Positions 1 to 64,000 of a stretch of 64,000 nucleotides of DNA are shown here, in pieces (within the stretch, counting starts at the first letter, position 1; each line of letters opens with the position of its first letter). Below the pieces are notes generated by a model. It was not told the origin of the DNA. It saw only the letters and a program-made list of their open reading frames with translations, and searched no databases. Source of the stretch: Candidatus Buchananbacteria bacterium (GTDB lineage Bacteria > Patescibacteriota > Patescibacteriia > 2-01-FULL-39-33); assembly GCA_903888345.1 (NCBI GenBank), contig CAISTG010000061.1, positions 18,512 through 82,511 on the forward strand, given 5' to 3'. Position numbers and translations under genes: made by a program.

Positions 1-1
1 A

Positions 2-829
2 TCACATCAGTCTAATAATCCAGCAGGGCGATCACTTAATATTCCTTACCGACTGGATCTCTGTGGCGGCTGGTTAGATCAACCTTTTGTTTCTAGTTTG
101 TGCAGTGGTGCGGTAATTACTTTTCCGGTTTATGGTTTACCCTATGAATTCCGAAATCTGCCTTTAGATTTAAACAAAATTGTCGACTTCAGTAATCGGA
201 GTGGTATGGCCTCTAGTACGCGGGAGGCAGCCATTGAACTGTGGGGCAATTCCATCGGCTTTGGTGAACCGCAAAAATTAGCGCGGCAATTATTTTGCTT
301 TAATAATCCGCCAGGCACCAAGTATATTTCGGGAGCCCAGGACTCAATTGGTATCGTGATGCCAGGTATCACTAAGTCATTTTATAATGGTGACTATTGG
401 CCACTGGCTATCGAAAGTATTAACGAGGAGGTAATTATAGATTTTATTGAGCAGCATCTTTGTTTGGTGCCGTTGCAGCCTCGAGTGTATGGTTACAATC
501 CATTGAATGATAACAATATCGACATCGAAGGCGCTCAGGCGTTAGCTAAAGCCGCACGTGAAACTTGGAGAGCGATTAAAGCCAAGGATTTGGAGGCCCT
601 CGGACAGGCAGTGACTGCCGGCTTTAAAGCTCAAATCTCGATGTTTCCGTATATGGCTGATGAAGCGGTACATGATTTTATTAATGATACACTCAGTCGT
701 AACCGTGATAATATTGTCGGGTACAAGTTGTCTGGCGCCGGTGGTGGCGGTTATCTGATTTGCGTCGTGCGAGAAATTTTACCGAATTCGTTAGTTATTA
801 AAATAGCGCGACAGCTTAAGCGCGATTAG
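2..829 (+). CDS. GHMP-family sugar kinase, 5'-truncated by window edge (listed ORF starts at a TTG at 98, but the frame is open back to position 2)
   Basis: Carries the GHMP phosphate-binding motif 'RSGMASSTREAA' (GLGSSAA-like) and the C-terminal 'KLSGAGGGGYL' glycine-rich motif. Sits at the head of a glycan-synthesis operon. Confidence 0.6.
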   Translation, partial: SHQSNNPAGRSLNIPYRLDLCGGWLDQPFVSSLCSGAVITFPVYGLPYEFRNLPLDLNKIVDFSNRSGMASSTREAAIELWGNSIGFGEPQKLARQLFCFNNPPGTKYISGAQDSIGIVMPGITKSFYNGDYWPLAIESINEEVIIDFIEQHLCLVPLQPRVYGYNPLNDNNIDIEGAQALAKAARETWRAIKAKDLEALGQAVTAGFKAQISMFPYMADEAVHDFINDTLSRNRDNIVGYKLSGAGGGGYLICVVREILPNSLVIKIARQLKRD

Positions 830-837
830 ATTAAATT

Positions 838-2190
838 ATGAAATTTGTGCAGAAACTAAAAAGCCTTGTTATTGATCTGGTTAATGCTGTTTTACCAGAA
901 AAAATTCTTGTTAAAATCAAACAAGAAGGCTTTAAGAAATACTTTAAAAACGCCGGTTGGTTAATGGTGGCACAGGTCTTAAATATTGTTATTAGTTTTT
1001 TTGTTGCCGCGTACGTTACGAGATATTTGGGACCGAGCAGAACCGGTATTATTAGTTTCGGTTTGAGTTACGTCGGAATTTTTTCGTTTATTGCCACTTT
1101 AGGAATTGATAGTATTATATATCGTGATTTAGTCAAACGTCCGGAAGATGAGGATAAAATTTTGGGGACGGCCTTCTTTATCAAGTTAATGGGTGGTTTG
1201 GCGGCCTTTGTTTTGATTACTTCTTCAGTTCTGTTTATTCAGGCAAATGATTTAGTAACAGCGACAGTCACCATTATTATTGCCTTATCCTATATTTTTC
1301 AACCCGTCGGCGTTATTAGTTATTATTTCCAGGCTCGTGTCAAATCAAAAATATCTTCACTGGTCGCCATTGGTGTTTTGTTGACTTTATCGGCTTTAAA
1401 ACTCATATTTATTGGCGGTCACTTCGATATTTATTGGTTCGCTCTGATTTTCTTTTTGGAACAAATTTTTTATGGCAGTGGCTATTTGTATTTCTATCTC
1501 CGTGAAAATAAAAATATCAAAATTTGGCGCTTTGATTATCAGTTGGCGAAATCAATTATTAGTGATTCTTGGCCTTTATTATTCTCACTCATCTTTACTT
1601 CCGTTAATGGTCGAATTGATCAAGTGATTATCGGAAAAATAATGGATAAATCAGTTTTGGGTTTGTATTCGACAATGGTAAAAATTTCGGAAATTTGGCT
1701 CTTTCTTCCTAATATTATCACCGTTTCCTTGTTTCCTGCTATTGTAAATGCCAAAAAAGTCAGTCAACAACTATTTGAGTCGAGAATGGCGCGATTGTAT
1801 AATTTATTGTTTTGGGTGTCCTTAGTGATGGTCGCAGGTATTTATGTTTTTGCTTGGCCAATTGTCTATGTATTATTTGGGACAGAATTTTTGCCAATAG
1901 TGCCTATGATGCGCATCTATATTTTTTCTGGTTTAGCAATCGTGTTTAATGTGGCTTTAAGTCAATGGCTAATTATCGAGAATTATACGAAGATCGCTTT
2001 GGCCTGTTCGATAATCGGCGCGGTTTTAAATATTGGCTTGAATTTATTGCTGATTCCACTTTATGGCGTTTGGGGCGCGATTATTGCCACGCTAATTTCC
2101 TACACAGCAGTCGGTTTTTCGATTATTTTTTTCAAAAAAACCAGACCGCATATTGCTTTAATTATCAGTGGAATATTTTTTAAATTTTAA
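838..2190 (+). CDS. wzx: Polysaccharide/O-unit flippase, MOP superfamily (Wzx-like)
   Basis: 450 aa with roughly 12-14 predicted TM helices. Architecture and position in the glycan cluster are typical of Wzx/RfbX polysaccharide biosynthesis proteins. Confidence 0.65.
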   Translation: MKFVQKLKSLVIDLVNAVLPEKILVKIKQEGFKKYFKNAGWLMVAQVLNIVISFFVAAYVTRYLGPSRTGIISFGLSYVGIFSFIATLGIDSIIYRDLVKRPEDEDKILGTAFFIKLMGGLAAFVLITSSVLFIQANDLVTATVTIIIALSYIFQPVGVISYYFQARVKSKISSLVAIGVLLTLSALKLIFIGGHFDIYWFALIFFLEQIFYGSGYLYFYLRENKNIKIWRFDYQLAKSIISDSWPLLFSLIFTSVNGRIDQVIIGKIMDKSVLGLYSTMVKISEIWLFLPNIITVSLFPAIVNAKKVSQQLFESRMARLYNLLFWVSLVMVAGIYVFAWPIVYVLFGTEFLPIVPMMRIYIFSGLAIVFNVALSQWLIIENYTKIALACSIIGAVLNIGLNLLLIPLYGVWGAIIATLISYTAVGFSIIFFKKTRPHIALIISGIFFKF

Positions 2191-2200
2191 TCCTAAATTT

Positions 2201-2989
2201 ATGAAGACAATCATCCTTTGTGGAGGCGAAGGCACAAGAATGAAGGAGGATACGGAGTTCAAGCCGAAGCCGTTAGTCGAGGTTGGCGGTAAGCCGATCT
2301 TATGGCATATCATGAAAATTTATGCTCACTATGGCTACAATGAGTTTATCTTGGCCTTGGGGTATAAAGGGGATTTGATTAAAGACCATTTTTTGAATTG
2401 GCGGACCTTTGAAAATAATTTCACTTTGAGCACTAAGAGCAATGAGATTACTTTTCACAATAATGATTGCGATGATTTCAAGATAACTTTCGTTGAGACC
2501 GGGCTTAAAAGCTTGACCGGCGAACGCGTCCGCCGGGTGAGAGAGTATCTAGGTGATGATGAAAATTTTATGCTCACTTATGGCGATGGCGTAGCTGATA
2601 TCAATATCAAAGAGTTAGTTGATTTTCACCTCCAGCAGGGAACGCTAGGAACAATTAGCGGCGTGAAACCCGGTACCAGATTCGGTTTGCTTAATATCGA
2701 TGAAGCGACGAGTAAAATGGTTGATTTTTTTCAACATGATGTTAATGAAGCGGGCATCAATAAACACACCCAAGATTATATCAATGGTGGTTTTATGGTT
2801 TTAAAAAGGGCGGTGTTGGATATTATTAAGCCTGATACCATGGTTGAATCAATTTTCGAACCGTTAGCGCAACAAGGGGAGTTGTCGGTTTATGTGCATA
2901 AGGGAAATTGGAAATGTATGGATACCCATAAGGAGATGGAGGAAATGAATAAATTTTGGACGAACGATCCTTTTTGGAAAGTTTGGTAA
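2201..2989 (+). CDS. rfbF: Glucose-1-phosphate cytidylyltransferase (CDP-glucose pyrophosphorylase)
   Basis: N-terminus 'MKTIILCGGEGTRM...KPKPLVEVGGKPILWHIMKIY' is near-collinear with Salmonella RfbF/DdhA from memory. Motifs 'TYGDGVAD' and 'INGGF' are present. Start moved to the ATG at 2201 (the listed ORF starts upstream at 2168). Confidence 0.9.
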   Translation: MKTIILCGGEGTRMKEDTEFKPKPLVEVGGKPILWHIMKIYAHYGYNEFILALGYKGDLIKDHFLNWRTFENNFTLSTKSNEITFHNNDCDDFKITFVETGLKSLTGERVRRVREYLGDDENFMLTYGDGVADINIKELVDFHLQQGTLGTISGVKPGTRFGLLNIDEATSKMVDFFQHDVNEAGINKHTQDYINGGFMVLKRAVLDIIKPDTMVESIFEPLAQQGELSVYVHKGNWKCMDTHKEMEEMNKFWTNDPFWKVW

Positions 2990-2999
2990 ACTACATCAT

Positions 3000-4070
3000 A
3001 TGAAAAATTTTTATCAGGGTAAAAAAGTATTAATTACCGGACATACCGGTTTTAAGGGCGCTTGGTTGTCACAAATTTTATTGAATTTTGGCGCTCAGGT
3101 AATCGGCATTGCACTTGAGCCGCCCAGCCGACCATCATTATTCGGGGCTTTAGAATTATATCGAAGAATGACTAGTTATTTGGCTGATGTTCGCGACTAT
3201 GAAAAAATTAAAGCGATTATTGCTTTGGAACGACCGGATATCATTTTGCATTTGGCGGCACAGCCAATCGTGCGCTTAAGTTATGACGACCCACTGACGA
3301 CTTATACGACGAATATTTTGGGAACGACTAATGTTTTGCAGGCAGTCAAAGAAGTCGGTGGCATCAAGTCGGTTGTTATGATTACGACTGATAAGGTTTA
3401 TGAAAATAAAGAATGGATTTATCCGTATCGGGAGTTTGAACCATTAGGCGGTTATGATCCGTATAGCGCGTCTAAGGCGGCGGCGGATATCATTGCTAAT
3501 TCCTATATTCAATCATTTTTTAATGTTAATAAGTATGGCAGCGATCATCAGACTTTGGTGGGAATTGCCCGCGCTGGCAATGTGATTGGCGGCGGTGATT
3601 GGGCTCAAGATCGGTTAATCCCCGACATCGTGCGAGCAATCTTCGAAAAAAATACACCTGTTATCATCCGTAGCCCGAAAGCGATTCGTCCGTGGCAGCA
3701 TGTTCTCGAACCATTAAGTGGTTATTTGCAATTGGCAATGGGCCTCTATGAAGGTAAAACAGAATTGGTTGGGGCTTGGAATTTTGGCCCAGAGGAAGAA
3801 TCGTTTGTTAATGTGGAAGAGGTTTTAAAATTAGGGATTGCCGCCTGCGGCCAGGGGAGCTATGAAGTACAACCGGACTTAGCTAAACACGAGGCGCAAT
3901 TATTAAAATTAGATATTACTAAGGCGAAAGAGAAATTGGGCTGGAAACCGAGAATCGGCTTAGCTAAGAATATCGAGATGACTTTTTCGTGGTATGGAAA
4001 TTATTATTCTCAACCGGAGGAAGTAGTCGCTTTTACTGACAGACAAATTAATTATTTTTTTAATCTCTAA
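3000..4070 (+). CDS. rfbG: CDP-glucose 4,6-dehydratase
   Basis: 'GKKVLITGHTGFKGAWLS', 'YSASKAAAD' (YxxxK), 'RAGNVIGGGDWAQDRLIPDI' and 'IRPWQHVLEPLSGY' match RfbG/DdhB along the whole length. Confidence 0.9.
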   Translation: MKNFYQGKKVLITGHTGFKGAWLSQILLNFGAQVIGIALEPPSRPSLFGALELYRRMTSYLADVRDYEKIKAIIALERPDIILHLAAQPIVRLSYDDPLTTYTTNILGTTNVLQAVKEVGGIKSVVMITTDKVYENKEWIYPYREFEPLGGYDPYSASKAAADIIANSYIQSFFNVNKYGSDHQTLVGIARAGNVIGGGDWAQDRLIPDIVRAIFEKNTPVIIRSPKAIRPWQHVLEPLSGYLQLAMGLYEGKTELVGAWNFGPEEESFVNVEEVLKLGIAACGQGSYEVQPDLAKHEAQLLKLDITKAKEKLGWKPRIGLAKNIEMTFSWYGNYYSQPEEVVAFTDRQINYFFNL

Positions 4071-4882
4071 TGGAACAGCAAGATTACCAAAAAATAGCGA
4101 GTGCTATCAGATTATCGATTTTAGAAATGATTTATAATTCTAAGAGTTCCCATATTGGCTCGGCTTTTAGTATTGTTGATCTTTTGGTCTGTTTATATTT
4201 TAATGTCATGAGTGTAAATTTGGATGACCGATGTGCCATTGAACGTGACTTGTTTATTTTGAGTAAGGGGCATGCCGCCACGGCTTTATATGCGACGCTT
4301 TGCCAGCGTGGGTATTTTGCTTCGAAAGAATTAGAAAAATATGGCGAATCAGGAACCAAATTATCGGGACATGTCATTAAAGATTGTTTGCCGGGAATTG
4401 AAGTGTCGGCGGGATCACTCGGCCATGGGTTGCCAATTGCCGCCGGAATGGCGCTGGCAGCTAAGTTAGATAATCGCCGCAATCAGGTGTTCTGCCTGAT
4501 GGGTGATGGCGAATGCAATGAGGGATCAGTTTGGGAGGCGGCTATTTTTGCTGGTCATCATCAATTGGGCAATTTATTTGCTATTATTGATTTTAATAAT
4601 CAGCAGGGCATGGGACGTTCTGACGAAATTCTAAACCTGTCGGAGATGGGACAGGCTTGGGAAGGTTTTGGCTGGGAGGTGCAAACAGTAGACGGACATA
4701 ATCATCTGGAGATAATTAAAGCATTTGCTAATTTTTCAACCGTAAAGCCAAAAGTGCTAATTGCTAAAACAGTTAAAGGTAAGGGCGTTGCTTGGATGGA
4801 GGACAAGATTGAATGGCATTATAAGAGCCCGACTGAGGACCAGTATCAGGAGGCAAAAAATATATTAACTGCCAACCTATGA
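4070..4882 (+). CDS. Transketolase, N-terminal (thiamine-diphosphate-binding) subunit of a split transketolase
   Basis: 270 aa. Contains 'GHAATALYA', 'GSLGHGLP' and 'GDGECNEGSVWEA', typical of the TPP-binding half of split transketolases. Overlaps the next gene by 4 bp. Confidence 0.8.
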   Translation: MEQQDYQKIASAIRLSILEMIYNSKSSHIGSAFSIVDLLVCLYFNVMSVNLDDRCAIERDLFILSKGHAATALYATLCQRGYFASKELEKYGESGTKLSGHVIKDCLPGIEVSAGSLGHGLPIAAGMALAAKLDNRRNQVFCLMGDGECNEGSVWEAAIFAGHHQLGNLFAIIDFNNQQGMGRSDEILNLSEMGQAWEGFGWEVQTVDGHNHLEIIKAFANFSTVKPKVLIAKTVKGKGVAWMEDKIEWHYKSPTEDQYQEAKNILTANL

Positions 4883-5796
4883 GAAATACGACGATCAATG
4901 AAATATTGCAGTTAGCTAAAAGTGATCCCAACATCATCTTAATGACGGCGGACCTGGGTTATTCTGTTATGGAAAAATTTATTGAAGAACTGCCACGTCA
5001 GTTTATTAATGTTGGCATCGCCGAACAGAATATGATTGGTCTCGCAGCTGGTTTGGCGCTAATGGGGAAAAAAGTAATCGTTTATACGATCGTGCCTTTT
5101 GCTACCATGCGTTGTTTCGAGCAAATTCGGGTTGATCTTTGCTATCAAAATTTAGACGTTAAGATTATTGGTGTTGGTGGCGGTTATGCTTATGGAACTT
5201 TGGGCACGACACATTACGCGATTGAGGATTTGGCGATTATGCGCTCACTGCCCAACATGAAAGTATTTGCACCGGCTGATGCGATTGAAGCCAAAGAAAT
5301 AGTGCCATTATTGTTGAGTTTGCCTGGTCCTGGATATTTGCGCTTGAATCGAGGCGGTGAGATTAATATTCATCCTACGACTCAACTAAAATTGCAATTG
5401 GGGCAAGGGATAGATATGACGCCGTCAGCTGAAATATTATTAATCGCGACTGGCAATATTTTACAAAACGCCGTCGCCGCCATTAAACAGCTCGAATCAG
5501 AAAATATTAAGATCCAATTAGTGAGTCAACCATTTCTGAAGCCGATTGATCGCGACTGGTTGGTGGCAAAATTATCCGGCAAGAAATATATTTTTACCGT
5601 TGAAGAGCATAGCGTGATCGGAGGATTGGGGTCACTGATTGCTGAGCTTATTGCCGAGGCGGGCCTGCATGTCCGCTTAAAGCGTTTGGGTGTTAATGAT
5701 GAGTACTTTTCGACTATTGGAAAGCAGGATTATATGCGCGATTTGGCGGGCATCTCCACCGAAAAAATAGTCGAACAAATTAAACAATATGTCTAA
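4879..5796 (+). CDS. Transketolase, C-terminal (pyrimidine-binding/C-terminal domain) subunit
   Basis: 305 aa. 'GIAEQNMIGLAAGLA' and 'TTHYAIEDLAIMRSLPNMKVFAPAD' match the transketolase central/C-terminal domains. Translationally coupled to the N-terminal subunit. Confidence 0.8.
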   Translation: MRNTTINEILQLAKSDPNIILMTADLGYSVMEKFIEELPRQFINVGIAEQNMIGLAAGLALMGKKVIVYTIVPFATMRCFEQIRVDLCYQNLDVKIIGVGGGYAYGTLGTTHYAIEDLAIMRSLPNMKVFAPADAIEAKEIVPLLLSLPGPGYLRLNRGGEINIHPTTQLKLQLGQGIDMTPSAEILLIATGNILQNAVAAIKQLESENIKIQLVSQPFLKPIDRDWLVAKLSGKKYIFTVEEHSVIGGLGSLIAELIAEAGLHVRLKRLGVNDEYFSTIGKQDYMRDLAGISTEKIVEQIKQYV

Positions 5797-6673
5797 AACA
5801 AGAGTTTTATTAACTGGAGCCAGTGGATTTATTGGTCGCAATATTCGAGAACAGCTGGACGATAAATACGAGCTACTGTGTCCCAGCAGTCATGATTTGA
5901 ATTTGTTGGATAGCGCAGTCGTGTCAGAATATTTAGCGTCAAAGCAACCGGATCTGGTTGTGCATGTGGCAGGTAAGGGCGTTAGCCGCGGGCAACCTTT
6001 GACGGCGGATATTGCCGAAAATAATCTGCGGATGTTTTTTAATTTAGTCCGAAACAAAAAACATTTTCAACGTTTGATTGTCATTGGTTCGGGAGCGGAG
6101 TATGATAAAAGCCGATCAATTAGCCAGGTAACGGAAGCGGATTTCGATCGATCGGTGCCTCAAGATCAATATGGATTCTCCAAATACGTGATGTCTAAAT
6201 ACGCCGAGCAAGTCGACTACATCACCCACCTGAGATTATTCGGCGTTTATGGCAAGTACGAGGATTATACCATTCGCTTTATTTCCAATATGATCGCTCG
6301 CGCCCTAAATGATTTACCTCTGGTGATAAATCAAAACGCCAATTTCGATTATATCTTTATTGATGATTTAGTCCGGATTATTGATTTAATGATTATGGCT
6401 AAGCCAGTGCAGACCTTTTACAATTTAGGCGGTGACCAAGCAGTTGAGTTATTGCAAGTGGCCCAATTAGTTAATGAACAATTAAATAAACGCTTGCCAA
6501 TAGAAATCAAGATTAGTGGTCTTAATAAAGAGTATACTTGCTCTTCCGATCGCTTTAAGCAGGAGTATCCCAATTTTAAATTTACTGATCTCAAAGTGGC
6601 GATTCAAAAGCTTACTTATTACTATCAGAATAATAACGAGACCATTGATCCTGACAAATTAAGAACGAATTAA
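5789..6673 (+). CDS. NAD(P)-dependent sugar epimerase/reductase (SDR; GDP-fucose-synthase-like fold)
   Basis: N-terminal Rossmann motif 'VLLTGASGFIGRNI' and 'YGFSKYVMSKY' (YxxxK). Lies inside the nucleotide-sugar cluster. Confidence 0.6.
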   Translation: MSKTRVLLTGASGFIGRNIREQLDDKYELLCPSSHDLNLLDSAVVSEYLASKQPDLVVHVAGKGVSRGQPLTADIAENNLRMFFNLVRNKKHFQRLIVIGSGAEYDKSRSISQVTEADFDRSVPQDQYGFSKYVMSKYAEQVDYITHLRLFGVYGKYEDYTIRFISNMIARALNDLPLVINQNANFDYIFIDDLVRIIDLMIMAKPVQTFYNLGGDQAVELLQVAQLVNEQLNKRLPIEIKISGLNKEYTCSSDRFKQEYPNFKFTDLKVAIQKLTYYYQNNNETIDPDKLRTN

Positions 6674-6676
6674 ACT

Positions 6677-7768
6677 TTGTTAGTTATGGAAAATATTATG
6701 AACAATTCCGATCAAATCATTCAAGAGGATTTAAGCTTCATCGCGCAGGCTGCTTTGCCGTGGGCCGAATTGGCGGGAAAAAATGTCTTGATTACGGGAG
6801 CGAGTGGCGCTTTGCCGGCCTATATGGTTGAAACGATCCTATACCTTAATGAAAAGGTTTTTGAAGCCAAGGCAACAATTTTTGCTTTAGTCCGCAATGA
6901 GGCTAAAGCGAAGGCAAGATTTAAACGCTATGAAAATAATCCGTACTTGAAGTTTATTATTCAGGATGTTTGCGATAAAATCGTGGTGGATGACGACCTC
7001 GATTATATTATTCATGCAGCCAGCCAGGCCAGCCCTAAGTATTATGGGCAGGATCCGGTCGGTACGCTATTGCCCAATGTTTTGGGGACTTATCACTTAT
7101 TAGAATTGGCGCGACAAAAGCGGCTGAAGGCATTTTTATTTTTTAGTTCCAGTACGGTCTACGGTAAAATGATCGCTAATGATGGCTCAGCTGCCGAAGC
7201 CGATTTTGGCGTGCTGAATCCGCTGACTATCGCTGCTTGCTATCCAGAAAGCAAAAGAATGGGGGAGACGATGTGCGCTGCCTGGTTAAGTCAATATCAA
7301 ATACCAATCAAGATTATTAGGCCGTTTCATACTTATGGTCCCGGGATTTCTTTAGATGATGGCCGTGTCTTTGCTGATTTTTGCAAGAATATTATTAATG
7401 ACGAGGCTATCAGCCTCAATAGTGACGGCAGTGCTAAGCGAGCTTTTTGCTATTTAGCTGATGCGACGATCGGATTTTTTACGGTGTTACTTAAGGGTGA
7501 GGTGGGAGAGGCCTATAATGTCGCTGGTGCCGAAGAAATCAGTATTTTGGAATTGGCGCGCTTGTTGGTTGGGTTATTTCCGGAAAAAAATATTGATATT
7601 TCTTACCAAGAAAATACAAATAAGGGTTATTTGAAAACAGCGGTCACTAGTTATGTCCCTAATTCTAATAAACTCAAGGCTCTTGGTTGGCAACAGAAGT
7701 ATCCAATTAAGGAGGGTTTTCGCAGAATGATTACGAACTATCTTAATGAATTAGGTTCTGAGGCGTAA
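6677..7768 (+). CDS. NAD-dependent epimerase/dehydratase family protein
   Basis: 'VLITGASGALPAY' Rossmann motif, 'YPESKRMGE' (YxxxK), 363 aa. Confidence 0.6.
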   Translation: MLVMENIMNNSDQIIQEDLSFIAQAALPWAELAGKNVLITGASGALPAYMVETILYLNEKVFEAKATIFALVRNEAKAKARFKRYENNPYLKFIIQDVCDKIVVDDDLDYIIHAASQASPKYYGQDPVGTLLPNVLGTYHLLELARQKRLKAFLFFSSSTVYGKMIANDGSAAEADFGVLNPLTIAACYPESKRMGETMCAAWLSQYQIPIKIIRPFHTYGPGISLDDGRVFADFCKNIINDEAISLNSDGSAKRAFCYLADATIGFFTVLLKGEVGEAYNVAGAEEISILELARLLVGLFPEKNIDISYQENTNKGYLKTAVTSYVPNSNKLKALGWQQKYPIKEGFRRMITNYLNELGSEA

Positions 7769-7799
7769 CTTAGGCCTCGACAATTTAAATATAATTTTT

Positions 7800-9104
7800 A
7801 TGAATGAAAATCTTAAAGCAGAGTTAATTAAAGAGTATAACTCACGTTTCCCCCAAAAGGAATTTACAGCGGAAATTAGTGCGGTGCCGGTATCGGGCAA
7901 GGTTTTTGATGAGCAGGAAATTTTGCTGATGACCGAGGCTGTTTTGGACGGCTGGTGGACTGAAGGTCGGTTTACGGCTGAGTTCGAACAGAAATTGGCC
8001 GAGTTTGTCGGCGTACAATATTGCGCCGCGGTTAATTCTGGATCATCGGCTAATCTTTTAGCGATTGCTTGTTTGACTTCACAGAAACTGCCGCAGGAAA
8101 AGAGACTGCAACCGGGAGATGAGGTTATTACGGTGGCGGCTGGCTTTCCCACGACCATTAATCCTTTATTGCAATTTAATTTAACACCAGTATTTATTGA
8201 TGTCGAATTGGGAACTTACGTTCCTTCCCTTGAATCAATTAAAGCTGCTCTATCTGATAAAACAAAAGCGGTCATGATTGCTCATACCTTGGGCAATCCT
8301 TTCGAACTGGAGGAAATTGTTGAATTTTGCCAGCAGCATAATTTATGGTTAATCGAAGATAATTGCGATGCTTTGGGCTCAAGGCTCAATGGAAAAAAAA
8401 CTGGATCTTTCGGCGATATTTCGACGCTCAGTTTTTATCCGGCCCATCATATCACTACCGGTGAAGGTGGCGCGGTTTTGACTAATAATGCTTTGCTTAA
8501 TCGGATCATTAGATCAATCCGCGACTGGGGTCGGGATTGTTGGTGCCCCACCGGTAAGGATGATTCTTGTCAGCGACGCTTTGAGTGGCAATTAGGCGCC
8601 TTACCATTAGGTTATGATCATAAGTATACTTACAGTGAAATTGGTTACAATCTTAAAATGATGGATGTTCAGGCGGCTCTCGGCTTAGCCCAGTTCCAAA
8701 AATTGCCAATGTTTATCGAGAAACGCAAAACTAATTTTAAATTGCTGTATTCTGCTTTTAAAAAATTTGATGATGTATTTATCTTGCCGCAATGGAGCGT
8801 TGGCGCCGACCCGAGTTGGTTTGGATTTTTGTTGACGGTTAAAGATGGGGCAAAATTCAAGCGTGATGATTTATTAAAATTCTTGAATAGTAAAAAAATT
8901 GGCACGCGCTTATTATTTGCCGGCAATGTCACCAAGCAACCGTATTTTACGGAGAGAAGCGTTGCTTTTCGAGTTGCTGGCACTTTAGACAATACCGATA
9001 AGATTATGAATGATACTTTTTGGATTGGTGTGGGGCCCTTAGTAACCGAGAGTATGATTGGATATATAATAAAGGCAATTGAAGGCTTCCTGGCAAGAAA
9101 TTAA
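7800..9104 (+). CDS. rfbH: CDP-6-deoxy-D-xylo-4-hexulose 3-dehydrase (E1; PMP-dependent DegT/DnrJ/EryC1 family)
   Basis: 'PGDEVITVAAGFPTTINP', 'DWGRDCWCPTGKDDSCQRRFEWQLGALPLGYDHKYTYSEIGYNLKMMDVQAALGLAQ' and 'IGTRLLFAGN...QPYF' are collinear with Salmonella RfbH/DdhC as recalled. 434 aa. Confidence 0.9.
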   Translation: MNENLKAELIKEYNSRFPQKEFTAEISAVPVSGKVFDEQEILLMTEAVLDGWWTEGRFTAEFEQKLAEFVGVQYCAAVNSGSSANLLAIACLTSQKLPQEKRLQPGDEVITVAAGFPTTINPLLQFNLTPVFIDVELGTYVPSLESIKAALSDKTKAVMIAHTLGNPFELEEIVEFCQQHNLWLIEDNCDALGSRLNGKKTGSFGDISTLSFYPAHHITTGEGGAVLTNNALLNRIIRSIRDWGRDCWCPTGKDDSCQRRFEWQLGALPLGYDHKYTYSEIGYNLKMMDVQAALGLAQFQKLPMFIEKRKTNFKLLYSAFKKFDDVFILPQWSVGADPSWFGFLLTVKDGAKFKRDDLLKFLNSKKIGTRLLFAGNVTKQPYFTERSVAFRVAGTLDNTDKIMNDTFWIGVGPLVTESMIGYIIKAIEGFLARN

Positions 9105-9113
9105 TTCTTTTAA

Positions 9114-10028
9114 ATGTCATTAGCAAACATTGATACCCGCAAGACGATTCTTTTAACCGGCGCGACCGGTTATTTGGGCAGTAATTTGCTGCAGGCGTTA
9201 TTAGCTCGATCCGATTATCGGGTGATTGTTTTAAAGCGCTCTTTTTCCAATACTTTTAGAATCAGCAATTGTTTAGATTACGTAACAGCTTACAATCTTG
9301 ATGAAGTGGAATTAGAGTCAGTTTTCCGCGATAATCAGGTTGATTTGATTTTGCATTGTGCGACCGATTATGGTCGTAAAAATGTTAATCCTTTACAGGT
9401 AGTGGAAGCGAATTTGATTTTGCCGTTGAAGCTGATGGAAATCGGCATCAAATATGGCGTTAAGGGATTTATTAATACTGACACTATCTTAGATAAAAGA
9501 ATCAATCATTATTCCTTATCAAAAAAACAGTTTAAGGACTGGCTGATTAGCTATCGTAATGAGTTGATTTGTATCAATGTGGTTTCGGAACATTTTTATG
9601 GCCCCGGTGATGATAAGACGAAATTCGTTTCTTTTGTCATTGATAGTTATTTGCGCCGCGTTGCCAAAATTGAGTTGACCTTAGGTGAGCAAAAAAGAGA
9701 TTTTATTTATATTGATGACATGGTCGATGCTTTTATAAAAATCATCGACTATGCTTTCACTTTAAGTAATGGTTTTTATGAATTTCAAACTGGCAGCGAA
9801 CAAGTGACGACCGTTAAAGATTTAGTGCAAATGATTGGAACTATTTTGGACAATAAAATAACCTATCCTGATTTTGGTGCCTTGCCGTATCGAGAAAATG
9901 AAGTGATGGAGTGCGTCGCCGATACAACGGAATTAAAAAAATTAGGCTGGCAGCCGCAAAACTCGCTGTTGGCTGGCTTGCAAAAAACAATCAAGCAAGA
10001 ATTGAATAATCTAACTGAACAATTATGA
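9114..10028 (+). CDS. SDR-family NDP-sugar reductase, candidate CDP-paratose synthase
   Basis: '[18 protein letters not shown]' Rossmann motif and YxxxK ('YSLSKKQ'). Placed immediately upstream of the tyvelose-epimerase homolog. Confidence 0.55.
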
Positions 10029-11044
10029 AATATTTGATAAACGGCGGTTGCGGGTTTCTGGGTGCCAACTTAGCTCAGGCGGTTTTGCAACGAGGCGATG
10101 AGTTGGTTATATTTGATAATTTATCGCGTGTTGGGTCAGAAAAGAATCTGGCCTGGTTACTTGGATTGGGCAAGTTTAAATTTGTTAATGGTGATATTCG
10201 TAATCAGAATGATGTCGAGAGAATTATTAAGGCAGAAAAACCCGAGGTTATTTTTCATTTAGCCGGTCAAGTGGCGATGACCACTTCCATCGAAAATCCA
10301 CGTAAGGATTTTGAAATTAATGCGGGCGGAACCTTTAATCTTTTGGATGCGGTGCGTCAGTTTTCGCCGGAGTCGGTGGTAATCTATTCTTCGACCAATA
10401 AGGTTTATGGGGATTTGGAATGGCTCGAATATTTGGAGCAAGAAAAACGTTATGAAATTAAATCATATCCGCAGGGTTTATCAGAGTCAGTGCCGCTAAA
10501 TTTTTCCTCGCCTTATGGCTGTTCCAAGGGCTCCGCTGACCAGTATATGTTAGATTTTCATCATATTTTCGATTTAAAGACGATCGTTTTTCGTCACTCT
10601 TCCATGTATGGCGGGCGGCAGTTCTCGACTTATGACCAGGGGTGGATTGGTTGGTTTTGCCAGCAAGCGCTTGATACCTCGCTAGGTAAACTGGACAGAC
10701 CTTTTACGATTTCTGGCGATGGCAAGCAAGTTCGTGATGTGCTTCACGCTGAAGACATGATTGATTTGTATTTCGCTGCCGCAGCGCAAGCCGATAAGGT
10801 GAAGGGAGAAGTTTTTAATATTGGTGGCGGCACCCATAATAGTTTATCGCTGCTAGAATTATTTGATTTATTGGAGACGGAGTTGGGGGTTAAATTAAAC
10901 TATACGAAATTGCCAGCACGAGCTAGCGACCAAAAAGTTTTTATTGCCGATGTCAGTAAGGCTAAAAAAATGTTGGGTTGGGAACCGCAGGTTAGTGCTA
11001 TTGCCGGGATTAGAAAAATGCTGGCTTGGCTGCAACAGCAATAA
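10025..11044 (+). CDS. rfbE: CDP-paratose 2-epimerase (CDP-tyvelose epimerase) homolog
   Basis: '[15 protein letters not shown]', '[15 protein letters not shown]', '[16 protein letters not shown]', '[25 protein letters not shown]' and '[21 protein letters not shown]' closely follow the S. Typhi RfbE/Tyv sequence as recalled. Confidence 0.85.
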
Positions 11045-11053
11045 TCAATTATT

Positions 11054-11746
11054 ATGGAACCTAAAGATTTAAGTGTAATTATTCCAGCCTATAAAGAGGC
11101 GGAGAATTTAAAAATAATTCTTCCGCAGCTTGTTGCTGTAATACGAGAATTAGGACAAGCTGAGGTGTTAGTAATCGACACGGTTGAGCCGCTAGACGAA
11201 ACGGCCCAGGTTTGCGAAGCGAATGCCGTCAATTATTATAATCGTCGGGACGGCAATAATTATGGTGATGCCATTAGGACGGGGATAGCGCAAGCAACTG
11301 GTAAGTATACAATCTTCATGGATGCTGACGGATCGCATGACCCCAACTTTATTAAGGCGTTATATGGCTATCGAGCTGATTTTGATATCGTCATTGCTTC
11401 ACGCTATGTTAATGGCGGTGACACGGACAACAGTCGGTTATTAATTTTTATGAGCTTGGCGGTTAATTATATCTATGGCCTCGTGCTAAATATTAAATGT
11501 CAGGATATCTCTAATAGTTTTAAACTTTATCAGACCGCTGATTTGAAGCAACTATCTTTAAAGTGTAATAATTTTGATATTGTAGAAGAAATTATTTATA
11601 AATTGAAAAAACAAAAGGGAGTTCTAAAAATCAAGGAGTTGCCATTCTTGTTTAAAAAAAGGATGTTTGGCGATACCAAAAGGAACCTTTTGCAGTTCAT
11701 TCTGACTTACATCGTGACCTTATATAAACTACGATTCGATAAATAG
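11054..11746 (+). CDS. GT2 glycosyltransferase, polyprenol-phosphate sugar synthase (DPM1/GtrB-like)
   Basis: 'LSVIIPAYKEAENL' and 'FMDADGSHDP' (DxD). Short 230-aa single-domain GT2. Confidence 0.7.
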   Translation: MEPKDLSVIIPAYKEAENLKIILPQLVAVIRELGQAEVLVIDTVEPLDETAQVCEANAVNYYNRRDGNNYGDAIRTGIAQATGKYTIFMDADGSHDPNFIKALYGYRADFDIVIASRYVNGGDTDNSRLLIFMSLAVNYIYGLVLNIKCQDISNSFKLYQTADLKQLSLKCNNFDIVEEIIYKLKKQKGVLKIKELPFLFKKRMFGDTKRNLLQFILTYIVTLYKLRFDK

Positions 11747-11788
11747 TATCACGAGGAAGGGGTGATTACTTAACCATAATGAAAATAT

Positions 11789-14509
11789 TTGCCTATGTCC
11801 GAGTTTAGTAAAATATTCAAAAAAAATATTTTAGCCATCAGTGTATCTGCCGGTTTTATATTTCTGACGATTTGGGCGGGTAATCTTATTTCAGTGGTTA
11901 CCAGCCGCGATATTTTAGATCCACTGAAGGTTACTGTTGAGAGGCTAGACGGTCATCGGCCTAGCTCAGTTAAGGTTTTGGCGACTTTGTCACGGGCGGG
12001 AAATACTATCAATTTGGAGCCGGTAGCTGGCGCGCCTAATCAGTGGGATAATCAGTATAAGACCTTTATCGCCAAGTTGATGCTTGGGTTTAAGGCGGAG
12101 GACTTCGATCAACTGGCAACGGTAGTGGTTGAGTTAGGCGGTAAAAGGTTTGTGTATTCTAAAGAACAGTTTTTGCAGCAGTGGCCGCTGGTTAAGATAA
12201 AAAATGAGGAGTTACTACTTACTGACACAGCGGGCGAATCTCACTACGAAGTCTATGAGGCACCATCAGAGATTAGGGCCAATCCGTTAGCGTTACCCTT
12301 GGTACCGGGAATTTTCAGTAGCCTAAATTTTAATGGTAAAGATAATTTGCTATTGCGACCACTAATTGGTAGTCTCCAGACAGCCAGCTTTATAATTGGT
12401 CTCCTGATCTGGTGGTGTCTATTATGGTGGAGGTTTTTTCGACCAACTAAGACTGTCTCGACCGAGTCAGAATTATTAAATTCACAACGGCAGTTTATGA
12501 TCGGCGGTTTGAGTATTTTAGTCGCAGTGATCGTACTCGCGCTGATTAATGTACTGATTTTGGCCTACTATCGACCGGACACCTCGCAAGTAATTGTTGA
12601 GGCGGCGAAAATTTATCTTAAAGGCACTTTAGCGGCCTTCTTGCCGAAACCAGTTGAACGGCTACAGTTTGTTGTAAGTATCTTGCTGAGTCCGTTTATC
12701 TTGTGGTTATCTTATAGTCAGATCAAGCGACTAATTAATCGATGGTCGGAAAAAATATTGAAACCTGGCTATTACTGGCTGAGTATTTTTATTCCTTTGA
12801 GTTTGTTTGCCGTAATTTATCTGGGCTTGGCGGTAAGTAACTTTTTATATGTCAGTACGAGTTTTTCGTTTGGTTATTTCGGCAAATTCATTTTTGGCTG
12901 GATATTGTTTCCTTTGATGGTCTGGCTAAGTCAGCAGCAGTTTCAACAGCAAAGCCATCGAGTTGGTAAATATTTGCTATATGTAAGTTGTGGTTTTTTT
13001 GCTTTGCTTTCAGCCTTTATAAATACTTTTGCTTCCAATAATCTCGATTTAGTGACGGGTCGCTGGGTGGCCATGCATTTTGATCCGGTTTTTTATGTGA
13101 TGACGCAAGTGATGGCAGGGAAAACTATGTTAGTAAATTTAACCGGATTATATGGGCTTTATCCTATTTTTTTGCAGCCACTATTTAGCTTGATTGGCTT
13201 GAATGTTCTGAAATTTACTTTTGTATTCGGCTTTATTTTTGCTAGTGCCTATTTCTGTATTTTTATTTTTTTGCAACAGCAGGTTAAGAGTCGCTTGATT
13301 TTAGGGTTTAGTTTTTTAACACTTGTTTTCTATGTCTTAGATAATAATGTTAACCCGATTCCTTATTTTCAATATTGGCCCATTCGGACAATCTTTCCTT
13401 GTTTAATGCTGCTACTTGTTTCAATTTATGCCAAGAGCGAAAATAAATTGGTTTATTATTTGGGTTTTATTGTCAGCTCTTTGGCACTGTTGTGGAATTT
13501 TGATTCTGGTATCATCGTCATCCTGGCCTGGCTAATCTCTTTATGTTACTTAGAATTATTTAATAGCGATAAGCGATTGGTGGTTTTCGCTTTAGTCCGC
13601 CATTTTTTGGTGAGTCTAAGTTCTTTAGTGGTGGTGCTGGGCGTTTATGGTTTGTATACGTTTGGTCGCAGTGGAAGCTGGCCGAATTTACAGTTATTAT
13701 GGCAATATCAAAAAATGTTTGTTGCTGGCTATTTCTTGATTCCGATGCCTTTTCCGCACCTTTGGGTCGCTGTCGCCCTTGTCTTTTTGATTGGCCTGTT
13801 AATTCCAATTATGATTTGGCTTGATGATAAGTCGCGTCGCGAGCGGGGGTTTGTTATGCTTTTTGTAACTGTTCTGGGCTTAGGTCTGTTTAGTTATTAT
13901 GAGGGGCGTTCGCACGATTTGACTTTCTATAGCCCGCTCTATACTGTCATTATTTTGTTGGCCTTACTGGCTGATGGCGCTTACGCGAAATATTTAAAAC
14001 ATCAAATAAATTACGGTCTGGGCCTAATACTGTTAATGGTAATCTTTTTTATTTCCGCGGCACCGTTTAATTTGTTGTTTAATCTCGGTAAATATTATTC
14101 TTGGGTCGGTCCGCATGCGGTGGCAGCGGCTTCCCAAAAATCAACAAGTCTAACGAGAAATGTCGCCTTTATTAAACAGCATACGGTAGTGGGGGAGCGG
14201 ATTTTAATAGTGGCCAGAGATTCTAATGATGGTATTTATTATGGAGAATCGCAAACGCGGGCCGCCTTGTCTTTGCCGGCGTCAACTGACATATTTTTCC
14301 AATCAGAAATCGATCGCTTAGCCAGTTTTTTATTATGTAATCAATCGGTCAAAGTGTTTATTTATCCTTATAGTAGCTTCAGCTTTGATGATCAACGAGT
14401 TCAGCAAAGTATTAAGAATGATTATGTGGCGACGGCAATCAGCCAAGATGATATGGCCCTAGTTAATAATACACAAGTGCGACAAAACGCTTGTGACTTA
14501 AATAAGTAA
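11789..14509 (+). CDS. Large polytopic membrane protein (906 aa), candidate GT-C glycosyltransferase
   Basis: N-terminal TM anchor, soluble segment, then about 15 hydrophobic helices and a C-terminal soluble domain. Location next to a polyprenol-P-sugar synthase suggests a lipid-linked-donor glycosyltransferase. No diagnostic motif recognised. Confidence 0.35.
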   Translation: MPMSEFSKIFKKNILAISVSAGFIFLTIWAGNLISVVTSRDILDPLKVTVERLDGHRPSSVKVLATLSRAGNTINLEPVAGAPNQWDNQYKTFIAKLMLGFKAEDFDQLATVVVELGGKRFVYSKEQFLQQWPLVKIKNEELLLTDTAGESHYEVYEAPSEIRANPLALPLVPGIFSSLNFNGKDNLLLRPLIGSLQTASFIIGLLIWWCLLWWRFFRPTKTVSTESELLNSQRQFMIGGLSILVAVIVLALINVLILAYYRPDTSQVIVEAAKIYLKGTLAAFLPKPVERLQFVVSILLSPFILWLSYSQIKRLINRWSEKILKPGYYWLSIFIPLSLFAVIYLGLAVSNFLYVSTSFSFGYFGKFIFGWILFPLMVWLSQQQFQQQSHRVGKYLLYVSCGFFALLSAFINTFASNNLDLVTGRWVAMHFDPVFYVMTQVMAGKTMLVNLTGLYGLYPIFLQPLFSLIGLNVLKFTFVFGFIFASAYFCIFIFLQQQVKSRLILGFSFLTLVFYVLDNNVNPIPYFQYWPIRTIFPCLMLLLVSIYAKSENKLVYYLGFIVSSLALLWNFDSGIIVILAWLISLCYLELFNSDKRLVVFALVRHFLVSLSSLVVVLGVYGLYTFGRSGSWPNLQLLWQYQKMFVAGYFLIPMPFPHLWVAVALVFLIGLLIPIMIWLDDKSRRERGFVMLFVTVLGLGLFSYYEGRSHDLTFYSPLYTVIILLALLADGAYAKYLKHQINYGLGLILLMVIFFISAAPFNLLFNLGKYYSWVGPHAVAAASQKSTSLTRNVAFIKQHTVVGERILIVARDSNDGIYYGESQTRAALSLPASTDIFFQSEIDRLASFLLCNQSVKVFIYPYSSFSFDDQRVQQSIKNDYVATAISQDDMALVNNTQVRQNACDLNK

Positions 14510-14517
14510 CATAATTT

Positions 14518-15879
14518 ATGAATGAATTGTATGGCTATCTAAAGTACGCTGGGGGCCGTTTGTTGGTCCGGCTCTTTGGGCTCAAGGTATTTTCATATTC
14601 CAGCATTAATGAGGATAATATTATCGATTGGTTAACGGGTTACAAACGGGAGGGTACTTACATCGATATTGGCGCTAATAATCCCGACGTTACCAATAAT
14701 ACTAAGTTATTCTATCTGCGAGGTTGGCGAGGCATAAATATTGAACCCGCTCAGCATGAATTTGGACTCCTGGAGCTGGCGCGTCCTGGTGATACTAATT
14801 ACAATTGTGCGATTGGAACCGGCATAGTGACCTTTTTCGAGGGTGAGGACGATAATACTGGCAATACCTTTGATTATAAACTGGCGACCGAGCGCCACTT
14901 AAAACGAAGCCGCCAGTTGACTTTGAAACCTTTAAGTGAGATTTTTTCGGAGAATAAATTGACCCATGTCGACTTTATCTCCATCGATGTTGAGGGTTAC
15001 GAGGTGGAAGTTTTAAAAAGCAATGATTGGACCAAATACCAGGCGGATGTCTTGTGTATTGAGGGAAGTGGTTATAGTTATTTGAAGCAGTTTGGTTATC
15101 GAAAAGTTTTTTGGGACGGTCATAATAGTTATTATAAATTGTTTAAAAAATTTCATTTTATGTCCAAGCTTAAAGAGTATGTTATTGATCATGGTTTTTG
15201 GTATAAGCTTTATCTTAAGTTAAAGTTAAGGTTTGATTCGACTGCTGGCATTACAAAACAACAAATAGCTGAGCAGTTAGGACCGCGTCCGGTTATTCTG
15301 GAAATCGGTGCTCATGTGGGCAGCGATACGGTTGAAATGTCGGTGTTGTGGCCTCAAGGAAAAATTTATGCGTTTGAGCCATTGCCGGATATCTTTAAAC
15401 GCCTGAAATTTAAAACTAAGAATTTTAGTAATATTGAATTGATTCCCGCTGCTGTTACTGATCACGATACGGGCGGAACGCAAGAAATGTTCGTCAGTAC
15501 GGTCTCTGATGCTTCCAGCTCACTCTTAAAGCCGAAAGATCATTTGTTATATTGCCCGGATATCAGTTTTTCGGAAGCCACCACGCCAATCAGAACGGTT
15601 ATTTTAAGTGATTGGCTGAGAAGCAAAAAGATTGAAAAAATCGATTTGATTTGGATCGATGCGCAAGGAATGGAATTGAATATTTTTAAATCCTTGGGCG
15701 AGCAAATTAGTAACGTTAGTTGTATTTATACCGAAGTGTCCTTGACCGAGTTTTATGAAGGGTCAGGAACTTATGAAGATATCAAAACTTATCTTGGTGG
15801 GTTCGGCTTTATTTTGATCGCGGATGATTTTCAGTCAGGCCAGTTGATGGGCAATGCTTTATTTAAAAAAAATCAATAA
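14518..15879 (+). CDS. Tandem FkbM-family SAM-dependent methyltransferase (two FkbM domains)
   Basis: Domain 1: 'YIDIGANNPDVTNNT...GINIEP...ISIDVEGYEVEVL'. Domain 2: 'ILEIGAHVGSDT...IYAFEPLPDIF...IWIDAQGMELNIF'. Both match the FkbM (Methyltransf_21) pattern. Confidence 0.7.
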   Translation: MNELYGYLKYAGGRLLVRLFGLKVFSYSSINEDNIIDWLTGYKREGTYIDIGANNPDVTNNTKLFYLRGWRGINIEPAQHEFGLLELARPGDTNYNCAIGTGIVTFFEGEDDNTGNTFDYKLATERHLKRSRQLTLKPLSEIFSENKLTHVDFISIDVEGYEVEVLKSNDWTKYQADVLCIEGSGYSYLKQFGYRKVFWDGHNSYYKLFKKFHFMSKLKEYVIDHGFWYKLYLKLKLRFDSTAGITKQQIAEQLGPRPVILEIGAHVGSDTVEMSVLWPQGKIYAFEPLPDIFKRLKFKTKNFSNIELIPAAVTDHDTGGTQEMFVSTVSDASSSLLKPKDHLLYCPDISFSEATTPIRTVILSDWLRSKKIEKIDLIWIDAQGMELNIFKSLGEQISNVSCIYTEVSLTEFYEGSGTYEDIKTYLGGFGFILIADDFQSGQLMGNALFKKNQ

Positions 15880-15886
15880 TCAGCTT

Positions 15887-16858
15887 ATGACCAATCCACT
15901 TTTAAGTATTTGTATACCCACCTATAATCGAGCGAATTATTTGGCTGAAAGCCTAGCCGCGATAGTGGTTCAGTTTCAGAATCACCCTGAGTTACTGACG
16001 GAGGTTGAAGTGATTATTTCTGATAATGCGAGCACCGACACCACCGCGCTCGTGGCGCAGAAGTATCGGGCGGAATATCCTAATATTACTTACTTTTGTA
16101 ATGACAAAAACCTCGGTAGCGATGAAAATTATATTAGCGCTGTGGGTCACTCTAATGGCGAGTATGGCTGGTTGATTGGCGATGATGATTATATTGTCGG
16201 CGGTGGAATAAAATTCGTTGTTGATTATTTGCGTCATAATCAAGTTTCTGTTTTAACGGTTGAATCTCGCACTTTTGTAAGTGTGGCCGAGGTCTTAACT
16301 TCGAGATTGACAGTGACCCCTGAATTGTTGGTTAGAACCAACTCCCATGACAATTTTTTTAAACAAGGATATTGTATCGGCTTGCTGTGCTCAATCATCT
16401 TCCGTCGCTCCTTATGGCTAGCCGTCGATCGGGCTAATTATCGGCCCGGCTGGTCATATTATGAGATTGCTCTCAAGTTAATGGCTCAATCAAGCTTGCC
16501 GATGGTTCACTTAAGTTGCCCGCTGGTGATTACCAGAGAAGATAGTTTGTGGGTTAAGGACGGAACCGAGTTCTTTTTCTTTATTAATTGGAAAAAGATT
16601 TTAGAAAAACTAGCAGATTTCGGTTATAATCGGACCTATCTCCAGTCCCGGGTTGATGAATTAGCAAAACATTTATTGATTATTTTATTGCGCGCTAAAG
16701 GTCATGATTTGCGTTGCTCAATTGCTAACTATAAATTATTGTCGGCGGAATTTAAAAGTTATCCAGGCTGGTTGTTGCTGGCGACGGTTATTTATCCGAT
16801 GCCAAATAACTTAGTTAAAGCCGTCAGAGACTTAAAAAAATACCTTAAACACTCTTGA
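15887..16858 (+). CDS. GT2 glycosyltransferase
   Basis: 'LSICIPTYNRANYL' and 'VIISDNASTDTT'. Start placed at the ATG 8 nt after the upstream stop (the listed ORF starts at 15854, overlapping). Confidence 0.75.
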   Translation: MTNPLLSICIPTYNRANYLAESLAAIVVQFQNHPELLTEVEVIISDNASTDTTALVAQKYRAEYPNITYFCNDKNLGSDENYISAVGHSNGEYGWLIGDDDYIVGGGIKFVVDYLRHNQVSVLTVESRTFVSVAEVLTSRLTVTPELLVRTNSHDNFFKQGYCIGLLCSIIFRRSLWLAVDRANYRPGWSYYEIALKLMAQSSLPMVHLSCPLVITREDSLWVKDGTEFFFFINWKKILEKLADFGYNRTYLQSRVDELAKHLLIILLRAKGHDLRCSIANYKLLSAEFKSYPGWLLLATVIYPMPNNLVKAVRDLKKYLKHS

Positions 16859-16859
16859 T

Positions 16860-17693
16860 ATGAGTAACATTTCTTTTGTAATTTTTACCTTTAACGAAGA
16901 AAAAAGAATCGAAGCAGCTATCCGTAATTTCATTAATTACGGACCGGTTATAATCATGGATGGCGGCAGTACTGACGCGACCCAGGAAATTTCGGAGTGG
17001 CTCGGAGCGAAATTTGTTTTGCGTCCCAAGACCGATAAGTTATTTGTGGAGAACGCCGAAAACTATGAGGTAGTCCTAGCCAATGTTACGACCGATTGGA
17101 TTTACTGGGGCTATGCCGATAATTTAGCGCCCCTGAGCTTGATTAGAAAGCTCGTCGCCTTATCGCAACAGACAAAATACAAATATGTAATTGTGCCTCT
17201 TTATACCTATTTATGGGGGGAGACTAAGCAACCGGCACTGAAGGGTGCGATGCCATGTATTTTTATGAAACAATTTCTTGATTTCAATAACAACCATATT
17301 CATGGCATGGGTAGGTTTCTGGGTCGCAGTGATGAAATCTTATCCTTACCTAATCAGGACGAATTCGCCTTGCGGCATTTTAGTCTCTACGACCTCAATA
17401 AATTCGTGATGGGGCATTTACGTTATGCCCAGGCAGAGGCTGATTTTAAATTCGAAAGTGGCAATAAATTTTCATTACTTAAATTGGGACGCGGCATGGT
17501 CGGTTATTTTTTAATGTACATCAGGGGCGGCTATAAAAATGGAACCCGGGGATTATTAGTCAGTTTGGCTTATGCATTTTTTAGGTTTCTAGTCTATTTC
17601 AGATTATTTGAATTAGAAAACAACCTAACTTTAGAATCTATTGAAGCCGAATATCAAAAAGAAAAAAATAAAATAATTAGTAATTTAAATTAA
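16860..17693 (+). CDS. GT2-like glycosyltransferase
   Basis: 'ISFVIFTFNEEKRIEAAI...IIMDGGSTDAT' is a GT2-like N-terminus. Confidence 0.55.
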   Translation: MSNISFVIFTFNEEKRIEAAIRNFINYGPVIIMDGGSTDATQEISEWLGAKFVLRPKTDKLFVENAENYEVVLANVTTDWIYWGYADNLAPLSLIRKLVALSQQTKYKYVIVPLYTYLWGETKQPALKGAMPCIFMKQFLDFNNNHIHGMGRFLGRSDEILSLPNQDEFALRHFSLYDLNKFVMGHLRYAQAEADFKFESGNKFSLLKLGRGMVGYFLMYIRGGYKNGTRGLLVSLAYAFFRFLVYFRLFELENNLTLESIEAEYQKEKNKIISNLN

Positions 17694-17705
17694 TATACTT
17701 CATTT

Positions 17706-18503
17706 ATGATCACAGTTATCACGGCCATTTATAAATCCGATAATTATCTTGAGGCCTATGCCCGACGATTACAAAAATTTGCGGAAACCTTAAAGCAAGC
17801 CAAGCGGGAGTTTGAGGTAATTATTGTGCCGCAATTGCCATCAACGAAGGAACAGGCAATTCTCAAGTCATTGGCAGCTTCCCCTTGGCTTAGGATTCAA
17901 GAAAATAGTAAGCCGTCGCTTTATGCCGCTTGGAATACAGGATTACGTTTAGCTCGGGGCGAGGCGATTTGTTTTTGGAATGCCGATGATGTCAGAACGC
18001 CAGCCGCCGTAATTGCTGGTGCTAAATTAATTGGCGAGGGGGCGGAGTTTGTTTATTTCCCTTTTATTATTCGCTGGTATCTAAAATTGTTCGGCGTATC
18101 CCTTTTAGTGAAGTGGAAATATATTGATTGCTTAAATTTGACTCAAGAAGATTTTAAAAGATCAATGCCCTTTGCCTCCTTTTGGATGGGTAGCAAAAGC
18201 TTATTCGAGAAGGTTGGACCATTTGACGAACAATTTAAGATCGTCTCCGATTTCGATTATTCCGTTCGCGCTGGCAAGGCAACTGATAAATTTGTCCGTT
18301 CCGAAGTTCTGGCCGGATATTTTCGCGTTGATGGCAATGGTCTCAGTTCTGGCGGTAAACCATTACATACTGCCGAAAACAATATTGTTTGCCGACGCCA
18401 CGGCATTAATGATAAAATAGTTCCAGGCTTTGATGAATTGGAAAGCAAGTATCAAGTCGATAAAATAAAATTAAACGGCGAATATGTTGAATATAATTTC
18501 TAG
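17706..18503 (+). CDS. GT2-like glycosyltransferase
   Basis: 'MITVITAIYKSDNYL' and 'AAWNTGLRLARGEAICFWNADD' (DxD-like). Confidence 0.5.
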   Translation: MITVITAIYKSDNYLEAYARRLQKFAETLKQAKREFEVIIVPQLPSTKEQAILKSLAASPWLRIQENSKPSLYAAWNTGLRLARGEAICFWNADDVRTPAAVIAGAKLIGEGAEFVYFPFIIRWYLKLFGVSLLVKWKYIDCLNLTQEDFKRSMPFASFWMGSKSLFEKVGPFDEQFKIVSDFDYSVRAGKATDKFVRSEVLAGYFRVDGNGLSSGGKPLHTAENNIVCRRHGINDKIVPGFDELESKYQVDKIKLNGEYVEYNF

Positions 18504-19521
18504 ATCAATCGTTGAAGGTGGGATTAATGGACCGCAAAAAGTCGTGGCCAACCTGATAAAGGGCCTCGATCTTTTGGGTTATCCTTATTGCTTAAATAAA
18601 GAATTGTCGGCTACTTCACAGTTGTGGATACACGATGATCCAATAGCTTTAAGGGAGGCGGGCAAACGGAAATTATCGGCGATAGTTGGGCCTAATATTT
18701 ATATTTTGCCGCGTAATATTCCAGCCAGTATCAATCTATCAAAATTCGTATATGTTTTTCCTTCAAAATGGTCTGCCGATTTTTGGAAAGACTTTGGCTT
18801 TGATCGCTGTCGCCAGGATTATTGGCCGACGGGAGTTGATGCGGCCGAATTTCCCGAGCGGCCACAGCCGGATGACGGAATTGTCTTACTCTATTTTAAA
18901 CAACGTTATTCGGAGGAGCTGGAGTTTACTAAGTCGATCTTGACCGCGGCGGGCCTAAAGTTCGAGACCATTATTTATGGTGCTTATGACCAAAAAAACT
19001 ATTTAGAGTTGTTGCAAAAAACAAAGTATATTATTTGGCTGGGGCGACAAGAAAGCCAAGGCATCGCCTTAGAAGAAGCGCTGGCGATGAATGTGCCAAT
19101 TTTGGTTTGGGACGTGCAAAATATCGGTCATTGGATTCCGACCCGTAAGGAAAGTAAAATTTTTAATGCTGCCGAAGCGGCTTATCCGCAGGCCACGGCC
19201 GCCTATTATTTTGATGAGCGCTGCGGCTTTAAGACTAAAGAAAAATCAGCAATAGAAAATTTAGTTAAAACGATGGAAGCGCAATGGCGCAATTTCGAAC
19301 CCCGGGAATATGTTTTGGAAAAGCTTAGCTTGGCGGGTCAGGCGCGAGCGATGATCGATTTTTTTGAAAAGTATTTTGGCGTCACTTTTGAGAGCGGAAA
19401 AAATGAGTCGATTAAGAACGGGCGGAAATGGAGAAATGATCGCTGGTATTTTAAGGCCTCAATGTATTTGAAGGCGCGAATTAAAAAAGTAATTAAACAA
19501 TTAAAAAAAATAATTAACTAA
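18484..19521 (+). CDS. GT-B fold glycosyltransferase (GT1/GT4-like)
   Basis: C-terminal 'QESQGIALEEALAMNVPILVWD' resembles the GT4 'EGFGLxxLEAMAxGxPVI' donor-binding motif. Confidence 0.45.
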   Translation: MLNIISRSIVEGGINGPQKVVANLIKGLDLLGYPYCLNKELSATSQLWIHDDPIALREAGKRKLSAIVGPNIYILPRNIPASINLSKFVYVFPSKWSADFWKDFGFDRCRQDYWPTGVDAAEFPERPQPDDGIVLLYFKQRYSEELEFTKSILTAAGLKFETIIYGAYDQKNYLELLQKTKYIIWLGRQESQGIALEEALAMNVPILVWDVQNIGHWIPTRKESKIFNAAEAAYPQATAAYYFDERCGFKTKEKSAIENLVKTMEAQWRNFEPREYVLEKLSLAGQARAMIDFFEKYFGVTFESGKNESIKNGRKWRNDRWYFKASMYLKARIKKVIKQLKKIIN

Positions 19522-19528
19522 CGTCAAT

Positions 19529-20191
19529 ATGTTCAATAAAATATTACACAAACTTTTTGGCGTTCGCCTAATTAGCAGTCAGTGCGGCGAAGATTTGATT
19601 ATCGAATCAATGTTGCCCGCTAAAAAAGATGGTTTTTTTGTCGATGTCGGGGCTAATCATCCGATTAAGTATAGCAATACTTTTTTATTTTATTGTAAGG
19701 GCTGGCGTGGCCTTAATATCGAGCCGGATCCATCGCGATTGCCTTGGTTCAAGTTATTTCGTCATCGTGACATTAATTTAAATATTGGAGTGGGATTGGA
19801 ATCGGGCGAACTGATTTTTAATGTCTTTAATGAAAATACCTTAAGTACTTTCGATGAAGCATCGGCCAAGGAATTTGAAAAAATCGGCCATAAGATCAAT
19901 AAAAAAATAGTTGTTCCGATACGACCGTTAAAGACCATACTCGAACAGTATGCCGCCAATCAAGAAATTGATTTATTATCGATTGATACCGAAGGTTTTG
20001 ATTTGCTGGTCTTAAAAAGTAACGACTGGGATAAATTTAGACCGACTTTTGTAATTTTAGAAACTCTAGAATACCGGGCCGGCGACACAGGGAAAAAGCT
20101 CAATGATATTTTTGATCCCTATATGGCGGAAATCGGTTATGGCAAGGTCGCTGACACCCATATCAATACTATTTATAAAAAATTAACTTAA
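19529..20191 (+). CDS. FkbM-family methyltransferase
   Basis: 'FFVDVGANHPIKYSNT...GLNIEPDP...LSIDTEGFDLLVL' is paralogous to the N-domain of the 14518 gene. Confidence 0.7.
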   Translation: MFNKILHKLFGVRLISSQCGEDLIIESMLPAKKDGFFVDVGANHPIKYSNTFLFYCKGWRGLNIEPDPSRLPWFKLFRHRDINLNIGVGLESGELIFNVFNENTLSTFDEASAKEFEKIGHKINKKIVVPIRPLKTILEQYAANQEIDLLSIDTEGFDLLVLKSNDWDKFRPTFVILETLEYRAGDTGKKLNDIFDPYMAEIGYGKVADTHINTIYKKLT

Positions 20192-20201
20192 GAATATTTT
20201 T

Positions 20202-22112
20202 ATGGCCGCTTACACCCTAATCTTTTTTTATGGCTGGGCTATGTTGTTGTCTTTCATTGGTTTCGGTTGGCTCGTAACGACCTTACTGCTTAACCATAAA
20301 TCTTTTGCCATTGGTACCCAAGCAGTATTTGGCGTGATTGTATTTTTGTTGGTTGGTGGCTACTTAGATTTCTTCAAAGTTGTTTCGCCCACGTCACTCT
20401 TAAGTGTCATTGGGGTTGGCCTGTTGATTTTTATTTATGCGTTGAGTCAGAATTACCGGGTGACAATTGATTGGTTTAATGCTGCTTGGCGGGTAATTAA
20501 AAGTAACAAACAGTGGGCCCTGGTTCTGGGGCTAGTATTATTGCTGATTATTTTTAGGTATGCTTTAGCGGTGGCTTTTTTCCCGTTTCATACTTCCGAC
20601 GATTATCAGGGTTATTTAGTGTTTCCTGAAAAAATGATTCAAACTGGGCAACTCGGTAATGATCCCTTTAGTGAGCGACGCATTGTTTCATCTTTGGGCG
20701 GCAGTTATTTGTTGAGCGCGGCAGTTTTGGCGGTTGGTTCCCTGAAGAATTTGCATTTGATTGATCACGGTTTAGGTGTGGTGATGTTATTATTAGTATT
20801 AATCGAATTGCTCACTCAACTGAAATTAAGAAAATGGTATGCGCTACTGGTTGTTTTACTGGTGGTTTTAATTCCGAGTCCATCGGGGAATGTTACTAGC
20901 TTTTTTTTGGCGGCCGCTATATTTTTAGCTCTCTTTCGTTTGGTATACTTTAAAGAAAAAATCTCTGATTGGCGATTACTGAGTGTTGTCGGGTTTCTAA
21001 CATTGGGCCTGGTGATTCTAAAAACAAATCTAGTTATCCCGGCCCTGGCTTTGTATGGCTGTTTTTTTATTTTTTGCTTTTATCTGCGATCGTGGAAAAT
21101 CTGGCTGCCTCAGGGATTAATTATTTTCGCGTTAGCAATAATTGCTTTGGCGCCATGGCTATTATCAATGCTGGCTTCATCTGGCACTTTGTTTTATCCG
21201 TTTTTGGGGCCGGGGTTTTATGGTACGCGCTATGGAAATTTTGCTGGTCATTTTATGTTGTTTAATATTTTCAGTCTATTTAGATTGATTACGGAGTTTA
21301 TTAGTAGTATTAATTTGTTTATACCACTATTTATCTTATTGATATTGATTTTTAGACGACCTGCAAAAAATAAATTTATTTTAGGATCGATCGCCTTAAG
21401 TTGTCTGTTGGGTATAGTGGCTGTTATTTATGGCGTTGGCGGTTACAGTTTATATTATTATACTTTTCCTTTTGTTTTGCCGACTGTAATTTTTCTGTTG
21501 ACAATTGAACTGGCTGATTCGGGGTCAACGGAAAATCCAACTGCCGACTCCAGTGTCTACCCTCTGCTACTGGCGGTCTTGATGGTGGGGTTATTTATAC
21601 AAAAAGATTTGGGCTTGATGACGGATATCAAAGCTAGCCTAAGCTTCGATCAAGGAATTAAGGTCGGCTTAATAAACACCGAGTTAGTGACCTTGGAAGA
21701 ACGGCAACAATTTATTAATTTACAAAATTCGATTCCAGCACAAGCGACTTTGTTGGCGCGGCTCGATAAGAATTTTGTTTTTGATTTCAGGCGCAACAAT
21801 GTCTTTATTATTGATTTGCCGGGTGGATCGAGTCTGCCGCCCGGGTTACCCTTTCGTCAAGGAGGCGAACGGTTGGCCGATTATTTGTTGTCAGTCGGAA
21901 TTCAATATGTCGCCTACTCCTATGGCAATGAAGCAAATTTTTCTAAACAAGGAAATAGTGGTATGTTAAGAGCACATGTTAATCCCTGGCTAAAGGCCGA
22001 AACTGAGCACAGTTTCGATTTTCAGGATAGCCTAATGGAGTTAGCAAAAAGCCGCAAAATTATTTATGATGACGGTAAAAATTTTGTGTTGGATTTATCA
22101 CTCAAACAATAA
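20202..22112 (+). CDS. Polytopic membrane protein (636 aa), candidate glycan polymerase/GT-C
   Basis: About 14 predicted TM helices followed by a roughly 190-aa soluble C-terminal domain. First extracytoplasmic loop 'SDDYQGYLVFPEKMIQTGQLGNDPF'. Confidence 0.35.
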   Translation: MAAYTLIFFYGWAMLLSFIGFGWLVTTLLLNHKSFAIGTQAVFGVIVFLLVGGYLDFFKVVSPTSLLSVIGVGLLIFIYALSQNYRVTIDWFNAAWRVIKSNKQWALVLGLVLLLIIFRYALAVAFFPFHTSDDYQGYLVFPEKMIQTGQLGNDPFSERRIVSSLGGSYLLSAAVLAVGSLKNLHLIDHGLGVVMLLLVLIELLTQLKLRKWYALLVVLLVVLIPSPSGNVTSFFLAAAIFLALFRLVYFKEKISDWRLLSVVGFLTLGLVILKTNLVIPALALYGCFFIFCFYLRSWKIWLPQGLIIFALAIIALAPWLLSMLASSGTLFYPFLGPGFYGTRYGNFAGHFMLFNIFSLFRLITEFISSINLFIPLFILLILIFRRPAKNKFILGSIALSCLLGIVAVIYGVGGYSLYYYTFPFVLPTVIFLLTIELADSGSTENPTADSSVYPLLLAVLMVGLFIQKDLGLMTDIKASLSFDQGIKVGLINTELVTLEERQQFINLQNSIPAQATLLARLDKNFVFDFRRNNVFIIDLPGGSSLPPGLPFRQGGERLADYLLSVGIQYVAYSYGNEANFSKQGNSGMLRAHVNPWLKAETEHSFDFQDSLMELAKSRKIIYDDGKNFVLDLSLKQ

Positions 22113-22114
22113 AT

Positions 22115-23002
22115 TTGAAAATTTTTATGTTAGAAATAGTTCATAATTGCCGCGTCTGTAATTCGACTAATTTGGTCTTGGTAAAAAAATCAAATCTTGA
22201 TTCGGTTTTGGACAGTAATCACTTTGCCATCACCGATAGTCATTATGGCCAAACCTTAGACCTATACGCCTGTGAGGAATGTGGTTTGATACAATCAAGG
22301 CGACTCGAGGATGTTAATAGTTTTTATGAAGGCCTCCAAGATAAGGAGTATGAAAATACCCGGGCTGAACGAGCGCGACAAGCACGTCAGATTGTCATGG
22401 GTTTAACTAAGCTGATGCCAACTGGTAGATTATTTGATGTCGGCGCCGGCAGCGGTATTTTGGTTGAACAAGCGTTAGAATTAGGCTATACTGCCAGTGG
22501 ACTCGAGCCGTCAACTTGGTTGCAAGAACAGGCTCAGCAACGCGGTTTACCGGTTTTGGCGGGAGTATTGCCGGATGAACGGGTGGGTGATAACTTTGAT
22601 CTGGTAACTTTAGTTGATGTTATCGAACATGTTGATGATCCATTTGGATTGCTGCTCGACATTAAAGCAATCCTCAGACCTAACGGTTTATTGTTGCTAA
22701 CCACACCTGATGTCGATTCGTTATTGGCGCGCTGCTTGGGTTGGCGCTGGTGGCACTTCCGGGTAGCGCATATCAGTTACTTTAATTTAAAAACAATTAG
22801 GCGCCTGTTAGAGAGGGCGGGTTTTCAGATAATTAGCGTCAAGCGTCCCGGTTGGTATTTTACCTTGGATTATCTTTGGTTGCGGCTCAATCAGTATCTG
22901 CCAAAAAAATTGCGTTTGCCAGCCCCAGCATTTTTTAGTAAATTAACGATCCCACTTAATCTCTTCGATTCCTACGAATTAATTTGTAAAGTAATAAAAT
23001 AA
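22115..23002 (+). CDS. Class I SAM-dependent methyltransferase with N-terminal Zn-ribbon (NDP-sugar C-methyltransferase-like)
   Basis: N-terminal 'CRVCNS...CEECG' ribbon and SAM motif I 'DVGAGSGILVEQA'. Confidence 0.6.
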   Translation: MKIFMLEIVHNCRVCNSTNLVLVKKSNLDSVLDSNHFAITDSHYGQTLDLYACEECGLIQSRRLEDVNSFYEGLQDKEYENTRAERARQARQIVMGLTKLMPTGRLFDVGAGSGILVEQALELGYTASGLEPSTWLQEQAQQRGLPVLAGVLPDERVGDNFDLVTLVDVIEHVDDPFGLLLDIKAILRPNGLLLLTTPDVDSLLARCLGWRWWHFRVAHISYFNLKTIRRLLERAGFQIISVKRPGWYFTLDYLWLRLNQYLPKKLRLPAPAFFSKLTIPLNLFDSYELICKVIK

Positions 23003-23006
23003 ACTT

Positions 23007-23936
23007 ATGAGTTTGATAAAGTATATTAAAATTGCTCGACCGAATCACTGGTTTAAAAATATTTTCATTATTCCGGGAACGATTTTTGCGTTGTTAATTT
23101 TTCCTAACTATTCTTGGCTGGTAGTTGGTAAATTTATCGTTGGTTTTTTTAGTGTTTGTCTGGTGGCTTCGGCCAATTATGTTATTAACGAATGGCTCGA
23201 TGCAGATTTTGATCGCCATCATCCACTTAAGAAAGATCGCCCCTCGGTGACTGGAGGAATTGAGGCAAAATATGTCTATTTAGAATACCTCATATTGATA
23301 ATCCTGGGTCTGAGTTTAGCGGCTTTGGTTTCGATTTATTTTTTATTGACTGCTGTCTTGCTTCTAGTAATGGGCGTCATTTATAATGTTAAGCCGTTGC
23401 GCACGAAAGATAAGTTGTATGTCGATGTTTTATCGGAATCAATTAATAATCCGATTCGCTTTGCTTTGGGCTGGTTTATTGTAACTAGCTCGTTGTTGTT
23501 ACCATCTAGTCTGCTAATAGCTTATTGGATGGCCGGTGCCTTTTTGATGGCGGTTAAACGTTATGCGGAATATCGCTTCATTAATAATAAGGAGATTGCC
23601 GGATTGTATCGACGATCTTTTCGCTTCTACAATGAGAATAATCTGTTAGTTTCTATTCTGTTTTATGCCATGAGCTTTGCCTTTTTCTTTGGGGTATTTA
23701 TGGTCAAATATCGGATTGAATTGTTGCTGACCTTGCCTTTATTTTCTATTTTATTTTGCTGGTATTTGCACTTAGGCATGAAGGCGGATTCACCGGCGCA
23801 ACGCCCCGAAGGTCTATATAAAGAACGGGCGTTTTCACTCTATTTCATCTTGGTGATTCTGGTTGTGGTGGCTTTATTGTTTTTTCACTTTCCCTTTCTC
23901 GCTTATTTTTTGAATAAAAGTTTTTTATTGAAATAA
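23007..23936 (+). CDS. UbiA-family prenyl-phosphate transferase (decaprenyl-phosphate phosphoribosyltransferase-like)
   Basis: Nine TM helices. 'NEWLDADFDRHHPLKKDRPSVTG' resembles the DPPR-synthase (Rv3806c-type) Asp-rich motif. Confidence 0.6.
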   Translation: MSLIKYIKIARPNHWFKNIFIIPGTIFALLIFPNYSWLVVGKFIVGFFSVCLVASANYVINEWLDADFDRHHPLKKDRPSVTGGIEAKYVYLEYLILIILGLSLAALVSIYFLLTAVLLLVMGVIYNVKPLRTKDKLYVDVLSESINNPIRFALGWFIVTSSLLLPSSLLIAYWMAGAFLMAVKRYAEYRFINNKEIAGLYRRSFRFYNENNLLVSILFYAMSFAFFFGVFMVKYRIELLLTLPLFSILFCWYLHLGMKADSPAQRPEGLYKERAFSLYFILVILVVVALLFFHFPFLAYFLNKSFLLK

Positions 23937-23937
23937 A

Positions 23938-24573
23938 ATGGTTAATTTATCAAAATTACTGCAATTAAATTGGCAACAGTATCAGGTGATTATTTTTGAC
24001 GTTGATGGCACCCTGTATGATTTATCGAAAATGCATCGTTTGATGCGCCGAGAATTTCTACGTTATTATGTTCGGCGACCTTGGCGTTGTTATGAACTGG
24101 TGGTGATTTATTACTTTCGCATAAATCGTGAACGTTTGGCTCGCGAAGGCGCCAGGGAAATTGCTCATAAGCAGTACGCTATCGTCGCTAAGAAATTTGG
24201 TCTGAGTGTCGAGCAAGTAAAAAAGATTATCGAATATTGGATGGAGATTCGACCCTTAGAGTATTTGGCGGACTGCGCTTATCCCGAGGTTAAGGCGCTA
24301 ATTGAAAATATTTTTCAAACCGAAACGCGCATTGTTTATTATTCAGATTATTATCCGCTTAATAAGATTTCGCGGCTCGGGTTACCCTATCATTATTGGT
24401 TTGATAGTAGCGCCGCCACCATTGATGCCTTGAAGCCGGCTGCTGGTGGCCTAGAATATATTATGAAAACGTTAGCAGTGACCGCGAGCGATTGTCTCCT
24501 GATTGGTGATCGTTATGATAAGGAGGGTTTGGCGGCGCAAAAAGTTGGTATGGATTATTTAATATTGGATTAG
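23938..24573 (+). CDS. HAD-superfamily hydrolase (phosphatase)
   Basis: 'VIIFDVDGTLYD' HAD motif I and a C-terminal 'GDRYDKEG' motif. Confidence 0.65.
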   Translation: MVNLSKLLQLNWQQYQVIIFDVDGTLYDLSKMHRLMRREFLRYYVRRPWRCYELVVIYYFRINRERLAREGAREIAHKQYAIVAKKFGLSVEQVKKIIEYWMEIRPLEYLADCAYPEVKALIENIFQTETRIVYYSDYYPLNKISRLGLPYHYWFDSSAATIDALKPAAGGLEYIMKTLAVTASDCLLIGDRYDKEGLAAQKVGMDYLILD

Positions 24574-24577
24574 TAAT

Positions 24578-25312
24578 ATGTCATCATTTAAACAAGTAAT
24601 TAAAAAAGCTATTCGCTATTTCTGGAGTCCACTGATTCTAGGGGATTATTTTAAATTCAAAAAATCCTTAAAATCCGATCACCGCTTTAGGTTGCACTAT
24701 CGAGATGTTTACCCGTGTTTTAAAGATAAAACTATTAAAACTGGTTTTGATCGCCATTATGTTTATCACACCTCCTGGGCGGCTAGAAAGTTGGCAGAAA
24801 CTAAACCGGAATTACATCTTGATATTTCTTCCAGTTTATATTTTTCTGGGATTGTGTCCGCCTTTGTACCGATTAAATTTTATGATTATCGGCCGGCCGA
24901 TATTCAATTAGATGGGTTAGAGAGCTTGGGGAGTGATTTATTATCCCTGCCTTTTGCTGATAATAGCGTATCTAGTTTGTCTTGTATGCATGTGATTGAG
25001 CATATCGGTTTGGGCCGTTATGGTGATCCGATTGATCCACAGGCTGATGCAAAAGCGATTGTCGAACTAAAACGGGTTTTGGCTGTCGGCGGAAATTTAT
25101 TATTTGTAGTGCCAATTGGTCGGGAGGCGGTCATTCAGTATAACGCGCATCGCATTTACACTTATCAATTGGTTTTGGAATTATTTGCTGGTTTAAAGTT
25201 AAAAGAATTTTCTTTGATACCTGAAGTTTCGGGAGCGCTGATTAAAAATGCTACGGCCTCAGACGTTGCTCGAGAAAATTACGCCTGTGGGTGTTTTTGG
25301 TTTACTAAATAA
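24578..25312 (+). CDS. SAM-dependent methyltransferase (DUF268-like)
   Basis: 'SLPFADNSVSSLSCMHVIEHIGLGRYGDPID...GGNLLFVVPIG' resembles the DUF268 / Methyltransf_11 core. Confidence 0.5.
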   Translation: MSSFKQVIKKAIRYFWSPLILGDYFKFKKSLKSDHRFRLHYRDVYPCFKDKTIKTGFDRHYVYHTSWAARKLAETKPELHLDISSSLYFSGIVSAFVPIKFYDYRPADIQLDGLESLGSDLLSLPFADNSVSSLSCMHVIEHIGLGRYGDPIDPQADAKAIVELKRVLAVGGNLLFVVPIGREAVIQYNAHRIYTYQLVLELFAGLKLKEFSLIPEVSGALIKNATASDVARENYACGCFWFTK

Positions 25313-25322
25313 ATATATTATT

Positions 25323-26222
25323 ATGATCACTGTTAAACTTCAGGGAGGGATTGGTAATCAAATGTTTCAATATGCGGCGGCTAAAAGTTTGGCCGAAAAA
25401 AATAAGACCGCTGTCGCGTTGGATTTAACTACTTTAAACCATCGTTTGCCGGGCCGCAACTATGTCTTTCGGTCTTTTGATCTAGATTTATTAAAGGTTG
25501 AGGCTCAGCTGACCACGCTGTCAAAATTATCTCTCAAACTACCAAACTTTAGTTTTTTGTTGGCCCGGGCCGCTAATCTGGTAGCGAAAAAGTTACGTCC
25601 GGCGCATTATTTAGTAGAAAAAGAAAATTATTTTTTTGATGAAAAAATTATGCTGGCAACAGCCGGGACCTATTTAGATGGTTTCTGGCAGAGCTTTCGC
25701 TACTTTGAAGGAATTGAAGAATTGCTTAGGAGAGAATTTGCCTTTAAAAATAAATTGAGTGGTCCGGCTTTAGCGATGGCTAAGGAGATCGCTAACACTA
25801 ATTCCGTTTGTGTTAATGTTCGTCGCGATGACTATGTTAGCAATGCCACCAATTTACAATTTTTTGGCGCCATGGACGAAGCATATTTTATGGGCGGAGT
25901 CGAAGTGATAGGAAAAAAGGTTGACGCCGCACATTATTTTATTTTTTCCGATGATCTTGAATGGGCGCGGAAAAATTTCAATTTTTTAGAAAACAAAACG
26001 ATCGTCGGTATTGATTGTAATGGTGAGCGTTATGGTGATAAATTTCATCTGATGACCTTATGCAAGCATTTTATTATTCCCAACAGTACTTTTGCTTGGT
26101 GGGGTGCTTGGTTAGGTAATCATCCCGATAAGGTGGTGGTGGCCCCAAAGTATTGGGTTAGAGATGAAAAACTAAACGCCAATACCAAGGATTTAATTCC
26201 TGAAGATTGGATTAGAATTTAA
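25323..26222 (+). CDS. GT11-family glycosyltransferase (alpha-1,2-fucosyltransferase-like)
   Basis: 'MITVKLQGGIGNQMFQYAAAKSLA' is the hallmark GT11 N-terminal motif. Start placed at the ATG at 25323. Confidence 0.75.
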   Translation: MITVKLQGGIGNQMFQYAAAKSLAEKNKTAVALDLTTLNHRLPGRNYVFRSFDLDLLKVEAQLTTLSKLSLKLPNFSFLLARAANLVAKKLRPAHYLVEKENYFFDEKIMLATAGTYLDGFWQSFRYFEGIEELLRREFAFKNKLSGPALAMAKEIANTNSVCVNVRRDDYVSNATNLQFFGAMDEAYFMGGVEVIGKKVDAAHYFIFSDDLEWARKNFNFLENKTIVGIDCNGERYGDKFHLMTLCKHFIIPNSTFAWWGAWLGNHPDKVVVAPKYWVRDEKLNANTKDLIPEDWIRI

Positions 26223-26226
26223 GTTT

Positions 26227-27003
26227 ATGCCAACAGTCAGTATAAATATCATTACTTATAATCGCGCTAATTATTTAAAAGAGGCGATTGAAAGTATTTT
26301 GCGTCAATCATTTACTGATTGGGAATTATTGATTTTGGACGGGGCATCGACGGATAATACTAGTGAGGTGGTGGCGGAGTTTTTGTCTGATCAACGGATT
26401 AAATATATTCGGTTGACCGAACGTACCCCCAATATTCCCGTTGCGAGAAATATTATATTGCAGCAATCACAGGGCGAATACGTGGCCGTTTTAGATAGTG
26501 ATGATGTCTGGTGTGATGACCGGAAATTAGCAAAGCAAATTAAATTTTTAAATGAACATCAGGATTATGTGCTGGCTGGTGGCGGTGTGATCTTGATTAA
26601 TAGTGACAGTCAGGAGACTGGCCGTTATTTAAATCTTGGAACGGATAAACAGATTAGAGGTTCAATACTCAGTAAAAATCAATTTGCTCATTCTAGTGTT
26701 GTCTATCGTCGTGCCGTCGCTCTAGAGGTGGGCCGATATAATGAAGCCTTAAGCATCGGGGAGGATTATGATTTGTTTTTGCGACTTGGTCGTCAGGGTA
26801 AGGTCATGAATTTTCCGGAGTACTTCCTTAGTTATCGCGTTCATAGCGGCAGCATTTGCGTTGCTGATTGGCTAACTGGATTAAGTAACAATCTTTTGAT
26901 CATTAAAAAATATCGAAATGATTACCCTTATTATGTTTTTGCTTATCTCCGCCGACTGGTGCGAATAATCGGTGGTCAGCTATTGTCATTAGTAAAAAAG
27001 TAG
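26227..27003 (+). CDS. GT2 glycosyltransferase
   Basis: 'VSINIITYNRANYLKEAIESIL' and 'LDGASTDNT...VLDSDD'. Confidence 0.75.
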   Translation: MPTVSINIITYNRANYLKEAIESILRQSFTDWELLILDGASTDNTSEVVAEFLSDQRIKYIRLTERTPNIPVARNIILQQSQGEYVAVLDSDDVWCDDRKLAKQIKFLNEHQDYVLAGGGVILINSDSQETGRYLNLGTDKQIRGSILSKNQFAHSSVVYRRAVALEVGRYNEALSIGEDYDLFLRLGRQGKVMNFPEYFLSYRVHSGSICVADWLTGLSNNLLIIKKYRNDYPYYVFAYLRRLVRIIGGQLLSLVKK

Positions 27004-27009
27004 CAACTT

Positions 27010-27038
27010 AAAAAAACTCGGCCAGTGGCCGAGTTTTT
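27010..27038. terminator. Bidirectional intrinsic terminator
   Basis: A7-CTCGGCC-AGT-GGCCGAG-T5 between the convergent GT2 gene (+) and the WbaP-like gene (-). Confidence 0.7.
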
Positions 27039-27051
27039 AATTGATGCAATT

Positions 27052-28419
27052 TTATTGACCACGTCCACCAAGAATAACTCTTAATGTTTTGAGGATAATA
27101 CTTAAATCTAATAATAGTGAACGATTCTTAATGTAATATAAATCGTATTTCAGTTTCTCTAAGCTCTCGATTTCCGAACCACCATAGGCTGGACCTAGTA
27201 ATTGGGCCCAGCCGGTCAAGCCCGGCATAATTAATAAACGCTCTTGGTAAAAAGGAATTTCTTTGGCTAGGAGTTGAATGAATTCTGGTCGCTCCGGTCT
27301 CGGACCAATCAAACTCATCTCGCCCCGCAAAATATTAATGAATTGTGGAATTTCGTCGAGTCGTGTTTTACGCATAATATTGCCGAACCGAGTGATACGC
27401 GGGTCGTTTTTAATGGCCCATTGCGCGCCGTTTTTTTCGGCATCGGTCGTCATGGAACGTAATTTCATCGCTAAAAATTCCTTGCCATTTTTGCCGACCC
27501 GAATTTGTTTGAAGATGATTGGTCCGGGGCTATCTAATTTGATGATCAAGGCAATCAATGGTAAGAAGGGCAGTGTCAATACTAGTCCGATGCTAGCCAG
27601 TAGGATGTCCGTCAAACGTTTCATTGTCTCGTACATTTTTTTGGAATTTTCCGAGAGGTTTTCTAAGAACCAAATCATTTCGATGTGTTCAACGGGGATT
27701 TTTTGGGCAATTTGTTCGTAAAAGGCATTAATATGATGAACGTCAATCCCTAGTGAGAGGCAAGCAAAGATTTTTTGTGCCGTTTCGGTATCACCATGGA
27801 GATTATTAGAGCTAATTAGGGTATCAATGTGATGTTCCAGACAATACTGTTTTAAGTCGAGCGGCATGGTTTCAATTAATTGCGCTTGATAGCCTAGTTG
27901 CGGTCGATTTTTTATTTCTTGAGCCAAGTCTTGCGCCAGTGGGCTCTTGCCAATTATTAATACCTGGTTTGCCATTTGGGGCGACTTTATTAGGTTATAA
28001 AAAATCTTACGCCAGACAAAGATTATAAAAAGGGTCCAGATTAGGTCAATAATTAATACCTTTTGTGGTTTGAGGCCAGGAAAAAATGGTGCCAAAAAGT
28101 AAAACATTAAAACAGCGATAATTCCATTGATGATAGTCGCCTTAATTAGGATAGAGATTAGGCTGAGGTTATTGTAGCTATTTTTTAGTTCATAAAAGTC
28201 GCTAATATAGAAGACAAGTAGCCAAGCCAGAAAAATAAACAAAAAGGCTTGAGCATGGACTAGCCAGGTTGTTTGATCAGGGTAGGTTAAGTTTCTGGTC
28301 GCTAAGGCTAGGTATAATGCGAAATAAAAGAAAAGGAGGTCGCCCGCCACCAACGATAAACGCTTAATTTTGATAATTAGTCTATTCATATTGCTTAATT
28401 TATAACATAAATCTGCCAA
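27052..28419 (-). CDS. Polyprenyl-phosphate hexose-1-phosphate transferase (WbaP/PglB-type initiating sugar transferase)
   Basis: C-terminal 'KLDSPGPIIFKQIRVGKNGKEFLAMKLRSM...RLDEIPQFINILRGEMSLIGPRPERPEF' is the Bac_transf domain. N-terminal TM region and a CoA-binding-like middle domain. Confidence 0.85.
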   Translation of the reverse strand: MADLCYKLSNMNRLIIKIKRLSLVAGDLLFFYFALYLALATRNLTYPDQTTWLVHAQAFLFIFLAWLLVFYISDFYELKNSYNNLSLISILIKATIINGIIAVLMFYFLAPFFPGLKPQKVLIIDLIWTLFIIFVWRKIFYNLIKSPQMANQVLIIGKSPLAQDLAQEIKNRPQLGYQAQLIETMPLDLKQYCLEHHIDTLISSNNLHGDTETAQKIFACLSLGIDVHHINAFYEQIAQKIPVEHIEMIWFLENLSENSKKMYETMKRLTDILLASIGLVLTLPFLPLIALIIKLDSPGPIIFKQIRVGKNGKEFLAMKLRSMTTDAEKNGAQWAIKNDPRITRFGNIMRKTRLDEIPQFINILRGEMSLIGPRPERPEFIQLLAKEIPFYQERLLIMPGLTGWAQLLGPAYGGSEIESLEKLKYDLYYIKNRSLLLDLSIILKTLRVILGGRGQ

Positions 28420-28490
28420 TAAATCAATTTTGGTAGGTTGACTATTTGTGCTATACTGTAAGTAGAGATTTGACCCAATAACGTGCTATT

Positions 28491-28880
28491 ATGGTTAATT
28501 TAACGAAACAATTCATTAAATTTTGTCTGGTGGGCTTGACTAATTTGGCGGTCCAGTTGTTTTTTTATTACTTATTGACCAGATATTTACACCTTTATTA
28601 TCTGTTGGCTGCCGTTCTGTCTTTTATGGTGGCCGTGACTTGGAGTTTTTATATCAATAAAAAGTGGACTTTTAAGCTCAATGATGGCGATCATCGAGAG
28701 CAGTATCTAAAATTTTTTCTCGCCAATTCCTTGATTGCAATTATTAGTATTGGTCTATTATCGCTCTTCGTGGAACGCTTTGGTATCCACGACATGGTAG
28801 CCCAATTGATTGCGGCCGTTATCTGTGCCGTGATAAATTTCGCCCTTAACCGCTTCTGGACATTTAAGGCTCAAAGTTGA
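28491..28880 (+). CDS. GtrA-family membrane protein (polyprenol-linked sugar translocation)
   Basis: 129 aa with 4 TM helices. 'FIKFCLVGLTNLAVQLFFYYLL' and 'KKWTFK' match the GtrA pattern. Confidence 0.75.
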   Translation: MVNLTKQFIKFCLVGLTNLAVQLFFYYLLTRYLHLYYLLAAVLSFMVAVTWSFYINKKWTFKLNDGDHREQYLKFFLANSLIAIISIGLLSLFVERFGIHDMVAQLIAAVICAVINFALNRFWTFKAQS

Positions 28881-28925
28881 TAAATAACCCTAAATTTGTT
28901 ATAATATAAGCAGTATTAATACTTA

Positions 28926-29963
28926 ATGGATAACCTTATGCCAATTACCAAAGCTATTTTTGATAAAAAAAATATTCTCGTGATCGGTGGCGCTGGCTTT
29001 GTCGGCTCGCATTTATGTGATGAATTACTCAAATCAAACAAAGTAATCTGTGTTGATAATTTTTTGACCGGCGATAATGTTAATATTTCACATTTATTAC
29101 AAAATCCTGATTTTCGGTTTATTAATCATAATATTATTGAGCCACTCGACTTGGAGAGTTTAGCTGAGCTAGAGTATTTTCGCCTGTCGTTTCAGGGTGT
29201 GCAGGAAATCTATTTTTTGGCCTCGCCAACTTCGCCCAGCACCTATATTAAGTATCCCATTGAAACTCTGCTGGTTAATTCCGTCGGTTTAAGAAATGCC
29301 TTAGACTTGGCTGCTAAATATCAATCAAAGTTACTGTTCGCTTCTTCGCCGGCGGTCTATGGTTCAGGCACTGGTCAGATGCTAATTAAGGAAACTTATG
29401 TTGGCCCGGTTGATAATTTAAATCCGCGCGCTTGTTATGTGGAAGCCAAGCGCTTCGGAGAAACATTAGTAATGAACTATCATCAAAAAACCGGCATTGA
29501 TACGAAAATCGCCAGAATTTTTAATTGCTATGGTTCACGTATGGGGTTAAAGGATGGTCGCATGATACCCGAGTTGATCCAGGCAGCACGCCATGGTCAG
29601 GAGCTGGTTATTTATGGTAAAGAAACTGATGTTGCTTCCTATTTTTTTGTTGAAGATCTAATTCGTGCTCTGATTAAATTAATGCATTCAGAAGAATCTG
29701 GTCCACTGAATATTGCATCGGAATGGAAAATTAGCTTGAAAGAAGTGGGAGAAAAAATTATTAGTTTATGCAACTCTCAATCGAAAATTATTTTTAATGA
29801 TCGGCCAACAAATTTTGCGGCGCAACCGCTCGCTGATATTACTTTAGCCAAAGAAAAGCTTGGTTGGTTTCCAATTGTTTTATTAGATGAAGGTCTCAAA
29901 GAAACGATTGATTACCTGTCAGCTCAAGAGGGAATTAGACGTCCAGAATCTGCCAATTTATGA
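28926..29963 (+). CDS. NAD-dependent epimerase/dehydratase, UDP-glucuronate decarboxylase (UXS)-like
   Basis: 'ILVIGGAGFVGSHLCDELL...VICVDNFLTG' and 'CYVEAKRFGE' (YxxxK). Confidence 0.6.
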   Translation: MDNLMPITKAIFDKKNILVIGGAGFVGSHLCDELLKSNKVICVDNFLTGDNVNISHLLQNPDFRFINHNIIEPLDLESLAELEYFRLSFQGVQEIYFLASPTSPSTYIKYPIETLLVNSVGLRNALDLAAKYQSKLLFASSPAVYGSGTGQMLIKETYVGPVDNLNPRACYVEAKRFGETLVMNYHQKTGIDTKIARIFNCYGSRMGLKDGRMIPELIQAARHGQELVIYGKETDVASYFFVEDLIRALIKLMHSEESGPLNIASEWKISLKEVGEKIISLCNSQSKIIFNDRPTNFAAQPLADITLAKEKLGWFPIVLLDEGLKETIDYLSAQEGIRRPESANL

Positions 29964-30625
29964 AAGCCGTTATAATTATTCCCGCTTATAACGAAGAAAA
30001 AGTTATTGGTCAGGTGATAGGGGGAATTTTACAACAGCAGGCTCTCGCTGCTGCTGTTTTGGTTATTGATGATGGATCTACCGACAACACTTTCGCAGCC
30101 GCTAAACAAACTGGCGTGATTGTTTTGCGCCACAAAATTAATCGGGGCCAGGGTGCGGCTATTAAGACTGGCATTGATTTTGCAATTAGTCATGGTTATG
30201 AGGCGGCGGTTTTCTTTGATGCTGATGGTCAAATGGAGGCCAGGGAGATTGAACTATTTTTAAATCAATTGGCGGCCGGCTATAGTGTTGTTTTGGGCTC
30301 GAGAAATTTAGGTCAGGCGATTGATATGCCGGGGCTTAAAAAAATAGTTAAGCGGGCGGCGTTGATTTTTACCAATTTCACTTCTGGTTTAAAATTAACT
30401 GATACCCATAATGGTTTTCAGGCCTGGACAATCGAAGCTTTAAAGAAGATTAGGTTAAATCAAGATCGCATGGCTTATGCCAGTCAAGTAATTAATGAAG
30501 TGGCGCGCTTGCGCTTGAAATATATTGAGGTACCAGTGACGATTAAGTATACTGATTATTCTAAGCAGAAAGGCCAGAGCATTTGGAACTCTTTCACGAT
30601 CTTGTGGGATTTAATTATTAAGTAA
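29960..30625 (+). CDS. GT2 polyprenol-phosphate glycosyltransferase (GtrB/DPM1-like)
   Basis: 'KAVIIIPAYNEEKVIGQVI', 'VIDDGSTDNT' and 'FFDADGQ'. Confidence 0.75.
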   Translation: MKAVIIIPAYNEEKVIGQVIGGILQQQALAAAVLVIDDGSTDNTFAAAKQTGVIVLRHKINRGQGAAIKTGIDFAISHGYEAAVFFDADGQMEAREIELFLNQLAAGYSVVLGSRNLGQAIDMPGLKKIVKRAALIFTNFTSGLKLTDTHNGFQAWTIEALKKIRLNQDRMAYASQVINEVARLRLKYIEVPVTIKYTDYSKQKGQSIWNSFTILWDLIIK

Positions 30626-30630
30626 TTCAT

Positions 30631-30966
30631 ATGTTAATACAATTCATTCTTGTACTCATTATCGCTGTCATCATTTGGCGGCAGGCAGTCAGATTAAAAA
30701 ACAAAGAACTCACGGTTAAGCAATTTGCTGGTTGGTTAGTAATTTGGTTGGCGGGTTTAATTATTGTCATCTGGCCTAATTCGACTGCTTGGTTGGCGGG
30801 AATTGTCGGCGTCGGTCGCGGTTCTGATTTAGTAATTTATTTGTCAGTAATTTTTATAATTTATTTTTTGTTCCGCATTTTATTACGTATCGAGAAGATC
30901 GAAAAGAATTTAACTAAGTTGACGCGTGAGGACGCCATTAAGACTTATGATTCCAGTGCCAAATAA
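30631..30966 (+). CDS. DUF2304-family small membrane protein
   Basis: 111 aa with 3 TM helices. Typically co-occurs with GtrB-like GT2 genes. Confidence 0.55.
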   Translation: MLIQFILVLIIAVIIWRQAVRLKNKELTVKQFAGWLVIWLAGLIIVIWPNSTAWLAGIVGVGRGSDLVIYLSVIFIIYFLFRILLRIEKIEKNLTKLTREDAIKTYDSSAK

Positions 30967-32002
30967 AAAAGTCGCCTTAGCGATTGTCAGCTATAACTCT
31001 TCCGACAAGTTAAAGGATTGTTTGGCGTCTTTAGTGTCTCAGAATTATCCAATCGAACTGGTAGATTATATTTTGGTTGATAATGACTCTCAGGATGATA
31101 GTGTGGCTATCGTTGAGGCCAGCGAACTGAGTTTTAAAATTATTAGAAATGAAATTAACACAGGCTTTGCTGGTGCTAATAATCAGGCCTTTGAATTGGC
31201 ACGCGAATTAGGAGCTGATTATTTAGTTTTGCTTAATGACGATACGATTGTGACACCGGATTGGCTAAATCATTTAATTGTTACGGCCGAAAGTTCACCG
31301 CATGTTGCTGCGGTTCAAGCCAAATTAATGCTTTATCCCGAAAAAGAGCTAATCAATAGCTTTGGCAATGCCTTAACGTTTTTGGGGTTTGGCTATTGTA
31401 ATTGTTATCGCGAACCTGATCGCCCCAATATTGCTCCTTTTGAAGTGGCCTATCCATCAGGCGCTGCCGTCGCTATTAAAATGTCGGCATTACAGAAAAC
31501 GGGTTTATTTGACGTTAAGTTTTTCATGTATCACGAGGATGTGGATTTGGGCTGGCGCTTAAGATTGGCCGGTTATCAAGTTTTGCTGGAGCCGCAAGCC
31601 GTAGTTTTTCATAAATATAGTTTTGCCAAAGCTGACTACAAGTATTATCACATGGATCGCAATCGGTTGTTAGTGTATTTCAAGAATTATAGTTTTTGGA
31701 CTTTGTTGTTGTTGATGCCCGCCTTCAAAGTGATGGAATTAGGAATTTGTTTTTTTGCTTGGCGCAGTGGTTGGTTGAAACATAAATTTTCTGGTTATTG
31801 GTGGCTACTAAAGCATTGGCGCTATATTTTAAGTGAACGAAAGAAAATTAAGCAGTTGCGCGTAGTAAGTGATAGAGAAATTTTAAGATTGCTAGTGGCA
31901 GAAATAAATTTTCAGGAAGTTAATAATCCATTGCTAACCAAAATTGTTAATCCGATAATGAAAATATATTTAGCAGTTTGTAAGCAGATTATTTTTTGGT
32001 AA
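30947..32002 (+). CDS. GT2 glycosyltransferase (rhamnosyltransferase-like) with C-terminal membrane segment
   Basis: 'VALAIVSYNSSDKLKDCLASL', 'ILVDNDSQDDS' and 'LNDDTIV'. Start placed at the ATG at 30947. Confidence 0.7.
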   Translation: MIPVPNKKVALAIVSYNSSDKLKDCLASLVSQNYPIELVDYILVDNDSQDDSVAIVEASELSFKIIRNEINTGFAGANNQAFELARELGADYLVLLNDDTIVTPDWLNHLIVTAESSPHVAAVQAKLMLYPEKELINSFGNALTFLGFGYCNCYREPDRPNIAPFEVAYPSGAAVAIKMSALQKTGLFDVKFFMYHEDVDLGWRLRLAGYQVLLEPQAVVFHKYSFAKADYKYYHMDRNRLLVYFKNYSFWTLLLLMPAFKVMELGICFFAWRSGWLKHKFSGYWWLLKHWRYILSERKKIKQLRVVSDREILRLLVAEINFQEVNNPLLTKIVNPIMKIYLAVCKQIIFW

Positions 32003-32047
32003 AGTTTCGGCGCGTTGTTTTTTTAGAAAGAATCTAAACAAAATCAT

Positions 32048-32521
32048 ATGTTGAATATCGTCATTATTGCGGTGGGGAAGTTGAAAGAGAATTTTTATCG
32101 TGAGGCTTTTAATGAATACCTGAAACGCTTGTCGCCTTATGCTCGCATCAAGGTAGAGGAGTTAAAGGCTGAGCCGTTTAAGGTTGAGAGCGATAAATTA
32201 AAAAGCAAGGCCGCTGAAGCAGAAAGAATTCTGAAGTTGCTGGATGTTTATGCCGAGTCAGAAATATTTATTTTAGATGAGCGTGGTGAAGAGTCAACCT
32301 CAGTAGAACTCTCAGCAGTTTTTAAAAAACATCAATCGCGAAAGATTGTGTTTGTGGTCGGTGGCACCCTAGGTTTAGCTGAAGAAATCTTGAAAAATAA
32401 AAAGTATCATTTCTTGGCTTTGTCAAAAATGACTCTACCGCATGAGTTGGTTCGAGTGGTGTTAGGAGAGCAGATCTATCGAGCCGTTTGTATTAGTTTG
32501 GGTAAGGAATATCACTATTAA
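32048..32521 (+). CDS. rlmH: 23S rRNA (pseudouridine1915-N3)-methyltransferase RlmH
   Basis: SPOUT fold. 'IVFVVGG' and 'LSKMTLPHELVRVVLGEQIYRAVCISLGKEYH' align to E. coli RlmH. Confidence 0.85.
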   Translation: MLNIVIIAVGKLKENFYREAFNEYLKRLSPYARIKVEELKAEPFKVESDKLKSKAAEAERILKLLDVYAESEIFILDERGEESTSVELSAVFKKHQSRKIVFVVGGTLGLAEEILKNKKYHFLALSKMTLPHELVRVVLGEQIYRAVCISLGKEYHY

Positions 32522-32685
32522 ATTGCCCCTTAGAAGGTACTCCTAGGGCTCTAGAACCTTGCTAGCAGCGCTTCACGATGACTCCTGCCTAAACATTGCT
32601 TTTTACCCAAAAATGCCTTATTATATAATTACTTAAAAATCAATAATTTTAGTCAAAAATGGCTAAAATTGGGAGGAATAAATTT

Positions 32686-33462
32686 ATGGAAGACAACGTT
32701 TTACCAAAGCGAAGAAATGGCATTATTAAAGCCATTGTGGCAGTGATTTTAATTTTAGTTTTGGGTGGTATTGCTACCGTTTCGATTCTGCGCGATCGGA
32801 TCGTTAATTATCCACAGTACCAGGTTTCCGTTATCGGTCAGGGTAAGGTCAGTTATCAGCCAGACCTAGCCACCATTACTTTGGGCGTACAAATTGATAA
32901 AGTAGCGAAAGCTGATGAGGCGTTAAGTCAACTAAATACTCGGATTACTAGTATTGTGGCAGCAGTCAAAGCCCAAGGAATTGCTCCTGAAGATATTGTG
33001 ACGCAAAATTATTCGTTGTATCCGCAGTATGATTATAAAGATAATATCTCTACGGTTTCGGGTTACAATGCTAATCAACAGATTTCCATTAAAGTTAGAG
33101 ACCTGAAAAATAATCCGGATAAAATTAGTCAGGTTTTAGTTGAAGCTTCTAAAGCGGGCATCAATCAGGTCCTGGGAATTAATTTCGATATTTCTAATTT
33201 GGAAGAATTAAAACAAGAAGCGAGACTCAAGGCCATGAACGATGCTAAAATCAAAGCTGTTGATATGGCTGGAGCGGCGGGAGTTAAGTTGGGTGACATC
33301 GTTGGTTGGTGGGAAAATGTCGTGCAAGCACCCGGAACGCAAATCGCTGCCTATGATTCTGGTAAAGGTGGTGCTGGTGGAGCTAGTTATGTGCCATCAA
33401 CCATACCATCGGGAAATCAAGAAATTATTATCGAGATGAATGTCTCTTACAGATTAAATTAA
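32686..33462 (+). CDS. SIMPL-domain (DUF541) secreted/periplasmic protein
   Basis: N-terminal TM/signal, 'ISVIGQGKVSYQPDLATITLGVQ' and a C-terminal 'IIIEMNVSY' pattern. A GGGAGG Shine-Dalgarno lies 9 nt upstream of the ATG at 32686. Confidence 0.65.
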   Translation: MEDNVLPKRRNGIIKAIVAVILILVLGGIATVSILRDRIVNYPQYQVSVIGQGKVSYQPDLATITLGVQIDKVAKADEALSQLNTRITSIVAAVKAQGIAPEDIVTQNYSLYPQYDYKDNISTVSGYNANQQISIKVRDLKNNPDKISQVLVEASKAGINQVLGINFDISNLEELKQEARLKAMNDAKIKAVDMAGAAGVKLGDIVGWWENVVQAPGTQIAAYDSGKGGAGGASYVPSTIPSGNQEIIIEMNVSYRLN

Positions 33463-33471
33463 GCTTACTTC

Positions 33472-33495
33472 GGCGGAGATTACTCTCCGCCTTTC
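33472..33495 (+). terminator. Putative intrinsic terminator (GGCGGAGA-tta-TCTCCGCC + TTTC)
   Basis: Perfect 8-bp GC-rich stem directly after the SIMPL gene stop. The U-tract is weak. Confidence 0.4.
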
Positions 33496-33566
33496 GGGCC
33501 TATGGTCTAGTGGTATGACACGGCATTCGCATTGCCGGAACGGCGGTCCGATTCCGCCTAGGTCCA
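33496..33566 (+). tRNA. tRNA-Ala (anticodon CGC), no encoded CCA
   Basis: Cloverleaf folds by hand. Acceptor GGGCCTA/TAGGTCC with a G3:U70 pair (Ala identity), anticodon loop TTCGCAT, T-arm GGCGG-TCCGATT-CCGCC. 71 nt. Confidence 0.8.
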
Positions 33567-33591
33567 AAAAAGCATGGCCAATAATTAAATT

Positions 33592-33990
33592 ATGAAACTT
33601 TTTGTCACTGCCACTTTCAAAAGTGGAGAGAATAAACAAGAAATTGAACACCTGTGTGCGTTGGTTAAGCGGGCCGGTTTTGAAGATTTTTGTTTTATTC
33701 GCGATGTTGAGAATTATCAAAAAGTATTTGATGATCCGCAAAAGTTAATGCAACGAGCGTTAGATGAAATTGAAAAATCTGATGCATTATTGATCGATAT
33801 GACCAGTAAACCGACTGGTAGAGCAGTAGAAGCGGGTATGGCTTATGCTTTAAGTAAGAAAATTTTAGTTATAGCGGAAAAGGGAACACGAATCAAAGAT
33901 ACAACTAAAGGAATTGCTGATGTAGTGATAGAATATAGTATCATTGATGATATCGTTGCGCCCTTGAGTGAGTGGTTGGCAAAAAATTAA
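33592..33990 (+). CDS. Nucleoside 2-deoxyribosyltransferase-like protein
   Basis: Pattern 'MKLFVTATFKSGE...LIDMT...AVEAGMAYALSKKILVI' resembles the NDT/Rossmann-like family. Confidence 0.4.
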   Translation: MKLFVTATFKSGENKQEIEHLCALVKRAGFEDFCFIRDVENYQKVFDDPQKLMQRALDEIEKSDALLIDMTSKPTGRAVEAGMAYALSKKILVIAEKGTRIKDTTKGIADVVIEYSIIDDIVAPLSEWLAKN

Positions 33991-34026
33991 CCGTATTTTT
34001 TATTTAATTTTTGAAGCAGTAAATCG

Positions 34027-34100
34027 GGACACATAGCTCAGCTGGTTAGAGCGCGCCGTTCACATCGGCGAGGTCGTAGGTTCGAATCCTATTGTGTCCA
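34027..34100 (+). tRNA. tRNA-Val (anticodon CAC), no encoded CCA
   Basis: Acceptor GGACACA/TGTGTCC, D-arm GCTC-AGCTGGTTA-GAGC, anticodon loop TTCACAT, T-arm GTAGG-TTCGAAT-CCTAT. Confidence 0.85.
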
Positions 34101-34104
34101 CATT

Positions 34105-34854
34105 ATGTCAAATTTACTTTGGTCATTACTAGCGGTAGCGCTTACTAGCTTGGTTTCTTTTTCGGGAGCCTTGGTTTTAGTCTTGAGCGATCGCTGGCTT
34201 AAAAGGTCTTTAATTTACTTTGTTTCTTTTGCCGCGGGCTCGATGATGGGTGCCGCCTTTTTTCATTTGTTGCCGGAAGCATTAAGTTCACCGGTTTATA
34301 ACTTGGCAATCTTTGCTTGGCTACTCTTTGGCTTTTGTTGTTTCTTTGTGATGGAGAAATTCTTGCGCTGGCGCCATTGTCATGAAGAGGGGTGCCAAGA
34401 GCATGAACATCTAAGTTGGATGAATATCTTTGGTAATAGTTTTCACAACATGACTGATGGCATGATTATCTTCGCTTCTTTTTATGCGGGTGGTCCGGTT
34501 CTGGGAATTCCCGTTACCTTGTCAATAATTTTGCATGAAGTGCCGCAAGAGTTAGGGGATTTTTCAATTCTGATTTATGCCGGCTTTAGCAAGTATAAGG
34601 CTCTATGGTATAATTTTCTTTCCGCCTTACCGGCATTCTTGGGCGTACTTATTGGATTGATTGCTATTAATTTTGATGCGAGATTTGATGTATTCTTGCT
34701 GCCTTTTGCGGCTGGAGGATTTCTGTATATTGCTGCCTCAGACTTGGTACCAGAATTACATAAAGATGAGCATCAGAAATCAGCTGTGGGAACTTTCTTA
34801 GTTTTTATCATCGCGTTAGTCTTTATGTATTTTGTTAAAGTTTTATTTGAATAA
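34105..34854 (+). CDS. ZIP-family divalent metal (Zn) transporter
   Basis: 'HEVPQELGDFSIL' ZIP signature with multiple TM helices. Confidence 0.8.
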   Translation: MSNLLWSLLAVALTSLVSFSGALVLVLSDRWLKRSLIYFVSFAAGSMMGAAFFHLLPEALSSPVYNLAIFAWLLFGFCCFFVMEKFLRWRHCHEEGCQEHEHLSWMNIFGNSFHNMTDGMIIFASFYAGGPVLGIPVTLSIILHEVPQELGDFSILIYAGFSKYKALWYNFLSALPAFLGVLIGLIAINFDARFDVFLLPFAAGGFLYIAASDLVPELHKDEHQKSAVGTFLVFIIALVFMYFVKVLFE

Positions 34855-34887
34855 TAAATTTAAAAATTAATAATCAGTTTATATATT

Positions 34888-35955
34888 ATGAAAAAGTTTT
34901 TATATCTGTTAGTTTCGTTGTTGGTGTTATGGCCCGCCCTAGCTTGGGCACAGTATTCTCCGGTCAGTAATGATCAAAATATTTTTTATTATTCTTCGAC
35001 CTGCGTTCATTGTCGCAAGGTAGAAGCTTTCTTTAAGGATTATGGTGTAGTAGAAAAATATAATATTATCAGTAAGGAAATTTCTCAGAATCCGACCAAT
35101 GCCAAAGAGTTATATGATTTGATGGTGTCACGTAATGTCGCTCCTAGCGATATTGGAGTGCCGTATCTTAATTTTGAAGGTCAGGGTTATTCGGGCGATG
35201 TGGATATTATTGCTTTCTTTAGTGAGAAGATGGGGATTACTTCCAGCACGCCGAAATTGACAACAAAATCGACAACCGGCCCACATCAACTAACGTTGTG
35301 GGCAGTCACCGTAGCCGCTTTAGCTGACTCGATTAATCCTTGCGCTTTCTCAGTTATTATTTTCTTAATGCTATCACTACTCGCGGTCGGTAATAAAAAA
35401 CGCGCTCTTAAAATAGGTCTAGTTTATATCGTAACGGTATATATTGTTTACTTGTTAGCCGGCTTGGGATTATTAGCCGCCTTGCAACAATTTGGGGCGA
35501 TCAGTAAATATATTATGTATGGAGCTGGCGCTTTGGCGATTATTGCTGGGCTCATAAATATTAAGGATTTCTTTTGGTATGGCAAGGGCTTTTCATTGGC
35601 TATTCCTGATGACAAAAAGCCGATCATGGAGAAGTATATTAAGTATGGCTCGGTGCCAGCAGCGATTATTTTGGGTTTCTTGGTAGCGTTATTCGAGTTG
35701 CCTTGCACTGGTGGTTTTTATTTAGCGATTCTGGCTTTACTGGCGCAAGAGACTTCATTTTGGAATGGCTTTGGCTATTTGGTATTTTATAATATTATTT
35801 TCGTTTTGCCATTATTTATTATTTTGATAATTATTTATAAAGGCGTTGATCCAAAGAAATTAGAAAAATTAAGAACCGCTAAACGTAAGTGGTTAAGACT
35901 GGTAATGGGATTGGTGCTAGTAGCACTGGGGTTGAGTTTAGTATTTTTATTTTAA
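34888..35955 (+). CDS. Signal peptide + thioredoxin/glutaredoxin-like domain fused to a CcdA/DsbD-type thiol-disulfide transporter
   Basis: N-terminal signal 'LLVLWPALAWAQ'. CxxC 'SSTCVHCRK'. TM domain with the two conserved cysteines 'SINPCAFSV' and 'ELPCTGGFY' typical of CcdA/DsbD. Confidence 0.65.
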   Translation: MKKFLYLLVSLLVLWPALAWAQYSPVSNDQNIFYYSSTCVHCRKVEAFFKDYGVVEKYNIISKEISQNPTNAKELYDLMVSRNVAPSDIGVPYLNFEGQGYSGDVDIIAFFSEKMGITSSTPKLTTKSTTGPHQLTLWAVTVAALADSINPCAFSVIIFLMLSLLAVGNKKRALKIGLVYIVTVYIVYLLAGLGLLAALQQFGAISKYIMYGAGALAIIAGLINIKDFFWYGKGFSLAIPDDKKPIMEKYIKYGSVPAAIILGFLVALFELPCTGGFYLAILALLAQETSFWNGFGYLVFYNIIFVLPLFIILIIIYKGVDPKKLEKLRTAKRKWLRLVMGLVLVALGLSLVFLF

Positions 35956-35958
35956 ACT

Positions 35959-36696
35959 ATGTCATTTTTAGATAAGATTTTAAAATCATCAGGCAACACT
36001 CTGTATTATCCGGGTTGTTTAACTAAATTTGTGGCCAAAGATGTTTTGGCCAATTATAAACAGCTACTCGAAATGTGTGGCGAAGATTTTGTGATGCTTG
36101 AAGACCGTGAAGTTTGCTGCGGCAGTCCAGTATTAAACGCTGGCTATCCGGAAGATTTTAAAAATTTAGCCGCCAAAAATTTACAGATTTTTAAAGAGTA
36201 TAATATCAAGCGCATTGTTACAGGTTGTCCTTCGTGTTTTGAAATGCTCAGCCATACTTATCGCGATACTTTAGGTAGTGAGTGGCAGATTGAAGTTGAG
36301 CACATGACGACCTATTTGCTGCGACAACTGCGCGCTGGAAAATTAAAACTACCGCGCTTAGAAATTAAGGCGACTTATCATGACCCTTGTCACTTAGGTC
36401 GCTATAGTGGAATTTATGAAGAGCCGCGTGATTTATTGAAGGAGTTAGGGGTTGATTTACGAGAAATGGTCCTTAATCGTGAGAATGCTTTTTGTTGTGG
36501 TGCCGGTGGTGGCGTGCAATCCAATAATAAAGAATTGGCGGAAACAATTGCCAGTGAACGTGCCGACCAAGCACTAGCGACGGAGGCGGAATATTTAATT
36601 ACCCCTTGCCCGATGTGTACCTATAACTTGCGTAATGGCGCGAAAGATAAAATTAAAGTAGTAGAATTTTCTGAAGCCTTATTGGGTAAAATTTAA
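35959..36696 (+). CDS. CCG-domain Fe-S oxidoreductase (LutA/GlpC/HdrB-like)
   Basis: Two cysteine-rich CCG motifs: 'EVCCGSPVLNAGYPEDF...GCPSC' and 'FCCGAGGGV...PCPMC'. Confidence 0.7.
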   Translation: MSFLDKILKSSGNTLYYPGCLTKFVAKDVLANYKQLLEMCGEDFVMLEDREVCCGSPVLNAGYPEDFKNLAAKNLQIFKEYNIKRIVTGCPSCFEMLSHTYRDTLGSEWQIEVEHMTTYLLRQLRAGKLKLPRLEIKATYHDPCHLGRYSGIYEEPRDLLKELGVDLREMVLNRENAFCCGAGGGVQSNNKELAETIASERADQALATEAEYLITPCPMCTYNLRNGAKDKIKVVEFSEALLGKI

Positions 36697-36699
36697 TTT

Positions 36700-37857
36700 A
36701 TGAATAAAGATTTTGTATATAACTATCTAGCTAAACGCGAAGCGGCCTTACCAAAAGCGCAGCAAGATCTTTTGGCTGAGGAAATTTTTAAAATCAAAAA
36801 AGCGGCCAATAGTGATTTGCGTGGCTTGGTGACTGAAGCACAAAAAAATCTAACTAAAAATGGCGTTCAGGTTTTTGTCGTTAAAGATTTAGCCGCGGCC
36901 AGTCTTAAGATTAAGGAATTAATTGGTTCGGTTGGTGGAGTTGTTAAGGCTAAGTCCAATACTTTAGATAAATTGGGCTTGAAGGAAATGCTTAATGAAC
37001 GCTTAACAGAAACTGATTTAGGCGCCTATATTGTCTCAAAAATCGGCAAAGACAGCGATCATCCGGTTTTGCCATCAATCGATTTGACGGCTGAGGAGGT
37101 CGCCTTAGGGTTTAACGCCAAGACCGGAAGCGAGTACCCACGCACCGCTAAGGCCTTAGTGGATGTCTTGAAACAAGAGATTAAGTCAAAGATTCTAACT
37201 GCTGAAGTTGGGCTGACCGGCGCTAATGCGGTCATGGCCGATGGGCAGATTATGTTGCTTGAAAATGAAGGTAATATTTCTTTGATTACGCGTTTACCAA
37301 AAACTCACATAGCTGTTTGTGGTGTCGAGAAGGTGATTGCTAATGCTAATGAAGCAGTTAAAGTTGCCAAGGCGGCCGCAGTTTGGGGTACGGGGCAAAG
37401 CTTTCCGACCTATGTTAGTTTTATTTCCGGTCCATCGAAGACGGCAGATATCGAAAATGAATTAGTGACTGGTGTGCAAGGTGCACAAGAAGTTATTTTA
37501 ATATTAGTTGAGGGAGAAGTTTATGAGCGCTTAGGTACTGATACTGAGAGTATGAATTATTGTATTCATTGTGGCGCTTGTTATAATTTATGCCCCACTT
37601 GGAATGCCGGAGCGGGCATGCCAAAAGTTGGCCAGAGAGACTCTTCATTTAATTGCACACTATGTCAGAACTGCACTTACAATTGCCCAGTCAAAATTGA
37701 ATGGCAAAATATTGTCAGAATTTATCGTGACAGGTATAATAAAGATGGACAGGAGACCGAACATAATGCGCAGATGATTAAAAATATTAAACAGTTTGGC
37801 AATCCCTTTGGTGAAAATGTTGACGGTAAAACTCCTGATGAATTATTTTGTTGCTAA
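36700..37857 (+). CDS. LutB-like iron-sulfur protein (LUD/DUF162 domain + 2x[4Fe-4S] ferredoxin motifs)
   Basis: C-terminal 'CIHCGACYNLCP' and 'CTLCQNCTYNCP'. N-terminal LUD-like domain. Confidence 0.65.
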   Translation: MNKDFVYNYLAKREAALPKAQQDLLAEEIFKIKKAANSDLRGLVTEAQKNLTKNGVQVFVVKDLAAASLKIKELIGSVGGVVKAKSNTLDKLGLKEMLNERLTETDLGAYIVSKIGKDSDHPVLPSIDLTAEEVALGFNAKTGSEYPRTAKALVDVLKQEIKSKILTAEVGLTGANAVMADGQIMLLENEGNISLITRLPKTHIAVCGVEKVIANANEAVKVAKAAAVWGTGQSFPTYVSFISGPSKTADIENELVTGVQGAQEVILILVEGEVYERLGTDTESMNYCIHCGACYNLCPTWNAGAGMPKVGQRDSSFNCTLCQNCTYNCPVKIEWQNIVRIYRDRYNKDGQETEHNAQMIKNIKQFGNPFGENVDGKTPDELFCC

Positions 37858-37882
37858 TATCAAATTTATTTATATAAAACAT

Positions 37883-38854
37883 ATGAAAAAAATAATTAGA
37901 ATTTTTACTAGTGGGGCCAGTAAACTTGGTGGTGTTATGGGTCGGTTGCGTGATAAGATTTTCCGTCGACAAGCGGAAGCTACAAGACGTGAAAAAATTA
38001 AACAAGGACTGTTAGTTGGTTTGAGTATTGCTTTGATAGCCGTGATTGTTTTAGCAGTTGCCTGGTTTGTTTGGTCTAAAATAACCAGTAATGGTGAATT
38101 GCAACAGAAAATCGCTAATCCAGTGGCTGAGGCCAAGGTCTATATCGTTACTAGTGGTAGTTGCGGTAATAAATGTTGGGACACACAATTGTTTTTGGAT
38201 GCTTTGACTCAACGTAATATTAAAATTGTCTCCAGTAAAAAAGCTTATGTTGGTTGGTGGCCATTTAGTTTTGGTAATGCTTTGGTCAAGAAATATAAAA
38301 TCACTAAAGTGCCAACTGTTGTGGTTGAATTTACCGGCAATAATAAACCAGACATTACGAGTTTCTTTAATGCCAATTTGGGAACGGTCACCAACGGTGT
38401 CTTTGTACTTGGTAAAATTTTGGCGCCATATTACGATTTAACCGCCAAGAAAATTACTGGCTTAGTCAGTGTCACTTATTTAAGTGATAAGACTTGTACT
38501 GATTGTTATGATGTTACTAAACATGATGTGGCGTTAAAGAATTTAGGAGTTGATACTAGTGGCGCCAAAACTGTGGACATTAGCAGTACTGCGGGCAAGT
38601 CATTGATTAGTAAATATAATATCACTAAAATTCCAACCGTTTTAGTCTCGGGCGAGGTTAGTGAGTATCAAGTGCTGGCACAAGCTTGGGCAGATGTCGG
38701 TATTGTCGCAACTGATGGCACTTATATTTTCACTAATGTTGATTTAATGGACGGTTCTTATAAGGATTTGACGACCGGAAAAATTATTAAGACTGATCCA
38801 GCTAAAGCGGTTCCGGCAACTTCAGCCGTTCCTGTTACTCCCACAAAAAAATAA
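37883..38854 (+). CDS. Membrane-anchored protein with two thioredoxin-fold repeats (extracytoplasmic)
   Basis: Start moved to the ATG at 37883, after the LutB-like stop. TM helix 'LLVGLSIALIAVIVLAVAWFVW'. Repeat 1 'SGSCGNKCW...ITKVPTVVVEF' and repeat 2 'DKTCTDCYD...ITKIPTVLVSGE' each carry a CxxC/CxxxC plus a cis-Pro-like motif. Confidence 0.5.
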   Translation: MKKIIRIFTSGASKLGGVMGRLRDKIFRRQAEATRREKIKQGLLVGLSIALIAVIVLAVAWFVWSKITSNGELQQKIANPVAEAKVYIVTSGSCGNKCWDTQLFLDALTQRNIKIVSSKKAYVGWWPFSFGNALVKKYKITKVPTVVVEFTGNNKPDITSFFNANLGTVTNGVFVLGKILAPYYDLTAKKITGLVSVTYLSDKTCTDCYDVTKHDVALKNLGVDTSGAKTVDISSTAGKSLISKYNITKIPTVLVSGEVSEYQVLAQAWADVGIVATDGTYIFTNVDLMDGSYKDLTTGKIIKTDPAKAVPATSAVPVTPTKK

Positions 38855-38872
38855 AAAATTATCTTTATAAAA

Positions 38873-38900
38873 ATCCCGCTCGGTCGAGCGGGATTTTTTT
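38873..38900. terminator. Bidirectional intrinsic terminator
   Basis: A-run, then TCCCGCTCG-gt-CGAGCGGGA, then T7, between convergent genes. Confidence 0.75.
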
Positions 38901-38907
38901 GATGTTG

Positions 38908-39549
38908 TTATTTTCCTTCTAATTCTAGCTTGAAAGCGGCCAGAAAGTCTTTCAAGAATGCGGTTCGTCTGGCGGCTATTTCTTTGGCGGTGTTGGTGTG
39001 CATGCGATCTCCAACTTTAAGTAAGCGTTCATAAAATAAGTCCAAAGCATTTTGGGAGGCGTCGGGCAGACGGGCTTCACAAAAAGGATCAGTTGAATTG
39101 TAAAATGGCCGTTTCATTTGGCCAGTAGAGGAGTAGGTTCGCATAATCGAAATAGCACCGGTTGCTTCTAGACCATCAGCGTCTTGTAGTATCTTTGACT
39201 CTAGTAACTCAGGCAGAATACCCTTACTGAAAGAGCACTCAATGATGCAAGTCTTAATAGCTTCAATTTTTTCTTTATTAAAATCATAGAGGTCATTTAG
39301 GATTTTTTCGGCCTCCGCAGCACTATCGGCTTGTGACTTAAACCTATCGGGGTGGTCTTTGGGATACACTATCAAATCGTGAAATAGTGCGGCTGGTATA
39401 ATTATTTCTAAATCACCACCCTCAAGACTGGCAATTCTTTCGGCGTTCGCCAGGACTCTAGCGGCATGTTCAAAATCATGAGAAACATCTTGACTAGAAA
39501 TCTTATCGCGAGCAATTTTTATTAGTTGATTTTTTAATTCACTGTCCAT
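38908..39549 (-). CDS. HD-domain phosphohydrolase
   Basis: 'HDFEHAARV' and 'ALFHDLIVYP' H..HD..D metal-binding motifs. Start trimmed to the ATG (MDSELKN) at 39549 to avoid overlap with maf. Confidence 0.65.
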   Translation of the reverse strand: MDSELKNQLIKIARDKISSQDVSHDFEHAARVLANAERIASLEGGDLEIIIPAALFHDLIVYPKDHPDRFKSQADSAAEAEKILNDLYDFNKEKIEAIKTCIIECSFSKGILPELLESKILQDADGLEATGAISIMRTYSSTGQMKRPFYNSTDPFCEARLPDASQNALDLFYERLLKVGDRMHTNTAKEIAARRTAFLKDFLAAFKLELEGK

Positions 39550-39562
39550 AAGCCAGCTAATA

Positions 39563-40141
39563 TTAATTAAGAATCTTAATACCGAACTTTTTGAGTGTTT
39601 CTGATAATACAAATAGGGGTAGACCGACGACGTTGAAGAAGTCGCCGTCGATTTTCTTGATAATGACCGCACCCAGTTCTTGAATGCCGAAGGCGCCAGC
39701 CTTGTCCAGTGGCTCGCCAGTTTTAATGTAACCGGAAATTTCTTGATCGGATAGTTTTTTGATATAAACTTTTGTTTCGACAGCCTGAGAAATTTTTCTT
39801 CCGCTGCTAGTGTCGATAACTGTTAATCCCGAGATTACTGATACCGCTTTGCCGCTAATCTGCTTAAGCATTTTTTTTGCAGTTTCTTTGGTGTGTGGCT
39901 TGCCTAATAGTTTATCGTTAAGGGCGACAAAAGTGTCGGCGGCAATAATGATATGATTGGGATATTTTTTGACAACCGCCAGAGCTTTGCCAGTGGATAA
40001 TGTTTTCGCTAACTGTAATGGCTTTAGCTTGAGCGTCATGTCTTCTTCATAATCGCTGCTAACTGCAGTGAACTTAAGATTAAGTTTCTCCATTAACTCC
40101 TTGCGGCGAGGTGAGGTGGAGGCGAGAATTATTTGTTTCAT
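39563..40141 (-). CDS. maf: Maf-like nucleoside triphosphate pyrophosphatase
   Basis: 'IILASTSPRRKELMEKLNL' Maf signature. Confidence 0.85.
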   Translation of the reverse strand: MKQIILASTSPRRKELMEKLNLKFTAVSSDYEEDMTLKLKPLQLAKTLSTGKALAVVKKYPNHIIIAADTFVALNDKLLGKPHTKETAKKMLKQISGKAVSVISGLTVIDTSSGRKISQAVETKVYIKKLSDQEISGYIKTGEPLDKAGAFGIQELGAVIIKKIDGDFFNVVGLPLFVLSETLKKFGIKILN

Positions 40142-40401
40142 AGTTTATTTTTAATGAAATAATATATTAGTACACCGATGGCGATAATAATAGACGTAAA
40201 TATCAATAGCCAGCCAATCGGAATTAAGGCAAAGGGCTCAATGAGGGTGCCGTCGGCAGCAACAGATGATCCTATGACGCTATAGGCGGCAAAACAAACG
40301 AGACCAAATATCAAAGGAATCATGGCAACTAGATATAATTTTTTCATTTTGTTAATTTTATAAATTACCTTAATTTTAACAAAAAGGCAAGTACTTAGCA
40401 A
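40138..40401 (-). CDS. Small membrane protein (2 TM), unknown function
   Basis: 87 aa, hydrophobic, 4-bp overlap with the maf start. Confidence 0.4.
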   Translation of the reverse strand: MLSTCLFVKIKVIYKINKMKKLYLVAMIPLIFGLVCFAAYSVIGSSVAADGTLIEPFALIPIGWLLIFTSIIIAIGVLIYYFIKNKL

Positions 40402-40498
40402 TTTAGCGACTTTAAACCATTGACATAATGGTAATTACTTGATATATTTAGTTATTCTGTGTTCATTGATAAATAGCAACACTAGGAAAGGACCGCGT

Positions 40499-40732
40499 AT
40501 GAATATTCTTGGTGCTATGGCTGAAGTTGGAAGAGAAGAGAAAGAGGCATGTTGTCACTGTGGTAAGGTCTGGTATAAAGAGCACCATCGTGATGGTGTT
40601 TGTCGTCAGTGTCAAAGTCTTGGCAGGGTTGGTCCGCAAGAATTGGCCCGGCGGAAGCGCTCAATGCTGACCTATCTCATCGCTGTTATAGTCATTTTCT
40701 TGGTGCTAATCGTTAGCGCTATATTTAAGTAG
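40499..40732 (+). CDS. Small Zn-ribbon protein with C-terminal TM helix
   Basis: 'CCHCGK...CRQC' four-Cys ribbon and a C-terminal 'YLIAVIVIFLVLIVSAIF'. GC higher than surroundings by eye. Confidence 0.4.
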   Translation: MNILGAMAEVGREEKEACCHCGKVWYKEHHRDGVCRQCQSLGRVGPQELARRKRSMLTYLIAVIVIFLVLIVSAIFK

Positions 40733-40754
40733 AAAACAACACTGGAGATTTGTC

Positions 40755-41099
40755 ATGTTGGAGAGAAAAGACTTGGCTGTTGGTAAGTTGGTTTGGTGGC
40801 CTCGTTTGGTTGCCGGAATTGATGATGGTCATCCCTGTGTCATTACTTGGGTGGGTAAAGAAAGCATTAGAATTACCTCGCTGTATAATTTGAGCGAGCT
40901 TTCTAATTTGGTGATTGATGAGGTTTTATCTGAGTGGGAGCGCTGTTCATTTCTGCGCGCACTTGAGTATGTTCGTGGCAGAAAAAAAGAACTCAAAATT
41001 GAGTTGAAAGATTTGGAAAGAAAGACTAAGGAGTCCAGGGAGTTTCGTCAGCGATACAAACTGGGACTTGAGGAGATTTTGAGTACTTTGGGTGAATAG
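40755..41099 (+). CDS. Hypothetical protein (114 aa)
   Basis: ORF with GC-richer codon usage and a charged coiled-coil-like C-terminus. No recognisable family. Confidence 0.35.
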   Translation: MLERKDLAVGKLVWWPRLVAGIDDGHPCVITWVGKESIRITSLYNLSELSNLVIDEVLSEWERCSFLRALEYVRGRKKELKIELKDLERKTKESREFRQRYKLGLEEILSTLGE

Positions 41100-41106
41100 T
41101 AATACG

Positions 41107-41137
41107 GCCTTGGCTTTTAGCCAGGGCTTTTATTTTT
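41107..41137 (+). terminator. Intrinsic terminator
   Basis: GCCTTGGCT-ttt-AGCCAGGGC (9 bp including one G:U pair) followed by TTTTATTTTT. Confidence 0.7.
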
Positions 41138-41209
41138 GGTTGCATTTTTGGGCTAAAAATGGTATAGTTTTAACAAATAAATAATCACTGGATCCCCGCC
41201 TTCGCGGGA

Positions 41210-41908
41210 ATGACGAAGATGAAACTCTATATTGTGGCGACGCCACTAGGCAATTTGGGGGATATCACTTTACGGGCTTTAGAAATTCTAAAGTCAGTGC
41301 CTTTGATTGCCTGCGAAGATACTCGTGTGTCCTCAAGGTTGCTTAGTCATTACGAAATTACGACCAAAACTGTTTCTTATCACCAACACAGCACAGCTGG
41401 CAAGGTTGATTTTTTGTTGGACAAATTGGCAGAAGTGGGGGAGATGGCGGTTATTACTGACGCTGGAACGCCTGGTATTTCTGACCCGGGCAATCTACTA
41501 GTGGAGGCAGCAGTTAAGAAATTCGGTTCTCAGTGTGAAATAATTCCAATTCCTGGTGCTTCAGCTATCATTTCTATTTTATCGGTTTCTGGCCTACCAA
41601 CAGACAGATTTTTATTTTTAGGTTTTATTCCTCATAAGAAAGGTAAGGAAACAATGCTTAAAAGAATTATTGAAAGTGAAGAAACGGTGATCTTTTATGA
41701 ATCAACTCATCGGATCGTTAAAACTTTGGAGAAAATGAAGGAAATGATGCCCGAGGGGGCAATTAATCAGAGACGTCTCGTCATTGGCCGCGAACTGACG
41801 AAAAAATTTGAAACAATTTATCGTGGCAACGTTAAAACAATTTTAGAAAACTTAACGACTACCAGTACCAAAGGAGAATTTGTGGTGGTAGTAGAAGGAA
41901 AGAAATAA
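41210..41908 (+). CDS. rsmI: 16S rRNA (cytidine1402-2'-O)-methyltransferase RsmI
   Basis: 'KLYIVATPLGNLGDITLRALEIL...ACEDTR' tetrapyrrole-methylase fold N-terminus typical of RsmI. Confidence 0.8.
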   Translation: MTKMKLYIVATPLGNLGDITLRALEILKSVPLIACEDTRVSSRLLSHYEITTKTVSYHQHSTAGKVDFLLDKLAEVGEMAVITDAGTPGISDPGNLLVEAAVKKFGSQCEIIPIPGASAIISILSVSGLPTDRFLFLGFIPHKKGKETMLKRIIESEETVIFYESTHRIVKTLEKMKEMMPEGAINQRRLVIGRELTKKFETIYRGNVKTILENLTTTSTKGEFVVVVEGKK

Positions 41909-42013
41909 CGAATAAAACCTGGATTCCGGGTCAAGCCCGGAATGACGGGAATTAAAACTTAACGACTACCAGCACCAAAGGAGAATTTGTGGTGGTAGTA
42001 GAAGGAAAATAAT

Positions 42014-43516
42014 ATGTCAAAATTTTATATCACAACTCCAATTTATTATACCAATGGCGACCCGCATATTGGTTCAGCCTATCCAACCATTGCTTGCGAT
42101 GTTTTAGCGCGTTATCATCGTCTCAAAGGCGATGATGTTTGGTTCTTGACTGGGGCTGATGAACATGGTGCCAAAATGGCCGAAACAGCAGAAAAGGCAG
42201 GCAAGTCGCCACAAGAATTTTGTGATGAAACTGCGGCTAAATATATGGAGTGCTGGGATGAGCTTAATATCTCTAATAATGATTTTATTCGTACTACCTC
42301 GCAGCGACATAAGGTGGCAGTTAGAAAATTATTACAACAATTAAAAGATGCTGGGGCTATTTACGAAGGTCAATACGAGGGTTTTTATTGCCAGGGCTGT
42401 GAATCGTTCGTGACAGAAAAAGACTTAGTTGATGGAAAATGTCCCGATCACGGAGTTGAACCGAAATTAATTAGCGAAAAAAATTATTTTTTTAATTTGA
42501 AGAAGTATTTACCTGAGGTTAAAAAAATGATCGATGCTGATGAAATTAAGATTTTACCGATCAATAAAAAGAAAGAAGTTTTAGGATTATTCAAACAAGA
42601 GATTAATGATTTTTCTGTTTCTCGTCAGAATTTGAAATGGGGGATTCCTTTACCCTGGGATGAAAGCCAAGTAACTTATGTTTGGGTTGAAGCCTTGATG
42701 AATTATGTTACTGCTTTGGGTTATGGAACTGATGATGAAAAAAAATTAGAACAATTTTGGCCGGCGGATGTTCATGTTGTCGGCAAAGAAATTATTAAAT
42801 TCCATTGTATTTTTTGGCCTGCCATGTTATTAGCTGCCGGGTTACCAATGCCTAAAGCTATTTATGCTCATGGGCTATTTACGATTGACGGCGTTAAAAT
42901 GGGCAAGTCAAGAGGCAATGTTATTGATCCGTTTAATTTAATTAAGGAATTTGGTACGGATGCTACGAGATATATATTGTTATCGCAATTTCCGTTTGGT
43001 CAGGATGGTGATATTAAGGCGTCACAATTTGTCATTCAATATAATTCGGATTTAGCTAACGGGGTGGGTAATTTTTCTAGTCGCGTCACCGCGATGGCTG
43101 AAAAATATTTTACTGGCGTGGTTCCGGCTCGTGACACTGAATTAAAAAATGAAGTAGAGGCCATCTGGGTAGAATATGAAAAAGCGTTAGAGGGTTTTCA
43201 AGTTGATGGTGCGATTGAGGCAATTAAAAAGTTACAGTCATTAGGTGATGGTTATGTTGAAAAAAACAAGCCCTGGGAATTAGCCAAAACTGACGAAGCT
43301 CGCTTGAAAGAAGTAATTTACAATTTGCTAGAATTATTGCGACACCTAGGTGTTGCCCTCTGGCCGGTGATGCCAGAAACGGCCGAAAAGATTTTGGCTG
43401 CCTTAGGGCAAAATAATTTTACTAGCCAGAATTTCTCGTTACTGAAGGTTTGGGGTTTGCTCGAACCGGAAAGCAAAGTCAGCAAGAATGAAGCTTTATT
43501 TCCTCGTATCCAATAA
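42014..43516 (+). CDS. metG: Methionyl-tRNA synthetase (short form lacking the C-terminal tRNA-binding domain)
   Basis: 'PIYYTNGDPHIGSAYP' (HIGH), 'KMGKSRGN' (KMSKS) and Zn knuckle 'CQGCESF...CPDHG'. Confidence 0.9.
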   Translation: MSKFYITTPIYYTNGDPHIGSAYPTIACDVLARYHRLKGDDVWFLTGADEHGAKMAETAEKAGKSPQEFCDETAAKYMECWDELNISNNDFIRTTSQRHKVAVRKLLQQLKDAGAIYEGQYEGFYCQGCESFVTEKDLVDGKCPDHGVEPKLISEKNYFFNLKKYLPEVKKMIDADEIKILPINKKKEVLGLFKQEINDFSVSRQNLKWGIPLPWDESQVTYVWVEALMNYVTALGYGTDDEKKLEQFWPADVHVVGKEIIKFHCIFWPAMLLAAGLPMPKAIYAHGLFTIDGVKMGKSRGNVIDPFNLIKEFGTDATRYILLSQFPFGQDGDIKASQFVIQYNSDLANGVGNFSSRVTAMAEKYFTGVVPARDTELKNEVEAIWVEYEKALEGFQVDGAIEAIKKLQSLGDGYVEKNKPWELAKTDEARLKEVIYNLLELLRHLGVALWPVMPETAEKILAALGQNNFTSQNFSLLKVWGLLEPESKVSKNEALFPRIQ

Positions 43517-43674
43517 TTAATTATAATTCACCCTGTTAAATATATTATAATCCGCCGCGGCGGATTATAATATAGATTTGAACCCAGTTTAGATCACGGG
43601 GCTTTCAATATTTATTAATAACACATAAGACTGGATAATCAATAATATTCAAATCTTATTTAACGGGGTAAATT

Positions 43675-44196
43675 ATGACTTTTGCGCTTGTTGATGTCAT
43701 TTTAATTCTGATTCTTTTTAGTTTTGTTATTGCTGGGTTCTTGTTGGGATTAATTCGTTCCATTGGCTCAATTGTTGGTTTGGTGGCTGGAACCTGGGCA
43801 GCTGGCTATTACTTTATGCCGGTTACGGATTGGTTAACTCCGATATTTATGGGCAATGCCTTAGCCGCTAAATTTGTTGCTTTTTTTGCAATTTTTACCA
43901 TCATTAATCGCTTAGTGGTCTTAATTTTTCATTTGCTTGATAAAGCCTTTTCGCTGCTATCGATTATTCCGTTCATGAAATCGATTAATCGCTTAGGCGG
44001 CGTAATTCTGGGGGCGGTGGAGGGAGTTTTAACCGTTGGTATCGCCCTATATGTTATTTCTAAATTCGTTCCTAATTCCAGTTTTGTCGTCAAGACTTTA
44101 AATGATTCGCAGATCGCCCATTATTTGGTGATGTTGTCTAAATTATTAACAACACTCTTACCTGATGCTTTTGATAAAATTAAATCTGTCTTATAA
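43675..44196 (+). CDS. cvpA: CvpA-family membrane protein
   Basis: 173 aa, 4 TM helices. 'ILILILFSFVIAGFLLG' start is typical of CvpA. Confidence 0.6.
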   Translation: MTFALVDVILILILFSFVIAGFLLGLIRSIGSIVGLVAGTWAAGYYFMPVTDWLTPIFMGNALAAKFVAFFAIFTIINRLVVLIFHLLDKAFSLLSIIPFMKSINRLGGVILGAVEGVLTVGIALYVISKFVPNSSFVVKTLNDSQIAHYLVMLSKLLTTLLPDAFDKIKSVL

Positions 44197-44199
44197 CTT

Positions 44200-45075
44200 A
44201 TGTTAGTTGATTCTCATTGCCATGTAAACTTTATTGCCTATAAAGATGACGCCGATCAGGTGATCAAGGATTTTTTGCGCGATAATTATGCTCTGATGGT
44301 AGTTGGCAGTCAAGATTCAACTTCCAGGCGCGCTATTGAATATGCCGATAAGTATGAACGTGGCGTGTATGCGGCGGTTGGTTTGCATCCGATTGATTTA
44401 ATTGATGAGACCGAGGACACCATAGTGATGGATGGCCAGCCTTATACTTTTAAGAATCGTCAGGAAGATTTTGATCAAGACCGTTATCGTCAATTAGCTC
44501 AGTCATCGGATAAGGTTAAGGCGATTGGTGAAGTTGGCTTGGATTATTATTATTTTGACAAATTTTCTAATGACCAGTTGCCAGGATTTAAAGCGAAACA
44601 AAAAGAAGCCTTAATCGGTTTTATTGAATTGGCTGAAAATCTTGACTTACCGGTGATTTTTCATTGCCGCGGTGAAAGAACTGATCCAACTGGTGCCTAT
44701 CAAGAATTATTAGAGTTAATTACTGATGAAGTGAATCATGGTCGTAATATCAGAGGTGTGGTGCATTGCTTTGGTGGTAACATGAAACAGGCGCAGAAAT
44801 TTGTGGAATTAGGATTATATATTGGTATCACTGGTATCGTGACTTTCAAAAGTAAAAATGAAGAATTACAAAAGATTGCTCGGGAGTTACCTCTTAGTAA
44901 GATTTTAATTGAAACTGATGCGCCTTTCTTATCGCCGGAACCGCATCGTGGCGCTAGATGTCTACCGCAATATGTTGAGTTTGTGGCTAGGAAAATTGCG
45001 GAACTCAAAGGGATGAGTTATGAAGAGCTGGCTGAGGCCACAACACAAAACGCTAAAAATTTATTTCGCATCTAA
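44200..45075 (+). CDS. tatD: TatD-family metal-dependent hydrolase/DNase
   Basis: 'LVDSHCHV' N-terminal motif, 'GEVGLDYY' and 'HCF'. Confidence 0.8.
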   Translation: MLVDSHCHVNFIAYKDDADQVIKDFLRDNYALMVVGSQDSTSRRAIEYADKYERGVYAAVGLHPIDLIDETEDTIVMDGQPYTFKNRQEDFDQDRYRQLAQSSDKVKAIGEVGLDYYYFDKFSNDQLPGFKAKQKEALIGFIELAENLDLPVIFHCRGERTDPTGAYQELLELITDEVNHGRNIRGVVHCFGGNMKQAQKFVELGLYIGITGIVTFKSKNEELQKIARELPLSKILIETDAPFLSPEPHRGARCLPQYVEFVARKIAELKGMSYEELAEATTQNAKNLFRI

Positions 45076-46865
45076 TGTTGTTATTTTTTATTATAATTTG
45101 GTTCGTGGCTTCGTGGTGGTTGGCTAATAAAATTTTAGCTAAGCTATTAAAGCTGGATAAAACAGTTATCAAATTGCTAGCTGTTTTTTTGCCGCTATTT
45201 ATTTTGGGACCATTAGCCAATGTCTTTACGGCCTGGCTTAAGTTGACTGATCTGACTATTTATTTGTCACTAATCTTAAGTTGGGTCAGTTTATTTGTTA
45301 TTGACCGCTACTTACTAAAGAAGACTGAATTAACTCAGGTTGTTGAAGCGGAAAAAGTTAGTCTCGACTTTTTTGTTTGGTCCAAGTGGTATTATTTAGT
45401 TTTTGGTTTAGTGGCAGTCAGGGGATTTTGGATGATTGCTCAGTTGGCTACTGGTAGCTCCTTGGCTAGTCCCTGGGAGATTCTAACTAGCTGGCTAATA
45501 CTGGTAATTGCATCCTTGGTGGTCATAATTGGCTATGCCATTTACTGTCGGAAAATTCCGACAGTAGCGACCTTAATCATGATCATGGTTTTTTCTTTAT
45601 TAATTCACTCCTATTTATTCGTCTATCAGAATGGTTTTGGCGGTGATCGTTTTCGTCATTTAGGTTCGGAAGAGAGGATTTTACAAGGCATAGAGTATCA
45701 ACCAACGCTACAGACGAATAATATTTGGTATAAAAATCTAGGACCACTCAAATATCCGCAAGCATTAACTGATAGTGCCAAGTTATCTTATGGCACGATG
45801 TGGTCACTGGAAGTGATTGTGGCGAAAGCGTTTGGTTGGCCAGTTTTTCAAATTAATCGTTTTATGTTGCCTGTATTGTGGTCGCTATTTTTGACCTTGA
45901 TAATTTTTGCCATGAGTTACGTGTTGCGACCAGATAAGCAATTAGCTTTGTGGTCGGCGCTGCTTGCTAATTCAGTTTATTTATTTCAGTATTATGGTGC
46001 GCAGGGGTTGCCGGCTTCTTATGGCTTATTGTGGTTAGCATTTTATTTTCTGTTACTAGTTGGCTATCTTAAAAATCCGGGCCGTTCCAGGTTATGGTTA
46101 CTAATCGCTGGCTTGGGTTTAATGTATTTTAATTATTCACTCGCTTTTTTATTAGCTGGTATCGGACTTCTTTTGGCCGTCACTTTAGTTAAGAAAAAAT
46201 TCTATATTTATCTAATAGCGCCACTTTCAATTGTCGCTTTAATTGGTTTAGATTATTTGTCGTCTCCGCTAGTTAACTTTTCTTGGTCGAAAATTTTGAG
46301 TTCCTGGTCATTTGGTAATTTCTTAACCTTTGAGTCGCTTAGTCGCTTAATCCCAATAATTGGCGAGTGGCATCGTTTGGATTATGCTTTATTAATTGTG
46401 GCGGCATTGATCATAATCTTGGGATTATTTAAATTATGGCACCGACAAGACCCAGTCGAGTTATTAATTTTACTAATGGCTAAAATAATTTTAGCCAGTT
46501 ATTGCTTAAGTTATTGGTTGCTTAATGGTGAGCATTCTTTGACTCGCCGCTTATCATTGTTTGCAATTTTATTTTTAGTACTGATAGTTGCTGGGGTGGT
46601 TGTGGACGGTATAAAAAGCAAGAAGAGCTTCGCAGTAGTTGTTGCTGCGGTCGTAGTACTGACAGCTTTAACCTATTATTCCGGACCGGTCTTACAGGTA
46701 AATATTAGTAATCGAGAAATCGCGAAAGCACAAGCCATCTGGCATGACATTAAGTCTCGACCCGAATATTGTGTTAAGGATGATTTAAATGTTATCTTAG
46801 CCCTGGAGTATGTTTCAGCGAAACAGTTTCAAGAGGAGATTAATAATCGCAATTGTGGTAGATAA
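45075..46865 (+). CDS. Polytopic membrane protein (596 aa), possible GT-C-like
   Basis: More than 12 TM helices. First loop 'YQNGFGGDRFRHLG'. 1-nt overlap (TAATG) with tatD. Confidence 0.35.
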   Translation: MLLFFIIIWFVASWWLANKILAKLLKLDKTVIKLLAVFLPLFILGPLANVFTAWLKLTDLTIYLSLILSWVSLFVIDRYLLKKTELTQVVEAEKVSLDFFVWSKWYYLVFGLVAVRGFWMIAQLATGSSLASPWEILTSWLILVIASLVVIIGYAIYCRKIPTVATLIMIMVFSLLIHSYLFVYQNGFGGDRFRHLGSEERILQGIEYQPTLQTNNIWYKNLGPLKYPQALTDSAKLSYGTMWSLEVIVAKAFGWPVFQINRFMLPVLWSLFLTLIIFAMSYVLRPDKQLALWSALLANSVYLFQYYGAQGLPASYGLLWLAFYFLLLVGYLKNPGRSRLWLLIAGLGLMYFNYSLAFLLAGIGLLLAVTLVKKKFYIYLIAPLSIVALIGLDYLSSPLVNFSWSKILSSWSFGNFLTFESLSRLIPIIGEWHRLDYALLIVAALIIILGLFKLWHRQDPVELLILLMAKIILASYCLSYWLLNGEHSLTRRLSLFAILFLVLIVAGVVVDGIKSKKSFAVVVAAVVVLTALTYYSGPVLQVNISNREIAKAQAIWHDIKSRPEYCVKDDLNVILALEYVSAKQFQEEINNRNCGR

Positions 46866-46881
46866 TTATTAAGATATTTAT

Positions 46882-47286
46882 ATGGACTGTATTTTTTGTA
46901 AAATCGTTGCGGGTGAAATACCGGCGACCAAAATTTATGAGGATGAAAATATTTTAGCCTTTTTGGATATTGCTCCGGTTAATCCCGGTCATACTTTGGT
47001 TATTCCTAAACCGCATTATGCTAATTTTATGGAATTGCCTGAAGAAGAGTCGGCTGTAATAATTAGAACCATCAAAAAATTGGCGGCTGGCGTAATAAAG
47101 GGAACTGGTGCCGAGGGTTTTAATCTTACCTTAAATAATGGGACCGTCGCCGGTCAAGTTGTGGGTCATGTGCATTGGCATATTGTACCGCGCTTTCCGG
47201 ATGATGGGCGAGTGCTTTGGCCTGGTCAAGTTTATCAGGAGGGTGAGGCCGCAGCGATTGCTGAAAAAATTAAACAACAATTATAA
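46882..47286 (+). CDS. HIT-family (histidine triad) nucleotide hydrolase
   Basis: 'HVHWHIVPR' HxHxHxx motif. Confidence 0.85.
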   Translation: MDCIFCKIVAGEIPATKIYEDENILAFLDIAPVNPGHTLVIPKPHYANFMELPEEESAVIIRTIKKLAAGVIKGTGAEGFNLTLNNGTVAGQVVGHVHWHIVPRFPDDGRVLWPGQVYQEGEAAAIAEKIKQQL

Positions 47287-47294
47287 ATAAAAGA

Positions 47295-47324
47295 CCCCGA
47301 GAGTTAAACTTTCGGGGTTTGTTG
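47295..47324. terminator. Bidirectional intrinsic terminator
   Basis: CCCCGAGAG-ttaaa-CTTTCGGGG followed by TTTGTTG, between convergent genes. Confidence 0.7.
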
Positions 47325-47326
47325 CT

Positions 47327-47860
47327 TTAGTAGCTAATATTTTGTCCTCGTAGTAATCGCGGCCGATTTGTTCTGTAGTCGCTAATAGCGATTAATTTGA
47401 CTGGATTTTCACATTCGGCAAACATTGTCTTGGCTGCTGCACAGGATTTTGCCCATTCGGCACCTGCTAGTTCGCTGAATTTTGTATCCCAATCTAGGTC
47501 AATGATGACCTCAGTAATTCCCGCTTCAATAATCATAATAGCGCATTTATCGCAGGGGGTACCATTGGTATACATGTGGCAACCATTGGTAGCTTGGCCG
47601 TACTTGGCAGCATTAGCAACAGCGGTCGCTTCGGCATGTCCTGAGTAGAAATATTTCTCGGGTCGCTCGTGACGCTCCGGAATGTCCTGTCTAACTCCCG
47701 CAGGAAAACCATTGAATCCCTTTGATATTATAACTTTTCGATTGGGGTCAACAATAATTGCTCCAATATGTGCGCTGCGGTCTCTGCTAAAATTGTCGGC
47801 GATTGAGTATACGATACTTAAATAGTGTTCTTCTGCATCTTTAACTGGTCTAATTTCCAT
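47327..47860 (-). CDS. dCMP deaminase (CMP/dCMP deaminase zinc-binding family)
   Basis: 'HAEATAVANAA' and 'PCDKCA' zinc-binding motifs. Confidence 0.8.
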   Translation of the reverse strand: MEIRPVKDAEEHYLSIVYSIADNFSRDRSAHIGAIIVDPNRKVIISKGFNGFPAGVRQDIPERHERPEKYFYSGHAEATAVANAAKYGQATNGCHMYTNGTPCDKCAIMIIEAGITEVIIDLDWDTKFSELAGAEWAKSCAAAKTMFAECENPVKLIAISDYRTNRPRLLRGQNISY

Positions 47861-47896
47861 TTTCTTGCTCCCATTGGTTGTTTGCTGTTTAAGGTC

Positions 47897-49243
47897 CTAT
47901 TGGATATTTAACTTGAAAACACCAAAGTTGTCAACTGCATAAAATAGATTTTGTCCAGCGCGGTCACTAACTAGGTGAGTGGCGTCGGACGCGGCAATGG
48001 TAATAATATTACGTAATTCACGATTATCTAATTCAATCAGTTTGATTTGCTTGTCGGTGGAAAAAATCAAATGACGTCCTTGTGGATGCCAAATCACGTT
48101 CCTAATCGAAGTACTAAGTCGCGTAATTAATTCTGGTTCAGCTTTGCCGGTTTCAAAAATGTAGATTTCAAAATCGTTATAAATAATTAGCGAATCACCA
48201 TTGAGCCATTGTAGGTTTTTGTAGGCTAAATCAACAGCTCGTGTTTGATTGGCTAAATCGATAATAGTTAAAATATTTTTTGTTGGGTCAACAATAAAAG
48301 CTTTATTGTTTTTAATTTGCTTGATTTGGCAACTAACGCAGGTTATCTTTTTGATATCTTTGGCGCCCTCACCGGTTAAGGTTTGCTGCGTTAACAATTG
48401 GTTACTAATAGTGTAGAGAACTTTGTTGACGATATAGAAATCATCGAGTCCGGATTTTTTCAATACTAGTTTTGGTGATAGTGAAGTTAAATCATACTGC
48501 CAAAGTGTAGTGGCGTCTAGAGCATAAAGATTATCACTGTTACTATCCCAATGAATGCTTTTGTAGTTTTTACCTGACAATTGCTTGAAGTCTTTAGTTA
48601 AGGTGTCTAAGACGAAGTAATTTGTTTGTTGGTTTTTGGAAGCCAGAATCAAGAGATGACGACCCGACGGCGAGAAGGAATCTAACTTAAGAGAATCATA
48701 GTTAATAACCGCAGCATTAGTACTTTTGACGGCGCCAATAGTTTCGATCTTACCGCCAGTTAATTCACCGAAGATGCCAGAATTAATATCCAGCAACGAA
48801 AGATTATTATGGTCATCGGTCAGGACGACGATATTTTGATCTGGCGTGATGAGCCAATCGGTAACAGTTGAAGTACTTAACGACTGCGAGTTCGATTTTT
48901 TCCAGAGCATGATTTTTTCGGCGAAGGTTGTGCCGTTTTCATAAACAGCCAATTTTTTTTGCCAGTCATAGTAGCCGTCCTTAGAGAGAGAAATTTCATA
49001 ATCACCTGGCAGCAGGTATTCAATTTTCGCCGGTGTCAGGCTGGTTTCGTAGCGTTGGCCATTTAATTTAATGGTTGCCGCTTTAGGATTCGAAGTAATT
49101 TTAAGAATTCCCGTTTTTTGGACTCGTCCTTTTGTTAGATTATAACGATAGCCCATAGTATAAAGAATAACAAGGGGCGACGCAATCAGAAAAATGGAAA
49201 TAAAAGCTACGTAGGTTATTCTTCGGTGGATTGGAGTTTTCAT
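47897..49243 (-). CDS. Membrane-anchored PEGA-domain protein with beta-propeller-like C-terminal region
   Basis: N-terminal TM, then 'ILKITSNPKAATIKLNGQ...LLPGDYEISLSKDGYYDW' (PEGA). Confidence 0.5.
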   Translation of the reverse strand: MKTPIHRRITYVAFISIFLIASPLVILYTMGYRYNLTKGRVQKTGILKITSNPKAATIKLNGQRYETSLTPAKIEYLLPGDYEISLSKDGYYDWQKKLAVYENGTTFAEKIMLWKKSNSQSLSTSTVTDWLITPDQNIVVLTDDHNNLSLLDINSGIFGELTGGKIETIGAVKSTNAAVINYDSLKLDSFSPSGRHLLILASKNQQTNYFVLDTLTKDFKQLSGKNYKSIHWDSNSDNLYALDATTLWQYDLTSLSPKLVLKKSGLDDFYIVNKVLYTISNQLLTQQTLTGEGAKDIKKITCVSCQIKQIKNNKAFIVDPTKNILTIIDLANQTRAVDLAYKNLQWLNGDSLIIYNDFEIYIFETGKAEPELITRLSTSIRNVIWHPQGRHLIFSTDKQIKLIELDNRELRNIITIAASDATHLVSDRAGQNLFYAVDNFGVFKLNIQ

Positions 49244-49298
49244 AAAATTTTATTAGCAATAAACTCGTCTCAAAAGTTAATACGAGACGGTTGCCTTC

Positions 49299-50552
49299 TT
49301 AGTCAGATATTTTTTCAATTTTTGCTCCGAGGGCTTGTAGCCGATTGATTGGGCTTTCATAGCCGCGTTCGATTTGATAGATATTATCGATGATGGTGGT
49401 GCCCTGGGCGATTAAACCGGCCAAGACTAGGGCCATGCCAGCTCGCAAGTCAGGTGATTCTAATTTTCTGCCAAAGAGTGGCGTTGGACCGGAAACAATC
49501 ACGCGATGCGGATCACACATAATAATATTGGCGCCCATCGCGTTCAATTTGTCAGTATAAAATAGACGGCCATCATAAATAACTTCATGGATTAATGATA
49601 ATCCCTTAGCTTGTGTCATGAGCACTGTAAAAGGTGCTTGTAAATCAGTCGGGAAGCCTGGGTATTCGTGAGTTCGTAATTCAATCGCTTTTAATTTGGA
49701 AGGAAAAGTTTTGATGTAATCGGTGCCAACCTCTAGTTTTGCACCTGCTTTTTTTAGAGTTGCTAAAACCACTTCTAAATGTTGAGGCTGACAATTAGTA
49801 ACTTTAATTTCGCTATTGGTTAATAATCCCATAATGACGAAGCTTCCGGCTTCAATGCGATCGGGAATAATTGCACAAGTGCCGCCCCCGAGATTTTTTA
49901 CGCCTTCGATAGTGATAATCGGAGTGCCAGCACCGGAAATTTTAGCACCACAAGAATTTAAGTAATCAGCTAAAGCGGGAATTTCTGGTTCCATGGCCGC
50001 ATTAACGATAGTAGTTATTCCTTGAGCTAAGCAGGCTGTCATCATTAAACTTTCTGTGGCCGTGACTGCGATCCAGGGTAACACAATTTTAGCGCCTTTT
50101 AGTTTTTTGGCGCGCAAAGTGTAATGGCTGTCATGCTCTTCTATTTTGGCGCCCAAAGCTTCGAATCCGGCTAGGAACATATCAATGGGGCGTTTGCCAA
50201 TAACACAGCCGCCAGGATGGGCCATAGTTACTTCACCAAAACGAGCTAGTAGTGGCCCAGCAAACATCACTGAGGTTCTAAGTTTACGTACTAACTCTGC
50301 TGTGGGCTCGGTTTTATTGATGCCACTAGTTTTAATAGTAACTTGATTTTTGGTTTGTTCAATTTCGGCTCCTAAATCGGTTAAAATTTCTAGCATGCGG
50401 CTAGTGTCTTCAATTTCAGGAAAATTGGTAATAGTGCAAGGCTCGGCCGACATGACACAGGCCGCTAAGACCTTTAGCGCCTGATTTTTGGCCCCAGAGA
50501 CAGCAATGGTTCCAGTTAATTTGTGCCCGCCTTCAATTGAGTATTTAGTCAT
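49299..50552 (-). CDS. murA: UDP-N-acetylglucosamine 1-carboxyvinyltransferase
   Basis: 'IEGGHKLTGTIAVSGAKN' MurA N-terminus. 417 aa. Confidence 0.9.
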   Translation of the reverse strand: MTKYSIEGGHKLTGTIAVSGAKNQALKVLAACVMSAEPCTITNFPEIEDTSRMLEILTDLGAEIEQTKNQVTIKTSGINKTEPTAELVRKLRTSVMFAGPLLARFGEVTMAHPGGCVIGKRPIDMFLAGFEALGAKIEEHDSHYTLRAKKLKGAKIVLPWIAVTATESLMMTACLAQGITTIVNAAMEPEIPALADYLNSCGAKISGAGTPIITIEGVKNLGGGTCAIIPDRIEAGSFVIMGLLTNSEIKVTNCQPQHLEVVLATLKKAGAKLEVGTDYIKTFPSKLKAIELRTHEYPGFPTDLQAPFTVLMTQAKGLSLIHEVIYDGRLFYTDKLNAMGANIIMCDPHRVIVSGPTPLFGRKLESPDLRAGMALVLAGLIAQGTTIIDNIYQIERGYESPINRLQALGAKIEKISD

Positions 50553-50620
50553 AGTTTTAGAGTGATTGATGTTTATAGCTTAACATTTATTGCCATATTT
50601 GTCGACTTAGAGTGTAGCTA

Positions 50621-50649
50621 TTGACATTTTTATTTATTTGTGGTTATAT
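50621..50649 (+). promoter_or_regulatory. Sigma70-like promoter (TTGACA-17-TTATAT)
   Basis: -35 TTGACA at 50621-50626, 17-nt spacer, -10 TTATAT at 50644-50649, about 90 nt upstream of the ORF at 50737. Confidence 0.45.
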
Positions 50650-50736
50650 ATTAGAAGCTGTCGTCAGTAGATGACAAAAGAACCTTACAATAATCAGTGG
50701 AATTGGCCATTGATTCAACCAGCAGGAGATTAGCCA

Positions 50737-51408
50737 ATGGTGCCTTCGCAGTTAACTTTTCGGCGACATGCTTGTGATCGGTTGGCCGAAAGATTGTCAC
50801 TAACGGCTGAAGAAGTAATCGAGATAATCGACAATGACCTTTGCGTCTTAATCGGGGAAGAAGATAACCGCTATCATAAAGTATTTTATAGTCGGCCAGA
50901 TAAGCAATGCTTTGTCGCCATTCATGACCATGAAACTAATGAACTGGTCACTATCTTGCCGCTTGATTACCATCATCGTTGGCAAATATCTGAAGCAGTT
51001 TACTTCGAGGCTAAAGCCAAAATTTGTCCTTATGAGTTAACTCGGCCAGTTCAGCTGGAGCCAGTGTCGGAAATTCCGGCCGTGGTCTGTCCGTCTGCGC
51101 CCCTAGTTACTCCCCAGCAGGTAACCGCTAACGGTGCTAAAGAGCCGAGCGTTAACCTGAGGTTCATCTGTTATTTTCGGGGACGGATTGATGGCCGAGC
51201 ACATACCGCATCCTTTGGTTCCAAATTCTTGCTCGCCAATGTCAAGGAGCAGCTGGAAAGAATCGACCTGAAACAGCTGATCAAAAATAATGTTTCGGCT
51301 GATATTTGGAATGATTGCGAATTGCAATCGGTCTATTATCGTATCGGCAAGGATCGAACTTTGCATGAGTTTAATATAAGTGTTCCCGTAGAAATTCCGA
51401 GCGAGTGA
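50737..51408 (+). CDS. DUF4258-like (toxin-domain) protein with unknown C-terminal extension
   Basis: 'FRRHACDRLAERLSLTAEEVIEII...KVFYSRPDKQCFVAIHDHETNELVTILP' matches the DUF4258 pattern 'HAxxRMxERGIS-EEV...VVv..e.n.iVTVy'. GC visibly higher than neighbours. Confidence 0.5.
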   Translation: MVPSQLTFRRHACDRLAERLSLTAEEVIEIIDNDLCVLIGEEDNRYHKVFYSRPDKQCFVAIHDHETNELVTILPLDYHHRWQISEAVYFEAKAKICPYELTRPVQLEPVSEIPAVVCPSAPLVTPQQVTANGAKEPSVNLRFICYFRGRIDGRAHTASFGSKFLLANVKEQLERIDLKQLIKNNVSADIWNDCELQSVYYRIGKDRTLHEFNISVPVEIPSE

Positions 51409-52121
51409 CATTGGACGCAAAATATATTTTTCAACCTAACAAGTTAATCGACGCGGCGATAACCGCGCCACAACCAGAAAGGATGCGGAAAATGAACGAA
51501 GAATCAGTTTGGGATGAAAAATTTTTGACTGGTAAGCGAGTTTTGGTTGTTGATGAAGATCAGGGGTTGGTTGATAGTAATGTGGATTTGATGAGGATTT
51601 GGGATGCGAGTGAAGTTGATACTGCCCTGGATGCAACAACCGCTTTGGAGAAAATGAAGACCGAACCCTTCTATGACTTGGTGGTGCTCGAGATTGTCTT
51701 GCCCTTAAAACCAGAGTTGGCCGAAAAAATGGAACGTTGCAAAAATGCGCTTTCCGATCTCAGTCGGCAAAGAAACGCCCTGGTTGAGTCGCCGGACTTC
51801 GAACATGATGAGGCCAATCAAAAGTTTCAGGAAGCCAAAAGATTGGAACGTAAGATATCGTTTGTCGGTCAAACGGCAGATGACTCGCTGTATTTTAGGG
51901 CAGGATTGGAAGCGTTAATGGACTTGTCTAGTTATCTGAAGGCCAAGTTCGGTGATGACTTTGCCTCCAAGTTGCCGATTTTGGTACTGACGTCTCAGGA
52001 TAGCTACCTCGATGTCGCGTACCTGTTGAAGAGTACAGGATTGAATTATCGGCTCCTGGGTAAAGGAGCTAATATGGTGGCGATAGCAGCCAACATCAAA
52101 CGGCTGCTCAGTTTAGCCTAA
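51405..52121 (+). CDS. Degenerate receiver (REC)-like domain protein
   Basis: 'KRVLVVDEDQ', 'DLVVLEIVLP' (Glu where the phospho-acceptor Asp would be) and 'LPILVLTSQD' REC beta-strand motifs, with a roughly 75-aa insertion. Confidence 0.45.
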   Translation: MTLDAKYIFQPNKLIDAAITAPQPERMRKMNEESVWDEKFLTGKRVLVVDEDQGLVDSNVDLMRIWDASEVDTALDATTALEKMKTEPFYDLVVLEIVLPLKPELAEKMERCKNALSDLSRQRNALVESPDFEHDEANQKFQEAKRLERKISFVGQTADDSLYFRAGLEALMDLSSYLKAKFGDDFASKLPILVLTSQDSYLDVAYLLKSTGLNYRLLGKGANMVAIAANIKRLLSLA

Positions 52122-52138
52122 GTTCCTTATTTGACCAC

Positions 52139-52167
52139 AAGTCAAGGAGATTCTCCTTGACTTTTTT
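52139..52167 (+). terminator. Intrinsic terminator
   Basis: AAGTCAAGGAGA/TCTCCTTGACTT perfect inverted repeat followed by T6. Confidence 0.75.
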
Positions 52168-52273
52168 ATTTATTCTGCTATACTTAAAGCATATTCCGTA
52201 GAAAGTGGGTAAGGAGTTACAAAACCTTATAAATCCTACTGAGGAAAATAGCTTATTTTAGCTACTTTTACTA

Positions 52274-52294
52274 CTGCGGAAACGCAGTTTTTTT
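52274..52294 (+). terminator. Intrinsic terminator (second, stand-alone)
   Basis: CTGCG-gaaa-CGCAG (GNRA tetraloop) followed by T7. Confidence 0.65.
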
Positions 52295-52357
52295 GTTGCT
52301 CAAAGCAAATTAATTGCGGTATATTAAATTCACCCCGTTTAATAAAATTATATTTCA

Positions 52358-52469
52358 TATAATTTATGATTTGAACCCAGTTTAAATTAATGGGGTGAGT
52401 AAAGTTAATTAATAATCATATGATACAGAATAAGTAATATTATTCAAATCATATTTAACAGGGTAAACT
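52358..52469 (+). promoter_or_regulatory. Conserved 5' leader/promoter cassette upstream of rplJ (candidate L10 autoregulatory leader)
   Basis: Contains a long-range pairing 'TCACCCC' (52318-24) with 'GGGGTGA' (52393-99). Shares about 110 nt of similarity with the region upstream of cvpA. Confidence 0.4.
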
Positions 52470-52973
52470 ATGCCGAAAACAAAAGCACAAAAGACCGCTA
52501 TTTTGGAAACCTTAGGCGATAAGATTTCTCGAATGAAGTCCGCTGTTATGTTCAATTATGCTGGCATTGAAGTTAAGAACCTCAATAAACTCCGCGACAA
52601 GTGTCGTGCCGAGGGTATTGATTACATGGTTGCTAAAAAGACTTTATTAAAAAAGGTTTTAAGCGACAAAGGCTTAACCTCAGCTGCTGATCAAGGTTTT
52701 GGTGGAGAAATCGCTACTTTATTTTCTTATGATGATGAAGTTGCTCCAGCTCGACTCGTTGCCGCTTTCGCTAAAGAAAACGACAAAGTAAAATTTGCCG
52801 GTGGTATCTTTGAAGGTAACTTCATTGACGTTACTAAGGTCACAGAATTATCTAAGATCCCTTCTCGCAAAGAGTTGTTGGCCAAGGTGGTTGGTTGTTT
52901 ATCCAATCCAATGTCCGGCTTAGCTCGTGTTATTAATGCGATTAAGGAAGACAAAGAAAAGTTAGCTGCCTAA
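52470..52973 (+). CDS. rplJ: 50S ribosomal protein L10
   Basis: 'KAQKTAILETLGDKISRMKSAVMFNYAGIEVKNLNKLR' L10 N-terminus. Confidence 0.9.
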   Translation: MPKTKAQKTAILETLGDKISRMKSAVMFNYAGIEVKNLNKLRDKCRAEGIDYMVAKKTLLKKVLSDKGLTSAADQGFGGEIATLFSYDDEVAPARLVAAFAKENDKVKFAGGIFEGNFIDVTKVTELSKIPSRKELLAKVVGCLSNPMSGLARVINAIKEDKEKLAA

Positions 52974-53003
52974 TAAATCTAAAAATAATAATAAAACAAA
53001 AAT

Positions 53004-53393
53004 ATGGACGAGCAAAAAGAAATCATTGTTCCTGAGAAATTCAAATCCTTAGTTGAACAAATCGATAAGTTATCAGTCGTTGATTTGGCTGAATTGGTAA
53101 AAGTTTTAGAAGAAAAGTTTGGCGTTTCTGCCGCTGCTCCAGTCATGGTAGCCGCTGCCGCTGGTGCCGCTGTTGAAGAAAAAGATAGCTTTGATGTTGA
53201 ATTGACTAACGCTGGCGCTAGCAAGATCAATGTTATTAAAGTGGTTAGAACTATCACTAGCTTGGGCTTAAAAGAAGCTAAAGATTTAGTTGATGGCGCT
53301 CCTCAAATTGTTAAAGAAGGTGCTAAGAAAGAAGAAGCTGAAAAAATTAAGAAAGAATTAGAAGAAGCTGGCGCTACTGTCACTCTTAAATAA
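53004..53393 (+). CDS. rplL: 50S ribosomal protein L7/L12
   Basis: '[24 protein letters not shown]' with Ala-rich hinge and '[33 protein letters not shown]'. Confidence 0.92.
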
Positions 53394-53426
53394 TTGATTA
53401 GATAATCAATCAATTGGAAATAAAAA

Positions 53427-53475
53427 ATACGTCCGGTCACCAGTTTTAATAAGCTGGAGCTGGACGTATTTTTTG
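53427..53475. terminator. Bidirectional intrinsic terminator (long imperfect hairpin)
   Basis: A-run, ATACGTCC...GGACGTAT outer stem with inner CCAG/CTGG pairing, then T6. Lies between rplL (+) and the convergent minus-strand gene. Confidence 0.6.
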
Positions 53476-53493
53476 TTGTCGAAACAATTTTAA

Positions 53494-55764
53494 TTAAAAA
53501 TCTAAATCAATCTGATAAATCTTGCCGGCCTTAAAGATCCAAGCCTTTTTTTCTTTGTATTGAGCAGCAAAAGCGGAAGAGGAAACAAATTGATTGGCGG
53601 CATATTGTTTTTTGAGGACGCCAGCCTTATCAAAAACAATCAATTTGCCAAGTTGGCCGTCCAAGAACCAGTTATAATTGTCGACTTCACTCGACATAGC
53701 AATAGTGGAAGAGGCGAGTGGTGGATCAACTAAAGGTGAGATAGTAGTGGGATTTTTGAGCAGGAAGTATTCTTTTGCGGGCTTACTAATTTTAGTGGCA
53801 GAATTCTTAGCAACGTCGTATTTGTAATAGTCTCCAGATTTTGCTTGCAATAATAAACTCTTGTCATCGATGGCAGTTAATTTTTTGATAGTCGGCAAAC
53901 TACTGGTGCGTAACTCTAATTTATCAGTTAGCGTATCGACGCGCAATAAATTACGATTGGCGTTATCGAAAACCCAAAACACTTTAGCTGTTCGAGCCAT
54001 ACCAACTAATTCGCTTAAATTTTGGCTTTTATTGAAATCGGCAAGGAGTTTCGGGTCAGCGATATAAGTGATGCGCTGTAAAGTGTAACTGGTGGTGTTA
54101 ATTTTGTCAGTTAATTGTTGTTTAAGGCTGTTGGTTGATCGTTTAGTCGGGATGGTTGCTAGCAGCTCCTTGGCTTTTTTGATGGCAGCGAGGGCACCAG
54201 CTTCGTCATTGAAGATGTTTTGCGCTTCAGCGGTATTAAGTTGAGTCTCAATATTTTTAGCAATTTGGTCATAGCCTGATCCAGTACCGCTAGCTTGATC
54301 AGTGGATCGTCCGATCATGACGATACTTTGCGAGAAGACGAAGAGCAGAACTAGGGCGGCGACAATGGCAATTTTCTGAGTTCGCCTAAAATTTAAAAAA
54401 ATAACAATTTGACGATTGAGCCAGCGATTAATGTGATCGGTTAGTGACTGGTCTGATATTGAAGGTGATAAATTGGCCGCCTCATCGACGAGAACTTCGG
54501 TTGATGACGCCTGAAGTGTGTCTTGATCGTAGTTATGATCATCTAGCGCTGCAATATTTTCGTTAATGGTCGCTTCAATGGATTCGCTGATTGTTATTGG
54601 GGCTGGATTAACGGTTGGCGTGGAATTATTTAATGTGATGGTTGGCTGGGCGGCTGGTTTGATTTTTATTTTGGCTGCTCTAGCCTTAATAACGCTAGCC
54701 AGGCCCAAGCTGAATTTTTTGGTTTGAATGATTGTTGCTCCAGTAAATTTTTTTAGACCTCCCCAGATTATAATCAATATTTTCTGCCAATTCGGCATTA
54801 GTGATGGGGTTAGGTATTTCTCAGTTTTGACTTGAGTATAAATTAAATGGTCAATTGATTGTTGTGGTTTGATATTCCGCACAACTGCTTGGTCAACCTT
54901 ATGGTTTAGGGTTTGAGTTTCGACTCGGGTTGGCGGTAATGGGGTTGGTGGCATGGTCGGAGCGGGAGAGTGGCGCAGTGGCAACGGCGCGTCAGCACTA
55001 GTTGCTGGTTCACTAATTTTTGTTTGGCGTTGTGACTCGATCTGCTCTAAGGCTGTTGATTCGACTAAAATATCCGGTCGTAAGGCAACAGCGTAAAAAT
55101 TTTTCTTGGCGATTTTTTCTTTAAGTGTCGTATCGATAATTTTTAGGGCTTCAGTGGGTGGGTTGCTGAGGGTGATGTCGGCTAAATCGTTTTGAGCGAA
55201 GTAACCTAAAAACTCTTCGTTAATGAAAATTAAGGCGTCTTTTTCTGAAAGTTCGCCACTTAAAATATTAGCAAAAATCTTTTCCGATTCCGGTTTGAAG
55301 GCTTTTTCTTGGCTACCAGCGAGAATATCAAACAACATTAACTCGGAACTTTTTTTACGACGACTAAAAAGTCCTTTGATGCGTCCGGTCGAAGAAATAT
55401 AAATTTTGTTTTCAAAAATGACGCCTAACACCGCAGAAATATTGCGGCAATCAACTTCTTCAATTGATTGAGTTAAAGCGTTCTGGATTCGGCGGTTTGC
55501 TCTGGCCAGTGCTTCTTCAAAGCGCTTTTCGATGCCGCGCTCTAAATTGTGTGGTGGCAAATAATATTCAGTTTTCAAATCATTGATAGCCTCCAAAAAA
55601 CCGTCAATGAAAGTGTCATTGATGTTGTAAATTTCGATGATGCCAAATAACACTCCAAGCTTTTTGGCTAGGTCTTTTTCTGGCTGAACAATAAAAGAAT
55701 CGCCGATAATGTTGCCGTCGGCTTCTAGGGCCAATTTGGCAGTTTTGATGTTAATTCCTTCCAT
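53494..55764 (-). CDS. Large single-pass membrane protein (756 aa): N-terminal cytoplasmic domain, Pro-rich linker, TM, extracytoplasmic C-terminal domain
   Basis: TM 'IAIVAALVLLFVFSQSIVMIG' near residue 450, Pro-rich 'PLPLRHSPAPTMPPTPLPPT'. No confident family assignment. Confidence 0.4.
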   Translation of the reverse strand: MEGINIKTAKLALEADGNIIGDSFIVQPEKDLAKKLGVLFGIIEIYNINDTFIDGFLEAINDLKTEYYLPPHNLERGIEKRFEEALARANRRIQNALTQSIEEVDCRNISAVLGVIFENKIYISSTGRIKGLFSRRKKSSELMLFDILAGSQEKAFKPESEKIFANILSGELSEKDALIFINEEFLGYFAQNDLADITLSNPPTEALKIIDTTLKEKIAKKNFYAVALRPDILVESTALEQIESQRQTKISEPATSADAPLPLRHSPAPTMPPTPLPPTRVETQTLNHKVDQAVVRNIKPQQSIDHLIYTQVKTEKYLTPSLMPNWQKILIIIWGGLKKFTGATIIQTKKFSLGLASVIKARAAKIKIKPAAQPTITLNNSTPTVNPAPITISESIEATINENIAALDDHNYDQDTLQASSTEVLVDEAANLSPSISDQSLTDHINRWLNRQIVIFLNFRRTQKIAIVAALVLLFVFSQSIVMIGRSTDQASGTGSGYDQIAKNIETQLNTAEAQNIFNDEAGALAAIKKAKELLATIPTKRSTNSLKQQLTDKINTTSYTLQRITYIADPKLLADFNKSQNLSELVGMARTAKVFWVFDNANRNLLRVDTLTDKLELRTSSLPTIKKLTAIDDKSLLLQAKSGDYYKYDVAKNSATKISKPAKEYFLLKNPTTISPLVDPPLASSTIAMSSEVDNYNWFLDGQLGKLIVFDKAGVLKKQYAANQFVSSSAFAAQYKEKKAWIFKAGKIYQIDLDF

Positions 55765-55999
55765 TAGCTGATTAAGTATCTTATTTAGAGCAAAATTAAC
55801 CGCTAACTCCGCTAAATTGGACTTTTAGCGGGAGGCGGTTAGGCGGCGGGGTTTACCCTATATAAATAACGCAATTTTCTGTACATAATTGGCACTAATC
55901 GAATTTGATTAGTCTCTGACGTGTATGTCGTAATTTAATAGGGTTTACAATTGATCATTAATATTATACAATAAATATAAAGATATAGCAAAATAAATT

Positions 56000-56593
56000 A
56001 TGTTGGATAAGTTATTCGGATCGAAAACCAGGGTTTTACTACTGCGGTTATTTTTAAACAATCCCGAGAAGTATTTTTATGTCCGCGAATTGGCGCGTAA
56101 TTTGGAATCACATTTAAATAGTATCCGTCGTGAGTTGGATAATTTAGAAGAAATTGGCATTTTACTTTCGATTGATAAACCGGCAGATGAAGCCGGCGAA
56201 GAAGAGGCCGGTAATCGTAAATATTACAAACTCAACAAAGCTTTTTCTTTTGTTGATGATTTGCAGTCGTTGTTTGTCAAAGCGCATATGCTAACGGAAA
56301 ATACTTTAGCTGATAAGGTGGCGAAATTAGGCGACATTGATTTATTTTTGTTGGCTGGTGCCTTTGTTGGACAATTGGATGCGGCGTGTGATGTTTTAAT
56401 CGTTGGTTCAATTCCGAAACAAAAAGTGCAACGGTTAATTGTAAAATTTGAAAAAGAAATGGCCCGCACACTTAATTATGCTATCATGACTCAGAAAGAA
56501 TTCAGTTATCGCCGTAGTGTGGCTGATAAATTTTTGCTCGATATTTTAGAAAATAAGAACTTAATACTAATTAATCGTTTTAAGGAAGAATAA
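56000..56593 (+). CDS. Winged-helix (ArsR-like) DNA-binding protein with uncharacterised C-terminal domain
   Basis: 'TRVLLLRLFLNNPEKYFYVRELARNLESHLNSIRRELDNLEEIGIL' HTH/wHTH pattern. Confidence 0.5.
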   Translation: MLDKLFGSKTRVLLLRLFLNNPEKYFYVRELARNLESHLNSIRRELDNLEEIGILLSIDKPADEAGEEEAGNRKYYKLNKAFSFVDDLQSLFVKAHMLTENTLADKVAKLGDIDLFLLAGAFVGQLDAACDVLIVGSIPKQKVQRLIVKFEKEMARTLNYAIMTQKEFSYRRSVADKFLLDILENKNLILINRFKEE

Positions 56594-56618
56594 GCAAGTT
56601 CACCAATTAAAAAATACC

Positions 56619-57980
56619 ATGCGTTTTTTATTGAAGTTGCTGCTTTGTTTTGTTGTCGGTGTCTTAATGATGCCGATTTTTGCGTCGGCGCGAACCATGC
56701 CGGAAGTCAAGATATTTGATGTTAATGGCCAGTTAAAGCAAACAGTAAAAATCTTGAATGACGGTTATAATGGTTCGGTTAATTTTGCGGTTGGCGATAT
56801 CTTAGCCGGAGATGCTAAGGAGTTAGTCATTTGTCAGGGGGCGGGAACCAGTACTAAGATTTGGATTTATGATTTAGCCGGCGATGTACTAGAGAGCTTT
56901 TTCCCCTATGGAGAAGGCTTTAACGGTGGTTGCTCGGTGGCTTTGGCAGATAATAATGGTGACTTAAAAGATGAAATTATTGTTGGCGCTGGTGCGGGCG
57001 GTGGCCCACAAGTTAAAGTTTTTAAGGGTAGTTATGAACAACGCAGTTTTTTTGCTTTTGATAAAAAACAGCGCAATGGAGTTAAGATTGCATCAAGAGA
57101 TTTGGGTCACGATGGTCGAGCAGAAATTATAGCTTTTTCTAATTATAATCAAGTGCCCGAATATGATATTTTTGATAATAGTGGAGCTAAGATTGCTGGT
57201 TATAAGCTGTCAGATTTGAATAATAATGGGGTTGATTTGGTGGTGGGTGATTTTAATGGTGATGGCCTGAAAGAAACGGCCTATATTGGTGGTTATGGCA
57301 ATAAATTAGAAATAAAAATTGTTGGTTATAAGAATAAGTTGTTAAAAACAATACCTTATGCCAATGTTGATTTCAGGGGCAGTTTAAATTTGGCGGCAGG
57401 TGACATTAATAATGATGGGCAAGAAGAGTTGGTGGTGACAGAGGGTTATGGCGGCAATGGTCAAGTTAGTATTTATAATTTTGACGGGGTAATTGTTAAG
57501 TCTTTTAAGGCTTTTGATAATTTTTCTGGTGCTTTGGGTGTGGCGATTAATGATATCGATAATGACGGTCGTCCCGAGATAATTATTTTACCAGAACAGC
57601 TCGGCGCCGATTTACAGAATTCAGCCTACAAATTCGCAACTGTTGATTTGACTACACAAACCGCTTTTCGTTATCAAGACGGAAAATTATTGGACACCTT
57701 TTTAATTTCTTCTGGTAAGGCACCGAATCTGACTCCATTAGGAGCTTATGCGGTGACGCGAAAGCGACCTAGTGTCCATATGACTGGTCCCGGCTATGAT
57801 CTGCCAGGGGTGCCCTGGGTAACATCGTTTTTTGGTGCGTTCACTTTTCATGGTACCTATTGGCATCATAACTTCGGTCATCCGATGAGTCATGGTTGTA
57901 TTAATATGAAAACTCCGGAAGCAAAAATTATTTATGATTGGAGTCAGGTGGGGATGCCGGTGATCATCTTTCAAAGTTAA
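56619..57980 (+). CDS. Secreted FG-GAP/VCBS-repeat protein with C-terminal L,D-transpeptidase (YkuD) catalytic domain
   Basis: Signal peptide. Repeats 'GDFNGDGLKE', 'GDINNDGQEEL' and 'NDIDNDGRPEI'. Catalytic 'HGTYWHHNFGHPMSHGCINM' (H...SHGC). Confidence 0.8.
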   Translation: MRFLLKLLLCFVVGVLMMPIFASARTMPEVKIFDVNGQLKQTVKILNDGYNGSVNFAVGDILAGDAKELVICQGAGTSTKIWIYDLAGDVLESFFPYGEGFNGGCSVALADNNGDLKDEIIVGAGAGGGPQVKVFKGSYEQRSFFAFDKKQRNGVKIASRDLGHDGRAEIIAFSNYNQVPEYDIFDNSGAKIAGYKLSDLNNNGVDLVVGDFNGDGLKETAYIGGYGNKLEIKIVGYKNKLLKTIPYANVDFRGSLNLAAGDINNDGQEELVVTEGYGGNGQVSIYNFDGVIVKSFKAFDNFSGALGVAINDIDNDGRPEIIILPEQLGADLQNSAYKFATVDLTTQTAFRYQDGKLLDTFLISSGKAPNLTPLGAYAVTRKRPSVHMTGPGYDLPGVPWVTSFFGAFTFHGTYWHHNFGHPMSHGCINMKTPEAKIIYDWSQVGMPVIIFQS

Positions 57981-57997
57981 AAAATTGATATATCTTA

Positions 57998-58024
57998 AAG
58001 CAGCCGAAGTTAGGCTGCTTTTTA
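57998..58024 (+). terminator. Intrinsic terminator
   Basis: AAGCAGCC-gaagtta-GGCTGCTT followed by TTTT. Confidence 0.65.
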
Positions 58025-58165
58025 GTCTTGACTAAAAAATTTAATTGAGGTATTGTTCTAAATTAGATCTGCTTTGGCAGGCTAGCGTACTTTTAAAAAG
58101 GTCGATCTGGGGTTCTGACATAGGGTTGGAGCGTAGGGGTCGGCTATAATAGAGGAGGACAAAAT

Positions 58166-58915
58166 ATGTCCAAAAAGAGTATGCGAGAGGTTGCCGGTAT
58201 AGTAAGTGCCTTAGGAGTGCTTCAATCGGTCGGCACTAATTTGACCCAACTTATAAGAGATCGCGGCGACGATCCCGATGCCGACATTTATTGGTTGGCG
58301 ACTAAAGGGGGCGAATCTACTTTGGCGAAGATTGCAGATATCATTGTGAATGATGCGAATGAAGCGGCATATTATGCCACCAAAGCATTAGAAAACGGAA
58401 AAGATTCTGAATCGGATTCTTCCATTATTTCTAAATATTTGGCAGGTTCTAAGAAAGTGATAATTAATCATTTAAATGGACTTGCACAAATGATTGAGGG
58501 GTATACTAATCTTAGTCCTAGGGATATAAATGATAAAAATTTCCACGAGTTGAACTTTGGTATTCGTCAAGTCACGGTAGACTTACTTAGTTTCAATCGG
58601 ATGTTCTCCAATACAGGAGAAGTTTTTGATAAACTTAAGGAAGTCAATTGTTGGCTTATCCAGAATGATGCGGGCTATATCTATCGCTTTGCCCAGCCTA
58701 CGGAGATGCTCGCATTTGCCGATAGTCTTACTGAGACGCATCCTGAAAATTTCATGATTGCGGCACTTGGGCGTTTAGCTGCAATTAACTGGAGGCGAAG
58801 CTTTGTTTTTCGGTATAGGTACCTTGGGGTTAACTTTATAAATATCGGAGATTGTAATGATCGCCTTAATCATGATTGGGGTTTTGCGGTTGCGCGTGAA
58901 CCAGTCACTATGTAG
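58166..58915 (+). CDS. Hypothetical protein (249 aa)
   Basis: Clean ORF with a GGAGG Shine-Dalgarno 7 nt upstream and a strong terminator downstream. No recognisable motifs. Confidence 0.45.
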   Translation: MSKKSMREVAGIVSALGVLQSVGTNLTQLIRDRGDDPDADIYWLATKGGESTLAKIADIIVNDANEAAYYATKALENGKDSESDSSIISKYLAGSKKVIINHLNGLAQMIEGYTNLSPRDINDKNFHELNFGIRQVTVDLLSFNRMFSNTGEVFDKLKEVNCWLIQNDAGYIYRFAQPTEMLAFADSLTETHPENFMIAALGRLAAINWRRSFVFRYRYLGVNFINIGDCNDRLNHDWGFAVAREPVTM

Positions 58916-58936
58916 CATTTAAAATGAACCATCTTT

Positions 58937-58965
58937 ACGCGACGAGCTTGGCTCGTCGCGTTTTT
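58937..58965 (+). terminator. Intrinsic terminator
   Basis: ACGCGACGAGC-ttg-GCTCGTCGCGT (11-bp stem) followed by T5. Confidence 0.8.
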
Positions 58966-59046
58966 AAATTATTTTGATAAATTGCCAAATTACCTTATAA
59001 TTGTTAGTATAAAGTCATCATCAGGTTTGATTATTAAGCTAAAACG

Positions 59047-59529
59047 ATGTCAGATAATATGGCTGAAAAATTGAAGTTGAGGTTTGCTGTCGCTGAAGAC
59101 GTTGCTATTATTTTAACCTTTATTAAAGAGTTGGCTGTTTATGAGGAATTATTGAATCAGGTTACGGCGACCGAAGAAATATTAAGTAATTCTTTATTTA
59201 TTGAAAAGAAAGCTGAAGTAGTAATTGCTGAATATAATAATGAGCCAGTTGGTTTTGCTTTATTCTTTCATAACTTCTCAACCTTTTTGGGTCGGCCCGG
59301 AATTTATTTGGAAGACTTATATGTTCGACCGGAGAGGCGCGGCCAGGGGATTGGCAAGGCTTTGTTGGAATATTTATTACAATTAGCTAAAGAAAGAAAT
59401 TGTGGTCGCTTAGAGTGGTGGTGTTTGGATTCTAATAACTCAGCGATTGAATTTTATAAAAAAAGTGGGGCTGTGCCAATGAGTGATTGGACGGTTTATC
59501 GAATAACTGAAGAAAAATTTAACCAATAA
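59047..59529 (+). CDS. GNAT-family N-acetyltransferase
   Basis: 'RGQGIGKALLEYLL' acetyl-CoA-binding motif A. Confidence 0.75.
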   Translation: MSDNMAEKLKLRFAVAEDVAIILTFIKELAVYEELLNQVTATEEILSNSLFIEKKAEVVIAEYNNEPVGFALFFHNFSTFLGRPGIYLEDLYVRPERRGQGIGKALLEYLLQLAKERNCGRLEWWCLDSNNSAIEFYKKSGAVPMSDWTVYRITEEKFNQ

Positions 59530-59538
59530 TTAAGTATT

Positions 59539-60021
59539 ATGAATCGAGAACACTTGCCCAGCAGCGAACAGATGAGCGAAAATAAAAAACATTTACTGGA
59601 ATTAGAACAGTCTGGCAATTTTGTGTTTCATGGTTCTCCGGTCATGATTGAATCTTTGACTCCGCGTCAGGCCTATAAAAGCAACAAAGAAACCGGGATG
59701 ATGGATGCCGATGGTAATCCGGCAGTTTTTGCTACGCCTTTTGCTGAGGTGGCAATATTTCGGTCGCTGATTAATGGCGATTATGTGGCTAGTGAATCAA
59801 CTAGTAGATTTGGTCTCAATGATGTGGGCCCGTATTTTTCCGCTTCACAGAATTTATTAGACCAGGCGGAAGAACGGATTGGACATATTTATGTTTTGGC
59901 CAAAAATAAATTTGGCGACTTAGAGGGAATGCAGTGTCGCAGCGAAGAAGAAATTATTCCGATTGAAGTTATTGATGTTACGGCTCAAGATTTGCCCAAA
60001 AATATCAAAACGATTGAATAA
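59539..60021 (+). CDS. Hypothetical protein (160 aa)
   Basis: ORF only. 8-bp spacing from the upstream GNAT gene suggests co-transcription. Confidence 0.35.
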   Translation: MNREHLPSSEQMSENKKHLLELEQSGNFVFHGSPVMIESLTPRQAYKSNKETGMMDADGNPAVFATPFAEVAIFRSLINGDYVASESTSRFGLNDVGPYFSASQNLLDQAEERIGHIYVLAKNKFGDLEGMQCRSEEEIIPIEVIDVTAQDLPKNIKTIE

Positions 60022-60028
60022 AAATATT

Positions 60029-60439
60029 ATGATTTTAATTATTAACACTGTTCCCCGTGATCATTTTTCTATTCTGTTGGCACGTAAGGCGGGGGAATTC
60101 AAATTGAAAAAAGTTGCTGGCAACTTTCATCAGGCAGAAAAATTACTACCAACCATTGATGCTTTACTCAAAAAAGAAAAGTTAAAGTTGAAAGACTTAC
60201 GCGCCATTGGTGTCGTGGTCGGACCAGGTGGCTTTACTTCGGTGCGGGTTGGCGTAGCTGTCGCTAATGGTTTGGGTTACGGTTTAGGTTTACCAATTAT
60301 TGGCGTGCGGGCTGATGCTTTTACGAATGAAGCTGAGTTAGTCGCTAGAGTGTTTGCTGATCTCAAGAAAAGCAATCAGAAAAAGTTGGTTGAACCGATT
60401 TATGATCGTGAGCCGAATATCACAATAGCGAAAAAATAA
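60029..60439 (+). CDS. tsaB: tRNA threonylcarbamoyladenosine biosynthesis protein TsaB (short form)
   Basis: 'AIGVVVGPGGFTSVRVGVAVANGLGYGLGLPIIGV' YeaZ/TsaB motif. Start placed at the ATG at 60029. Confidence 0.7.
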   Translation: MILIINTVPRDHFSILLARKAGEFKLKKVAGNFHQAEKLLPTIDALLKKEKLKLKDLRAIGVVVGPGGFTSVRVGVAVANGLGYGLGLPIIGVRADAFTNEAELVARVFADLKKSNQKKLVEPIYDREPNITIAKK

Positions 60440-60470
60440 GTTAAAAAAATTAAATTTGAGAATAAAAATG

Positions 60471-60500
60471 GCGCGGAATTTCTTCCGCGCTTGTTGTGTT
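60471..60500. terminator. Bidirectional intrinsic terminator
   Basis: GCGCGGAA-tttc-TTCCGCGC followed by TTGTTGTGTT, between convergent tsaB (+) and the minus-strand repeat-protein gene. Confidence 0.7.
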
Positions 60501-61581
60501 ATTTCATTAGTTCATATACTCTAGCGATGGCCTTGAGCCTGGCCTCGCTGTTTTGTGGCGTCTGCCTGAAGGCAGCGTGTGCTTGCTCCACAGTGGCACT
60601 GAAATCGATTAATTTTTCCAGTGCGCGTTCTGGCCCGTCCGGTAACCGATTAATATCGCACCGGCTGTGCAGTTCCTCAGCATCTTGGAAGGAAGTGATG
60701 GCCGACAGGCATTTTTCAAAAACCTGTTTCCAGTAGTTGTCACCTTCATCATCCCAAGTTCCATTGATGTTATCGTTTTCAAACATCTCCATTGCCTGAT
60801 CGAAGGTGGCGAGTTCCAAGGATCTTTTAAGTACGGCCCCCCGATTGTTGCATTGGCAGAAGTCGAACAAGTCCCAGGCTTCTTCGAAGGTGCATAACTG
60901 TAAGCACTTTATCAAAGACGCTTGCCCGATCCAGCCAGCACTTGTCCTGAATACCCAGCGGAAATCTTCGGCGGTTTTGGCAAGTTTAAAGCAATGATCC
61001 AGGATAGTTTGTGTCTGATGAGAGTCCCTGTCTCGAACCTTCTCATATGCCGCGCAAGCTTCCTTAAAGGATTTGCAAAGCGTAAAGCATTTCTTCAGTT
61101 CTTCGCGCTGAAAGTCATTGATTTCGAAAATGCTCATGCAGGTGAAGCAAAACAATTTGGCATAGGCCTCCCAGTAGTCTTCAAAAGTGACGCAGAACAA
61201 AGCCCATTTTTTGTAAGCCTCGTATTTCGAATCATACGGAGCGTCCTCGAAGGCTTTTTTGGCTGATTTCAAGTCAGTGGCCGCATCAATCTCTTGTTCT
61301 GAGAGCGATTTCCATTTTTCTTTGAGTGCTTCGCGCAAGGCGGGATCGGTTTTCAATCGGCCATTGTCAAGTGCTTCTTCAATTTCTGCGATCGTTTTAT
61401 GAAAGGAGGCTAAATGCTCAGCCGCTATTTTTTTGGCGTTGCTTCCCTCAGCCGTTTTACTAAAGATTACTTGTGCCTCTTCAAAGTTGCGGCCACCATC
61501 AGGAAAAACGGCAGCCATGGCTTCATATAGGGAAATACCCAAGAGATTAGCCGTTTGCCTGACCTTTTCAACTGTCGGCAT
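60499..61581 (-). CDS. Novel alpha-helical repeat protein (360 aa), GC-elevated
   Basis: At least six roughly 35-aa units built on '(T/S)FE(E/D)xW..F' cores (TFEDYWEAY, TAEDFRWVF, TFEEAWDLF, TFDQAMEMF, SFQDAEELH, TVEQAHAAF) with Cys-rich helices. Visibly higher GC than flanks. Confidence 0.5.
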   Translation of the reverse strand: MPTVEKVRQTANLLGISLYEAMAAVFPDGGRNFEEAQVIFSKTAEGSNAKKIAAEHLASFHKTIAEIEEALDNGRLKTDPALREALKEKWKSLSEQEIDAATDLKSAKKAFEDAPYDSKYEAYKKWALFCVTFEDYWEAYAKLFCFTCMSIFEINDFQREELKKCFTLCKSFKEACAAYEKVRDRDSHQTQTILDHCFKLAKTAEDFRWVFRTSAGWIGQASLIKCLQLCTFEEAWDLFDFCQCNNRGAVLKRSLELATFDQAMEMFENDNINGTWDDEGDNYWKQVFEKCLSAITSFQDAEELHSRCDINRLPDGPERALEKLIDFSATVEQAHAAFRQTPQNSEARLKAIARVYELMK

Positions 61582-61683
61582 AGTTTGATCCTTTCGATTT
61601 TTTGTTAATTGTTAAGGGGCGATTATTGGCCTCAATGGCCGATTTTTAATTATGTCATAGCCAATTTATAATGTCAATGGTTC

Positions 61684-61771
61684 TGTGGATAACTTAAGGT
61701 GGTTTTTAAAATCTCAGGATTAACGGGTGTGGATAACTTTTTAACTAGCTCTTGCTGAAAAGATATCCACA
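61684..61771. promoter_or_regulatory. Cluster of three DnaA-box-like 9-mers
   Basis: TGTGGATAA at 61684-61692 and 61728-61736 (reverse complement of TTATCCACA, perfect). ATATCCACA at 61763-61771 (one mismatch, opposite orientation). Confidence 0.55.
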
Positions 61772-61849
61772 ACCCAGCAACCGATCTTAATAAATGCCCA
61801 TAATTGGGCATTTTTTTAAATGTTGAAAAATACCTAATTTAGGTTGCTT

Positions 61850-61897
61850 AGTGGTGGTCAGTGGTGTATACTTATAGCAGAGTGGTGAAAAGTGGTG
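61850..61897 (+). promoter_or_regulatory. Four helically phased AGTGGTG direct repeats (candidate MraZ operator) upstream of mraZ
   Basis: AGTGGTG at 61850, 61860, 61881 and 61891 (spacings 10, 21, 10 bp), about 100 bp upstream of the mraZ ATG. Confidence 0.55.
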
Positions 61898-61992
61898 AAT
61901 TTCCGGATTTTATTTTTTGAGAGCAGTAGTTATTTTATCAGTAAAAATGATAACTTTTAACTTTATAAACTTTATAAACTTTTAACTCTATC

Positions 61993-62421
61993 ATGTTCAT
62001 CGGTCAGTATTCCCACAATTTGGATGAGAAGGGGCGTGTGGCGGTACCCGCAAAGTTTCGTACTCAACTCAAAAGTGCTGTAGTTACCAAAGGTTTGGAT
62101 AACTGCTTGTTTTTGTATCCGCAAAAAGAATGGGACAAGATGGCCAAAGAAATTTCTGAGTTACCGATTGATAAATCTGGCAATCGTGCTTTTTCTCGCG
62201 CGATGCTCGCTGGCGCGATGGAACTTGAATTTGATAAACAAGGCAGAATTATCTTACCTGAATATTTAAGAACTTTTGCTGGTCTCGCTAAAAATGTAAT
62301 CATTGCTGGCTTATATAATCGCTTGGAAATTTGGGATGAAAAGAAATGGAATGCTTATCAGGCTGACAGTGAGAAAAATTATAATCAAATTGCCGAAGCG
62401 TTGGGGGATATTAAAAAATAA
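61993..62421 (+). CDS. mraZ: Transcriptional regulator MraZ
   Basis: 'MFIGQYSHNLDEKGRVAVPAKFR' and a second half '...DKQGRIILPEYLR' form the duplicated MraZ fold. Confidence 0.9.
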   Translation: MFIGQYSHNLDEKGRVAVPAKFRTQLKSAVVTKGLDNCLFLYPQKEWDKMAKEISELPIDKSGNRAFSRAMLAGAMELEFDKQGRIILPEYLRTFAGLAKNVIIAGLYNRLEIWDEKKWNAYQADSEKNYNQIAEALGDIKK

Positions 62422-63326
62422 TGGATATGCCTACCATTCATGAACCAGTTTTGTTGACAGAAATTCTGGAACTATTACAACCGCGAGCGAATGAAAATTT
62501 TATTGACTGCACCTTTGGCGGCGGCGGGCACAGTTTGGCTATTTTAAATCGCGTCAAACCTGATGGCAAAGTAGTTGGTATTGATTGGGATTTTAAAGCA
62601 GCTCAAGACAGTCATAATAAAAATCTGATTATTGTTAATGATAATTATCGTAATTTAAAAAAGATTTACGAAGTTTGTGAAAAGAAATTAGGTTTAGGTG
62701 AGATTAGCGGCATCCTACTGGATTTAGGTTTGTCATCAGATCAATTAGCCGACGATGATCGGGGTTTCAGTTTTGAAGCTACCGGCCAATTGGATATGCG
62801 CTTTGATGTTAACTCGGACCATCCAACAGCCGCCGAGATTTTAACGACTTACAGCGAAAAACAATTGGAAGGAATTTTTCGTGACTATGGAGAAGAACCA
62901 CTCGCTAAACCCATTGCCAAAGCTCTTGTTGTCGCTAGAGATAAAGGGGAGGATATCGCTTCAGCCGCCATGCTTGTCCGGCTGATTGCCGATATCTATC
63001 GTAAGAAATTTCGCCAGCCCTCGCGGAAAAATCCCGCGACCCGAGTTTTGCAAGCCTTGCGAATTGCCGTTAACGATGAGTTCGGCAATATCAAATCGGT
63101 CTTGCCTCAGGCCATGGATATTTTAAAATCCGGCGGACGGCTGGCGGTAATTTCTTTCCACTCTGGTGAAGACCGGATTATTAAGACTTATTTTAAAGAA
63201 ATGGCTTCGGGTGATTATCCCCGAATTAAAATCATAACCAAAAAGCCACTGGTGGCGAGCGAAGCGGAAAACGTAAGTAATCCGCGGGCCCGTAGCGCCA
63301 AATTAAGGGTGGCTGAAAAAATATAA
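62421..63326 (+). CDS. rsmH: 16S rRNA (cytosine1402-N4)-methyltransferase RsmH (MraW)
   Basis: 'DCTFGGGGHS', 'LLDLGLSSDQL' and 'SFHSGEDRIIK' RsmH motifs. Confidence 0.9.
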   Translation: MDMPTIHEPVLLTEILELLQPRANENFIDCTFGGGGHSLAILNRVKPDGKVVGIDWDFKAAQDSHNKNLIIVNDNYRNLKKIYEVCEKKLGLGEISGILLDLGLSSDQLADDDRGFSFEATGQLDMRFDVNSDHPTAAEILTTYSEKQLEGIFRDYGEEPLAKPIAKALVVARDKGEDIASAAMLVRLIADIYRKKFRQPSRKNPATRVLQALRIAVNDEFGNIKSVLPQAMDILKSGGRLAVISFHSGEDRIIKTYFKEMASGDYPRIKIITKKPLVASEAENVSNPRARSAKLRVAEKI

Positions 63327-63331
63327 TTTAT

Positions 63332-63715
63332 ATGTGCAAATTCTGGAGGAAATTTTGCAAAACCGACCGAAAAAATCATCATTTTCCGGAGCTAACGCGA
63401 ACTACAAATCTGCGTGGTTGGCTGTGGCACTTAATGGGAGGCAATTTTGGCTTAGCGGTCATTGTTGTTGCCAATGTGGTGGCCGCCTTTTTCTATCTGA
63501 CACAGACAAATTTAACGGCTACTCACGGCTATCAGATTAAAACTTTGGAAAAGAAATTAACGCAATTGGAACAGGACCATGGGCAATTAAGTTTGCAGTA
63601 TATCCAATTGCAATCAATGGATCGAATCGTTAGTAGTGCTAAGAACTTAAATTTAGTGCCTTCTGATAATATTGAAACTATTAAAGCCGATGATTTAATT
63701 GCTATTAATCGTTAA
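63332..63715 (+). CDS. ftsL: FtsL-like cell-division protein (single TM + coiled coil)
   Basis: TM 'FGLAVIVVANVVAAFFYL' followed by a coiled-coil 'LEKKLTQLEQDHGQLSLQYIQLQS'. Position between rsmH and ftsI. True start may be the internal ATG (MGGNFG). Confidence 0.45.
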   Translation: MCKFWRKFCKTDRKNHHFPELTRTTNLRGWLWHLMGGNFGLAVIVVANVVAAFFYLTQTNLTATHGYQIKTLEKKLTQLEQDHGQLSLQYIQLQSMDRIVSSAKNLNLVPSDNIETIKADDLIAINR

Positions 63716-63744
63716 TTAATTGTTTACATAAATTGCAAGCGCTT

Positions 63745-64000
63745 ATGTCTTGGCGTTCTCAACATCGATCGAGCGGCTATCGTCGCCTAGGAGGCAAACG
63801 ATCGAGTCTATTACAGCAAATCGTCACTAAATTGACAGCGCCTCACGCCACGTCACAATCATTAAAAACCGACAATCTCCGTATCAGATTTTTGTCGGTT
63901 GTTTTTTTAGTTATTGGCTTACTATTAATCGGTCGCTTATTTGATTTGCAAGTGGTTAACGGTTCGATTTATGCCGCCTTGGCCGCTGATCAACATGACC
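63745..64000 (+). CDS. ftsI: Penicillin-binding protein FtsI/PBP2-type, 3'-truncated by window edge
   Basis: 'RIRFLSVVFLVIGLLLIGRLFDLQVVNGSIY' is a typical PBP N-terminal anchor plus dimerisation start. Frame open to the window end. Confidence 0.6.
   Translation, partial: MSWRSQHRSSGYRRLGGKRSSLLQQIVTKLTAPHATSQSLKTDNLRIRFLSVVFLVIGLLLIGRLFDLQVVNGSIYAALAADQHD

What the first reader, a model, noticed from the sequence alone, without database searches (positions are those of the whole stretch)
50737..52121. GC-elevated two-gene island between murA and rplJ: DUF4258-like toxin-domain protein + pseudo-receiver protein
Both ORFs look compositionally distinct (roughly 45-47% GC by eye, against about 38-40% locally). 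They are inserted where rplK-rplA-type genes usually precede rplJ. The first has an N-terminal DUF4258-like domain (a predicted RNase-type toxin fold seen in polymorphic toxins and TA pairs) with a novel ~150-aa C-terminal extension. The second is a receiver-like domain with Glu replacing the phospho-acceptor Asp ('DLVVLEIVLP') and a ~75-aa helical insertion. A 4-bp start/stop overlap suggests translational coupling. The island has its own promoter (TTGACA-17-TTATAT) and terminator. It is a candidate toxin/immunity or regulatory module of horizontal origin.
Basis: partly seen in the sequence, partly recalled or inferred. Interest (0 to 1): 0.55.

Follow-up and report, generated by a model that had tools for sequence, protein, structure and literature searches.

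The report
Swapped accessory cassette upstream of rplJ
Between murA and the ribosomal rplJ operon sits a real GC-rich two-gene cassette: a very divergent copy of a widespread unnamed gene (distantly like RelE/DUF4258 RNase toxins) that all relatives keep at this spot, plus a strain-only orphan receiver-domain gene; a toxin/immunity pair is not supported.

Summary
Both ORFs exist. Their GC is 45.6% against 39.9% for the window, which puts them 2nd and 3rd of 59 ORFs.

ORF2 is a receiver (REC) domain with Glu96 at the phospho-acceptor position and a 63-aa insertion.

- **ORF1 is not an insertion.** Five related contigs carry an ORF1 homolog in the same murA–rplJ slot.
- **The allele here is anciently diverged.** It shares 47% aa identity with relatives whose MurA is 95% and L10 96–99% identical. 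Its synonymous sites are saturated. This points to allelic replacement.
- **ORF1 belongs to a large unnamed family.** The family has 632 clusters at 50% identity, a typical length of about 207 aa, and two domains. Members also lie on 392 PLSDB plasmids (362 Klebsiella) and phage-like contigs.
- **The C-terminal "extension" is family-wide.** It is not novel.
- **The DUF4258 link is sub-threshold.** The best member scores 20 bits against a 25-bit cut-off. The closest relevant fold match is HigB2, and it is not significant.
- **ORF2 is an orphan.** It is absent from every relative and every other family locus, so it is a recent add-on and not a cognate immunity gene.
- **Complete genes with only the N-domain and no partner exist.** This argues against a constitutive toxin.

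Function remains inferred. Interest is moderate.

The parts
49299..50552 (-). murA, the left conserved flank.
   Evidence: EPSP_synthase family in the syntenic loci. It is 94-95% aa identical to L010/L011 and 81% to L004.
50621..50649 (+). Probable promoter of the cassette: TTGACA, 17 nt, (TGg)TTATAT.
   Evidence: Read from the sequence. The -35 and spacing are conserved in L001, L004, L010 and L011. The consensus scan did not call it.
50737..51408 (+). ORF1, 223 aa, a two-domain member of a large unnamed family.
   Evidence: Exhaustive HMM search: 632 clusters at E<=1e-3 and 321 at E<=1e-10. The RBS GGAG lies 9 nt upstream. The AF2 model has pLDDT 85.
50749..51036 (+). ORF1 N-domain (residues 5-100), with a beta-alpha-alpha-beta4-alpha topology that is RelE/DUF4258-like.
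   Evidence: Near-invariant residues H11, R19, G40, H47, F50, S52, D55, F59, D64, T72, L74, and Y78 in the closest members. pLDDT is above 90. DUF4258 hits are sub-threshold. HigB2 Foldseek match: probability 0.80, E 0.23. dN/dS is 0.07 between L010 and L011.
51037..51147 (+). ORF1 linker (residues 101-137), Pro-rich and predicted disordered.
   Evidence: pLDDT about 57. Length is variable across the family.
51148..51372 (+). ORF1 C-domain (residues 138-212), beta2-alpha3-beta2, family-specific and fast-evolving.
   Evidence: pLDDT about 90. The C-domain HMM matches family members at E 1e-15 to 1e-5. 33-34% aa identity to close relatives. dN/dS of the C-part is 0.54. GC3 is 0.50.
51405..52121 (+). 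ORF2, longest frame 238 aa from GTG. The probable real start is ATG 51492 (209 aa). It is an orphan aspartate-less receiver domain protein.
   Evidence: Only 100%-identical copies exist in public data. No match in plasmids, phages or viral contigs.
51534..51704 (+). ORF2 REC N-half (residues 44-100). The acidic pocket is D50/E51/D52. Glu96 (codon 51690-51692) sits at the phospho-acceptor position.
   Evidence: NCBIfam REC hits on residues 44-104. The alignment to PhoP 1mvo puts 'DLVVLEIVLP' on 'DLIVLDVMLP'.
51705..51893 (+). ORF2 insertion (residues 101-163), charged and helical, between beta3 and alpha3 of the REC fold.
   Evidence: Deleting it raises the Pfam Response_reg score from no hit to 35.7 bits, E 1.1e-8. 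Alone it gives only coiled-coil-type noise hits.
51894..52118 (+). ORF2 REC C-half (residues 164-238). T196 is the conserved Thr. K220 is the candidate conserved Lys.
   Evidence: Alignment 'PILVLTSQD' on 'PILMLTAKD' of PhoP. The K220 assignment is an inference from the sequence.
52139..52173 (+). Intrinsic terminator of the cassette: 11-12 bp stem plus a T-run. Its 3' arm contains the -35 of the rplJ promoter.
   Evidence: I2. A homologous hairpin lies in L004 directly after the 98-aa homolog.
52157..52184 (+). rplJ promoter: TTGACT, 16 nt, TATACT, with TG.
   Evidence: Conserved in L001, L004, L010 and L011.
52178..52302 (+). L10 leader-like RNA with attenuator hairpin; start of the right conserved flank.
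   Evidence: RF00557 at 38.6 bits, E 3.6e-4, below the 44-bit gathering score. 90-97% nt identity to relatives. Structure is conserved in 5 relatives with 3 compensatory pairs.
52470..52973 (+). rplJ (L10), followed by rplL.
   Evidence: Ribosomal_L10 Pfam family in the syntenic loci. 96-99% aa identity to L010/L011.

Best explanation
The region from about 50620 to 52165 is a variable accessory cassette in a conserved slot. The slot lies between murA and the rplJ promoter and L10 leader.

Transcription (inferred from sequence signals): the cassette runs from its own promoter to a terminator that overlaps the -35 of the rplJ promoter. It is therefore insulated from the ribosomal operon.

ORF1 (shown): it belongs to a large unnamed two-domain family found on chromosomes of uncultured small-genome bacteria, on phage-like contigs, and on Klebsiella and Burkholderia plasmids. 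All relatives keep a family member in this slot. The allele in this genome is anciently diverged from theirs, which indicates allelic replacement by recombination.

ORF2 (shown): it is an orphan receiver domain with Glu at the phospho-acceptor site and a 63-aa insertion. It was added only in this strain, upstream of the pre-existing terminator, so it is co-transcribed with ORF1.

Function (inferred):
- ORF1's N-domain is a RelE/DUF4258-type (BECR-like) RNA-directed domain with a polar His/Arg/Asp/Tyr site.
- Its fast-evolving C-domain tunes specificity or gates activity.
- It works as a self-contained conflict or accessory factor without an obligatory partner.
- ORF2 is a phosphorylation-independent adaptor or regulator that was recruited secondarily. 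It is not a family-level antitoxin.
For: Slot conservation:
- L004 is collinear with window 44200-60439 and has a 98-aa homolog between murA and rplJ.
- L001, L010, L011 and L012 carry 213-214-aa homologs directly upstream of rplJ.

Divergence from the flanks:
- MurA is 94-95% and L10 96-99% identical, but ORF1 is 47-48% (N-domain 64-66%, C-part 33-34%).
- Nucleotide identity is about 84% in murA. It falls from about 50619, is near random in the ORF1 C-part, and returns to 90-98% from 52165.
- pS of the ORF1 N-domain is 0.75-0.78, against 0.59 for murA and 0.19-0.20 for rplJ.

Family:
- 632 clusters, median length 207 aa, 131 of 149 members with the C-domain.
- The N-domain is under purifying selection (dN/dS 0.07) and the C-part is relaxed (0.54).
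- The N-domain consensus hits 392 plasmids. The N-domain HMM scores E 1.7e-23 on Klebsiella WP_004883204.1.
- One member lies on an IMG/VR contig.

Fold and homology:
- AF2 pLDDT 85 with a beta-alpha-alpha-beta4-alpha N-domain.
- HigB2 is the best relevant PDB match (probability 0.80).
- PF14076 is the top Pfam hit for 7 of 149 members. In P0142 and P0025 the match spans the whole domain.

ORF2:
- Response_reg 35.7 bits after removing residues 101-163.
- 14 PDB receiver domains match, and E96 aligns to the phospho-Asp.
- It has no homolog anywhere else.
- GC3 is 0.51.
- The terminator after ORF2 is homologous to the one after the L004 homolog.
Against: - No significant sequence or fold match ties ORF1 to any characterised enzyme. 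Pfam gives nothing for ORF1 itself. Foldseek against PDB has no hit at E<=1e-3. hhalign against HigB gives 0.7% probability.
- RNase activity, gating by the C-domain, and any ORF1-ORF2 contact are untested.
- The left boundary of divergence is a gradient rather than a sharp break, and the promoter and 5'UTR are still homologous to relatives. In-situ acceleration cannot be fully separated from replacement.
- The low rplJ divergence may reflect codon constraint or its own recombination.
- ORF2 exists only as identical copies, so selection on it cannot be measured.
Confidence: 0.5

Rival explanations
1. ORF1 is a DUF4258-type toxin and ORF2 is its cognate immunity or antitoxin protein, forming a translationally coupled bicistron acquired horizontally.
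For: - DUF4258-like similarity, below threshold.
- The two genes are adjacent on the same strand within one promoter-terminator unit.
- Both are GC-elevated.
- DUF4258 is classed as a BECR-fold TA toxin family (PMC11980606).
Against: - ORF2 has no homolog beside any other family member in about 14 contexts, including four syntenic relatives.
- Complete genes with only the N-domain stand alone with no room for a partner (L004, L008).
- ORF2 has no antitoxin-type DNA-binding domain.
- The likely ORF2 start is 84 nt downstream of the ORF1 stop.
- The gene order reported for DUF4258 TA pairs is antitoxin first.
Confidence: 0.12
2. ORF1 is a lineage-conserved housekeeping or translation-linked factor. 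Examples would be an RNA-processing or ribosome-associated RelE-fold protein. It evolves fast, and its position next to rplJ is functional.
For: - The slot is conserved in five relatives.
- The N-domain is under strong purifying selection between L010 and L011.
- Other family members sit next to rplI, nusA and rpoD.
Against: - Synonymous sites are saturated and aa identity is 47% where the flanks are 95-99%.
- A terminator and a separate rplJ promoter and leader insulate it from the operon.
- Members occur on conjugative plasmids and phage-like contigs and in unrelated contexts: MsrA/B, CopA, HEPN/NTase.
- In small genomes adjacency to information-processing genes is expected often by chance (inference).
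Confidence: 0.15
3. ORF1 is a mobile-element establishment or anti-defence type gene, of the kind carried in plasmid leading regions and phage early regions. It has become fixed in a chromosomal hot spot.
For: - 392 PLSDB plasmids match, and 365 of them are typed conjugative.
- In Klebsiella IncFIB/IncHI1B plasmids the homolog lies in a roughly 30-kb one-directional array of small hypothetical genes next to repB.
- The P0160 contig carries DUF932 and many small ORFs.
- One member is on an IMG/VR contig (L009).
- The slot also took up a 511-aa gene in L010 and ORF2 here.
Against: - There are no integrase, transposase or other mobile-element genes around the window locus.
- The family gave no match in 50,697 cultured phage records.
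- The plasmid region was not shown to be the leading region.
Confidence: 0.15
4. ORF2 is not a working gene. It would be a decaying fragment of a response regulator carried in by recombination, and only ORF1 matters.
For: - It is an orphan with no homologs.
- It has lost the phospho-Asp and has a large insertion.
- Gene callers disagree on its start: 238, 236 or 209 aa.
Against: - The frame is intact for 238 codons with coding-like GC1>GC2.
- REC core residues are retained: D50/D52 and T196.
- There is a good Shine-Dalgarno before Met30.
- The sequence is identical in at least five assemblies from different samples.
Confidence: 0.08

Closest known systems
DUF4258 (Pfam PF14076), a BECR/RelE-ParE superfamily toxin-type domain of unknown activity
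   Same: - The N-terminal 'F-T-x-H-A-x-x-R-x-x-E-R-L' helix motif.
- A domain length of about 70 aa.
- An alpha-alpha-beta4 topology.
- Family members P0142 and P0025 align over profile positions 2-67/71 and 1-69/71.
- Fusions of DUF4258 to a C-terminal second domain (MqsA) are known (PMC11980606).
   Different: - All scores are below Pfam's 25-bit cut-off. ORF1 itself gives no hit, the family consensus 14.3 bits, and the best member 20.2 bits.
- There is no neighbouring antitoxin.
- The C-domain is not MqsA or any known antitoxin.
- The family has its own extra conserved block, 'LFYSxxDxxCFVAVQD...TxLPxDYH'.
HigB/HigB2 and RelE ribosome-dependent mRNA endonuclease toxins
   Same: - Best relevant structural match: HigB2 5ja8_E, Foldseek probability 0.80, TM 0.47 on the target.
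- A conserved 'DYH' follows the last strand. This resembles the C-terminal 'EDYH' of P. vulgaris HigB, whose sequence was verified against 4mct_B. The catalytic role of those HigB residues is from my own knowledge and was not tested.
   Different: - E-value is 0.23, and hhalign probability is 0.7%.
- There is no HigA-type partner.
- An extra C-terminal domain is present.
- Stand-alone N-domain genes exist.
Aspartate-less or pseudo-receiver domains (atypical response regulators)
   Same: - ORF2 has the REC core: beta1 acidic residues, the beta3 'LxIxLP' motif and the beta4 'LVLTS' motif.
- Glu replaces the phospho-Asp.
- It is a stand-alone domain without an output domain.
   Different: - A 63-aa charged helical insertion lies between beta3 and alpha3, and full-length ORF2 fails the Pfam model.
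- There are no homologs at all, and no kinase or partner is evident.
Variable accessory-gene slots (hot spots) flanked by conserved core genes
   Same: - The flanks are conserved while the content varies: a 98-aa gene (L004), a 213-214-aa gene (L001, L010-12), an added 511-aa gene (L010), and an added ORF2 (window).
- The content is compositionally deviant.
   Different: - The slot is very small, at 0.3-2.5 kb.
- It always retains one member of the same family.
- No integrase or att-type repeats are present. The 18-nt repeat at 50621 and 52157 is explained by promoter similarity.

Membership tests
DUF4258 (PF14076) | Score at or above Pfam's gathering threshold (25 bits). | tested here: not met
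   ORF1 gives no hit at E<=10. The family consensus scores 14.3 bits on profile positions 1-27 only. The best members score 20.2 and 17.8 bits. 7 of 149 members hit at E<0.01.
DUF4258 (PF14076) | BECR/RelE-like alpha/beta fold. | tested here: inconclusive
DUF4258 (PF14076) | Adjacent antitoxin gene; antitoxin-toxin order according to PMC11980606. | tested here: not met
   No conserved neighbour was found in about 14 contexts. The syntenic relatives are monocistronic.
DUF4258 (PF14076) | Growth-inhibiting or RNase activity. | not testable with these tools
   This needs expression and biochemical assays.
Response regulator receiver domain (PF00072) | Score at or above the gathering threshold (30.2 bits). 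| tested here: met
   Full-length ORF2 gives no hit. With residues 101-163 removed it scores 35.7 bits, E 1.1e-8, on profile positions 1-89/111. Only one of four deletion variants scored. The same construct hits 14 PDB receiver domains at E 1e-4 to 1e-2.
Response regulator receiver domain (PF00072) | Phospho-acceptor Asp at the end of beta3. | tested here: not met
   Glu96 aligns to the Asp of 'DLIVLDVMLP' in PhoP 1mvo.
Response regulator receiver domain (PF00072) | Acidic pocket after beta1, and the conserved Thr/Ser and Lys. | tested here: met
   'VLVVDEDQ' aligns to 'ILVVDDEE' and 'PILVLTSQD' to 'PILMLTAKD'. K220 as the conserved Lys is an inference from position.
Response regulator receiver domain (PF00072) | Cognate histidine kinase nearby. 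| not tested
   No kinase appears among the neighbours I examined. The rest of the genome was not available.
Type II toxin-antitoxin or polymorphic toxin-immunity pair | The two genes co-occur across homologous loci. | tested here: not met
   ORF2 is absent from all other ORF1-family loci.
Type II toxin-antitoxin or polymorphic toxin-immunity pair | Tight coupling, such as overlapping start and stop codons. | tested here: inconclusive
   The GTGA overlap exists, but no Shine-Dalgarno precedes the GTG. ATG 51492 has AAAGGA at 8-nt spacing and is the start called in other assemblies.
Horizontally acquired genomic island | Deviant composition. | tested here: met
   99.9th percentile for GC. GC3 is 0.50-0.51 against a mean of 0.393 (sd 0.04).
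Horizontally acquired genomic island | Absent from close relatives at the same site. | tested here: inconclusive
   ORF2 is absent in L001, L004 and L010-12, so this is met for ORF2. ORF1 has a homolog in all of them, so it is not met for ORF1, although this allele has saturated synonymous divergence.
Horizontally acquired genomic island | Mobility genes or flanking att-type repeats. | tested here: not met
   There is no integrase or transposase. The 18-nt direct repeat at 50621 and 52157 is the two promoters' -35 plus spacer. The left copy is the native ORF1 promoter, homologous to that of L011.
L10 leader (RF00557) | Score at or above the gathering threshold (44 bits). | tested here: not met
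   38.6 bits, E 3.6e-4. However, the position upstream of rplJ, 90-97% conservation and 3 compensatory pairs in 5 relatives all support it.

The most novel reading that the evidence does not exclude
The ORF1 family may be a previously unrecognised class of single-chain, self-gated BECR-type RNases. These would be conflict effectors of plasmids, phages and small-genome bacteria that need no separate antitoxin. On this reading, the locus has caught the birth of a new two-gene system: an aspartate-less receiver with a novel insertion (ORF2) has just been recruited as a trans-acting regulator or antidote of a swapped-in allele.
Probability: 0.1. Interest if true: 0.7.

Novelty: new variant of a known kind. 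Interest (0 to 1): 0.4.

Why it matters
- **An unnamed family becomes visible.** It has at least 632 clusters at 50% identity and no Pfam model. It carries a strongly conserved polar site and sits on hundreds of clinically relevant Klebsiella conjugative plasmids as "hypothetical protein", as well as in uncultured small-genome bacteria. A function for it would annotate many genes at once.
- **The locus is a clean natural example of cassette exchange.** The slot is tiny and insulated, right in front of a ribosomal operon.
- **It shows an orphan receiver domain being added to an existing transcription unit.**

None of this overturns current ideas, and the function is still inferred.

Tried and rejected
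- **Family scans.** Pfam, PHROGs, NCBIfam and PADLOC scans of ORF1 gave nothing. For ORF2 they gave only weak hits to the REC N-half.
- **Word-indexed protein searches.** These found 1 homolog of ORF1 and none of ORF2. Repeating with the family alignment found only 6 proteins, none with a name.
- **First AF2 model from a 2-sequence alignment.** Quality was poor (pLDDT 57) and Foldseek gave nothing.
- **Profile searches of PDB sequences with the family alignments (A1 and A2).** No relative was found.
- **Foldseek against PDB and against viral structures with the good model.** No hit reached E<=1e-3. The viral hits were small uncharacterised proteins.
- **hhalign of the family against P. vulgaris HigB.** No similarity, so the 'DYH' resemblance stays a lead only.
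- **BLASTP of the ORF2 core against CheY.** Not significant.
- **RNA structure between the ORF1 stop and ORF2 Met30.** z = -0.5, so nothing is there.
- **The 18-nt direct repeat bracketing the cassette as an att site.** Rejected. The left copy is the native promoter, homologous to that of L011, and repeats of this size occur at 3 loci in the window.
- **Motif search for rplK and nusG in the window.** Neither was found, so the rplKA-rplJL split is a lineage trait and was not caused by this cassette. This was a weak motif test.
- **Search for ORF2 relatives in plasmids, phages and viral contigs.** None found.
Full report
**1. Observation**

The two ORFs are present as described: ORF1 at 50737-51408 (223 aa) and ORF2 at 51405-52121 (238 aa from GTG).

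Measured GC is 45.7% for ORF1 and 45.6% for ORF2, against 39.9% for the window. The interval lies at the 99.9th percentile of same-length sliding windows. Only a region near 60200 is higher. Among 59 long non-overlapping ORFs the two rank 2nd and 3rd.

ORF2 has GC3 0.51 and the 3' part of ORF1 has 0.50, against a mean of 0.393 (sd 0.04). The ORF1 N-domain has GC3 0.39, which is native-like.

A strong intrinsic terminator lies at 52139-52163 and is followed by a T-run. The proposed promoter, TTGACA(50621)-17-TTATAT, fails a strict -10 rule. It does have a TG extended -10, and its -35 and spacing are conserved in relatives.

**2. What lies to the right**

Directly after the terminator comes a TTGACT-16-TATACT promoter. 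After that comes an L10-leader-like RNA at 52178-52302. It scores 38.6 bits against RF00557 (E 3.6e-4), which is below the 44-bit gathering score. The structure is conserved in five relatives with three compensatory pairs. The rplJ-rplL operon therefore has its own control region, and the cassette is insulated from it.

**3. ORF1 is not an orphan, and its C-terminal part is not novel**

The word-indexed search found only one homolog. The exhaustive HMM search with the two sequences found 632 representative clusters at E<=1e-3 and 321 at E<=1e-10.

Typical length is 207 aa. The first roughly 100 residues are strongly conserved. Near-invariant positions are H11, R19, G40, H47, F50, S52, D55, F59, D64, T72 and L74. 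The consensus reads FTxHAxxRxxERL...RxHxLFYSxxDxxCFVAVQD...TxLPxDYH. 131 of 149 members also carry the C-terminal domain.

With the 149-sequence alignment, AlphaFold2 gives pLDDT 85. It predicts three parts:
- an N-domain with beta-alpha-alpha-beta4-alpha topology;
- a disordered Pro-rich linker (residues 101-137);
- a C-domain with beta2-alpha3-beta2 topology.

**4. DUF4258 likeness**

ORF1 itself has no Pfam hit even at E<=10. Of 149 family members, 7 hit PF14076 at E<0.01. P0142 scores 20.2 bits and P0025 scores 17.8 bits. Both align over essentially the whole 71-position model, but both are below the 25-bit cut-off. The family consensus reaches only 14.3 bits.

Foldseek against PDB gives no hit at E<=1e-3. 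The best relevant match is the RelE-family toxin HigB2 (5ja8_E) at probability 0.80, E 0.23. hhalign against P. vulgaris HigB shows nothing. I verified that HigB sequence against 4mct_B.

The N-domain therefore works like, and is probably distantly related to, DUF4258/RelE-type (BECR) domains. Membership by the family's own criterion is not met. DUF4258 itself is listed as a BECR-fold TA toxin family of unknown activity, and DUF4258-MqsA fusions are known (PMC11980606).

**5. Synteny**

L004 is a 26-kb metagenome contig with 49% GC. It is collinear with window 44200-60439 and has a 98-aa homolog containing only the N-domain between murA and rplJ. L001 (214 aa), L010 (213 aa) and L011/L012 (213 aa) also carry a homolog directly upstream of rplJ. 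None of them has ORF2.

The murA-ORF1-rplJ arrangement is therefore ancestral to the lineage. In L010 a 511-aa Ig-like gene is additionally inserted between murA and the homolog, so the slot behaves as a small hot spot.

**6. The allele here is swapped**

| Comparison with L010/L011 | Value |
|---|---|
| MurA aa identity | 94-95% |
| L10 aa identity | 96-99% |
| ORF1 aa identity | 47-48% (N-domain 64-66%, C-part 33-34%) |
| L010 vs L011 ORF1 homologs | 91% identical at 96% MurA identity |
| pS, ORF1 N-domain | 0.75-0.78 (saturated) |
| pS, murA | 0.59 |
| pS, rplJ | 0.19-0.20 |

Nucleotide identity to L011 runs as follows:
- about 84% across murA;
- it falls from about 50619, averaging about 64% in the N-domain;
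- it is near random in the C-part;
- ORF2 is an insertion;
- identity returns to 90-98% from 52165.

Within the L010/L011 pair, the N-domain has dN/dS 0.07 and the C-part 0.54.

The simplest reading is replacement of the resident allele by a deeply diverged one. The foreign part most likely came from a GC-richer relative, given GC3 of 0.50-0.51. The left edge is a gradient and not a clean break. The promoter and 5'UTR are still recognisably homologous.

The 18-nt direct repeat at 50621 and 52157 is the -35 plus spacer of the two promoters. It is not an att site.

**7. ORF2**

Full-length ORF2 fails Pfam Response_reg, though several NCBIfam response-regulator models weakly match residues 44-104. 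Removing residues 101-163 gives Response_reg at 35.7 bits, above the 30.2-bit cut-off, with E 1.1e-8. Only one of four deletion variants scored. The same construct hits 14 solved receiver domains.

In the PhoP alignment:
- 'DLVVLEIVLP' matches 'DLIVLDVMLP', so Glu96 replaces the phospho-Asp;
- 'VLVVDEDQ' matches the acidic pocket;
- 'PILVLTSQD' matches the conserved Thr.

ORF2 is thus an aspartate-less stand-alone receiver with a 63-aa charged helical insertion between beta3 and alpha3.

It has no homolog in 5.8 billion clustered proteins other than itself. It also has none in plasmids, phages or viral contigs, and none next to any other ORF1-family gene. Identical copies occur in at least five assemblies from other samples.

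Its start is uncertain. Gene callers gave 238, 236 and 209 aa. ATG 51492 has the best Shine-Dalgarno. The 4-bp overlap is therefore not good evidence for translational coupling.

The hairpin after ORF2 is homologous to the one directly after the L004 homolog. ORF2 was therefore inserted inside the existing transcription unit.

**8. Context of the family elsewhere**

No partner gene is conserved. The neighbours seen were:

| Neighbour or setting | Locus |
|---|---|
| nusA | L003 |
| nucleotidyltransferase/HEPN-like pair (my reading of the ORF sequences, no HMM scan) | L005 |
| CsoR-like repressor/CopA-like ATPase (my reading of the ORF sequences, no HMM scan) | L007 |
| MsrB-like (my reading of the ORF sequence, no HMM scan) | L008 |
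| MsrA (PMSR family) | L016-18 |
| rpoD and patatin | L019 |
| rplI | L024 |
| metallophosphoesterase | L023 |
| IMG/VR viral contig | L009 |
| phage- or plasmid-like contig with DUF932 | P0160 contig |

The N-domain consensus hits 392 PLSDB plasmids. Of these, 362 are Klebsiella and 365 are typed conjugative. In an IncFIB/IncHI1B plasmid the 193-aa 'hypothetical protein' WP_004883204.1 scores E 1.7e-23 against the N-domain HMM. It lies in a long one-directional array of small unannotated genes beside repB.

Complete genes with only the N-domain, all conserved polar residues intact, and no adjacent partner exist (L004, L008). This is hard to reconcile with a constitutively active toxin that needs an antidote.

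**9. Mechanism**

Shown:
- a separate promoter-terminator unit;
- a two-domain protein with a conserved polar N-domain site and a fast-evolving C-domain;
- allelic replacement;
- strain-specific gain of an Asp-less receiver inside the unit.

Inferred:
- The N-domain is an RNA-directed BECR-type module.
- The C-domain modulates it.
- The protein acts as a self-contained accessory or conflict factor.
- ORF2 acts without phosphorylation as a binding adaptor or regulator.

I put about 0.5 on this composite. The evolutionary description carries about 0.85 and the biochemical part about 0.3. The rivals, with their weights, are in the Rival explanations section: a true toxin-immunity pair (0.12), a housekeeping translation-linked factor (0.15), a mobile-element establishment or anti-defence gene (0.15), and a decaying ORF2 (0.08).

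**10. Verdict**

The finding is real and more interesting than a chance GC blip, but it is not a new kind of system. It comprises:
- a new variant of a known kind, namely a DUF4258/RelE-like domain in an unnamed two-domain family;
- an atypical orphan receiver;
- a neat but unsurprising cassette-exchange history.

Interest is 0.4.

Noticed in passing
window 52358-52472 and 43566-43677: A roughly 115-bp element lies between the L10 leader and the rplJ start codon. It is repeated at 78% identity directly upstream of the start codon of the CvpA/Colicin_V-family gene at 43675. Both copies end at the ATG. The element is absent upstream of rplJ in relatives L001, L010 and L011. It may be a mobile or duplicated promoter/5'UTR module.
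   Followed up: partly
window 60499-61581 (minus strand): This 359-aa ORF has no Pfam family and is the GC-richest ORF of the window (GC 0.468, GC3 0.52). It accounts for the only sliding window with higher GC than the finding, so it may be another import.
   Followed up: no
L010 3601-5136 (minus strand): In a close relative, a 511-aa gene is inserted between murA and the ORF1 homolog. It has a faint bacterial surface Ig-like hit and GC of 0.469. The murA-rplJ gap therefore takes up accessory genes repeatedly.
   Followed up: partly
L020 4973-5554 (Klebsiella pneumoniae plasmid NZ_CP057314.1); L021 (Paraburkholderia plasmid): Clear homologs of the ORF1 family, annotated only as hypothetical proteins, sit on 392 PLSDB plasmids. 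Most are conjugative IncFIB/IncHI1B Klebsiella plasmids. In the plasmid examined the homolog lies in a roughly 30-kb unidirectional block of small unknown genes near repB. That block also holds Cas6 and a helicase (possibly a CRISPR-type module; my inference), plus umuDC.
   Followed up: partly
window 50621-50638 and 52157-52174: An 18-nt direct repeat, TTGAC(A/T)TTTTTATTTATT, matches at 17 of 18 positions and brackets the cassette exactly. Both copies are the -35 plus spacer of promoters. The left copy is homologous to the ORF1 promoter of L011, so this is probably promoter similarity and not an attachment site.
   Followed up: yes
window 52470-53393 versus L010/L011: rplJ-rplL and the leader are 93-100% identical in nucleotide sequence to relatives whose murA is only 77-84% identical. 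pS is 0.19-0.20 for rplJ against 0.59 for murA. Either codon constraint is strong or there has been recent recombination of the ribosomal operon between lineages.
   Followed up: partly
L024 1994-3122; L003; L019: Family members lie immediately upstream of rplI (L9), next to nusA, and downstream of dnaG-rpoD in other uncultured genomes. A possible bias toward information-processing neighbourhoods was not tested statistically.
   Followed up: no
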